A stretch of 63,530 nt of DNA, filler included, from Bigelowiella natans CCMP2755 (lineage: Eukaryota; Protista; Cercozoa): assembly GCA_000320545.1 (NCBI GenBank). It is 6 parts of 6 records of this genome, joined end to end, with 100 filler letters (N's around TTAATTAATTAA, not from the genome) between each part and the next. Parts side by side here need not be neighbours in the genome. Positions count along the whole stretch, not along the records: positions 43,418 to 59,002 come from ADNK01003199.1; 5 more parts are not named here. One strand, written 5' to 3'. A program made the translations under genes and the position numbers. Below are positions 1-63,530 of this stretch, in pieces (position 1 is the stretch's first letter; every line of letters starts with the position of its first letter). The notes beneath the pieces are model-generated. The model saw only the letters and a list, made by a program, of their open reading frames with translations. It searched no databases and was not told the origin of the DNA.

Positions 1-173
1 CTGCTGCTGCTGCTGCTGCCGACTTGTATTGCTATTCACAAAACAATTCAAACTATTAATGCTGATGCCAACTGACGACCCCTCCCTCCTCCTCCTCCTC
101 CTCCTCCTCCTCCTCCTCCTCCTCCTCATTTCCTTCGCTCCTCATGCCCACATATCCACCACCCAATCCTCAG

Positions 174-546
174 GCAAGAGCCAGATAAAATCACAAGAGT
201 GGGTGTTGCTTCCGGCCTCGGAAGGAGACGAGGATGTAGCCATTGATAGGGGGTAATAACACGTAGATGTATACACCACCTCGCTTCGGCATATAATAAT
301 AATAATAATAATAATAATTGGAAAGTTACCGGTTGAAGAACTTGCAAGATTCACGCGTCTTTGCCTCCAACCCCCCCTCCCCCACGCACACCTCTTCCGT
401 GTTCTGATATCGATTCTCAAATTCAGGTGGTCAGATCCGGAGGACAGCACGTCAAAGAACCTATATCCTGCTATCCGAGCGCGTGTGAGAATTGCCAGAG
501 AGTATGGCTACTACGTGTACAACACGGTAACAATACATAGAAACAT

Positions 547-580
<34 letters not shown>

Positions 581-1044
581 TGCATCCACATATTGTAATT
601 CATATTACCTTCTTCATATCTGCGGATTCAATGTCCAAATTTTGCAAAGGTTTTAATAGTGCTGCTGATTACGCTAATGACTCTGGGGGCGATATGCTGT
701 CCTCCTGATGGTAGTTGTCAGTCGTTATGTGATGGAACTTGTCAGTCGCAATTGCAGTAGTAGCACGATACGAAGGAAGAGATAGCTGTCAGGGGGTGTC
801 AATATATAAACACAAAATAGCACTGCCCCCTCCTCCTCCTCCTTCTCCTCCTCCTACTACCATTTCCCTCCTTTATCATCATCATCATGCCACCATCTTC
901 TTCATCATCACTGCCATCCCACACGTCCGCCCCCCCCCAAATTGAAAAAAAGATATCGGTGACCGTTTGAACGTGACGTTGACGGTGATGCTTACCACTG
1001 TCGCAATCAAGTGGACGATCGATGAGAGGACACCTGCTGTTCCG

Positions 1045-1098
<54 letters not shown>

Positions 1099-1738
1099 CA
1101 ATCTAACAAAACAACGGCCGATGCAATTCCCAATGTTGACTTATCGTAATCGTACAAGCAAACAAATCCAAGAGGGATCTTTGAATTGTTTCTTCCCTTT
1201 CAACGTCCGATCCCCCCCTCTCCACCCCCCTCCCTGCTGATGCCTTGGACTTATCCTTTTCCTCCTTCTTCTTCTTGTTCTTCTTTTATCCTTCCTCTTT
1301 ACTAACAGCTACCAAACGCTCATGGACAAATTTCTTATCGGGCAGATGGTGTAAGTTGAGGGTGTATGTATGGTGAAGGGAAGGGGGGGGGAGGGGGGAG
1401 CAGTACAATACCCTTTCACACGTCGTAATCTCTCTTCTCTTTATGCTATACAGCATCATCTACATGATGTTCTTCTTCAATTGTGCGATTGCAAAGTTCT
1501 TGCTTCCACGAGTTGAGGCTGAAACGGTATGATGCATCTTCGCACGAACATAGAGCATAATGCTCGAGCAGCTTATTTTGCTCAGTGACTCTCCGTCTCC
1601 CCCCCCCCCCCTCTCCCCCCTCTCCACCTCTCCTCATTTTCCTCTCGTGTTTGGGGTTGATTACGATCGACGGGAAGTAGTTACAAGGACGGTGGTTGAA
1701 TTCGCAACACATCATGCGCGTACACATGCACACACTAT

Positions 1739-1778
<40 letters not shown>

Positions 1779-1930
1779 TATTATATCTTGCATTGTGCAA
1801 ATTGTTAATGATCAGGTGGAGTTCGTGGATGATATGTCAGCATTGATATGGATCTTCTGCTACATCTGTAATAACAATACGGAGTCGCACATCATCAGAT
1901 CTAAGCCTACAATAACTAACATACAAATGA

Positions 1931-1969
<39 letters not shown>

Positions 1970-2867
1970 ACTACAGGATTCAGCATGATCAATATAATAC
2001 CATCATCATCATCAGCAGCAGCAGCAGCATCATCACTTGTTGTTGTTTTTGTGAATTGTACAAACAACTGCATTGGTAGACGCAATTGTCTATCCCGGTT
2101 GGATGGCATATACAGCAAGATTCAGCAGCATGCCGGTTCGTCCCTCCCCCCCCCCTCTCTGAGACGCAAAGAAACGAAGGACTGCGCTCCTCTCCCTCTC
2201 CCTCCCCCCCCCCTCTTTCTCTCTTTCTCTCCATGATTCGTCAGATTTAATAGCGGGTTCGTCGTAGCATGAAAATTCGACCATGTATATGATGGGATGT
2301 GCAGAGAATGTGGGAACCTGGAGAAGCAAGCCAATGCTACCGTGCTTTGGCGCAGCCAATTCTTATGCCTCTGTTGTGTGCTTGCGGTGTTGGACTACTT
2401 CAGATTATCCCTGTGGGCTATCTGCAGCACCCACACCTCCTCGATTGCGTCGTCCCAAGCTCATACAAAAAAGGTCATATTAACATATATATGTACATGT
2501 TTATTTATATCATGCATCTATTAGTGTGTGTATATATTTGATATTGCTGGGTGGAGAGCCATAGCGGAAGGGGGTATTATTGTCTTTGTTTCCTGTGCCT
2601 ATATACTTACGTTATACAGCTCTATTTGTAAAATACACACGCACACACGCATGTACACACACAACTGATATAAGGCTTTGAAGACTGTGTGCTGGTTGAT
2701 CACCAATTCTGTATAAAAAAGGACTGCTTCCTTTTGCTTTATTTCCCCCTTATCATCGCTGCATCTTCTCCCCCCCTCCTCCTACCTTCTTCCCTCTCAC
2801 AGGTTTAAAGCCCGAGAAGAGTGGCAAAGGCGAGATTAACCATCCCAAGACTATATCAGAGGAGTAG
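174..2867 (+). CDS. Pentameric ligand-gated ion channel subunit (pLGIC / Cys-loop superfamily), multi-exon, 5' end outside window
   Basis: Phase-compatible GT-AG exons (~428-526, 650-710, 953-1042, 1310-1350, 1454-1526, 1816-) give YPAIRARVRIAREYGYYVYNT-VLIVLLITLMTLGAICCPPD-DIGDRLNVTLTVMLTTVAIKWTIDERTPAVP-YQTLMDKFLIGQMV-IIYMMFFFNCAIAKFL...DDMSALIWIFCYI. This matches the pLGIC pre-M1 R..GYY motif, M1, M2, the M2-M3 loop (P.xY.T..D) and M3/M4. The terminal exon (~2803-2867) is tentative. Confidence 0.8.
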
Positions 2868-3521
2868 AGAAGATGAGGCGGAAAAATGCTGAAAGATGAA
2901 ATACAAACGATTAAGTTTGGCAGACATAATACCCCCAAAATAACCCAATTTGTGAGCAGCTTTGCGCTGAGATATTTCTAGATTTGTTCGCAGTAGAGTC
3001 TTGGATAATCACATGATGGAGTACCTTTTGTGGCCTGCAGCAACATGTGCATGCATTCCTAATTGTTGATGCCGTATGCACGTACAACGGCGCAGGTAGC
3101 AGGTATATGTGGAACTACAGCTCGCCAAAATCTCATTTTCTTGCCGCAAATCTGACGTGTTGCCTGTTCGAATATGCACATCACTGCGCATGCGATCGCG
3201 CCGCACAGCAGGAGCAACGCTGAAGTCGAAAATCTGACTTGCTAGCTTGGTCAGTCGATCTATCGAGAACTGTGATCAGCACGTTTTAGCAGACGCACAT
3301 GAGCAAACAATGCAATAGAGTTAGTCGAGCTGTCTAGCTGTCGCGCACGATCATACAGAGCGTTGCCAGAAAATGTGAAGACTTGTTTCCTATAACAACT
3401 ATACATTAAGAGCATTGTAAGCACCCAATAACACACTACAGCATACATGCTACGATGATGGCTAGCTAGTTTGAACAAGCCACGCCCTTCTTTCCGCAAC
3501 ACGCTTGCCACCGTTTTTTTG

Positions 3522-3565
3522 ACCACTACTTCAAACTAGTGGTACCACTACTTCAAACTAGTGGT
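3522..3565. repeat. Exact 2 x 22-bp tandem repeat; each unit is a hairpin (ACCACTA-cttcaaac-TAGTGGT)
   Basis: Read directly: accactacttcaaactagtggt occurs twice back to back. Confidence 0.9.
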
Positions 3566-3701
3566 AATAATAACTGCGATGATGGCACGGGAGGTGGATC
3601 GAAAGAAAGATGATTCGACCCGGCTTGCCCTCCTCCCTATGTGAAGTTGCAACAGAATAAAGACAAGATGCTTATGTGATGCTTATGTACATGCTCTCCT
3701 C

Positions 3702-5513
3702 TCATCTTGATCCGTGAGGTATGACGGCATTATTCGCTCTAGCGAGAATAGCTCTCATAATCTCTGCAAGCCCCATTGGGATGGTGCCGTCGCCTCCATC
3801 GTCGTCATCGTCGTCCTTCTCCTCTTCCATGGTATCTTCGTCAGGTAGCGTTTCCACCAACTTCTTATCGTGTTGGATCTCATTCACCCATTTTGCAGGA
3901 CTCATGGAAAGCACGTTGCTGTCGCTCAGGTACTGCCCTGCTCTCCACCCCCCCATAAACACCATATGTGTGCCGTACACTCCACAGATATGATACGCTC
4001 GTGGCCCCGGTACCCGACCGCGCTGTTTCTTGGGATACCGCCATTTCATCGTGGTGAGATCGAGCAGCCGGAGATTATTCGTGAATCGAATACCTGAGTT
4101 TCCCCAGTGTTCCTCCTCCTCCTCCTCCTCCTCCTCTCCCCCCCCTCTGCAGTAGTGATGGCCTCCAAAGAACAGGACGTGCGCCTCATCCAGCATCATG
4201 CACGATGCGCCTCTTCCGAGAACCCTCTTCGTATCCCCAATCGAGTGCTTGAACTCGAGCTTCCTCCATTCCATTCGCTTCAAATCCAAACTGTAGCCGT
4301 CGTCGAAATCTTCCCCCCCCCTCGCTATCCCATTGCCTGAGCCGCCCCCAAACACGAACAGCTTTGCGGTACCCTGCGATGCAGAGAAAATCATCCGATG
4401 CGCATTCCTCGCGGACGGAACGCTTCCTTTTGAATCGATTCGGCTAAACTTCCAGGTCTTAATGTCCAAGAAGAACAGCTCGTCAGAGGGCCCATGCGGG
4501 CCATTACCACCATGGATCGCCAGAACGCCTGCCGGATGCGCCTCCTTCCAGTCGTCGAGGCCTGGGGCGTTGGCGGGAATGAACGCGGCAGCATGAAATC
4601 CGCGATACGGCGCTCTGTTTGCGGTCATCGGGGTGGACCATGACCACTTGTTCGCAGCTTCGTCGTCGTTGTTTGGCGTGTAGGTTAAGATCATCAGAGA
4701 GCTCAGAATCGCGCTGTACCCACCTCGGCACATTCCGCCGTACACCAAAATCCTGTGCTCGTCAATGAGAGTCGCGGTGTGCCCGTACATCGGGGGGGGG
4801 GAATCGCCGGAGGGCTTGACAGCCTTCCATTCGAGGCGGCTGTGGGTGGTCGGGTCCTCTAGGCCCGCGCACTCCAACATCATTACATCGTTGCAAGGTC
4901 CGCGGTTTATCCACCCAGCTACTGCCACGCACATCGACCCCATCATGCAGCAAGCAGACATCTCGCGGCCAGAATTGTACGGCAGTCGAGTGCTGATAAT
5001 ACGTCTCTCCCTCCACAGAACCTCCTTCAGCTCGAACATGACCCTCATTTCGAGAAACACTGTTCGCCAATCCACCTGCTGATTGCGCCGTTTTCCGGCG
5101 TCGCTCATTGCAGTGCAGAGAGAGCGAGTGCCGGGCTCGAACCATTCAGCGATCATAGCTTGCCAAAGCTTTCCATGGGAGACGAGTGATAGGTACTCCT
5201 TCGAGACGCAGGATAGTTTGATGATCTCGCGAACCTCCAAGAACATGAACACTGTTACATGGACGTCCATATTCAATCTTTCGAACAGGCTCGATCGCTG
5301 GCGCTTCAGAGCGGGGGGAGCTGATGTTTGAAGACAGAAATCAGCCAGAGAACCACGTAATTCGCAACAGATGACGGATATTTGTGCAGCAGAGCTTACG
5401 CCTAGACTTACTAATCGTGCATTCTTTGGCATCAGGATCGAGCTGGCTCCAGGATCTTTGTTCGGTGCTAGCAGTCCGGGTCCTGGTGAAGTCGGAGGAA
5501 AAGAAGTTCTTCA
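3702..5513 (-). CDS. F-box + Kelch-repeat protein
   Basis: The 576-aa ORF has an F-box (LNMDVHVTVFMFLEVREIIKLSCVSKEYLSL...LW) followed by Kelch repeats (GHTATLIDEHRILVYGG, SARNAH..LFVFGG, PRAYH..MVFMGG). The true start is probably ATG 5513 with one intron at ~5397-5323; ORF start 5432 is the alternative. Confidence 0.85.
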
Positions 5514-6571
5514 TCGCATCACAGGAACCAAGTCGGTTTGGGTGGTGGAGGACAGTGGGGTTGGAACGCCCTCCTTCTGGTAGCTCTCAGTTTCGAGGTG
5601 AATCGAAGGGGATTTCATCGAAAAGACAACAGAATGAAACGAATTTCTACGGAAAGGGGGACAGCCTCCATGCACATGGAGGCTGAGCTTTTCAGGGGAA
5701 TTGGCTGGTCGCGTGATGCCTCAAAACCGCCTGGTTGCTGCTTTGCGTCCGCATCATGATCCCATTTCAATCGCTTCGATTGGAATTGCTTCATTCATTC
5801 AATTCGCTCGTTTAAAGTTTTCGCCACCGTGTCCTGTTCTGAGTGTCCATTCATTCGAAGCAAGGAGCGCCAGGGCAGACAGGCGGCGGTGCATCGCCCT
5901 AGCCAGGCTAAGCAGGTCCAGCAAGCCAGTGCCAGAGTTCGTGCGCACGTCTAGACGTGCACCAGGTCGAATGCTGTGCGTGTGCACGCCGCTAGCTGCT
6001 AGCTAGGGTTTGGTTGATTTTCTGTTTTTGACTGCTGCGTGCACGCTGGCGTGCGTCCAGACATCCGCTGGTGCTGGCTAGTTGGCGGTCACTACACGCG
6101 CTCGTTCGACAATGCACGTGAGAACACCTTGCTAAGCTTGTACCGCCACAACGCGATGAAGAAGATTGCTCACATGCTCATTGCATTGCTTCATGATTCA
6201 TTCCTGTGATTGCACGTGTTGCTCGTCAGTCACGCGCACGTGCGCATCCGCCTGCACCAACAAGTGCAGGTGCATTGCGCTAGTGCGTGCGGCGGATGAG
6301 CGCACGCTTGCTAGCTTGCATGCATATGCTCACACTGCAACGCACACATGTCTCTGGAATCTCTGATTGGAGCCAAAGCATCATGCGCACATCTAGACAT
6401 GTGCCCACGTGGCACACACATGCTCTCACATGTTCTCACACAACGTGCATTGGTGGTCCAGACTGACCACAGTTGTTCAGCATGTGTCGTTGCAATGTGC
6501 TTGTTCATTCATTTTACATGACGCTACCGGAACGTTCGAATTCCGCACTACGCATGCCATACATGCGTTTA

Positions 6572-6611
<40 letters not shown>

Positions 6612-6736
6612 ACACACACATATATATGGCCTCCTCTCAGTAGTTCATCCAGTTGCACTTCGCATCCATCCACTGCCTTAATATCTAAAACCAGATAACA
6701 AGCACCGTATCAGCTTTCCGTAAACATAGGAAACTT

Positions 6737-7128
6737 TCAATTGGCTCTCAAACACGACGCAATGGAGCTGAAGATTAGTTCGAAATCCTTTGTTTTGAAC
6801 GTGTGAGTGAAAGGGGGGGGGGAGGGTGAGTGATGGCGGTCTGCTCTGCTCGTGGTGGCAGGAGTGGTAGTATTGAAGTAGAAAAGTTACGTACATCCCA
6901 GAAGGAGTAAACTGTTGCGTTGTCCTCGCTCCTCCGATTCCTAGAGAGTGGAAGTAAGAGCAGGATGAAGTGGGGCGGGGAGGATAGAAATCGATGCAGA
7001 ATCCAGATATTATCACGAGGATAAGATGTCAATACATATGCTGTGGTAGATTCCTACTTTCGGTTTTAAAAAAATGATATGAAGTCGGAGATAAAAGAAC
7101 TATTGTCTGTAGAGGCGAGTCGTGACAC

Positions 7129-7167
<39 letters not shown>

Positions 7168-8989
7168 TTGATTCAGTTTTCTTGTTTCAATCGAGCCTCC
7201 TCACCCGATACGCAAAATCCTTACGTTCCAATTCTTTATCGTCTGCTTTATCTCTGCCCCCTATGGGTGGGGGCAACAGAGACGGACAGAAATTATTAGA
7301 GAGAGAAGAAGATAACGGGAGGGAGGGAGGGAGGGAGAGAAAGGAAGCATTCATACTTAGACATCAATTATGTAATCGTTCTACTGCTGCTGCTACTAAT
7401 ACACCTCCCGCGCTAGGTGGAATCCACGAACCCTCTCGAATATCTAGGTATCACAACATCCAACATGGACAAATAAACAACCGATTGGGTGCGAAGGATC
7501 AGGAGAGCGAAGGAGAAGAAACGACAAATGGAAAAAAGAGGGGATGCAGTCGCTGCTAACCGAACAACATCGATGGTTTTCTCGCGCCCATCTGCCGTGG
7601 AAGGCGCGAATATGGACAACCAATATATTATAAGTACACACGTTCCCATTTGTTATCATCGTTATCGTTGTCGAGGGGCGGCAGCAGCTATGAAGGCACC
7701 ATCACCGTTCTTACAACTGGGTAGATGTGTGCAGCTTTTGTGCATTCATTTATTTATTCATGTATATGTCCTGAACGACCTCTGCTGGGGTGCTGAAGGG
7801 ATATTCGTCAAACTGCCATTTCTGACCGGAAGCAAACACCGCCACAACCTACGTCGCATCGGGGGGAAAGAGAAGAAAGAGATGAAAGAGAGAGAGAGAG
7901 TAAATTATAAGTTGGGTGACACTTGCATTATTATCTCAAGTCATTAATGTACTTACTGTCTGTTTGCCTCTTCTTTGTTCTGTTATACTACTGCTACTAC
8001 CGCTATTACTCCTCCTCCTCCTCCTACCCCCCCCTCCTCCTACTTCTATTACTACTACTACTACTACTACTTCTACTACCTGGTGCCAGTCTTGGTAGGA
8101 GAGCATCTTAGGATCATCGACGACCAAGAAAAGAGTCTACGTGATTTGTACGTACGTGCGTGTGTGTGTGTGCGCGTGTGTGCGCGCGCGTGTATCTGAA
8201 ATAGTGATTGTTTGATGACGATATGCAATGATGATGATGATCGTGGGTATGTAGGCTTGTCGTCAAGGTATTGTTTAATAACACGCAACGAGGGACTACT
8301 CGCTTGTTGTACGTTCATGATATATCAGGAAATTGCCCGTAGATTGACCTGTCGGCCGGCCTTTTTGAAGCTGTCGCGATGAACCTTCTCTGGCATCTTG
8401 AGCTTATTCTCCATGCTTCTGCGAATGGAGGAGGGGGGGGGGGGGAGAAAGGCAGATTTTTTAAGACGGTGATGTTGTAAGGTAGGATAACCGCAGATGG
8501 CTCATACATGTGCTGACGACATCTACTACCTTCTCGCCTCGTTGCTCGAAACGAATTTCTTATCTGAGAGAAGAATCGTGATTATCATTATTAAGCCTGC
8601 AGCTCAGTACGCATGGCCTCCCACAACACAACAGCGAGCAGCATGTACTTACTAGAGAATCTATCATTTTTAAATATGGGTTGTTCCGAACATCGCTTCA
8701 TCAATAGCACTCACTCACTCATCCAATCAATCATCATCATTGTTGGGTCGATGATCAATTGATTGATTGATGCCTTATCCGTCTCGCTCTATTTTTTTTT
8801 TTAATGTGCCTCACACGACGGTACCATGCATTTCCCCCTCCTCTTCTACTTCTCTACTACAACAACTACTACAATTGCTACTACTACTACTACTACTACT
8901 ACTACTATTACTACTACTGCCACTCACGTTCGAGGAAGAGACGAGCGTTCCACTTTGTAATCAATGCTGTGAAAAGCATTTTTGTCACA

Positions 8990-9027
<38 letters not shown>

Positions 9028-9508
9028 CGGACTGTATGCACGCTTTGCTTACTTGCTCAGTGTGATGTTGCTATATATGAATAACACGTGTACTATGCAT
9101 GGGATATGTCATGTCGTCGGCATCTTCACATGTGACAACCTGACATTCCCTTTGGAACCAGAATTATTGGTACCCACCTGAGAGACAGAGAGAAAGAGAG
9201 AGGGGGGGGGGGGGGAGAAGCAAGATGATTCCGTCCTTCGTTCAAACGACGAGACAGTAGTCCCATCTTCTTCTTCTTTTTCTTCTTCTTGTTCTTCTCC
9301 ATGTTATTTTATGTTATTGCAAGTACGGTGCAGGTGCCAGGCATTTCTTGGGCAGGTATCTCTTCGGCTCTGAATGCAGGAGGGAGAGGACGTTTTAACT
9401 GACAGTGAGGAATGCTGCTGCAACTACGTGGTCAGAATGATGATGGGAGGATGATCACGATGAAGCAACCTTGGGTCATGACGATAATTGTATGTGTATA
9501 TGCGTGTG

Positions 9509-9547
<39 letters not shown>

Positions 9548-9923
9548 CGTGTGCTACGGACCTATTGCCTTTGGCTTCGACTTTGTAGCGACGCTACTTT
9601 GTGATCATATCTTACAAACAGAAGGATGATGATAAGGAGGAGGAGGAGGAGGAGGAGGAGGAGGAGGAGGAAGGGGAGGAGGAAGGGGAGGAGGAGCTCT
9701 CACAAAACGTTGTCATTTTTTCTCATCATCATCATTAATATGTAAGTGCGAGGTTATAATACTTTACCTTAGCTTGATGCTGTTGTGGTGGTTATACCCA
9801 GAACTAGAGGAATCTGCACGCAGTAACGTCATCGGTCTCAATATATCATCATCGTAGTTTTGAGTTGTTGGGAATTATTCTCTCTAAGATAAGGAATTGT
9901 TTCGGGTAACATGTAGGCTGTGT

Positions 9924-10017
<94 letters not shown>

Positions 10018-11118
10018 CACACACATAATGCACCGTGTTTCTATGTAGCATTATTGCGAGTGATAAATTGTCTTTTCTGATTTTGCTCATATTGGATGTG
10101 TGGGAGGGGGGAGGACCTTTTTTATGCCTTTTAGCGTTTAGTCTGTCGTCTCCCTTCTTCTTCCTCCTCTTCATCTGTTCCTCCGCCTGCCGTTTCTTAC
10201 GTTGCTTCTCCTTCTGCTCCCTCTCCCACCGAACGTTGATCTCCTGCAACATATTTGGATCAGGGGGGGGGGTGGGGGATGATCGGTGGACGGCACATCG
10301 CCCATCATCTTGGGGTAGGACATTCACACATCAATTTCTGGAGAGAACCAACAAAAGCAGCCAGCAGCAGCAAAGCAAGAAAAGCCTAGTTCTCTAGAGG
10401 TTGAAAGGACACAACAACCGACCTCCTTTATCTTCTTGAACATCTCGCCAACGTTGGCAAAGGATTTGATTGGATGGCTGTAAAGGTGAAGGGGGGGGGT
10501 GGGAATATCCATATAACTTTCAAATCGAGGCAAAGTGTAACTGCTTAGAAGATAAAACACAACCCCACTCTTAACCCCTTTGTTACCCCTGAAGAGAGCA
10601 ATGTATAGCTTGCCACACACACAGAAGATAGAAATACACCATCATCGACAAAACTTCACATATTATTACTGTACCATGCCGATGATTTATGTTACACAAG
10701 AAGTCTAAGAAGGTGACTCCCCCTCCTCCTCCTCTCCTACTACTGTTGCTGCATTCAAGGCACATCATTCGAAAGCTACCTGAGCATAGAATTGCGGTCG
10801 GTGATAAGGCGTTCCTGCCGCATGATCTGCACTCCCATTGGCTCGTTCTGTACAGATAGAGGAAGGGAGCGATGGGGAAAGGAAGCCGTAAGAAAAAGAA
10901 CAAAGTTCTAGCTATTGGTCATGATTATGCTTTCGCCAAGGCAGGCAAAACATTGAAACCTGGAAGAAAACTGAAATGGTAAAATAAATGACCAATGCAT
11001 GCGCATGGAATAGTTTAAACGCACCTCAATCGCAACTGCGTCCTTGCCTTCATCATCCTGCAGCCTTTCATCTGTTGACTCGCCGATTAATTTCTGAGGT
11101 GTACGTTATCCGCATGCG

Positions 11119-11181
<63 letters not shown>

Positions 11182-12225
11182 GGATCCACAAAATCGTCCA
11201 TCGCCCATGCGATTTGACTCATATACGAGTTCGAATACTGTTTGATTTGTTGATACAATCTTTTCTTCTTGCTATTTTTTCCCTAAGTCTCTCCCCTTTG
11301 AAGTACGTACGCTCTCATCGAGCTCCGTAGCTTTATCGATCCTCCCCTCCAGATATTCCCTTAGTTTTCCGAATTCCAGACGGACAACCTGAGAGAAGAT
11401 GAAGATGCGAGAAAAATGTTGGGTAAGGAAAAATGGCTAGAAGAATTGCAGAATTGCTAGGAGAATCGCGTGGTTTCCTGCGCGGAAACAGGAGCCAATC
11501 TGTCATGGACTTTTTGAAGTTATGGGAGAGATTTGTGGTTTTACGGCCTAATGGCTGTTGTTACCCTATTAATCTTCTTCTCCGTGCAGAGTTTCTGGTA
11601 CTTCCCGTAGCTTTTAGTAGCTAGTTCGACGTTTTGGATGAAAAATACTATCGAGAGAAGGTCCCTATGCCGGCCCTTTCCCTAAGAAGAATATAGCGTT
11701 ATAACAAATAATAAAGCAGTGGCGATACTTCCTCTTCTTCCCGCCCCCTCCTTTCCACCCTCTCCCCCTCTCGACAAAACCGCAGTACAGGTCTCCTTCA
11801 CGACCTCCTCTCTTCAGTCCCCTTCCCGCCCCTTTCCTATTCCAATTTGCCTTAGGTACCTTCCTCCCCCTCCATGCTGTTTTGTCTTTCGCCCCGTAAG
11901 TCGCATCCCCAATCTTTATGGTTCGGTTCTGAGGACAAGGATAGTGAGTGAGTGAGTGAGCGCGAAACAATTAATGGCCTCCGCTCCCAGGACAGAAGTG
12001 AACCTCAAACTCACCGACTCAATCTTGACTTCCGCAAGCCTACCGTCAATTACAAACTTGCGCAGAGCGCTAAGGGGGTCGACTGGGGGGGAGAATGGGG
12101 AGAGAATTGAATGAAGCTGTCAGTGCCATGTTGGAGAAATAAGATTCTCCGTGCGCCCTTCACCCAGCCTCCTTCCCTGATCAACCCCTCTGCGGAAACT
12201 ATGGGATGGTTCTACCTCTACTCAT
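6737..12225 (-). CDS. CDC73: Cdc73 / parafibromin (PAF1 complex subunit), many exons
   Basis: Exons give MSR-VDPLSALRKF, DLLSIVFFIQNVEL, KLREYLEG, IMRQERLITDRNSML, WVPIILVP, VVDDPKMLSYQDWHQ-VVAVFASGQKWQFDEYPF, IFERVRGFHL and IKNWNVRILRI, matching the Cdc73 N- and C-terminal domains in order. The stop position is tentative. Confidence 0.88.
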
Positions 12226-12507
12226 AGCTCTTCCTGTGCGTGTTTGAGGAGGGGGGCGTGTGGTTGTTCAACAGGTCGCTTATGTGTGTGAGAGAGAGCA
12301 GCCGTGAGAAAGGGCGAGCTGAAGGTTTGAAGACTAGCGGGAACTGTGCAAATGGATCAATATTTATCCATAGAATATCTTAGAAGTATGATTAATAGTC
12401 CTGGAAAAAACGTTCTGCTAAAGATAGCAATTTGCATAATGCTCTGCATGATAGGGTATTTATTGGGATATTTTCTCGATGAAAATTTTACGCAAATTAC
12501 GAGCGCA

Positions 12508-13733
12508 ATGGCGGATCCCAGTGGGGATGGCAGCCGCGGTTCCGACGGTGCTCCCCCTCCCACACCCTTCCAACTTCAATCTGGAGCCTTGGCGACACCC
12601 ACAAAGCCCATACTTCCTTGGCAATATCCAGAAGGTATAAAAGGCTGTCTGTGAATGGGAAAGGGGTAGAACATTAGATGGAACCGTAATTATTGACGTG
12701 ACTCTCTCCCTTCAACCCCCCCCCTTCGAATTTTCCTCATGCAGCATTCAGCAATTACTCTAGTCCTCAAGGCCCTACGTTCAACCCAATGGAGAACTGT
12801 GTTTTCAAAAGCGTTCTAAGTTTCACGTTAGGTGCTTTTATGCATCGCCACCCCTTTCCTTCATGTTTTAACTCTTCAAAGCTGGCTAATTTTCCCAATC
12901 ATTCTGATTGATTTTTTGGGTCCTTCTGTTAATGAACTATTTTAATGGTGATACAGGGGGTGCAATGGGAGGCGTAATGGGTGGGATCTTTGGTGGGCAC
13001 AACAGCGATTTCATGCTCAACCCAAGATGGGAGTTCATGAACACCAGGTGATCGATCATATACATCTGTAGCATCAAAGATAACAGCTTCCACACGTGAG
13101 ACATGAGCCGGAGAAACAGTCGATTAAATTTCACTCATTCCTGTAGGCAACAAATGTGGCTATCATGGGTGCAGATGCGGAATCAGGCGAGTTTATTACG
13201 CACAAATAAAGCATTCTCTCTTGACATTTTCACCATCGTCTTTCTCGCTGATTACGATTAGCATCACTGCAATGACTTAGGGTCGCTCCATGGCGTGGAA
13301 CTTCGGCATGGTTGGCCTCGTGTATTCGGGAGTCGAATGCATCGTGGAAAAGGTGATTTGGGATCTGGGTGGTATGAATGGGTTTTGGTCGTTTTTGCGT
13401 ACGTTATCGTCATTGCTAGATCATCCATCTTGACTATCAGGAGAGAGGCGCGCAGGACTTGTACAACCCTTTACTTGCTGGATGCGCTTCAGGGGCCATC
13501 CTCGGAGCTAGTGGTGAGTTGTGCACTGTTGGTGACACTATCATGATTATTGTTTAGATGGTAGGTTGGTGCTATCGATGGGCTTAGGAAGTAACAATTA
13601 AGTAATGTGGTGATGAATGCATTGTAACATAACTACAGGAGGTCCGATGGCAGCTGCAACGGGATGTGCAGGATTCGCAGGTTTTTCTGTACTCATTGAT
13701 TGGTACATGTACCATTCAGCTGATGATGAATGA
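12508..13733 (+). CDS. TIM22: Mitochondrial inner membrane import translocase Tim22 (Tim17/22/23 family)
   Basis: Exons give MENCVFKSVLS-GGAMGGVMGGIF, AWNFGMVGLVYSGVECIVEK-ERGAQDLYNPLLAGCASGAILG-GPMAAATGCAGFAGFSVLIDWYM, including both conserved Cys (ENC, VEC) and the C-terminal motif typical of Tim22. Confidence 0.9.
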
Positions 13734-14701
13734 AAATAAATGTGTCACACGCACACGATGAACGGCGGCCGCGGCAGATTTTCCACTCTCCGAAGAGAGC
13801 TGTCTGTATTGCATGCTGCTAGAAACTTGTGCAAAATTTAAAAACTAACATTCGACCATTGCATGAGCTTCATCATGCTATGTCCATGACTAGCTAGATG
13901 ATGATCTTGTGCGCGGTGTCTTTTTTGCACACGTCATTCCGTTAGCAGTGGTACGCGCCGACGTACGGCACTACACCTGATTTCGAACACAGCAATTTGT
14001 GCGCATTTCTGGATTTGAGAAAGCTCATTTGTTGCAATTTGCAATCGAACAGCTTGATGTGGAAGTACCAAATTACATATGGTTATATGGTCTGTTCCAA
14101 TCTATACCAAATGAAATTGCACGGATGCTGTATTACAAGCTAGTGTACGTTATTGTGAGACGAATGTAATTAATAGATATTCCCTGTCTATAATGTTAAA
14201 TCTGTTGGTTTTCGCTACGATGTGTTTCATGCAATTAAATGCATGCTGTGCGTTTCGGTCTCTGGAATGTCGCGCATTTATACATTTCGCGCACTAGTTC
14301 GTGTTTCCTTCTCATCACATGTCAAACTGTTGTTTCGTCGTCGGGCATCACTATGGCAGTGAGCTGGTTCCTCAAGTACTATTGTGTGTGCGTGTTTTAC
14401 AGTTTACGATCGTATTGGTATCTACATATTGACGCGCCGATGCGAGGCAGCCACTACGCTATGCTAGACTAGCTACATGCTTACAACACTGCATGCGCTT
14501 GCGCACACAGAGTGATCAGTGGGTTGGAGACACTAAGACGTGTACTTTGTATGTGATGATAATTTATTTGTATGTTATGTGAGCGCACAATGAATATTGT
14601 ACTTTTTGCATATACACATAATACATATAGCAGTGATGACGCTGCTGCAATGATAGATGACGCCTGATGTTTTGCATCGTTCTATTTCTCCACGATTCAA
14701 A

Positions 14702-15917
14702 TTATTTCCGCCACAACACAGGAACCCTCTCTATAAGATTTTTCTTTAGATCCTCTGTATTAGTGGAAAGTACGTAAAAGTGAGGACGCAATTCAATGCA
14801 ATTCATCATTCGGAACGCAAAGCTTCCAGTATCCGCAGGTGTGAAAAGCTTTTTGTTTGAGTAACAAAAATTTTATTAACTCGAAAGAGGAAAAATGTTT
14901 AATAAAATGGTATTCGAAACGATGTGTATATAAAGTAGATAGATGTGCTGCAGGCGGGATGAAAACACAGGATCCCGTCAAAATGCATACGAGTGAACAT
15001 GCTAGACACTTTTTTGAAGAAGGCAAAGAATGATTTTTTTCGCAGAAGCATCGTAATATCATCTTTATATGCAGATACATAAGATATAGTGGTACCTCCA
15101 ACAGTAGGTTTCAATCCGAAGTACAGATCAAGCATGCTCGAAGCCAGCTCAGGAGATGAGAACTTAACGACAGACTTGTTGGGTACCTTGATGCTTAGGG
15201 CTCCCTTCTCGATATGGAAGATCAGCGTCTCTCCTGATTTCATATCGCCGAAGTGTTGGACAAAATCGTTCACAATGGCGACGCCCCGCTCTCCTGTAAC
15301 ACAGCTCAGAATCAACATTGGGTTCTCAATGCTGGCAGCTGCACGAGTAGAAGCTACTTCAAGAGGGCGGAGATTTGCTAACAGTGCGAAAGAATTGTAG
15401 CGATAGAAATGATATCCTATGCTTATTTACGAGTACACACCAAGGGCCTTGCGCATGCGAACGGCTAAGCCCTCATTGAAGGTGTCGACAAGCTTTTCCT
15501 TGCCCACGGATCGGAGGAATTTCAGCTCAAGAGTTTTTCTGCCGATGCATATATTTCCCAGGGTTGCAAATGAGGGGGCAATTGATGAAGAAGAAGAAAG
15601 GAAGTTTTATGGAGGAGCTGATGACCTGAAGTTTGAGGGGTTGGTAAGCTTCGAATAAAACTTCTCATTCTTCCTCAGAGACTCCAGAGACTCACCTTGG
15701 TGCTGCGAAAGGATTGCAATTGCATCATGACCTTACTCTTTTACTTGATGAAGGGCGTAAATTTAGAAAATAATTTTTGCTCCCTATAGGGGGTGGATGC
15801 CTCAGTACCGCTCGCAATGCCGAACGAGCGCCTGCAGGGTTCACGTAGAAGCCGACAGCGTACACCTTTCGTACGTCAAAGATTCATTTTCATGTTGCTT
15901 CGTCGAAGATATATATG

Positions 15918-15959
<42 letters not shown>

Positions 15960-16602
15960 TACCTTAAAATTAACTCCGACAACTTTTTTTAGCCGGATCC
16001 CAACTCCCAACAGCATGCCAGATTCCGTGCTTAACCCCTTGCTCTCAAATGGGAACTAGGCGAGGGGGGGGGGGGGGGGGGGTCAAATGTGGTGAAGTAC
16101 ATTGAGAACGTAATGTAAATTGTATAGTCGAGAGTAGTTGGATCAGAAGTGTGTGTTACTATTGAGTACCGAAGTTTTGCTGATTGGCTCGGTTATCGGT
16201 GCCGTTGGCCATCGGTACCCGCTCCTTACTATTCCAGCTGCGACGGAGGAGGGTACATGCAGTTGCGGAGTGTGAGTGTCACCATAGGTCACAATTGTTA
16301 ATATTGGGAAGGGAAACCTCCATAGCTTGTACTTGAGGGAGCCTTCACCACCTCTGCGGAAGGGCTCAATGCACTAGCCGCCACATAAAAAACCTATTAC
16401 ACAAGAGCTCATTAGACGTGGGGGAAGCCAACCTGCGGGACGAGGGGGTTACCAAGAGAGTCAAGGCTCCGTAGGCATACCCGTAGTAAAACGGGAGCGT
16501 TCCGAATCCGTTACAGAACAAGGTGTAGCATGCGGTGCTCTTGCTTTTGGTGTCGTCCCCATCCAGGAGGGGCTTGCGCAATCCTTCCTCCACAGACCCC
16601 AT
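14702..16602 (-). CDS. Chalcone isomerase-fold (CHI-like / fatty-acid-binding) protein
   Basis: Exons give ITEP, LLGVGIRLKKVVGVNFK-VYAVGFYV, FNEGLAVRM and MKSGETLIFHI...SPELASSMLDLYFGLKPTV, the typical CHI-fold motif series. The N-terminal exon carries a hydrophobic segment. Confidence 0.8.
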
Positions 16603-17013
16603 TGTTATTCTTCTCTCCGTCTTTACCCTTGTGTGTGTTCTAGTTCCCTTCAAACTTCTAAAAAACAGAGAAAATGACCGAAATTCATTGTCGCAGGTGG
16701 AAATTCCACTCGCTTACTCCGAATCCCCCCACAAGCAGCCCACTGGTAGTGAAGTACTCGGTTCCAACTTCCGTTCCTTCCTTCCCCCCCCTCCTTCATA
16801 GACGTAGGCATGCGGGGGACACAGTACAAGTGAGTTCCTAGTTTGCTACGGATTGGTCTGAAGCTGGCTGATGGAAGCCTTGAGCACGAAGTAAGGGCAA
16901 TCTCCCAGAACAAAGAACAAGATACTGCAGGATCGAGGCAGGGAAGGGGCTGCTATCTAGGGATCACGCCTGCACTACAACCGCGCCCTTCGCAAGATTA
17001 TTCCAATTCTAAA

Positions 17014-18067
17014 ATGAAGGCCACCGCTAAGGGCACCAAACTTCTCCCGTTGGAGCAGCATGGTAATGTAGCGTGTAATACAGCGAACGACTTCTCCCAA
17101 CAAATAAGCAGCATCCACATCAAGAGCACAAATCACGATGGCACCGGCGAATACCTCCTTGATAACCCCCCTCAGCTGCAAGCTAATTGTGACCATCTCA
17201 TAGGCGACCCACCGACGGTGGGCTCATCACGAAACACGCGCGGTTTTCGGGTTAGCGACGCCAAATTCTCTCGTGAACGGATGAAGAAGAGGCTTACAGC
17301 AACCAACGAAGGAGGTGAAGGAGGAGGAGGAGAAGATGATGATGAAGAAGAAGAAAACGGAGCTACTATCAATGTTAGAGAAATCATAGAAACGGCAGAT
17401 GACCTGGACGTGATTCTGGTTGCGACGGCTGAGCGGGCTGTTTCCAGTATCATTCGGCTGGCAACTTGGAGCAAATACGATCATATTATGTTCCTGCGAC
17501 GGAGCCGTTTTACTGGTCGCCTCAGCATTATCGAGGCGGTAGGCACAGGCGTCGTCAACTATAGCTTCACCAAGTTTCTCAAAGCATGTAAGAAATGGCG
17601 GGGGAGGGAAGGGGGGGGGGGTAGCCTTGACGTCAAGCACACTTTCAAACGCGTCCATACAGCAGTTTTTACTTGAACGTTGTGCATCTCACCGCGCTCA
17701 CCGCGCTCACCATACACACCCACCAACCCCCCCTCCCCCCCCACACACACACACATTTGCTCTTCAGGGATGGAAGGCCGATACTTCCGTGTGGGGTATC
17801 GGCGGCTGATATATGGTAAGAATGGACTTCCAGATCGGCTTCGTAAGATCATTCGAGAATTCTGTTACGCACACATCGGCAATCCGTTCGGCATTTCAGG
17901 GTCGTCGTCTTCTTATTCTTCTTCTTCATCATCATCCTCATCATCATCATCACTAGTTTTTGATCGAGAGGGAGAAAGGAATAGAGGATGCAGTAGAGAA
18001 GAAGGGAGTGGGTAGTAGAAAGAGGGTGGCTGCTGCTGCCGCTACTGTCACTGTTACTTTTGTGATT

Positions 18068-18101
<34 letters not shown>

Positions 18102-19473
18102 CGATGACGACGACGAATGCCTTCAATGTTCTTACGACCCTACTATAAAAGGTTTTTCTTCGCAAATGACACCAAGAGCAGGCTCCGGGCAGCAACTAGG
18201 CGGCAAGAGGCAGCAGCAGCAGCAAAGCCATTTCCTCAACCACCGACTGCTTCAAACTCGGTGTTTTCTCTCACGAACTCCTCTCTTCGCAGCCCTGATC
18301 CCCCCGTTGAAAAGCAGCTTGCGAGAAATGTTGGTCGAAGTAGTGGGGGTGCGAACGGAGTGGCAGAGACAAGGACTGAGGGGGGGAGGGGCGAGATCAC
18401 CTCCAAAAGTAGCAGTAGTAGTGAGAAACACGCAGCAGGGGAGGGGGCGATGAAGGCCAGCAGGGTGCATCATCTAAACTCAAGGGTGATGATGTCGACC
18501 AAGGCCAGCAGTGCTGCTGCGACCTCCACTCAAGTTTTTGAGGCGAGAGAGGGGGAAAAGCCTCCTTCCACGTTAGAGCGATTGGGATTAATAGTCGGGG
18601 GAGAGGATAACGAGGAGGAGGAGGAGGAGGAGAGGGGAAGAAGAAGAAGAAGGAGAAGAAGAAGAAGTCAGAATAGCCCCGCAGCTGCTGTTGCACCAGG
18701 ATCTTGTTGTTATTACCCTCCTCCCTGCGACTGGACGACTGAGAATAGCGATAGGTCCTTTTTCTGCTCTGAGCTTGTCGCAGCTGCCTACCGAGCTGTG
18801 GGGATCCTCAAGTGCAATGTAGCAGAGGTAGCAATGAAATATCTTTCTAGTCTGACGATGATGCAATGTCGAAATAAGACTGTACGACAGAAAATGTAGC
18901 TTTAAAACTCCCAAAATCCCTGGGGAAGTTTTTTTTTACTTTCTCCCCCCCCCCCCCCCCCCTCCCCCCCCTCTCCTCCCTCCACATATACCCCCCTCCC
19001 ATTTTCTGTTCTCTCGCTTCGCCCCACGCACTGCCATTCTGACTTGTTTGCGTGCGTACGTGCTACAGGGGTCATTCACCCCGGGAAGCTTTGCTGCTGA
19101 GTCGTGTGATAGCTGGTTGCGACCATGCGCTCAAATGAGCAAGGTTCTTTCTGTGCGGTTCTCCAGAGAGTCGCTCGAGTCTTGGCCCCGCACCCTGAGG
19201 TACTCCAACGAGCGCAGCGCAAGAAACGATTTTTGCACAAGGAGCAGAAGTAAGCAGCAGCCGCAAAACATGCGAGGCGATAACCACTGCCTGAGGGTTG
19301 TGGAAATGGAGGAGGAGGAGGAGGAGGAGCAGGAGCAGGAGGAGGATGAGAAGGACCGCACGAAGGGCAGCAATGGAGGTGAGAAGAGAGAGAGAGAGGG
19401 AAGTGGGAGGGGGAGAGGGGTATGCATATATACGAGCAGCAACAATATTTCGTGGAATTACATGCTTATCGCA

Positions 19474-19554
<81 letters not shown>

Positions 19555-19760
19555 CATGCACATGCAGATACCCCTTCCCTCCCTCCCCCCTGGCTTCCAC
19601 TGACTTGTTCTCACACGTGCGTGCGTGTGTGCACATGTTAGATGTGCGGTCATGTTTTGTAACATATGTTTGTAAGTTTAGAACGTAATCACGTAGGGAA
19701 AAGGCGAAAACAGGACTCCACAATAATCCGAAGGAAGACGAATACACCGTCAGCTGATGA
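17014..19760 (+). CDS. Permuted papain-like amidase (YiiX/YaeF, C92; NlpC/P60 superfamily)
   Basis: Motifs DLDVILV...SSIIRLATWSKYDHIMF...IIEAVGTGV (His ~17482), HIGNPF, FFCSELVAAAYRAVGIL (Cys ~18765) and FTPGSF appear in permuted His-before-Cys order. Start and end are uncertain. Confidence 0.8.
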
Positions 19761-20736
19761 CGACGATGAAGTCCTCCTACTTTCGCCGCCCCCAATTTTC
19801 CTCTCTTTATCACGGCAGCGATTAGGACGAGAATAAGCCGCCTGCTCCTCTGCAACGACCGCAATGATACAAACAACCAAAATGAAATTGAAAGGAGAAG
19901 ATGGGGACGAGTGATGACATGATGACTATATGATTTCTAGTTTGAATGATGTTTTAAAATGATAAGCCAGCATAATCAGCCGTGTCGTCGCCATCGTGCA
20001 TGCCTCATGAGCTGCTGCCTAACGAACAGCTTTTTGCATTGGCTCATGCCATTATAACCATTGTACTAATTTAATATTATGCTAATATGCATATACGGCG
20101 TGAGATCGCATAGCATGTGAATCATCTCCAAGGAGGGACATGTAGGCGTACGTTCGTACGCAATTAAACCACTTTCCAACAGCGTCGGCTATGTGTAGCG
20201 ACGGATGTAATTAATCAATTGAATTTGTTCAATGGCCATCCTTATGTAGCTGTGTAATGTAGCAGCTACACTAGCTACAGCAGCGCTAATGTTGAATCTA
20301 TGTAGATCTAGATATCGCATCTGTCAGCTGCTCATATTTCGATCATACGCGCGACAAGCAGGCGGAGTCGCGCCGTTATGTACGTGTCGTAATTTATTTT
20401 ATCATGAATATTTTTTTATTGGAGCGAGAATGCTCAGCCATCTCGAGACATTGCTTACGACTAATTTCACGACGACCGGCGCGGGCGGGGGTACTCGCTA
20501 CCACTATGCATCGGCACCAGTCTGCTGCACGTGACACGACGGCGCTGATATGCGATGTCTATCGACACGCACAATGCATATGCTCAGTGCACGAATGGAG
20601 ATACGCCAACACATTTTTCACAGCTAGTCGTGCGGAAGTATAGCATAGCACTTTGTGCCATTATATATGCGATGAACATGCAAGAGACCGAACAGTGATC
20701 ATACGCTATCGTAGATCCAGGGGGCAGTGCTTTTAT

Positions 20737-21298
20737 TTACTGCTCTTTCTCCTCATTCTTATCCAAGACTGTATTCACGAAGTATTTTCCCTTTATTCCT
20801 TTCACAACCTCCGCAGTTACCGATCCAGGGGGGACCGTGCGACCTTCCTTCCTCATGCTCAAGAAGAAGCTTTATTATTGGGCAAGGAAGGAGAAAGGCG
20901 ATTTTTTGGGGGAGGGGGGAGGGCGACGCAACGGAAAGTCAGCACATGCAACCAGGCTAGTAGGTGCCTTTCGATATATTTGATTGATTCTCACAGATCA
21001 CGGCTGCACAACAAGGGGAAACGGAAACACATGTGGGAAAAATTTCATCGGTCGCGGTCGGTCCTTACTTTATCAGCGGCGTGATATCTCGCATGTCCTC
21101 GATAACAACGTTTGCACCCCTTCCGTCCTTAGACTTCTTTCCTGCATGGTTTGAGCGTTTTGTGCTGCTGTCAGTATATGGTGTGCCATTCCAAGTTCTC
21201 TTCCCCCCGCCCTTACGCACGTATAATTCCGGCAAAAAAACTACATGTACCACCTAACGAGCCCCCCCCCCCCCCTTGCCACCCTATACTGTCCTCTT

Positions 21299-21337
<39 letters not shown>

Positions 21338-22423
21338 TATAGATATCGCACCGCTGAGAAGGCTTTCCGCATGAGACTTCTTCTTTTCCGGTGGAATGTG
21401 GGAAGCTCCCACGTATCTGAAGATCCGCACAAACAACAGAGGAGGAGGAAAGGGGGACTCAGAAAAGGCCTCTTCCGCCGCCGCCGACAACGACTGTCTC
21501 CGCCGTGCTCATGTAGGGAGATAAACCACACGCGCTGGCGATGTTCTTTGGCACAGAAAGTCTCTGAGGTCGTCTCATCAACACAATAGGGCAGGACGGC
21601 GCTCAAGCAGTAACGACGCACAAATTCTCACCCGACGATGAACCCGACTTTCGCGTTGGCAGCAGATCCAACGCCAGATGTGCTATCCTGTAGTCATTAG
21701 GGAAACAACGGCAGCCCAAACCTTCGGTTACAGACTATGATAGATTGTACTGCTACTCGCTTTTCTTTCGAATCTATTTTACGATTTGAATCGGACCTCT
21801 ACTGCCACGCAGTCTTCCGGCTTATAGCTCTCAGTGCGAGCCCCCTGAGACAAAGACACGCCCACCATCATCGGCAAAGCCAACGAGACGATGGCAATCA
21901 ATCGATGATTATCATGGTGATGATGATGATGATGATGATGATGATGACGATGGTGATGATGAAGATATATTGTTTCAATGACGACGATGATAAGTACAAC
22001 AACTGTTACTACTACTACTACTATTACCACTACCACTACTACTACTACCACTACTGCTACTATTTTGGCACCTTAAGATACACATCAGGGGCTGGTTTGA
22101 ACCGAGAAGGCGTGAAATCGCTCTCACCTGCATACCGAGGGAGGCTGATCTTAGAGATCGTCAAATTTTATGAAACCATGCACCCGCGTGGTACTAAAGT
22201 CCACTGTGTTTCACAAACGCCTTTTCCCACTAGTTTCATGCTGGGGTTGTGTTCTAGAGATGGTGGCAGCGGGCCGATGATGGCAGCAATGACAGTACAA
22301 AATGCTAGAAATAGAGAAGGGAGGAGGAGGATGGCCAACCGACCGCTGTGGATCTTGTGCGGGGGGAAGTATTTCTCGAAACCGAGCGTCTTGACACACA
22401 CCTTATGAACGAAGTAGATAGAA

Positions 22424-22456
<33 letters not shown>

Positions 22457-23179
22457 CAGTTGTAGTAGTAGGAACAAGATCAGTTTCGAGAGGGTGACGA
22501 CAGCAGTGATGATGAGGAATGAGGAATGAGGATGATGATCATGATGATAATGATGCAAGATAATTAAGATAGAAAAGAACTGTCGACACAAAAATCGACG
22601 CAATTCTGAAAGACATCGTCGCATCATTGCTGCGTGGCATGGTGCTGCTTGCGCTGCACCCGCTCCCCTTTTAATACATACAGGAAGTCGTCTGTGGAAA
22701 ACGGGGGGGGGGGGGTGGCATGTATGGCGTGACGCACCGGAACCCTAGGCTTCCCGCTAGTCGTGCAAATGCAAAACGGGATCTTCTGAGATTTCAACTC
22801 CTCGAATACCTGAAAGCCATATTGGCAATAACCTCTTCGTGCGTGTGTGTGTGTGTGTGTGTATGTGTGTGGATAATTACGATATGCACATGAGTGTGGT
22901 ACTGCTGCTGCTGCTGCTGCTGCTGCAGAATGGGTGGGTGATGACATCAGAGGCACTATCACCTGTTCAATGCCATCGCAGGGGGTGGAGAGGACGCCGA
23001 GAGCAGTCACCGTTTCCTCCTTCTGCTGAGTTAGAAGCCTAGGAGGAGAGGGGGGGGAGGGGGGGGAGAAGGGGGAGGAGGAGGAAAAGAGGCGGCGACA
23101 ACGACGTCAAGGAGATGTTTTACTTGCTTCACGAGACTTGTATTGTGCAATAAATATTCTTACGTGGCAGATAATGATA

Positions 23180-23211
<32 letters not shown>

Positions 23212-24606
23212 AAGGTTTCCACTGATCATGTGATAACAGCAACTTACGAGTCGTATTTAGCCTCATGAACGGGTGGCAGATTGAAGCGTTTCCGTGCCTC
23301 GTTGACCACGGAGAGGACCTTCGCGTCCTCAGTCTTGGCCTGAATGGGGGGGGGGGAGGGAGGGAGGGAGGGAGGGAGGGAGAGAGTGTTTAGAGAGATT
23401 CTACTAAGCTGCCAGCCAATCGTCTCCACATCACCACCTTCCGAACCGCCTCGATCGGATCTAGACCCGCAGCCTTGCGTTCCTTCTCACAGTCCTAGAG
23501 AACAAAGGAGGAGGTGGCAGAAGAAGGGATAAGAAGCCGTCATTCTCCACGTACCACATCGGTGCTGAACGCCATAAGGACCTCACCTCAAGCATGAATT
23601 CGAAGGCTTTCCCAGCATTGTTTTGCATCCAAGGCAGCTTCTCCTTTTCCATTGCCGCAGCAGCTGAGATTCGATGGATGGGGATTTTTGTAATGCATCA
23701 GTAGAATTCACTACTTATTTGGATACTGAATCATTGGTGCTTTCGTATGCCCCATCATAACCGTCGTGGCTATTCGCAGGAGGGAGATTGCCCACAAAAA
23801 TGCTAAAAAGAGGCGATTTGGAACGTGTTTGAGGAGGAGGAGGAACCTACTCACCAGCATTGGGCATGTACGGAGCGAGCTCCCAGTACGCAACCTGTGT
23901 CATCAAACTCATTAGAATACTATTAGGTAAGAAGACACTCAATGAAAGCGTTCTCTGCGCTTGCTTCCCCGTCGTTTTCTATGTTTACGTGTGGCTGATT
24001 GATATATGTGAGAGAGAGCACGAATCGACCCCTTCCCACCTCCATAGCTGGCGTTTCCGTGTTGCCAATAGTTCCGTCGAAGTCGAATAGAATGCACACG
24101 TCCTCCTGGTCCTGGTGGACGTTTATTATGGCGGAGAGACGGTGTTTGGGAGCGACAGGAAGAGAAGGAGAAGGGGAAGGCTCAGATTAGGTTGCGTCCC
24201 CGTATGTCGAGTGATAATAGAAAGATATCAGGTAAATCTAAAATAAGATCAAGCGGTCTCGCTATGGTGGATGCGCCAGATAGCCCTCTCCTCTTCCTCA
24301 TCCGGGTTGCAAAAACTATGATCAAACTTCTCCACAAGTAAAATCAGTCTGCACCTTCGACGGGTCGCTTTAAAGGACTCCGTGCATATGTTCCCCATGT
24401 CTCAGTATCTGATTGGGTATTGTCGGAGGGAAGATATAATACTTAGTGACGAACATACATGTGGATCTAGTCGTGGCTAAACAATCAAAGGAACCCTGCA
24501 CTCTCCCCCACCCCCGGCAGCAACCTTCTTCCGCAGTTTCTTCCGGCAAGATGAAGTACGTAGCAAGAAGATATCTCTCGGAGGAGAACAATGAACAAGA
24601 ACGCAT
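20737..24606 (-). CDS. HAD-superfamily hydrolase (subfamily IA, CbbY/beta-PGM-like)
   Basis: Exons give motif I ILFDFDGTIGNTE (~24050-24110), motif II ICTTSG, motif III FKPAPDVYL and motif IV CVAVE-DSTSGVGSAANA. Exons upstream of 24110 are tentative. Confidence 0.85.
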
Positions 24607-24908
24607 GCCGTTTTACCTAAAATTACCGCGAAGAAACGCCCTTAACTGCTCTCCAATGCATTTCGTCCAAACTCATCCATTGCTAGATTGCCTGTGAGAG
24701 ACGAACTTGAAACTGGATCCGCGACATGATCCTATCTGTCGCACTTAGTAAAATCACCACAAATTTCATGTCGCACTTACAAGAAATCGCAATGCTCCCG
24801 TCCCAAAGGAGCTCGGTGACGTGCCCACCCCGTGTTCATGGGTCCTAGACTGGCCTCTCCAGCTACATTTCCGAGTGCCACTCTGGCACAACAGGGTATC
24901 ACGGGCCT

Positions 24909-26132
24909 ATGAAATTCGCTGCTTTTCTCGCACTAGTCGTGCCTATGCTATCGTGGAAAAGTGTCTGTGGCTCTTCGACAAGGCACGTGGTGAGGGGGGC
25001 ACCTCTCCCTCTGAAAATAAGTTGTAATTCCAATAAAGCCCCGCGGCACGGGGACGTGCTTGTACAATCAGTTTTACAGCGAAAAATCCATCTTCTCAAG
25101 GCTCCCCTAGCTCCCCCATTTCGGCAAAGCGACGTTGCAGCCAGTCGGAGGCAGGTGGTTGAGTCGACGGAGTGTATTTAGTATATTACTCAATCTACTG
25201 TTCCTACTTGCGACTGTCGCTTTTCTTCCGTGTGGTCAGCTCCCCCAGAGTCAAATAGATTACCCTATATTTTGACAGGAGTTAAGCAAGCTGGATAACG
25301 ACATAAATGGGGATAGTAATGGCTGCGACGACACGCTAGATACACTAGCAGTATCATCATCATCATCATCATCATCTCCATCGCTCCCATCCCGAGGGGA
25401 CCAGATTAAAGGCGGTCTTGCACTAAGTCTTGTTCCGATAATATGGGGCACATATACTCCAATAATCCGTTTCGCGTACCAGGTCGTCTATCTCGCACAC
25501 ATTAATACAAATAAAAATAAAAATATTTAAGCAATATTCCTTGTACATGTGGATACGAATATGTTCATAATTCATCCACGTTTCGAGGGACGATGAAGTA
25601 ATACTATTGCTTGGGGATAAAATATGTTTTGAATTCCTTCCCACGAAAACAACAGCTCGATGTCCCGCCGCCACCAGAGTTGTGTGTTGTATGAATGGCA
25701 GTACTTTGGGAATTATATGCTCATTACATTATTCCAAGAAACATTTTTACTTTTGAGCAAAAAAGACGAATAAGGATAATTCGAATTGTTCGCGAAAAAA
25801 GGGGGGGGGAGAACGGGGTGGATAATAAACATTCGGTACTTAACCCTCCCCAAATATCCTCTTTATTAACCTCCATCCTTAAGAGGCAGTTTTGGAAATC
25901 AGTTAGGTTGGAAAACAAAAAAAATTTCCCATTCTGCCCCCCCCCCCCCTCCCCCCCCAAATTTCTGCATTAGCCACTTTTTCCAAGGCCGGAGTCGTTG
26001 AAAGCAGGACTAGAACTAGGCCTGTGGCTCTTTCTCGGCAGCACATTTCAGCTCCTGGTAGCAGCTTACATTGTAGTTGTAGGAGCGGCACTTGTAGTAG
26101 CAGTAGTAGCAGCACTGTAGTAGCAAGTAGTA
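24909..26132 (+). CDS. EamA/DMT-family transporter with signal peptide + transit-like presequence; truncated by contig end
   Basis: MKFAAFLALVVPMLSWKSVCG is a signal peptide, followed by a Ser/Arg-rich linker and then GGLALSLVPIIWGTYTPIIRFAYQ, resembling the first EamA helix (xWG motif). Confidence 0.55.
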
Positions 26133-26232
26133 NNNNNNNNNNNNNNNNNNNNNNNNNNNNNNNNNNNNNNNNNNNNTTAATTAATTAANNNNNNNNNNNN
26201 NNNNNNNNNNNNNNNNNNNNNNNNNNNNNNNN
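26133..26232. other. Artificial contig spacer (N44-TTAATTAATTAA-N44)
   Basis: Identical 100-bp construct recurs five times; the linker places stops in all six frames. Confidence 0.97.
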
Positions 26233-28582
26233 GGGGTGGAGGGGGGGGGGGGGGGGGGGGGGGATAACGAAAATAACGGAACGAATACGCGTATGTGATG
26301 ACACACATACAAACTCATGCTCGTGTAGAGAAAGAGAAAGAGAAAGAAAGAGAGAGAGAGAGAGAGGAAAAACGATACCCGTGCATGCTTTCCCCGCTCC
26401 CCACCCCTCCTTCAACCATCAACAAAGCGATTTCTACCTCTGTCCTGGGAATAGCACTCATATCCGGTAGCATCGATGCTGACGACGAAGATGACGACGA
26501 CGACGAAACGTGCTCTGGCGTCAGCCTCCTCTTCTCCTCCTCCTCCTCCTCCTCCCCCTCCTCCCCCTGCTGCTGCTCTCTTCCCTTTGATGTCACCGCC
26601 GTCGTCGTTGTCGTTGCGTCTCTCGACGAATTAGGTATGCGTTCCATCATATCCTGCAGCATGCGCTCGGAGACCTCCGCAGCCCCCGCTTTGCCTGATT
26701 GCCAGAAGGAAGGAAGGAAGGGGAGGAGGATGCAGCGTGCAGCGTTTTTGTTTTTAATGAAGGATTTGGAAAGGGAGGGGGGGGTAGGGGGGAGGAGGAG
26801 GGCACAGCCGTATTCAACGAAATAGCATGCATCAAGAGGCATCGATGGATATCGAATCGAAGGGAGGGGCTAGAGGATTGCACTGACCATATAGCGCGAG
26901 AATTCGTCGGTATTGGTATTCTCTTGCTTGCTTCATACCGAGGAGTCGCTCGAAACACTTGAGCGCCACAGCAAACTCATCCGCCTTAGTCACATCTGCA
27001 GCTGACAAGCGGTGTTATTCACTTGTTAGGCTTATTGTGGCGGTGGTGATGATGATGATAGGGATGACGGCGAAGAGGGAGAAAAGGAGAAAAGAAGAGT
27101 TGATTTCGATCTATATTTGACGACGATGATAATGATGATGACGACGATGATGATGATGATGATGATGGTGATAATGATGTCGTGGTGCTGGCTTGCGGAT
27201 GCTGCTACACCGCTATAAAATATCATCCTCACGTGTTTCCGCCGTCGAGCTGCTGCCGACCTCTTGCCCCCCCCCCCCAAGGGCGAGGAAGCGTCTATCC
27301 ATCATCAACATCGCAGATTCGAACGCCGTGTTCAGCACCTGATATGCGCGGAAACGTGACAAGATTAGAAGTGCGAAAGCAGAGACTCAGCAAAACGGAT
27401 TTAACTGAGCAAAAGGGATTTATCGTCCATAACACACTCCTGCCCCTCTTCCCCTGCGTACGCGATTCTGCCTCCTCTCAAAGAAGGCATCTTTAAATCG
27501 CTAATGACGATGAGGAAGCACGCACCTCTACCAGACGCGTTTGGTCGTCGAGAGTAAGATATCTCCTCCAGTCGACTTGTCCTTTGCCCTCGATTTCCCC
27601 TTCTTCACCCCCCCCTTCCTTCGAGACAGCGCTGCTCAGCCTCGAGAGCCACTCTTCAGCCTTTGAAAGCATTGAGCGCGATGAAGCGGCGGAGGGGCCA
27701 GCACGTGTTGCGCAACCGTGTTCTTCTTCATAAGTATCGTCGTGCAGCTCCTTCGTCCTCCTCTTCTTCTGCCTCTGCTTTTTACTCATCGCCCGGAGAG
27801 CGCCGCCGGCGTACACAGCCGCGACAGAGAGAATGCCGTCGATGGAGGCCAAGGCCGCCTTCGTCGTAGTGGGGGCTCGTCGCTCTAGGAGGCTGAGAAT
27901 TCGCTCCAGGACCTCCGGTTGACCTGCGTTGGCGCATGCTTCGAGCATTGCACTCAATTGGAGCTGTGTGAAAGCCTCCCCCCCCTCCTCTGTCTTCCGC
28001 TCCTGTTCTCCCTCTATTGTAGCCGTCGGGGGGGGTAGAGCGTGAGCCCAGGCTTGTGCGCCGGCTATATCGTCACACCGTAGCTGATATATGTGATGAT
28101 GGTGGTGGTGGATGATGAGAGCGTTAGAATGTTGATGATTGGTATTAATTGTGTGAAAAGGAGAGAAACCATACGCGCATTGGGGGTTGGGCAGTCGTCA
28201 TAGATATTATTTACATGGAGCTCAATCATCAGAACGTAGCTTTCGCGTCCAGGATCCTGAGAAGGAGACAGAGAGAATGAGAAATGTTCGCGGCTCAGCA
28301 TTCTGTCGAAGACAATCAAAGTGCGACGAGGGAAAACAACAGCAACCGGTAGCAAAGCTGGGATGCATTTTTTCTTTTGTTATCGTGAGGTTCATGCCGA
28401 AAACTGTGGAAACAACGCCCAATATTACCGTAATTCTCCGAAAAGCCGTGGCGGCTGCTTCTTTGTCCGAGGACAGCACGCACGCCTACCGATTCAAAAT
28501 ACACCTTAAGGGCTTCATGATGCTTCCGAAAGCTCCATTCCAGTCAGTGTTATCACGACTATAACTACGATCACGATGACGA

Positions 28583-28613
<31 letters not shown>

Positions 28614-28882
28614 ACACACCCTAAGAAAGCTGAGCTTTATGATTTCCGCGAGATTCTGGTCTTCTATTCCAATCTCCTCTCCTCGTTGCAGATTCGAAAG
28701 CAGCCAATCGTGCTGCAATTTGAGCCTCTCGAGCGTCGACCCATCGATGGTCCCTCCATTTCGTTCTAAATTTAGTTTTTAAAAATTATAAATATCGGAG
28801 TTTTCTTAAAGTCTCATCAATAGGCATTAGTCGCAACGAGTTTTACAGGAACAACGGGGGAAAATGAAATGTTGGCCACTCA

Positions 28883-28929
<47 letters not shown>

Positions 28930-29416
28930 GAAAAAGAGATGGAGAACCATCAACAGAATCTATAATTACTTGTTAAATTGTTGAAGTTCTTGAGCCTAGT
29001 TGCGAAAGGACTACCCCCCCCCTTCATGCTCCGGCGGCGGGTGTGATGAACACTATCACCTCCGTCTACATTTTCATGAGCTTCCTGGCCAGTGAGTGGC
29101 TCCGAGGCCGCTGCTGACGTTACCGTTGGTCTATGAGACTCTGCGCGACTAAATAAAGGCAACCGGTACGTTAACGTTCAAAAGCAAAGACTCATAAGTA
29201 GCAGCAGCAAATGCTCGATGTTGGCTCCATAACTAACATTTCTTTTGGCGCTGCCCCCTTTCCCCCAACTATCTCTCGGATTACAACCATACCCCACCTT
29301 GAAAGGCTACAACGTTGGATCCACCTCCGGGATCCAACCCTGGAGGCTGGAAGGAGCGAAGTGGCCCTTCGGAACCACCAGCGGCGGGAGGATACTACCA
29401 CGGCCCTCGACGCCAT
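26233..29416 (-). CDS. Probable mitochondrion-targeted helical-repeat (PPR-like) protein; 3' truncated
   Basis: The Arg/Ser-rich acid-free N-terminus MASRAVVVSSRRWWFRRATSLL looks like a transit peptide. Helical segments LSAMLEACANAGQPEVLERIL, ESYVLMIELH, ALKCFERL and SGKAGAAEVSERMLQDM resemble PPR motifs. Confidence 0.45.
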
Positions 29417-29672
29417 AATTTGACTTTCTGGGCGGCGAAACGCTTGCCGTTATCCGCCAAACGACATGTATATTTGATGTCGCGCGTACTATTTTCTCCC
29501 TACTACTCCTTCCCACTCATCGCTCGGACATTTGGTGGCCTTGCATTTCTGGCAAAACATAGGCGGTTTTCGCACCTGCGACATCAAATCTGGAGCTATG
29601 CTCCTTCTTCGGCCCGAGCCACACCACACACGTGAACCCCCTCTGCCCGCCCGTGCCTCGCACGTGACGACG

Positions 29673-31128
29673 ATGCGAAGCAAATTTATACTCGTTCTCT
29701 CCCTCCTCCAGCTGGCCACGTCGCTTTCACAACGGCACGTAGGAGCTGCTGCGCGAATTGGGACGCGGCTTGCGCTATGTAGGTTTGGGGGTGAGGGGGG
29801 GCACATAGAGGGACTGTGGCAATCTTCGCTATCTGACACCTTTTCGTATCTTAAAGCTGTGCCTCAAGTTGCACGCCTTGGAGCAATTCGTCAACGAATA
29901 AATTCAAGCCCTTATAAATCTTCGCTCCAGTCGCTCCAGCAGGTATCCACGCGAAGTGAGCGTATATCTCATGCGGTTACCAACGACGTCTCCGTTGCGT
30001 TTTGTTATTATAAAGTCACAGGCACACCGCTACTCTATTATTACCAACGAGGGTAGCAATGGTGGAAGATTTGGGCTGATGATGAAGCGGCCTGTTAACA
30101 TCCATTGCTCATGTACGTGCTCTATTTTTCTTCTTCTTCTTCTTCTTCTTCTACTTTTCTTTATTAACATTGCTATCCCCTTCATTATCATGTGTGCTAT
30201 TTTTGGCTCGGAGCCAGTTGTTGCTGGTCGTTCTGTATGTATTCCTAAGTGTCTTTTGAATAACTATCTGACTTATCAGCCGGACAAGGATCACCAAACG
30301 AAGAGAGAGTCTTTTGTGTCAGCGTCAACTTGTAATCACAGATGATGATGATGATGATGATAATGATGATGATGATGATCACGAGGACGGCGATGACGAT
30401 AATGATGATGGTATGTTATGTTGATGATAAAAGAGATATATACGGTAAACAGCAGGGTAATTTTCATACAAGGGGGTGGTAGGAGACGGGACAGAATCGA
30501 GTGCCTTTCGCGCCCTTTCCGTATGCATGGTCAGAGAATGCTGTCAACCAAAATATGAAATGTGCGTTGACATGACGAGTAGGTATGTGAAACCTGAGAG
30601 ACGTCAGGAATTTTTGGAAGTCATTCGAAACAACCAAAAAGGGGTATGCACAGACACTCATGCATGTAGGTCGTCGTTTTCATCGCTAGTTGCTCTTATT
30701 GCTCCCCTTCTTTCTATTTCGTCAGTTTACTGCTATACAATGTAGTGAGCGGCATCCTATCATCACCCGCCCTTCCTCAGACAATGGAGCTGGAGCCTCT
30801 CGCTATCGAATACACCTGGGGAGAATCCCAAACAGAAGCCAACACGTTTCATTTTCAAGAGAAGTGAGTACGCGCTCATTCTTTCAACTTATTTAGACAC
30901 AAAGAAGAGACCATTGTAATGCATGCTGATTTCAAAGTCAATCGAATATAATTTTGGCGATAATAAGTGTTCCTCCTTTTTTGGATCTTTTAAACAACAA
31001 AAAGGTACAAGGGGAAAGCAGGGTTTGAAGCTCATCAGCAAGCACCACATTTCAAACGATGGGAAGAATTTGTGCAGTCAGATCCATTCACAAAAGCACC
31101 GGAGGTAATGCTGTTCGAGGAGGCATAG
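29673..31128 (+). CDS. ABM (antibiotic biosynthesis monooxygenase / LsrG-like) domain protein with bipartite presequence
   Basis: Signal peptide MRSKFILVLSLLQLATS plus a Ser/Arg-rich stretch. Mature exons give YVKPERRQEFLEVIRNNQKG-TMELEPLAIEYTWGES..NTFHFQEK-YKGKAGFEAHQQAPHFKRW. Confidence 0.8.
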
Positions 31129-32302
31129 AACCTAACCCGTACGACGATCGATGCTTACATTCTACGATATTATACGCTGTGAAGTCAGCAGAAAAAAAGA
31201 AGGATGTGAGCACTAATATCCATCATGAAATAGCACTGAAAATTTTCGAGACGTATGAACATGGAAAGAGACATGTGAAGCACTCATTCCCAAGTACACG
31301 TGTAGTTTCCCTTGATGGCGTCGCGCTTGGCATGCTATGTGCAGTAACAATTCAAGATCTTTGTGGTCGGCCTTTTCATTTTCTCGACGTTGAGTGTGTC
31401 TGTGTGTGTGTGTTTGTGTGTGCACTGATTGTGGCGCGCAAGCGCAGCAGATAACAGGTGGGGCGTGCGGTGGCTTAGCTCCATTTTTGTGCTGCCACAT
31501 GCGCGTCATCGTGTTTCCCCACCAAAAAAATGTGAAGCACGGCCGGACCGTTCTAGCGTTGCGATGCTGCTCGTTCATCGCACCACGCTAGCACGTGCGG
31601 AGCATCAGCTAGACGTTCAAGTTGTGAAGTGGGATCAAGACACTGCGCTGTCGTGCATGATCATGTGCAAGTTCAACCATGCACCACAACATGACGACGT
31701 TGCGATGCCATTTTCTGTGTCCAAACGTTCAACGGATGTTTGCTGAACTTTCTAGCTGCCAGTAGTGAAAATTCCGGTTTGCAGCACGTCTCTCTGATTT
31801 CATTGCGATTCAAGATTTGAGATTCGGCGTTCGTTTCGACGTTCCAACAAGTTGTGCGTGCGCAAGCACTTCCTACTCACAAGCTGGACGCACCTCAAGC
31901 GGCTGGGAAAGCGGACAATGAACAATGATGGAAAACTACATTTCCAAGGTGTTGCAAGACACTTGCAATGCACGAAATGCAGTGCCGCGGAGCCGCAAGA
32001 CACTCCAACGCGAAACGGACCGCGGGGACTTGCCAACAGCTAGACAGTGTCAATCAAGCCGAAGGTGAAGTTTTTCGTCAAAAAGGCCGCGACCCCGGCG
32101 GACGAAAAAGCAGAAAGATGAGCCTTTTCTTAGCATAAGTTCAGGTATAAACCTTGTCGCACCCTCAAAATCAGTAGCGTTCTACAACTATGGTGCAATA
32201 TAGTTCGTGCATCATCGCGGACAGAAGATAAGGAAGATGCACCATTGCGATTGGGCGGAGCGCTCCTCGTGAAGAGTTCCCGCTGCCCGTGCCCACTTCA
32301 CA

Positions 32303-35170
32303 ATGAACGAGGAGGACGTGAAGATGGCCACCTGCACGGAAGAGGAGGGGGGAAGGGAGCCGAAGGAGCACGTTGATTCGGATTTCTCGTCCCCCCCCTC
32401 TGGCAGCATGCTCCAACCGTTTACGAGTTTAGCAGGAGATGCGCAGCTTCTCTTCCAGGTAGATGGAAGCATCCGTCTAAAATTACTCCCAACTTGGAAA
32501 TTAATCGAAGAATAATTTCGTCTTAGATCCCTGGAGAATATGGCAGGGATCCTTTGGTCTCGTCGTCGTCATCATCATCACATTCGCCGTCGCCATCCCA
32601 ACAGCAACAGTTGTCGCCTGAAGTGAAGGCTGGGCGCGTCCGTCATCCGTTTGCCCGGAACAACTTCTTCAAGGTAATCACTTTTTGTAAAGACAAAGAC
32701 GCACAGCCGCTCGGTGGTTGCTATGATCGCGCAGTACCTCTCAATAGCACCTGCACCTGCAAACCCAGATATCCGCGGCCCCCCTTTACTCCCTAACTCT
32801 CTTCTCCCCTCCTGTCTGGGAACAGAGCGTGGAATTCTCTCCCGATGGGCTGTGCTTGTTGTCGTTGAGCAATGATAATCGCATGCGGCTGTACGAAACG
32901 TCCAGTCTGTTCGACTCTGCGGAACAGAGCGGGTTTGAGCATGGCGGGGGAGGTGCCACCCCCCCCCCTTCACCGCCGGACCCCGCGCTCACCATGAAGG
33001 AACCCGGGACCGTTTACGACTTCGCGTGGTACAATTTTATTTTTCGAAGCTGGTTTGTTTCCGCAAGAGAACGAACTCACGGCACCGCCTCCATACCAGG
33101 TACCCTTTGATGACATCGTCGGTGCCCTCCACCTGCTGCTTCCTATCGACATGCCACAAGAACCCGACTCACCTGTGGGATGCCTTCACTGGGAAGCTCA
33201 GAGCAACATACAGGTGACGACGGCGACGACGATGATGATGAACGATAGCGTCGGTTCTTAGGCGACCGTAATGGTGGTGATGGTGGTGGTAGTAGTGATA
33301 CAGTCTACATGACGGGCATGCAGCATGAGTTAGTGGTAGGGAGAAGACTGAGATCTAGGATGGTGAGGAAGAAATATGCCACGAACAAGTATATTAACGC
33401 GCTCGCGATAACGTCCTCTTAGGTCTTACGACTATGCTGACGAAATCACAGGTTGCTGTGTAAAAAGAAATTAGATAGAAGATAGAAGGACGGGATCCCT
33501 CCCCAACAACACCTTCTCGAATATTCGGTTACTTTTCTTCTGTCTACTATTCTTCTGTCTTGATGTCACTCGAAAACGAATTTCTGCCTGCTGTGGGTAG
33601 CATGACTTCGTGGACGTTGAATCTTTTAACTTTTTCTCCCCCCTCCCCCTCCCTCTCCCCCCCCGCCCTCCCTTCCAGCTGCACTATCCGTAGCTTTCAG
33701 TGGGAACGGCGACAAGATAATATGTGGTGATGTTTGTTTATAATTTTGAAAATATGGGAATCAAAAGAATCGTTGCTACTATCACTGTCGTTGTTGTCAG
33801 ATGCTTCTTCTTCTTCATCATCATCATATTTCATTACTACTGCTGGGGGAGGCGTGCTGGTACCTGATTTTTGTGAATGGATGGTGGTTTTCAGGGTTCG
33901 ATCGTCACATACGCATCTTCGACGTCGGGTATGATTACTCAAGTTAACAGAAACACACATACAGGATTCTATAACCACACACAAACACACACACACACAC
34001 ACAGACAGACACAGACGCATGGATTACCTCATGATACGCTCCTTGATTCATCGCAGATATCCGGGGAGGGACTATGAGACGCGTGCACTAATAAAGACAG
34101 TGGGTGGAAGAAGAGGGCAAAAACGGGTAGGAGTAGCAGCAGCAGCAGCAGCAGTAGCAGTATTACTTCCTAGCGCAGCAGCGAGAAGGACGAGTCCTGT
34201 TCTCACCCTTCTTTGTCTTCTCCATCTCTGTCGCAGACAGGACGTTGTTGATCACTCTTATCCCCCCCCCTCCTTCTTTCCCCGTCAGAGGAAGATAGGC
34301 CAGCGTGGGCTGATATCCTGCATCGACACGACAAGTCTCTATGGCGGGCTGTACGCCTGCGGATCCTATGCTGGTTGGTTGTTGTTATTGTTGTTGTTTG
34401 TTGTCGGCGGTTTTGCTGTTTATATCGTCGTTATTTCTGGTTGTCGTCGTCGTCGTCGTCGTGGTTGTTGTAGTTGCTAGTTTAATTCTCATCTCATGCA
34501 AACCTCACGTATGGTGGGGGGGCACTGTAGCAGCTGCACACCATCTCACCGTGGATGGGCGCGTATAATCGAACAAACAACATGGCAGGCTCGACGTTCG
34601 TGTACGAGGAGAAAAGTGGGAAGACCGTGTGCAGCTTAGATGCCCACCAAAATGGGGTCACAAAGGTCGCCCATATTTCTCGCAATTGAACGATGATGAT
34701 TAGAATGATGATGATGATGATGAAGAAGAAGAAGAAAGGGGAGAGGAGGGAAAGGATGAGAAATAATCAAAACCTGCGAATTTATACCTCTCGATCTGCG
34801 TCCTGCGGTGTGTATGTGTGCATGTGTGCATATGCTGTAGCGAAGCAAGAGAAGTACCTTGAATGCAAATAGCGCTCGCAGGTCGAGAAGGAGGAGCACA
34901 CTGAGAGTATCATTGATATGATGTCATTCCCCATCCCCCCGCAGGTAAAATTCGCTCCTGATGCCAGCCGATTGTGGACAGGGGGGCGGCGCGACGACGT
35001 GATTATTGAATGGGACCTTCGCATGCTTAAGATCCTGAGGTTGTGGCCTGTTATGATGATTATGATGATGATGATGATGATGATGATGCTCCTGTGCACA
35101 CGTGTCTCGATCAATGGAGGTGTCTCAGGAACTGCGTGGTGATCTGTGCATTTGCCGGGAATTTTGCGCG

Positions 35171-35202
<32 letters not shown>

Positions 35203-36754
35203 ATTGTTTGTTGATCGTTAATGTCGTTGCTGTTATTGTTGTTTGTTTGTTCTTTGGAATATCAGGCGGTACGAGCGACGGTGCGGTTCAAACCAGCGAT
35301 TCAGTTTTGATATCTCGCCAAACGACGGGGGGCGATTCCTCCTCACAGGTATCATCACTCAGCGGAAAGCATACAAGAAGAAGAAGAAGAAGAAGGGAAA
35401 AAAAAAAAGAGAGAGGGAAACCGCTCAACCTATGACTGTCACATTCGTTGGCCGCCGCATATATTCGCATTCGTTCCTGACAAAACGCGCGCGCCCCATG
35501 CACTGCTCAGGATCACAAAACGGCGAGTTGTTTATCTACGACACGCTTCGACCGCCTGCCTCCTCCCCCACTCCTACTCCCACTGCGGTAGCGACGACGG
35601 CAGGTATGCACAGAGGGAAGGGGGGGGATATAGGGAGGGGCTTCGCCGCCCTAGCCCGCATATGTCAGTCCCATATATCCTGCTTGTAATCTGAGAATCG
35701 CCCCAATGTTTGTCTGTCTCTCTATCGTCCGTCTATGTTGACGAACCTGCACTCCCACCCTCTCCTCCTCCTCCTCCTCCTCCTCCTCCTCCTCCTCCTC
35801 CTCCTTTTTCCTCTCACTATCATTCTCAGCGGGTGGCACTGCGTCGAACCCCGGCAGAGAAGTTGAATCTGACCCCGGAGATGCCGGAGATTATGACGAC
35901 GACGCTAAGGTGGGCGTGCGTTGTTCTCACTCTCAAATGAATTTGGCTGCGTCTGCTGCCTGCTGCTGTTGGTGCTTCCGCATCAATTTGAGCGATAGTT
36001 CCCTCTCCTTGCTCTCCCGGCCTTTGTGTGTAAATAATACGTTTTTATGTGATAGCTGTGGATATATGTCATATTTACAGACACGCTTAAATACATTGCA
36101 GGTCGCAGTGGAGGCGAGAGAAAAGCCCGTGCTCCGCTTCAAGGTGCTTCGATACTACCATGGCTCTCCCCCCTCCCTCCTCTCTCTCCGTTGCCCCACC
36201 ACTCTTTAATCTCTCTAAATCGGTCGGCAGGGTCCTGGGGATGCCGTGAACTCGGTGTCTTTCCACCCTTCGTTCTCGCAGCAAGTAAGTTTAGTAGTTT
36301 CCCACCGCACTTTACTTCTTCTGATTCTTCAACATGATGATATATACATATCCCTCGTACACAATAAAAAACAGTTTCCGTACTTCGCGGCGTGCACGGG
36401 CGAGAGAAAGTTTTGGCTGGACGTGTTTGACGAAGACGACGACGAGGAGGAGGAGGACGACGATAGGTTCGTTTCTCCCTTACACATTTCTGATTGCTGC
36501 AATTCTCGAGTGTGATTGTCGAAGCAGTGGTGATAGTGAAGGCGAATAATATTTCCCTCTGCTATTCATTTTTCTTCTCCCCATTTCCCTGTTTTCTTCA
36601 ACTTGTACGCCGCGATGAAGAGGATGGTATGTTGTGCATCAGGAAGCATAATGGCGGTGATGCCACACATTCTTCGACCAAAAAATCGTCTCTTCGGCCT
36701 ACAGCTCGCAATGTTCTTGCTATGTATTCCCTCTCGGCCGAGACAACATCGTGA
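32303..36754 (+). CDS. WRAP53: WRAP53 / TCAB1 (telomerase Cajal body protein 1), WD40
   Basis: Exons give [91 protein letters not shown].EWDLR and SNQRFSFDI, all diagnostic WRAP53 motifs. Confidence 0.9.
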
Positions 36755-37353
36755 CAATAAAATATCGCAAGAGCAGTAGCTATTGTGCAAGCTGCAGCAA
36801 ATGTACATCGTTCATCATCAGTAGTAACTTATTACGTACTCGTCAACATATTTACGTTAGTAGAATGTTTTTGTCTTGCCTTAGATAGGTGACGCCAGCA
36901 GAATGCGCTTAATTGCAGTGTAATTCTTCGCATGTGTACACCGAAAGTATGGCGAGACTAGTCATGCAGTGTCCGCGCACACGCATGTGTGTGCACTGTG
37001 TACGTCTAGAAGCATCGTGCACTCACAAGCGCCCGACAGAACTATAGCAGCTAAAGTACTTCCATCTACATGGCAATGTGAGCATGGGACAATTCTCTTT
37101 TTTTGCAATCAAATTCTAAATTTCATTGGTTCACAACGGACACACCGCATCTACAGGACTTTTGCCAATGCTGTGTCCGCATGGTGTTTACCAAGCTACT
37201 TGTGCACACAGACTGCTTTATACGAACGCTACAAGATGTTCAATTGTGGTCAAATGACCAGCATGATGCACGTGGAGCATGAGAATTGAAGAAGCACAAG
37301 TCTAAGAATTCGAAAGTGAGACGTCGATCAATCTTTCGATTCGCTTCATGCCC

Positions 37354-37626
37354 TTACAGGTGTCTATCATAGATCATTTCCTGAACCTTTTTCTTCGCTG
37401 CGACCCTTTGAAGAGGTCGGGCAGTAATTTCAAGAATTTTTTCGATCCTTCTTGCTTCTGCGATTTCAACAGATCTTCTCCTCGTACTTTTTTTCGTTCC
37501 ATGGAGTAGTTTGAGTTGTATGCACTCGGCCCTCGACTTGAAGGTCGGGTTTGCCTCTCGCATGCGCTTCACGCTCTTGCTCCGACGGTAGCATCCACAC
37601 GACATCGCTGCTACGCCTTGTTGCAA
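37354..37626 (-). CDS. Hypothetical basic ORF / possible terminal exon
   Basis: 90-aa open, repeat-free, coding-like stretch; no recognisable motif. Confidence 0.2.
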   Translation of the reverse strand: MQQGVAAMSCGCYRRSKSVKRMREANPTFKSRAECIQLKLLHGTKKSTRRRSVEIAEARRIEKILEITARPLQRVAAKKKVQEMIYDRHL

Positions 37627-38617
37627 TACGAAATGTGTAGCCGTGTGTGTGTTTGACTCAATTGCTCAACCGATTTGGAAATTGAGAAATGATGATTCCG
37701 AGTTTACTTAGCGTCAATGCTAATGACAAGTCGGAGGAGAAGTTTCAGTCCAAATGATGAGCGAACGTTAGCGAACAGTCACGTGTGACCCTCCCATTTG
37801 TTTCTGCTTCGTCATTGCATCATCAGTCATCATCCCCGAACATTTTCGTCGACGGAACCTGCTGAAACGAACGCTGCTTTTGTGCTGCGTCAGCCCTCTC
37901 AGTCCGGAAGAAAGACAAAAACGACGATGCGTGTGCATTTTTTTGCTGTTCCATTTTTCGAAGGAGGGAAAACGGGTTTTGAGGCGATCGCGAAGTTCGA
38001 TCGAGATTGCATCCGCACGTGCCGAATTTGGCCACGCGCTGCCGAAACGCAGCCCATTTCACCCGATTTTTCCGTTAAACCATGCAAGAGAAGGCGAAAA
38101 CAGCCAATTGGAAGACCTTGAAGCTTCAATGAACACTTGGTTCTGTGTCGTTCTGTGCTAGCTTGGTTCGCTTCATTGATTGGTTCAAATCGAATGTTGG
38201 GCAACTTGAGAATCGAAGTGTGCCTCACTGCAGTGCTGCGTGCATTTTGGACACTGGCAATGACGCATTTGCAGCGTGCACCTGCGTTGCGTTGTGTTTG
38301 CAACCTGCACGTTGACTGGAAAGTTTCGAGTGACAATGTTGCGCGTAAGGTGTTCACAGGCCGAGGCGCTACGTGCACAAGTAGGCAGGGGGGGGGAAAG
38401 GCACGTTTGCTTCCTTTTGAAGAGTTTTGTTTATTTTTATTAAAGATTATATTTTTGTTAAATCGTGCACTGCGTAATCATTCGCGAAGCTTTCGCGAAT
38501 GCCGCCGCACGTGGGGCAGCACACTTCCGGTGTGCTGCCATGAGTCCCGCCGGAACCCACGTGCCTATACTGTATTAATATCTACGTTATCTATATTCTA
38601 TATCCGCGACAACCCCT

Positions 38618-38717
38618 NNNNNNNNNNNNNNNNNNNNNNNNNNNNNNNNNNNNNNNNNNNNTTAATTAATTAANNNNNNNNNNNNNNNNNNNNNNNNNNN
38701 NNNNNNNNNNNNNNNNN
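38618..38717. other. Artificial contig spacer
   Basis: N44-TTAATTAATTAA-N44. Confidence 0.97.
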
Positions 38718-40188
38718 CCACCCTCTTTGGGATAAGCAAATTCCCAATCCCTTCCTTGAAGCGGGGTGGGGGGGGGGGGGGAGGAACAGAGCAGGATACG
38801 GCAACAACAGGTCTCATGGGAGGTCGAAACACAGTGATGCTGTGCACTGATATGTACATCACTATTATCACCACCCACCACCACCACCACCACCATCATC
38901 ATCATAATTATCGGGGAGATGAGCTCCCTCCTCCTCTTCCTCCTCCATTTCTTTTTAAGTTTGGATGGTGATGATGATGATAGCGCTGGTGGCGGTGGCC
39001 AGAAGTACCTTCATGGCGTATATTTTCTTCGTATCGAGCTTTCTCACCAGCATCACTTTACCAAAGGACCCTTTCCCGATGACCTACGAGATTGGAGGGT
39101 GGGTGCATGGATCGATGGTAGTGGGAGGGGCATGAGAGGCTTTCCTTCTATCCTGGTTTGTTTTCACTATTCTCCACATCCACGCACCGTCATATATGTA
39201 ACTTTATATACAAATATCCGTAGGATCCACCTTCAAGAGTGAAAAGTCCTCGAGGGAGACTTTTTTGGCCTCGTTCCTTGCACGCCCATTTGATTTCTTG
39301 CTCTGAAGCTCCGCCATCATCGCTTCCACGTCATCGTCGTTGTCGAGGTCCTTCTTCTTCCCAGCCAGGGGCGGGGATACCGACGATGAGCCCTTGGAAT
39401 CCAGCCCCTCCGTCACCAAAGGGTACATCTATAACGTCGGAATGGCAATCACAACAACGATGAGTCCCATGATTATGTTTGATGAAGGTGGGTGCTTCGC
39501 CGCCAGGATGACCCTCTCTGCTCGATAATGGCAGCCCGCAGCCCCTGCATCCATGCTTACTACGCTTACTCCGCACCTTTTCTAGTTCCTTCCCCGAAGT
39601 AGAGGTCGTCACGAACGATTTTAGAATTTCGCTGCTAGCTATCTCAGACTCCGCAGCTAGAAGCTTGAGCCATGCCTATGTACGTGAGAACAGCAGCAAA
39701 AACATGGTCAGATCCCGCCACCGATATCGATGAGTCACCGATTGGCGATGAGATATATACCTGGAGACAGGCGTGCATGTCCTTGATGAAGTTGCTATGC
39801 TTGCCGTGTGCACGCTCCTTGGGTACAGGGGGCACATAAATCTCCTGCTTCTTGAGGTCCTCGTTTAAGGCGACGAAGTCGTGCAGGGTTTTCAGGACGT
39901 GCGTGGAGCCGTTCAACGACTTCACCTCCACATCGAACACGGAGAATGGCCTTTGGGACTCATCCAAAAGCGTCTTGGTACCGACGACGTCCAGTACTAA
40001 GGAATGGTAGCAGGGTTGTGGGTGGGAAGCGATGTGAAGTGTGTGTCTCAGATAATTTAATTTTATAAAACATAAAAAGTCCTGAAGCCCCGCCCCTTTC
40101 CAGCTAATCCATTCCCCTCATCCGCTCTTTATTCCTTACGGAGGCCCTTCGATCTGGATCCTCCACCGCCAATATTTCTGGCAATCAT
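38718..40188 (-). CDS. PX-domain AGC-family Ser/Thr kinase (SGK3/CISK-like architecture); 3' truncated
   Basis: A PX-like segment FSVFDVEV...VLKTLHDFVALNEDLK...PPVP...LQ-AWL precedes the kinase start [36 protein letters not shown]. Confidence 0.8.
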
Positions 40189-40466
40189 TTTGCAAAGAGG
40201 GGGAAAGCCCCTGCCGGAAATCTGAAGTTGTGTAAGAGGCAGAGAAGCTTTTGTTCCCCTGCAAAGTGGCTTTCATTTTACCCAAAAATTGCGTAAATGA
40301 CTCAGTCTCTATCCTGAATAGGCGATCATTTCGAGCATTTTCCGGGATCCATGTTGGTTGTCTCTGTCTGACGTCTGACGATGCATGGGCTTCGAAATGA
40401 GTTCGTCTTCGAGCGAAGAGACTTTTAAATTTTGTTGTCGCACCTCAATTACGGCATCAACTTGTG

Positions 40467-40514
40467 CCATTCTTCGCCTGCACCATTCTTCGCCTGCACC
40501 ATTCTTCGCCTGCA
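40467..40514. repeat. 3 x 16-bp tandem repeat CCATTCTTCGCCTGCA
   Basis: Read directly. Confidence 0.9.
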
Positions 40515-41737
40515 TCGATGCCTCGTGCACAATGGAGTCGATGATGAATCTCATGACGTGAAAGGAGCCAGATGAGATGGATCGCTAGTAGAGAGTTCGA
40601 AAGTGCTGGTACTCATCCTACGAGACTTGCGTTCGGGAGCACAAGTTTTGATGTGTTCTCAGCGCACGGAGGTGTGGGGAATTCAGATCCAGCTTGTTTG
40701 CAAAGCGGGAAATCTTGAAATTGTGGAGGAGAAGAACAAGTTGAACGAGCAATTGGTAAATAATAATCAACTCCTTTTAAAGGGTGTCATTGAAGGGAGA
40801 ATGTGACAGAGAAAAAGTCTCCTTGAATTGAGGCGCAAATGGTGCATGTGTGCAACGGCACTGCTGGACTGCACAGCAGCACAGTGGCCACGTGTGTGCG
40901 CATTCATAACCACACTTCTCATGGTCACGTGCATGTGTGCGAACTATGGACAAAGTGCATATCAGACAATACATGGCATCATATGTATTGCATGTACGTG
41001 CACATGTTGTGCGAGCATGCATGCACAGCAGTCGATCAGTGTGCATGTGAGGTGGTGTAGTGGCAGGATCGGAAGGATTTGGGTTTTGCTTTCCAAATCA
41101 GGCCTGATTTCGTTGGTTTGGCAGGCCTGCCGGCACCTTCTGACAGCAGCGGGGATCACCACTGTGGTGCGCATGCACAGCTCTTAGCATCGCATTTCAA
41201 GTAGGTGTGTGTGTGCACATGGCTACAGCCTTACTTCTGGCGATTAGTACCTAGCAAATGCACGTGTGCACAGCAACCACGCCGCGACCACAATGAATGA
41301 TGCAAATTGACGATGCATGCGACGAGCTGTTGTGCCCATCTAAGCAATGTCCATGCACATGTATTTACATGTTTGACACATTTGGGGCCTAAGCCACGTG
41401 CCACACGATGCATGTCCAGATGTGCAGGCATGCGGTGTCGGCATCTGTGCCGTGATGATACCAAGTGCAATTCGCATTGTGTAGGAGATGCTGCTACATA
41501 CGATGAGGCTCAGCCACCTTAGAGTGGGAAGAAAAGCCTTCGACAATGACGTAGGTATAAAATCATTAGAAAGTGTTGTTGTTGTTACATATAGTTCGTG
41601 ACTACGAACACCAGCGCTGCTGCTGAAAGGCCGTTGGCTCCAGCACCAGCTCGATTGACCCGTAAGTGCTGATGTTTTTGCGGCCCTCGGAATTCTCATC
41701 TGTGTATCATCACCGAATAAGAATGTATGTTTACAGT

Positions 41738-41965
41738 TTAGTATGAGCTTGGCACTGCATGATGTTCCTTGAAATCTCTTTCCCTCTCTCTCCCCCTCTC
41801 TTGCGTGGTGGTAGCACCGAGTCGTTGAGCCGTCTCCAAGAAACGTAAGCAGAAGAGGAAAGTGGCAGAGGCGAGCGAGGCCAAAGACCCGATCCCCGCA
41901 CATAAAAAGGACGCTCCGTAGCCGTACCCTACCACTGTTTCGGAGACTAGGTAGCGTCTGATGGC

Positions 41966-42002
<37 letters not shown>

Positions 42003-42315
42003 GGTGTATGTGTGAGCGTGCGTGCGTGCGTGTGCGTGTGTATCATCATCATCAGCATCCTCATCCTGCTCACGACGTTCTCCTTCTCCCTAGCTCCCAG
42101 AACAAATGAAACCACTGACGTTAAGGCGTAGGCTTGGGGGGCGGCGACGTAGGACCAAACGACGACGCTCATCGCATAGAGGCAGCCGCCTTGTGGCCGA
42201 GGCAAATATGCACGGAGGGACAGATCAAGGCCGAAGTCAGAACGCTGCTACACTGTGTCGTACCCCCACATAATGGCGACTAACAACACTAATCCTCATC
42301 CTCCTCCTTGTAGTT

Positions 42316-42346
<31 letters not shown>

Positions 42347-42896
42347 CTACTACTACAACAGCCGCACATCAAAGATGACCCCAATCCCCCCTCCTCATAC
42401 CCTTTAACTACTACTACTACTACTACTACTGCAACTACTGCTACTACTACTACTACTACTACTACTACCTGCCACGGAGACGAGAAAGGTGCGATCCGTC
42501 GCCCAGTCGAGGCCCGAACTCAGCATTGCCGCCATTGCAGCTCCTCCTGACGGCAGCGTGGGCAGAGGAGAAGGTAAAGGTGACGATGAGGACGATGATG
42601 ACGATGGTGACGATTAGCTCTGCGGCGGTATTGCACGTCCGTTACACCTCGACCCACGCATCTACCTTCTTCCTTCCCCCCCTCGCTGTAGTCAATCTTT
42701 CGTGAATCCCCGTCTGCTGCTGCCGTCTCTTTATTCTGATGATTGTTGATAGTGTGCATTTGTAGCTCTCCCCCCACCCCCCCCACCCCTTCCCTTCCCC
42801 TTGTCCGCAAAACGATGCAGGAAGGGTGCGCTACCTTGAAGAGCAGCATCTGCACATGTATACACGTGGCGACAAGGCTGCAGATACATCCAAGCT

Positions 42897-42966
<70 letters not shown>

Positions 42967-43045
42967 AGTTATGATGACCTCTCTTACATGGCCATTCTTT
43001 ACGATTATCACCACACAAAATTTAATACACACACACACGCGCGCG

Positions 43046-43104
<59 letters not shown>

Positions 43105-43215
43105 GTAAAATATTGATGTATATGGTTGTAGTCGAGGAATCAATATTGCTTTCAAATCGCCTTCGTGTGCATCTCTTACCACCATCAGCGTGCATACTCT
43201 CTCGCCCATCACAGA
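41738..43215 (-). CDS. Hypothetical membrane protein (3' part), possibly claudin-like
   Basis: Hydrophobic exon segments LGCICSLVATCIHVQMLLFK, CLYAMSVVVWSYVAAPQ and VGYGYGASFLCAGIGSLASLASATFLFCL lie between microsatellite introns. Confidence 0.4.
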
Positions 43216-43317
43216 CAAAGTCCTACCAAATACAAATATATGAGAGTTGCGCTTCATACAATGAGACTTTCGCCATATGGGAAAGAGGAGGGGCGGGGGG
43301 GGGGGGGGGGGGGGGGT

Positions 43318-43417
43318 NNNNNNNNNNNNNNNNNNNNNNNNNNNNNNNNNNNNNNNNNNNNTTAATTAATTAANNNNNNNNNNNNNNNNNNNNNNNNNNN
43401 NNNNNNNNNNNNNNNNN
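43318..43417. other. Artificial contig spacer
   Basis: N44-TTAATTAATTAA-N44. Confidence 0.97.
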
Positions 43418-43514
43418 TCGTCGTTTTGCTACGATCTCTTTTTGGCGGTGGTGGTGGAGGGGGAGGAGGAGGAGGAGGTGCAGTAATAACCATAGCAGCA
43501 GCGGATGATCTGTG

Positions 43515-43550
<36 letters not shown>

Positions 43551-43752
43551 GCGAGGAGGAGGAGGATTGTGACGACAGCAGAAGCACCATTAACATGGGT
43601 TATATATTTAAAAAAAAGGATAATTCGTCATCATCATCAAGACGTTTCATAAAGATTCTTACCTGCCCCTATTTTGATAGTCTTATTCAATAAAATTTTG
43701 TTTATATGATAATCATGAATGAAAGCAGCGGTCTATCTATCACATACATGAA

Positions 43753-43788
<36 letters not shown>

Positions 43789-44014
43789 CAATTAGTCTGC
43801 TGGTTACTTATTACTGCTACAATAAATAAATACTAAGTAGCACATAGTATACGATAATAATATGTAATAATGATAATAATTGTAACAACGACGCTACCAA
43901 TCACTAGAATAACTTGTATAACGGACTACTACCTTTGCACTTGTTCTGATGATGATGCTGCATTTTCGAGCATTGCGACCCGAGATGACATAATAGAAGA
44001 TTCTTCCAGAAACA

Positions 44015-44045
<31 letters not shown>

Positions 44046-44053
44046 TTATTTTA

Positions 44054-44091
<38 letters not shown>

Positions 44092-44496
44092 TGTGTATTG
44101 TAGAAAGAGAGAGTGGCATTAATTACCATAATTGATATTATTAGCATAAGCTATGCATTAATTTTTATTGATTATTCATTAAAACTGGGAATTTATTACC
44201 ATAAATATTATTACTCACAGTTCAGGAAGGAATGATAACGACGACAGTATAAAAGCAGCAGCTAATAATATAGAAAGTCCATATTGCAAGCAGCAACTTA
44301 CTACTTTTGGTATTGACAGCCTTATTCTTCTTCTTCTTCTTTAACCCTACTCCTTCTTTTCTAACTCCCTCTAGTAGCTTTTTTTCAATAGGAGGAAGGG
44401 AGGGACAAGGAGCAGCGTGGTGGTGCTGCTGCTGGGATATGCGTCTTGGAGGTGGTGGTGGTGGTGGTCCTCCCCTACCCGATGAGGGTGCTTCGC

Positions 44497-44527
<31 letters not shown>

Positions 44528-45275
44528 TGGTGGAAGATGATTGGACAACGACGATGGCAGAAATTGGGGTGAATATGGTTTGGTACAAGCGATAACTGAC
44601 GATAGCTGCTCATAGCAAGTAGTAGTGAGAACCAAAAGAGGGGTTAATCAGTGAATAAATAAATAAATAATCGATTGATGAGTCATATTAACTGCACAGG
44701 GATTTACAATCAATATCATCACACGTGATCAATACTACAAGGTGATGAGTGTTACCTACATTTGTTAGGAAGTAGTATGTAGTAGTAGTACTAGCAGCAG
44801 CAGTGATATGATGATTATGATGATGATGATGATGATGATTACTATTATGGCATTGTTGGTGATTATTTCTACGTGTAAGCTACGTTGTCGTTTGCGTGGT
44901 TAGTTGTTGTACAAAAGCACACACAGTAATTAAATTAAGTGTTAGTTGGGAAAAGAAGAGGGAGGAAAAACGAATATCAGCTGCATAAAAGGAGTAACTT
45001 CTATGACAAGTCAAAACATCATTTTCGCTTGCACTTATGAGAGCTGTTTATTTCTTTCCTACTTATAACTACTTCTACTACCATTTGGGAAGAGGGCCTT
45101 CTAGGAGGCACTTTTGGTGGTGGTTTTGGTGGAGATGGTACTGCTCCTACTTGTTCTAACCCTGATTATGCATAAGAACAAAGAAAGAATGGAACATAAT
45201 AATAATAATAATGATTATAATAATAAGGCCAACAATGCTGAATCGTCGATGAATTATTAGTAGGAGATCATCTAG

Positions 45276-45313
<38 letters not shown>

Positions 45314-45599
45314 TTCCAAGGGAGGAAGGGGCTAGTAACGATTTCGTTCACTTTTCATTAATTGATTATATAATACTGATTTCATTCTATTTTCATTGAT
45401 TGATTATTTGATACTGATTTGTTCAGACGGGGCATACTAAACTATTAACTCTACCATAAGAAGAAGAAGAAGAAGAAGACGCAGCATGATATCGTTGTTG
45501 GTTGTGGTAGGGTGACAATGATGATGATGATGATGATGATGCGGCATTATTGGGATTTCTTGGAGGTCTCTTATTAGGGGCTGAAGTGTGTGGCCTTAT

Positions 45600-45633
<34 letters not shown>

Positions 45634-46356
45634 ACACGCACATGGTGATAACACATGATTAAACTAAATGTAATCGATGACATCTTAGAAGCATTGCAAT
45701 CAAATATCATAATTAGATTTATAATGATCGTTATTGGGACTCCTAACATTGAAAATCCAACAAATAAATGAAAAGTAGTGAAATGTATGTTTAGTTGGTG
45801 AGAAGTTGGCATCATTTATCTATGTAACAATCAATCCTTGTTTAGTAGTAAGTAAGTAAGTAAGTTGTATTACTGGACAAAAGATGAGTTCCTTCTCGAC
45901 TAAATAGTGATCAGATAACACATAATATACAAAAGAAACATCGATTAGTAGTAAACTTTCATTAATAACATTATACGTGTACAATCAAATATCTTGTACA
46001 CTTACCGTGAAAGTGATCTGTTGGGCTGCTTCCTTTCTCATCTTCTTCTTCTTCTTGATCATCTTTCCTTTTCGTCTGGGGAAAAAACACAAAGTAAATG
46101 ATATTCCTTTGGTTAGGAAGAGACTTTGAGCCAATAATGGCACATGTACTGCTACTACTTATTACTACCACCGAGAAGACCAAAGAAACATCTAATTGTT
46201 ATCCTAATATCCATCATTATTACTACCTTTCAGAGAACATTTCTTTAAGAATAAGATCCTTGCACTTATTCTTGTCAGGAATTCTCACAAATAATGAGTA
46301 CGGTTTTGATGACGACGATGATGACGATGATAACTTTCCATCATTGTTCTTTCTAA

Positions 46357-46390
<34 letters not shown>

Positions 46391-46797
46391 TTGTTGTTGT
46401 TGTCGTTCTCGAGTGGTAGTGCCATGGGTAGTGATTTGGCTTTGTTGATCTTGTTTCTGCTTCTGCTTCTGATGATGATGATGATATGCAGGTAAAGAGG
46501 AGGGTTGGGGTTAGGGTTAGGGTTAGGGTAATAAAAAAACATACAGGTGTTACTCTTGCATGTTGGAATAACAAAAGTGAGGGCGATGAAGATGACGATG
46601 ATGATGATGATGATGTTGTTGTTGTTGTTGATGATTAATTTGGAATAAGCCCTTTCCTATATTTGGTAGTCTAATATAGCTGTAAAAGGTGTGTAAATTG
46701 ATTCATATATAAATAGACATGACAACCTAACCAGTAGATAATAATACGATTGATCAACACACCACCACCAACACCAGCAGTCATAGCAGCAAATACC

Positions 46798-46830
<33 letters not shown>

Positions 46831-46994
46831 TTTGAGGAGGAGGAGGAGGGGTAGGGCAGTTGAAATCCATTTCGCTCCTAAAGAGGAAAAAGAAGAAGAA
46901 GGAGAGGAAGAAGGAGAAGAAGTAGAGTAACAACGACAACAACGATGACAACAACAACAATAGGAACAACAAGTAATACGTAGTAGTAGTACTC

Positions 46995-47028
<34 letters not shown>

Positions 47029-47373
47029 CAATATGAATAGTAGTAGTAATAATAGTAGTGGTACCTCAAGTATTCCTTTTTGAATTAAAGTATCTTCATC
47101 AGGTCGTTTACCTCCAAAAAACTAACAACAATCAGCACTTATGCCTCACAAAATTCAAAATATTCAGCAGTGGTAGTAGCATAAATTTGTATGCTAATCA
47201 CGCTTTCTTCTCTCTTCCTCCTCCCCTCTCTCATCCTCCTCTCTATTCTAATAGTCCACATCTTCTTTCTTTACTTCTTCTTCCTTATTATTGAGTAGTA
47301 CCGTGTTCAATTTAGCATAAGCTTTAGGCATTAAATTCTTGAGACCGTTTAATAAAGAGGAGCCGCCTCTCGC

Positions 47374-47409
<36 letters not shown>

Positions 47410-47534
47410 ATAGTAGCAATAGTAGCGTTTGTATAAGCTTCTATTGAAATATACACAAAGGCGGAGGGTAATTCAGGTAGAATGAGTATAATAATAGCAG
47501 CAGCAGCACAACAAAATGATAGCAAATAGTAGTG

Positions 47535-47568
<34 letters not shown>

Positions 47569-47853
47569 TAGTGGTGTAAAAAGAAACAATTATGACAGTG
47601 AGAGGAGTTGTAGTACTGCCTCCGTTGAATATACTTCTTCTTAACTTCAAACAATTATTTATTACAAGTAGTTGTAGTAGTGGTAGTAGTAGTAGTAGTA
47701 GTAGGCATTTATAGAATGTGTATAGATTATTACGATATATGAACGATCATGATGGAAAGACAACACAACACGAGCGTAAAGAATCGGTGTTTAGTAGTAG
47801 TAATTGTAGAATTAAGGAGATTATAATAGTAGTTGTTGTAGTAGTAGTTGTGT

Positions 47854-47889
<36 letters not shown>

Positions 47890-48901
47890 GTAGTAAATTA
47901 TGAACGAATAAGGAAATGCATAACACAAATGGTATAATAGGCGTTTAGTAAAGCATCATCGAATATTCGTCAAAGAGCAGTAGCAGCAGTCGTTATCCAC
48001 AGCACAACAAGCATTCATTATTGCAAGTTGTATTGGCATTGTGATAGACAACAGACAGCATCATTGTCATCATTATCATCATCATTATCATGTATTTAAG
48101 CAGTATTAGTAGACAAAGTCAGCACCAACGAAGCAACGTCCATTTTACACAGTAAGGAAGGAAGGAAAGAAGTAGTTTCCAAATCACCACATGGTAATGT
48201 CGCAGAAAAATAACAAGGAATCTTGTTAGATTCGTGTCTAATCATTCATAAAGCTGCTACTGCTTATATGTACCATCTTCAAGGATTATGATAAATCGTA
48301 AAAAAGAGGAAAGCGAACATACGTTGTTGATGGCTCTGATGGCTCTGATTCTGGGTGGTGGTGGTGGTGGTGGTGGTAAGGCCTATGGGGTTAATGCAAG
48401 CATCCTTGTCGTCTTCTCGATTCCCCATGCCTATAGTAGTACTACGGTTGATTTGAATAACGGTAGAACCCTTCCTTTCACGCAAATGCGATTTACGTTC
48501 CTACGAGAGAAGGAGGAGGAGGAGGAGGGGGGGGGGAGGGGAAGGGGGAGGCAATAATAAATAGCAGCATCATCATCAATAATAGTAGCAGAGTAATATT
48601 GAGCAGCAGTGGTGTGATAATTGGAAGGAAATAAGTTGATAATCACATATTAAATAGACCTCCTCGAGGATGGTACTCATAGATAAGCTCATAAACTTGC
48701 AGCAGCATTAAAGAGGTAGATAACAGCAATGATAGAGTCTGACTACTATGCTAGGGGGTTGGTAGGTAGGTAAGAGACTCCGATGACAAGCATCAACAAC
48801 AACAACAACTACTACTACTACTTCTTCATTTTCAGTGAATCTGTAATATCGTTTATCAAGGTCCTAAAGGTGGTAGTACTTAAGAGTAAGTAGTAGCTAT
48901 A

Positions 48902-48936
<35 letters not shown>

Positions 48937-48959
48937 GCCGCTACTCCAGCACAAGAAGG

Positions 48960-48998
<39 letters not shown>

Positions 48999-49002
48999 AA
49001 AG

Positions 49003-49047
<45 letters not shown>

Positions 49048-49620
49048 TGATCAATTAGTGACTGTGATAGTAGTAGGAATCAGCACATAATAACAACATA
49101 GAGACATGATAACAGTGATAATAATAATTGCTTTGTGGGAGATTGATTTATTATTACTACTCTCAAGATAGTAGTCGTAGACAAGTGCTATAACTAAGTC
49201 ATTTCTCATCATCACCACCATCATCATCACCTGGAAAGGCTTGTTGATGTATCGTTTGTGCACACATTTGATAAAACCGTAGTTTCTGAGCAGTTGGCCT
49301 TTGAAAGTATCAGTAGTAGTGAAGATTATGGCGATTAAGACGGCATGCTAATACACATAGTAATACCATACAAAAAATGATGAAATATATATTGATGATG
49401 ATTGGTGATGGTTGATAAATGATGAAAGATATATTGATGATGATTGGTGATGGTTGTTGCTCGATATCACCATCATCATCATCATCATCATATAATATAA
49501 TCATCCTATAGAATGCCTTCTTGTGTGTTTAAGAGCACCCACCCACCCACCTATTATTACAGCAGTTTCCCTTGTCAACGCGTATTGATGGAATAACATC
49601 CAGTCGACGAAATCAGATCC

Positions 49621-49655
<35 letters not shown>

Positions 49656-50134
49656 GTAACAACAACATATCGGAAGATGAACATATCAGATCCTAATGAT
49701 AATAAGAATATATCAGAGCAAGTAACATATCATTCACTTTAACGGAGAAGAAGAAGAAGTAGAGGAAGAAGAATCAAGTATGAAGTCTAATCTCATCGCT
49801 ATCATCATCATTATCATAGTTATTATTATTTGCAATTCTATGGAGAATAAAGCAAACAAAGGAAGAAGAAGAGGAAGAAGATAAAGAACAGACGAGGCGG
49901 GTAAATAGCTGCTTGCTCTGGATATTTGTTGATTTATTTAATGGCGGATGAATAGCTGCTTGCATTGGATATTTGTTGTTTTATTTAATGGTGGATGAAT
50001 AGCTGCTTGCATTGGATATTTGTTTTATTTAGTGGTAGCAGTTCATCGTCAAATGCGAAGCATTCATCATTCCCTATTATTATCATCATCATCATCATCA
50101 TCATCCCTATTATTTGCCACAATAATCTGTATGG

Positions 50135-50169
<35 letters not shown>

Positions 50170-50511
50170 CCTCTTCTGTGCATTACCATCATTTATTTAT
50201 CTATCTATGCATATATGTATCGCAGCTATTATTACTACTACTACTACTACTACTATTAGCATCACCGGATACAACGTCCTTGTGAGGCTTTGAAAAGACA
50301 TGTAGCCTCCTTTTCACCTATGATATATAATGTTACAATGCTATGAGTATTATCACCTAATACTACTAAAAATAATAATAGTAGTGATACTATCTACATA
50401 CCTCCTTGAGTCGTATTCCTTGACCCACGTATATGCCTCTCCCCTTCAATCGATTTAATAGTTCTCCAAAATCTTGATAATGAAAGTCAAGAAGAAAGAG
50501 AAAAGGAGTAG

Positions 50512-50552
<41 letters not shown>

Positions 50553-50852
50553 CCAATGGCCAGAAGAGAAGACTAACTAGGGTTCCTCCTCATAATTGAT
50601 AATAATGTGTATAATGGGGTAGATGTTGATCGTTTATTGTAGTGATAAATGAATGAATGGATGAATATATCATATGCTACGATAAACCCTATTATCATCA
50701 TTATTATTACCTAAATCCCTTACTTCATCATCTGCTATGGACCTTCGACGTGACCTACCACTGCTGCTACTATCCTCCTCCTGGTGCTGCTGCTGGTGCT
50801 GGTGAGAGAGCCTTCTTTTACTACTAGTAGTAGTACCAGTTACTCCTGATTT

Positions 50853-50887
<35 letters not shown>

Positions 50888-51628
50888 TCACAAGAACATA
50901 GCATTTTCTAAAGTTGGATTTGGTTATAGTAGTAGTAGTAGTAGCAGCAGTGCAAATAGTCTCCAGTAATTATGACGTATATTTGCTGAACGTATGTACA
51001 TATATACGTATGCATGTATATTATATGTATGTATACATGTATGATCCAATATCTATGTAGTAGTCATCATATGTCAATACTACTACTACTACTACTACTA
51101 CTACTAGTACTACTACTACTGTACCACTCCACAAATATGATACATCATCCCAATTGATTGGTGATAATATAATGAGATGACGATGATTGAATGCTGATCA
51201 ACATACTACTACCTATATCATTATTGTAGATGAATTCCCCCTCCCTCCCCTCCTCCTCCTCTTCGGATTTGAGACCTATATCATCATCATCACCACATAT
51301 GAGAAGCAAGATACATAGTGCTGCAAAGATTATTACTAGACAAGAAGAACTCAAGATATTTAATTTAGACAAGAATGTACGAGTGGTAATACATACATAC
51401 ACAAATAATAGTCAAGGATATAAATTTCTTGTTTATTGTACCAGAAAAAAGAGTAGTCTCATGATGATAAGTAACTAAAAGGGCAGCTACCATTGCATAA
51501 TTAGCTATTATATCCCTCCCTCCCTCCCTCCACATTTTAATATTAATAGCTCATCATTATCATCATCATGATTAAACATGCATGGCACTTACATACCAGG
51601 CATACTACGGCTCTTCATCCTTGTATGG

Positions 51629-51666
<38 letters not shown>

Positions 51667-52887
51667 GTTATTAGTAACAGCACTGTGACCATCGTGGTAC
51701 TTCTTTGGTATGAGACTGTTAAGACTGCTGCCTCTTGCACTTCTATGTTTCATCAATGTAGTAGCAGAAGGTGGTGATATAACAAAATCATCAGTAGAAG
51801 TAGCAGCAGCTGCTTTGGAAGAAGGAGGCGACAACGAGGAGGACAATTCTCCCATAATGCCCGATTTTCTTGTTGTTCTTCTTCTTCTTTCTCTCTCTTG
51901 CAGACATTGAGTAGGCGTTGATGATGAGGAAGAAGAAGGCCTCGATAAGCTTCTTACTCGAATCGGAAGTAGAGGGGGGGGCTGCCGACGTGCAGCTTGC
52001 CGCCGTTTCCCCCCCCCTCCTCCTTGTGGTGAGAAAGAAATGCGTGGAGGCAGACGTGGAGGCAGAGATTTGTCATCATGATTATGATCACGTAGTGGAT
52101 GGTACTGTATTCCTCTTCCTCCTTTTTGTCCTCGTCGTCGATTTTCCTCCTCCTCCTTCATTATCGCTTCCCCCCCCCTTTTGCTACTACTACTACTACT
52201 ACTATAAGTCTTGGTATCGTAGTTTTTATTGCATTCATCTGGTAGAGCCCAACGGAGATAGCTATTTCATATAAACAGCAATTGTATTATAATACAAGCA
52301 ATAATCACACAAGTAGTAGTACCTACAGTCAACACACATGCTTTGTAGTTTATTATCATCTCCGTGATGATTATGGACATAGGATTAAACAATGAATAGT
52401 GACGATAAAAGTGATAATATCGGTAATTATTTATTATTATTTATTACCTGGAGGGTACTAAGCCTACACCATGATCATTCCGTGCCATCCACCATTCTGG
52501 GTCCTATCATCATCATATATAATCGTTAAGAGGGGGGGGGGGGGAGTAATTATATCAATCAACATCACACATCACACAGAAAGAAAGAAAGAATTTTATT
52601 GGCTGCCATCCTCATAATATGTATTAGTATTATTGGTAGTAGTAGTAGTGGTAGTAGTTGTCGTTGTTGTAGTAGTAGTTGGTGCATGTATCAACATGGA
52701 TCTGACATCATTACTAAGTACTTTACTATACTTCATCATATATGGCTGCTGCTACTCCTACTACTACCACAACTGTAATTGCTTAATAATTACTTCTACC
52801 ACTACTTATTACCTCGTTAGTATCGATAATAAGTAATCTATCTTGTTTCCTGATATCATATACGTAGATAAGCAAAATGTATAATAT

Positions 52888-52926
<39 letters not shown>

Positions 52927-53662
52927 TATATTATTCATACATTGCTAGAAATCACATGCAAACTGAAGTAACAAATAAATGAAAGCATGAGTGACTACAA
53001 TACTTGAAAGAGATCTGCGCTGGTGTATCCTCGCCTGATAAGGGACAATTGTATCATCAACCCAAAGAAGAAGGAGGAGGGGGAGGAAGGAGAATAGTGA
53101 TTATGATAATGACAAATAATAGCGAAACAATCTGCCAAGGAAGAAGGAGATTAGGGTTAGTCAGACTCGATCACTACCTCCTCCCCTCCTATGCATGATA
53201 AACAATGGCATCAACATCTTAAATATCATTACTAATTATTATTATTGGTATTGTTAGTATTATTATCATTATTATTATTATTATTATTATCTATACCTTC
53301 TTTGTAATCTTTCAATGCTATGGCCCACCTGACATATTATCAAGCACCGTATTAGTATATATAATTCAGAAAACGACAATGTTTTATTATTATCAATCAT
53401 TGATTCTTCTTCACAATCATGCTGCAGCAGCCTTGCAATGAGTAAATCCGGCACCTTGACCTGGTTTCTCCAGCTTCTTTATTTCCAAGAATATGATGTT
53501 TGGCTCTCCTATTCCCATTTCTCTCTCTCCCTATTTAGTAGGTATGTAGATACTCAAGATTCGTGTATGATCTCACAGCAGCAGAGTATTGATTTGAGTT
53601 GTTGTAACTAGTATTGGCAGTAGTAGCAGCAAAAGTAGCAGTAGTAGTAGTAGTAGTAGTAG

Positions 53663-53703
<41 letters not shown>

Positions 53704-54377
53704 ATCTGTTCTATTTCGCAGTTTGTAAGTTGTTGCCGTCTTAGTCGTCATTACAACATCTCATCGTATGGAAAAGTACTACTACTACTACCACTACTAC
53801 TACTAATCATCCTTGCTGCTTACTAATCGGATGATATGATGTTGTACTACCTTTTCTTCTGTTCTGTTGGTTGTTTTCTGGTCTCCTCACAATTGCCTAA
53901 TTGAGTAGTGTACAAAGATTCATTGACAAAGAAGAAAAACCTAGCGTATTGTTATTGCTGTGTTCTAGTATTAATGACCAGTCTAACAACTAGCATTTTG
54001 TGAGTTACACAGAAGAAACGAGGCTGCTCTTTCTTTGTCAGCAAATATACGACAGTTTTCGCTTAAAAGAAGGAGGAGGAGGAGGAGGAGGAGGAGGAAG
54101 AGGGGGAAGAGGAGGAAGAGGAAGAGGGGGGGGGGAAGAAAGCAACGGACACTACCACCACTACCTTTTCGAGTCTATTGGCCATTTCCAACACAGATAT
54201 ATTTCTTCTATACGATGATGATACTGACAACCAGTATATATTATGTACACATTATCATCCTCATCATACTATCATTCTATCATGTACGAAAGTGATTTCC
54301 ATACCCCCCCCCTTATTGGTCCAACTGTGGCGAGATGATGACGGGCATGACAGCTGTTCCTTCTCCGTTTTTGCCAT
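43418..54377 (-). CDS. Large multi-exon SH3 + DEP + proline-rich + WH2-like protein; 3' truncated
   Basis: Five small phase-matched exons (~53328-52200) splice to WAIALKDYKE-GEDTPAQISFK-KQDRLLIIDTNE-DPEWWMARNDHGVGLVPS-SYLRW (SH3). Exons ~50473-48825 give GIRLKE-VKRRLHVFSKPHKDVVS-GSDFVDWMLFHQYALTRETA...GQLLRNYGFIKCVH..PFQ-DLDKRYYRF (DEP). PPKPPPKVPPRRP lies at ~45100 and poly-Pro followed by LLEGVRKEGVGLKK at ~44335-44378. Confidence 0.75.
49897..50035. repeat. Intronic minisatellite, 3 x ~47 bp
   Basis: Unit ~GCGGATGAATAGCTGCTTGCATTGGATATTTGTTGTTTTATTTAATG repeated three times with few differences. Confidence 0.85.
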
Positions 54378-54842
54378 TTTTATCTGATTTTCCCAAACAA
54401 CATAAATTAAATGAGACTGCAGTGCGAGTACGTAGCAACTTTTAACATTTGCACCAAAATTTGTGATTGTAGTAATGCAGACAAAAAACATCCTACATGT
54501 AACACTAAAAGCACAATCTTCGTGTGACTAAAGACAAAGTACCCTTCTTGGCGGGGGAGGGGGTGGATTTGAGCCCTTGGATTTTCGTAAAAAGGGCGGT
54601 GGCAACGGGGACTTATCCGCTGTTTGAGACAAAAGATTACGATCAGAGTGAGAGTTGATACAAGTGCCAATCTTGCACAAATCGACAGGACAACATATCA
54701 ATGAGAAACCAAACCCATGGTAGCCGTGCAGATGAAGACGTAGAGAACTGCAAGTGCGTTGTAGCAGATCTGATGAAGCACTCCTCCCACCCTCTCCTCC
54801 AGACTACTGTTTGTCCACGGTGGCCATTGCAAGCATCCCACC

Positions 54843-54976
54843 TTCCACAAACAGATCAGTTGTGTTGCAATTGTTGTCAACATTCATGAAGAGGATTTCT
54901 GGATGTTTCCGGCATGCATTTGGTGCTGACATTCCACAAACAGATCGGTTGTGTTGTGATTGTTGTCATCATTCAT
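54843..54976. repeat. Pair of ~45-bp imperfect direct repeats, 89-bp period
   Basis: ttccacaaacagatcagttgtgttgcaattgttgtcaacattcat (54843-54887) versus ttccacaaacagatcggttgtgttgtgattgttgtcatcattcat (54932-54976). Confidence 0.85.
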
Positions 54977-56160
54977 CGGATTTTCGATCGAACCACCCTC
55001 GTAGGATCCTTTAAGTTGAGGGATTGGAGTTGTCGCAGAACAAAAACATCCTGTGATTCTTCTTATGCGGGTTGGTGCACTCAAAACTCATCACTCACAC
55101 TCATTCTTGTTGCACACACAAGCACTTTGCTTCCCTTGCTTGCGTGCTGCTCAAGATGAAAAGATCGAAGCACACAAAGGAGGAATACACAGGGAGAACA
55201 AAGAGATCAAGATTGCACGAAGCCGCACAGGTCATTGGTGAGAGGTGTTAGTGGTGGGGTCTAGACTGGTGAAGCACAGGCCCTCATCGGCTTCCATAAT
55301 GAGCAGATGGCGAGAAAATGAAAACATTCGACTGTTCCTTCGTTTCTGTTCTTATGCTAATGAGTATTAATCATTTGGAGAGCCACTTTGAGATGGATGA
55401 AATCCGTATTTCACCTCTGGATCACAGGAAATGGATGACCATGCAAGAGAGCCAGCTACGCAAGATAAGGACGATGTACAATGAAGAGATAACGCATCAT
55501 GTTCTGAAAAGCTATGGTGTTGCTGTAGTTGATATGATGGTGCTACTGACAAAATGTGCCAGAATTACAAGGATACTACTATTATGATACTATTTCATTG
55601 ATGTAATCCATTTTTATTTCTGGATTAGAATGACTGTAAAGCAGCAGTTGATAGTGGCGAAGGATCAATGGTACAAGATATTCCGTAAGATTTTCAAGGC
55701 TGATTAGGGAAGTGAAGTGTATTTCATGCATTGTTACGGGTTAGTGGCGAATAATAAAATGAAGGGAAGGTTGCAGTGTACTCGACTTTTTTCTCCCCTT
55801 GAAAATGGTGTTAATAGGAGGTGGATGATGCGGAGCAAGGTTGCAAAACTGAATCAAACAACACACCTGGCTCGATTCCGGTCAACTGTTTGAATTATAA
55901 TTTATATAATATAAATATATTGAAATGTATAAAAATGTATAAAAATGTATAAAATTATCCGTACTAGTCTTTGATATCATCATCGATACATCTTGTTTTT
56001 GAATAATCAGGAAACGACCGGAAAAGTGAGTAGTGCAATTTTGTTTATAGAGAAAGACCTACACTACTACTGCGTTCCATGAGAATTCTCTCTGTTTCTG
56101 TCTTTGTTTGAACCACCATTTCTTATCCTCTCAATATTTTCAAACGAATCATAATGGCAG

Positions 56161-58511
56161 GGCTTCGACGAAGAAAAGGACCTTAAACATTGGTCAAAGG
56201 ATGAAGTGAAAGCATGGTTAGGATTCTTACAAAAAAAGGGGGAATTAGAATTTAAAATCGAGAAGGTTGCTTGCCTGGGAGAATATTTTGCTATGATGAC
56301 CAAAGCAGACCTTAAAGAGTTTGCCGATGGGCTAGTGGGCATCCACATCTTCAATGCGAAAGAGGCGCTTCTCAGTAAGCAAAAAGGTAGTGTGCATGCT
56401 AGCTCAACAGACGTCTCACGCGTGTTCTCTGTTGTATACTTTGTCATCGATCGATGTGGAACAATGCCTACAGATGTTACACGTAAACATCCAAGAGAAT
56501 TCATTTTTATGGATGCGTATATAAATGAGTGTGTATGTTAGCTCAACAATCGTCTCACGCTATTTATGCAACACATGCAATATGATTATCATCTCTTAAT
56601 TTTATTTTCTTAATTTTGGTGTTGTATTGCAAGAGTTTTAATGGACTGTGACCTTGAGTACATTGTGTTGCAAGATTTCATAGATGATGGCCTTTATTTT
56701 GTTTTGTAATTATCAGCACCTTCTTCTCCCGAAAGACAACCTGGTAAATATCAATCCCCTTAAAATTCTCCCTTGCGTCCAGTTTATGTATACGTTCACT
56801 ATCAATAGTACTACACAACACTCACACATGCACATATGGTAAATTTAAATTTAATTTTGTTTCAGCAAAACGCCCTTTCGAAATTCATAGACCGACAGAA
56901 ACGAAAGTCGAATTGGGAGAGCTCACACTGGAGGGGGGAAATAATCAGGAGATTGGATGTGTAGAAGAAATGAAGGAGGGAGATTTTTTCTATGTCGACG
57001 GAATAATTCACGCAGGTTTGAAGGAAAAGCAGTTAAGTAAAGAAGCCGATGATAGAATGTTGCTGTATCTACGCGCTGAGGGTTATCAACACTTAAGGAG
57101 GCTCGAAGAAGTGGAAGGTGGAAATGCACTTCTTGTAGATGGACCTAAAGGATCTGGAAAATCTGTAATATCTTGGACTTGGGCAAGGCTAAAAGCAAAA
57201 CAGGGGAAATCTGTGTTGTGGATACACGTGGATAATTTTGCGACTTCTCATGTTACGATTTTGAAGCTTTTCAAGGATGACATTCGACGTGTCTATTTCG
57301 GAGATAAACCAATTAAGTTTCAGCAACTCGTCAAAAGCGATTACGTACTTGATGCTCCCGAGGACATTATCATCTTAGACGGATTCCATAGGAAAGACCA
57401 TGAGGAAATTTTGATACAGTTGTGGGATACTATTGATAATCTCGCACCAACTCGGATCAGCATCGTTGTTTCGTCAATGACGGCTACCTTTTCTGTACAA
57501 GAATTGAAGATGGCCCGTGCTAAGAAATATCGCATAGCATCTTGGACATTTAAGGAGTACAAGGAGGTTATTAAAAACAGGGCATTTTATCGACAAGTGG
57601 AATCAAAATTGGGAGGTCATGGTGATAAGAACGCTAAGTTGTTGCACAAATTTTACTACTCAGGCATTTCTGCCCGTTTTACTTTTCATTTTACGGTTGA
57701 AGAAGTGAAGGAAGAGATTAAAAGGGGTACGATGAGCGTTGGAAATTTATCAGATATAGCAGAAGGAAATGTGACTTCAGCAAATGAAAATGCAGTGAAT
57801 GCACTATACGGAGGAGTGCGATTACCAAGTGGGGAAGTACGAGATGTCTTCGTGAGTCAATATGCTCATAGACTAATTTTTTTAAATGCGCCGAGTCAAA
57901 TGAAACGTGCCTACCGCTTCGCAAAACAATTGGATAATCCGTCGTTTCTTGGTTGGGTAGTGGAAGCCGATTTTCTAGGCATTATTGAAAAACTTGCGGA
58001 AGAAAGTGGGAAATTGGATCTTCTCAATTCGGAAGGGAATACGAAATTCCAACTGAAAATAAAATCTCATCAAAAATTCGATAAAACTGAAGATGTAGAA
58101 TGGAAGGATGGTGCTGTGTGTGTGCCCAATAGATGGAATTATCCGATTTTCGACTTTTTGTACTGTTATACCGTCCAAAGCCACAAAATGAAAGATAAAA
58201 AAGTGGTAATGTTCGGAAACGTGACCGTTCAAAACACGCCAAAATCGTGCAAACTACAACACGTTGCCATAGATTCCAAGAAGTTAGGGGTGAATCGGGT
58301 CCGTTTTGTCGGTGTTAAGCCTTACTCGGAGAAGGGTGAAAACAAAGATATCGCTTGGAAAGATCCTCCAAAACCTGATCCTGAATTGGGAAGCCCAACT
58401 AGTTTAGATGGTTTCTACCATGGACCAACATCGTACAAGTGGAACAAAGGCAACAACTTCTGCGAAACGCTTTTTTTCAAGAGTGATCATCATAATGGCC
58501 GACGATCATGA
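56161..58511 (+). CDS. Crinkler/RHS-type (CR) protein: SAM-like header + P-loop NTPase + PD-(D/E)xK-type REase
   Basis: Header exon 56161-56386 encodes DLKHWSKDEVKAWLGFL...GEYFAMMTKADL...GIHIFN, followed by a micro-exon 56717-56743 and a long exon 56866-58511. The long exon has Walker A GPKGSGKS, Walker B IIILDG, SWTFKEY, KFYYSGISARFTF, NPSFLGWVVEADF and PNRWNYPIFD...FGNVT, a motif order I recognise from oomycete CRN NTPase+REase C-termini. Confidence 0.8.
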
Positions 58512-58849
58512 GCATGAAAGATTCGGTAGCAAATCTGAAATGACCACCGCAAATTTTGGAATCCTTCTAGACACACTCATGTAGCAACAATGATGCAGCA
58601 TGTGACATGCGAATGCAACAATGGCAGCACAATTTGACAGCACGTTGCTCTGTCAACAATCATCTGGTCAAACCACGCATGGCCTTGCAGCAATTTCTTG
58701 ATGCCAACCGAATTGGCATGTGCGCGCAATTCAAAAACCATTGAAAAACAGGCATCACGCTTTTTGCAAATCAAAAGTACTGTTGGGGTTGGGGTTTTCT
58801 CCCAGGCCACAACCAAGATGACGGTCGAAACGAGGGTCAAAGTGAAGGA

Positions 58850-58963
58850 TTAGGGTTTAGGGTTAGGGTTTAGGGTTAGGGGGTTTAGGGTTAGGGTGTT
58901 AGGGTTAGGGTGTTAGGGTTAGGGTGTTAGGGTGTTAGGGTTAGGGTTAGGGTTAGGGTTAGG
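58850..58963 (+). repeat. Telomeric repeat array (TTAGGG with TTTAGGG and TGTTAGGG variants)
   Basis: G-rich strand runs 5'->3' toward the contig end; variant units are proximal and pure TTAGGG distal. Confidence 0.9.
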
Positions 58964-59002
58964 ATTTCCGTGATCTATACCACAACGTGCTAAGACCACG
59001 GA

Positions 59003-59102
59003 NNNNNNNNNNNNNNNNNNNNNNNNNNNNNNNNNNNNNNNNNNNNTTAATTAATTAANNNNNNNNNNNNNNNNNNNNNNNNNNNNNNNNNNNNNNNNNN
59101 NN
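59003..59102. other. Artificial contig spacer
   Basis: N44-TTAATTAATTAA-N44. Confidence 0.97.
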
Positions 59103-59174
59103 CCCCCCCCTCCCCCCCCCTTTTGATGTTCCGTTCTATACAAGCGACGATTGATAAATGACTACTATTAACAG

Positions 59175-59538
59175 GCCCGAGTGAAGAACAAGGATGTGGC
59201 GGAGGAACTGAGGAAATTCAAGGAGGACGTGAAAGGAGCCAAAGTAGTCTTGTTTTCGTCGTCACAATGATATTTTACTAGAATCCCACATTACAGCAGC
59301 TGCAACAACTACCGCTTATCTTCTTGACCTCACATGCTTTGTCTTCTGATCGTCCATCACTTGCTGCCAAAGAATGGCGCATAACGCCCCCTAACACAAA
59401 CAATGAAGGTGCACCCGTTCGTCGAGTTTGATGAGAGACAGCGAATGCTCAGTGAAGCCAAAGAAGATCCGAAGCAAGCTAAACTTATCCAGGTAGGATT
59501 TGTTTTCAAAAGAATAATCGACAGCAGTATCTATAACA

Positions 59539-59576
<38 letters not shown>

Positions 59577-59599
59577 TACATACATTATATACATTGTGT

Positions 59600-59632
<33 letters not shown>

Positions 59633-61310
59633 CGCTGTCAGGAATACCTGTACGCGTTGTCGCTGAACAACACGGTTTTCCCCAAAGTCAAGAAGCCTTC
59701 GAGCAAACGGAAGAAGAAAATGGCAGGTGAGAGGCGAAGTATGCGAAAGGATGCAGCCTTTTTAGTCACAATGATGATGATGATGATGAAGATGAAGATG
59801 ATGCTTTTTCTGAATCAGGTGATGAAAAGCAAGAGGACATCAAGCATGATCTTACGGATGCATACCGCAACGTAAGTACTTCGGACGAAAAGAACGCCAT
59901 TTCTGTTTTGTTGTTAAGCGGGATGATGTAGCACAGAACAAGAGCAGCAGCAGCTTGGAACTGCCATCATGGAGAGTAGTGTTTGCTCCATCAATAGCAA
60001 TAGTCGCAGCTGCATCGCTTTGTGCATGATTGCTGGTATTCTGTGGCGGAGGGCATTGCTGCTACGTTTCGATGTGATTGCCGCTTTGGTGCTAGCCTAT
60101 CTATTGATATATCTGCGGGGTCTCCTTTGCCACCAGCACTATCATGACTATCATCATCATCATCATCATCAATCAATAGCACCGTGCTCATCATCGCAAT
60201 ATCAAAGTTCCATTAAAAACCTTATTCTACTGGTACTACTGCTGCGACTACTGGTACTTTCACCACTATAGGTACCGCTTCAGCTGGATTCGTCATCCCC
60301 TGATGAGAAGGCGTTGGTGTACTTTGCGCAGTATATGGGTTACGAGGTGTACCACCGAGCGGAAGGTTGTTGGAGAAAAGAGAGAGAGAGAGAGAGAGAG
60401 AGACCCAGATGGACAAAGGGGGGGGGGGGAGAGTCTTCGCCGCCATCATCGTTGTCGTAGCTCTTGATAATATGCGTCACATATGAAAGGTACGGTGGCA
60501 CTCAAGAGAACCTCTGGAGACCAGCAGAAGAAGTGGTGAGTGAGAGGGGGGAGGAGGAGGAGGATGAGACTACGCAACACGGCGATGATGATGATGATGA
60601 TGAGAATGGTGATCGTGGTGATGATCTTGATATGAAAGGAATGCTTGTTCTTACGAAATATGAAATGTGAATTATGGCAGGTTCGAAGAGTTTGAGGACG
60701 TCTGCCTCATCGATTTCACCTCCAAACGTATCATTATGTCATGCTATTATTGTTGCTGCTGTAGCTGTCAAGATACCGCTGATAGGACGAGGAGAGAGAG
60801 AGAGAGAGAGGGAGAGACCTGTACTGACATTTGAGTACGACGGAATATACGCATTATTGTGGTGATATCATTGATTCTTTCCCCATTCTTCCCTCCCTAT
60901 CAGGAAAACGCATGACTGTGATCGTGTCGCCAAAGTTCGGCCCCGAGAAGGGTCTCCTCAAGATTTATTGCAAAGGCGCAGATTCCTACGTCAAGGCACT
61001 GTGCCGGTATTACTAGGAGTAGTAGCAGTTGGAGTTGGAGTAGAATTGAAAAGGGGGGGGGGGGGGGGGGGGGGGAGTTTAAGACCCAAGAAGAAAATCC
61101 GCGTCCCCAACTAGGCGGGGACCGTGACAAATTTTTTTTCTTTCTCCTTCCATAGCCATTGTTATCATCACTGTGATTACTACAATCCATAACCCCATCG
61201 CCCATCCCAACAGCGGCGCGAAAGTCGGGGCAGCAGAAATCGAGAAGCTGCAGAAGTACAACAAAACCATTTTCGAGAACCTGGAGGAGTTTGGAGGCGA
61301 AAGCTTACGT
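59175..61310 (+). CDS. P4-type ATPase (phospholipid flippase), internal N-domain fragment
   Basis: Exons give EYLYALSLNNTVFP, SSSPDEKALVYFAQYMGY, IDFTSKR-KRMTVIV...IYCKGADS and LEEFGGESLR, the P4-ATPase motif series. Confidence 0.85.
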
Positions 61311-61322
61311 CTGTGACAAAAT

Positions 61323-61353
<31 letters not shown>

Positions 61354-61778
61354 GGGGGGGGGGGGGGGGGGGTTGGGGGAGCTAGCGTGGTATGGAGCAA
61401 GAACAAGAGCCATGTGCATTCTCATTGATGATCGTGCGTTGCTGTTGCACACATATGAGACGAACGATGTGATGAAATCAATGCATTTTTTCAATGATCA
61501 TGGCGGTCATGACACCATGCCTCATAGATCTAGAGATTAATGTGGTGCGCTGTGCAGCTGCAAATTATTTAGCATCTGACACAATCTATTAAGGGAACAA
61601 TTACGGAATCCCAGTGACCCCCCCCCACGTGGATGAGCCCTGTAGCACACAACAGCAGCAAAAGAACAATTGACTTTCTAAATCAAGCACAAAAGTATTC
61701 TAACAGTCCGCAGCAGCTACACGCTCATACGCGCTTATCATAAAATGGTTGTACTTAGTCTTTCCCCCCCCCCAACAA

Positions 61779-61878
61779 NNNNNNNNNNNNNNNNNNNNNN
61801 NNNNNNNNNNNNNNNNNNNNNNTTAATTAATTAANNNNNNNNNNNNNNNNNNNNNNNNNNNNNNNNNNNNNNNNNNNN
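61779..61878. other. Artificial contig spacer
   Basis: N44-TTAATTAATTAA-N44. Confidence 0.97.
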
Positions 61879-62284
61879 CTCTGTTCAGGATCAGGATACA
61901 TTATACGATTGAGATGAAAGAGAGAATGACATACCGCTGATCAGTCTCCTCCCCCATCACACACACGCTTCTCCACCCTCTCCCCACTACCCAACTCCCA
62001 TGAGGTTCGTCTGTACAATACAGTTCCAACCGTACTCATTTTACTCTTTTATAATTATCCTTATTGTTATATTCTTTGATCACCCACACAACCCCCCCCA
62101 GTACCAACCACCCCTTCCCGCACCTGACTACAAGGGTTCTTGCTTCCTTATAAATCCACGCGGGGGTGGGGGAGGGAGGGAGTGGGTGGAGAGTAATCAT
62201 TGCTACTATGACCAATGATGTAACAATAATCAATTCTTCTTCTTCTTCCTCCTCCTTCTTCTAGTCTCTTTCTTTCTCTTACTG

Positions 62285-62317
<33 letters not shown>

Positions 62318-62339
62318 AACTACTTTGTACTCCTCCTTC

Positions 62340-62723
62340 ATGCTCTGCTTCTTCCTCGATGCCACCGTTTCAGGTCGAGCCTGCACGATGTACAGCTTGC
62401 CGGTGTCCCCGTCCTTGGCCCACTCCACGTCAACCGGGAACCCGTAGTGCTGCTCGATGGCGACTGCCATCTTTGATAGCTCCAACACATCGTCGTTGGA
62501 TATGGACCTAACAAGGAGTAGTTTGACGTCATATTGCAGGAGAGACTGGCGTTTCTATGGTAATGGTGTGTGTTGTTGTTTCCTCCCCCTCCTACAAAGA
62601 AAGGATGTGGTTTGAGTAAAAGCCGTGTGTACGACGTCGTTGCTACTGAAGTCATCACCATCTCTCGCGCTCCTCCTCGTTTGTTTCGATGATTTCGCTA
62701 CCGCCACCGGAGGAGTACACCTA

Positions 62724-62757
<34 letters not shown>

Positions 62758-63478
62758 CTCCATTACACATACACCAGTCCACCGTCCGCATCATGCTGTG
62801 CGAGTAGGAAAGATGATCATTCTCCTTCTGATGAGATTCTTCTTCTTCGCATCATGGGTACAATTTGCTCCCACTACCATTTTGACTTTCTTGGACCCCA
62901 GCGTACGTCCAATGATAGCATCCTTCCCCTCTGCGAGTGTCGGCTTAAACGCATAGAACTCATCAGGATTGACCGTCCCTCCCACCACGGTCTCCCCCAG
63001 GCCCCACGCCGAGGTGACAAACACGACATTGCGAAATCCCGTCTCTGTATCTAGAGAAAACATCACGCCAGCCGACCTACGGAGCGTAGTCGTGAATCAT
63101 GCCCAAAGTAAGTCCAAGATGGAGAAGAGGAGGAGGAGGAGGAGGGGGAGAGTGGAGAAGGAAAAGGAAAACCAAGACAAAATGAAGGGAAACTCTTCCA
63201 CCCCCCCCCCCCTCCCCTCCCCCGGTACCCTGCTCTACTATATGCAAGTATTATATCACTAAGATACTCGTCATGGGTTCTCTTATTCTGTTAGAATGAA
63301 GGAGGCAAGAATACCCTGTTTTGCTCCGCACCATCTTCTGGACGGTTGCAGCAAGGGCGACCTTGTTGGGGTCAAAGTCCCTGTCGTGCCTATATGAAAT
63401 AGCCCTGTCCGTGAATAGGGAGGGGAAACCTGCTTCACCTTGACAAACAGGTCATCCTTGCCCCGCACAATCAGATAT
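62340..63478 (-). CDS. ppsA: Phosphoenolpyruvate synthase (pyruvate, water dikinase), internal fragment with introns
   Basis: Exons give [11 protein letters not shown]...[57 protein letters not shown] and [32 protein letters not shown], characteristic of bacterial-type PEP synthase. There is an apparent 1-nt frameshift near 63427. Confidence 0.9.
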
Positions 63479-63530
63479 CTGCGGGAGTATTAACCATGGG
63501 AATTATGATGATGATGATGGGTGGGGGTGG

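Follow-up and report, generated by a model that had tools for sequence, protein, structure and literature searches.

Bigelowiella natans is a marine chlorarachniophyte alga (bioRxiv 10.64898/2026.01.13.699255). In the window, by which we mean the whole stretch of 63,530 nucleotides analyzed here, we found a real, intact and spliced gene of the Crinkler/RHS (CR) type, which encodes a SAM-like head, a P-loop NTPase and a predicted restriction-nuclease (REase) fold, and which lies beside telomere repeats (Table 1). Three of its exons (226, 27 and 1646 nt) have AG/GT ends and are separated by two phase-1 introns; joined, they give 632 open codons, and the product does not differ at any of its 632 residues from the named B. 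natans model Bigna1/91461 (P0006). Four JGI/IMG proteins (P0001, P0009, P0010 and P0011) each cover all three exons in a single frame. Both introns were removed, with GT..AG ends, in one contig (depth ~4) of the marine RNA run X15, so that the header is indeed spliced to the core, as a preliminary description of this DNA had assumed.

That description had proposed an exon-modular gene headed by a SAM-like exon. The three exons, their phase-1 introns and the open join stood, while the place of the SAM exon did not: an RNA joint runs from 55880 through the 15-nt micro-exon to 56161, and hence the SAM exon is not the first. When the two phase-0 upstream exons of the paralogue model P0007 are added, the frame stays open for 687 residues; in the RNA examined these two exons had no splicing support. 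Contigs of X15 run unspliced across 55637-55782 and 55756-55881, an in-frame stop is found at 55815-55817, and within the SAM exon no in-frame ATG occurs before 56293. Any choice of start codon is provisional, and because unspliced RNA precedes the in-frame stop, some transcripts may yield less than the full SAM. We rejected an ATG at 56154 with a one-base error as the start, since it is out of frame and 56161 is a splice acceptor in RNA. We also set aside the exons with which model P0006 starts (from 55156), which lack RNA support here and bypass the exon at 55818. The leader of the 687-residue model is acidic (15 D/E in 55). As the preliminary description had stated, neither an LFLAK header nor a signal peptide is apparent: no match to PF20147 was found, the 687-residue model contains no LFLAK or HVLV motif, and its first 60 residues hold no hydrophobic leader (top 19-residue hydropathy of -0.48, a reading from hydropathy only).

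Table 1. Features of the gene, of the block that holds it and of the adjoining telomere array (positions in the window).
Feature	Position	Strand	Basis and remarks
Multi-copy, microsatellite-free subtelomeric block holding the gene	54590..58845 (left edge approximate)		Depth rise and repeat scan
TpA-depleted upstream flank	54590..55430		TpA 20 observed vs 61.5 expected
Candidate first coding exon, phase 0, holding an ATG	55431..55475	+	Matches first 15 residues of paralogue model P0007; GT donor, open frame; no RNA splicing seen
Candidate leader exon, phase 0	55629..55670	+	In models P0006 and P0007; X15 contig runs unspliced past donor
Acidic leader exon, phase 0	55818..55880	+	Donor in RNA joint; 18/20 residues equal the starts of P0001, P0010, P0011
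15-nt micro-exon, variably included in transcripts or copies	56011..56025	+	RNA joint; in P0001, not in P0007/P0010/P0011
SAM-like header exon, phase-1 end	56161..56386	+	SAM profile, PDB and HHalign matches; spliced in RNA
27-nt linker exon, phase 1 on both sides	56717..56743	+	In P0001, P0007, P0009, P0010, P0011; not in model P0002
Core exon with P-loop NTPase, helical linker, predicted REase fold and stop codon	56866..58511	+	Open frame, homology search, predicted fold
Walker A	57141..57164	+	Core G97, K98, S99 kept in 99-100/100 aligned rows
Walker B	57369..57383	+	D171 kept in 100/100 aligned rows
Predicted REase-fold domain	57939..58508	+	Core E366 and D429 conserved; position 451 is N, 459 is K; folded alone, pLDDT 90
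TpA-depleted telomere-associated flank, partly common to P0007	58512..58845		TpA 4 observed vs 24.7 expected; tblastn E=9e-13
Degenerate TTAGGG array, G-rich strand pointing away from gene	58846..58963	+	118 nt, 16 hexamers

The header had been called SAM-like, and four weak signals now agree on this assignment, none of which passes a curated cut-off. Among them, the match to Pfam SAM_PNT (E=9.5e-4) is under the curated cut-off, the best PDB sequence matches are the SAM domains of ETV6 and SHANK3, all weak, and HHalign gave 87% against the SAM heads of four relatives. SAM-headed relatives include proteins of Arcella intermedia and Amoeba proteus. SAM is reportedly among the CR heads listed by Zhang et al. 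2016. A two-copy prediction of the head, in which an alignment was not used, scored 0.00.

The predicted model of the core is of good quality (pLDDT 88.8), and its N-terminal half resembles the P-loops of AAA+, STAND and helicase proteins (best Z 10.6, rmsd 3.8, 161 aligned). The preliminary description had named a match to a housekeeping ATPase as grounds for giving up its proposal; a profile search of PDB sequences with the core gave weak P-loop matches alone, and thus no housekeeping orthologue emerged. The REase-like character that it had given to the C-terminal half is suggested by the predicted fold, at a low score. When this domain was folded alone, its six best structural matches were all restriction-type nucleases (best Z 5.2, rmsd 6.0, 143 aligned), and 23 of 50 structural-match rows carry nuclease in their title, with scores within the range of common arrangements; Foldseek searches of PDB and viral libraries with the C-terminal model returned nothing at E<=0.001. 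The family pattern E-D-Q-T-H is present in 63 of 101 rows, and E-D-N-T-K in the window gene and P0003 only. The window gene has a lysine where 87 of 96 aligned rows have the histidine, and it keeps E366, D429 and T453. Of 95 rows, 12 share the N at 451, and the nuclease site may therefore be a variant one. E366, D429 and the other pattern residues are presumed to be catalytic from their position and from the PD-(D/E)xK fold. As judged from these residues, the putative nuclease activity may be altered or lost.

A search of 1.84 billion representatives with the core gave 589 relatives at E<=0.001, among whose heads are Crinkler, SAM and others; a Pfam scan of the 148 relatives listed identified two with a Crinkler head and two with a SAM_3 head. 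The Crinkler-headed pair, P0080 and P0133 (head E=1e-15 and 8e-22), share the core with E-values of 3e-19 and 3e-15. Aphanomyces euteiches contributes P0080 and another match with E=3.5e-33. The Atlas neighbors of the window protein are Crinkler and RHS clusters, at 0.90-0.98. The CR kinship claimed for the gene is supported by its Crinkler-headed relatives and its Atlas neighbors. The core has no match to Pfam RHSP or RHS_N at E<=5, and its exon is uninterrupted, with no retroelement insertion after the P-loop. By these sequence criteria, the gene encodes a CR protein that is neither a canonical secreted CRN nor a member of the RHS family. In a quick tree of 78 rows, which excluded hits shorter than 280 residues and most hits after P0100, four named chlorarachniophyte rows, B. 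longifila and Norrisiella sphaerica among them, share a clade of 7 rows (SH-aLRT 95); this indicates an old residence of the family and counts against contamination. Contigs of three DNA runs cover the gene block, and two of them link it to the unique flank. With an identical B. natans model at hand as well, the host is the free-living alga, as had been thought, with no sign of a contaminant. Scans of metagenome and viral contigs found no DNA around the relatives, blanks that are no proof of absence.

This architecture has clear precedents. According to the review of CR proteins (PMC5289972), more than one in four CR C-termini consist of NTPase plus REase and heads vary, and numbered CR-REase families are in use (PMC6131194). 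The proteins reviewed likewise have a variable head, a P-loop NTPase and a REase fold, and the B. natans core is sequence kin to Crinkler-headed oomycete proteins; in contrast to them, the B. natans gene has a SAM-like head and not the ubiquitin-like LFLAK one, no secretion signal was seen, the family is small and the putative nuclease site is altered (PMC5289972). Subtelomeric mosaic RHS genes have been described in trypanosomes (PMC7563717), and in that account they too are a family of many telomere-linked genes that has an ATP-binding motif and includes pseudogenes and mosaics. In the Atlas, RHS is a neighbor at 0.93. The B. natans gene differs from them in having introns and no RHSP/RHS_N match or retroelement after the P-loop. 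The direction of variation is also reversed: T. brucei RHS proteins have a conserved N-terminus and a variable C-terminus, unlike the B. natans family (PMC7563717). CR proteins in free-living eukaryotes have already been published (PMC5289972, PMC12957317), and since amoebal relatives also bear SAM heads, the gene is less surprising than it would otherwise be. In the literature searched, which covered few subscription papers and not the primary CR survey, no listed paper dealt with CR genes of chlorarachniophytes; judged from its listing, the only paper joining both terms is concerned with Phytophthora viruses.

The gene sits in a block set apart from the DNA to its left. In runs X1 and X3 the unique contig stops at 54587 and depth increases beyond it; simple repeats of at least 15 nt number 40 in 43418-54200 vs none in 54201-58845. 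Transcription was said to run toward a TTAGGG array some 340 bp away, and we measured 338 nt from the stop codon to the first TTAGGG. Read mapping extends to 58840, short of the array itself. The array has the orientation that a chromosome end would show and is likely a true one, which is unproven because 39 non-telomeric bases and an artificial spacer of 44 N, 12 nt and 44 N come after it. These 39 bases (58964-59002) bear 6-base inverted ends and have no match to plasmid records. Short internal TTAGGG arrays do occur, as a run of ~5 units lies at 46501-46529 in an intron-like region. The upstream flank contains an imperfect direct repeat of ~45 nt, 90 nt apart (54840-54990). The same spacer stands at five places in the window (26133, 38618, 43318, 59003 and 61779), and the contigs joined in this way need not be adjacent in the genome. 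The two short contigs past the array (59103-63530) hold P-type ATPase fragments (weak, E=0.0015) and fragments of a PPDK_N-family gene, and an intronless gene with an F-box and Kelch repeats lies on the minus strand at 3705-5510.

The paralogues of the gene are known from proteins and from read depth. Two further named B. natans models belong here, P0007, which differs from the window gene at 17 of 542 core residues, and P0002. The tail of P0007 matches the 3′ flank of the window gene and continues with residues that telomere repeats would encode; P0002 ends at core residue 338, followed by telomere-repeat-like residues. These tails are suggestive, and only that, of paralogues located beside telomere repeats. 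The cores of P0001, P0008, P0010 and P0011 are identical to one another, and in the head P0001, P0010 and P0011 depart from the window gene at 16, 1 and 10 of 75 residues; identical cores under unlike heads could be assembly chimeras. In B. longifila, P0028 has a head identical to that of P0009 at 21 of 30 residues, a core with 29% identity and ~120 extra residues between them, and judged on these identities it is one case of a head and a core with separate histories. Relative to the unique flank, two DNA runs gave a median depth of 8.3 and 9.1 for the 5′ part and of 2.2 and 1.9 for the 3′ half; the mapping tool cautions against reading summed contig depth as copy number, and a third DNA run has no baseline. 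These depths hint that the 5′ part has many copies, of which about two are complete. The multi-copy, telomere-linked family and the variable headers anticipated in the preliminary description were thus supported, with named paralogues (P0007 and P0002), a depth of 8-9x in 5′ and ~2x in 3′, heads more divergent than cores, and a similar head on a distant core in P0028.

Comparison of P0002 with the window core, at the protein level, gave a very skewed set of differences: 35 of 37 are of the TpA -> TpG/CpA type (21 A>G-type and 14 T>C-type, on both strands), a class that accounts for 78 of 646 possible non-synonymous transitions (12%). P0002 retains none of the 18 fully informative TpA sites, and its tyrosines go from 12 to none. 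At tyrosine columns common to the outgroup P0003, P0002 has His or Cys in 8 of 8, which fixes the direction of change. The aligned core of P0002 has no CTAG sites. Reads of run X1 are skewed too (A>G 92 and T>C 100 vs C>T 23 and G>A 22), but only 10 of the 22 A>G/T>C sites among the 40 of 361 rows listed are in TpA context (background 18%).

TpA depletion is visible around the window gene, whose flanks contain 24 TpA vs 86 expected, compared to 99 vs 113 in six introns (p=3e-8, with flank borders chosen after inspecting the profile). Only 12 of 1219 equal-length windows are as TpA-poor as the 3′ flank. In 58512-58845 and 54751-55250 together, 11 TpA sites remain, 7 of them within TAG or CTA, which are small numbers. 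As the introns keep their TpA, codon selection is no explanation for them, and the transcribed unit therefore seems to have been spared by a TpA mutator or lately overwritten by an unmutated copy. Among the relatives, P0057, a fragment from Norrisiella sphaerica, lacks Tyr throughout its 145 residues, with His or Cys in place of 3 of 3 conserved Tyr, and P0101 has no Tyr in 116 residues and His at 3 of 4, where the background of His plus Cys at such columns is 5%. These residues, small in number, hint that the TpA mutator has been active in a second genus, Norrisiella. Elsewhere in the window, the TpA-poorest stretch (37650-38350, rho 0.05-0.2) holds the relic of an open frame with abundant Cys and His and no Pfam match, and is likely a mutator-purged repeat; further TpA-poor patches lie at 5450-5950 and 31600-32100 (rho 0.14-0.21).

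TpA -> TpG/CpA hypermutation is known to hit integrated viruses of B. natans (bioRxiv 10.64898/2026.01.13.699255), and our case has in common with it the species, the spectrum and a silent target. The targets differ: in that preprint they are NCLDV and virophage insertions, while here they are a copy of an intron-containing nuclear family and telomere flanks. Regions of more than twice the mean depth were left out of that study, and the text of the preprint mentions neither telomeres nor Crinkler nor Norrisiella, though its supplementary lists may hold P0002. The architecture of the gene, then, is not new, and the fresher lead is a mutator that appears to erase a sibling while sparing one copy.

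What we very probably see is a CR family with telomere-linked birth and death. As to function, we give roughly even chances to the view that the host keeps few complete copies as an intracellular, ATP-switched conflict effector. In such an effector the variable SAM head would bind a partner or another copy, the AAA+/STAND-like NTPase would then change state and the C-terminal domain would next bind or cut nucleic acid. The family likely spreads passively, via recombination between chromosome ends, since introns are retained and no mobility enzyme is encoded, and a host TpA -> TpG/CpA mutator likely inactivates spare or truncated copies while the transcribed unit escapes. Attack by the mutator would suit a selfish element equally well. 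Under that explanation, which we find unlikely yet worth serious weighing, the 4.3-kb block would be a telomere-linked element whose NTPase-nuclease promotes the breaks or recombination that copy it, and the TpA mutator would suppress it as it does integrated viruses. The block does have a sharp boundary in composition and depth, partial copies are many by depth, and one copy, P0002, is wholly purged and truncated; CR cores are tied to transposons in section 11 of the review (PMC5289972). There is also a selfish CRN-like precedent in free-living animals, AACRNL (PMC12957317), which like the B. natans family is CRN-related, amplified in a non-pathogen and devoid of a canonical head, but whose core is an ADP-ribosyltransferase with reported self-promotion and not an NTPase with a REase fold. 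Against a selfish element stand the mere two or so complete copies estimated from depth, the retained spliceosomal introns, the lack, in the three flanking frames scanned, of any match to a transposase or a reverse transcriptase and, among the listed repeats, of a long terminal repeat pair, and the old residence across chlorarachniophyte genera with motifs intact.

The altered nuclease site bears on another explanation, that of a domesticated nuclear ATPase, nuclease-weak or nuclease-dead, acting on chromatin or transcription. The replaced H and the change from Q to N would fit this, as would the transcripts recorded without known infection (the MMETSP-labelled P0005), and such a role has been proposed for trypanosome RHS proteins, described as nuclear and ~30% subtelomeric (PMC7563717). 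We nevertheless consider it improbable, given that E366, D429 and T453 are kept, that N451 maybe marks a variant site, and that head variation and copy turnover are unlike a housekeeping gene. Kinship with oomycete Crinklers might finally suggest an effector secreted against prey or competitors, or the gene of a contaminating parasite; the absence of LFLAK or HVLV, the hydropathy peak of -0.48, chlorarachniophytes as closest named relatives, and the three DNA runs covering the block, two of which tie it to unique flank, make either of these very improbable.

Returning to the family with telomere-linked birth and death, a further proposal is that the mutator governs the copy number of a toxin-like family at chromosome ends, purging silent or truncated siblings and flanks and sparing the transcribed copy with its introns, in Norrisiella as well. 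We put this forward tentatively and rather doubt it. For the role of CR proteins in non-pathogens, the gene offers an expressed, low-copy example in a cultured alga. Intact and purged copies within one genome provide a handle on the choice of targets by the mutator, in multi-copy DNA of the kind that the published experiment excluded. If the proposal is true, the mutator would be targeted by silence or chromatin state and not by foreign origin, its role would not be antiviral alone, and the locus would be a ready test object for mutator targeting.
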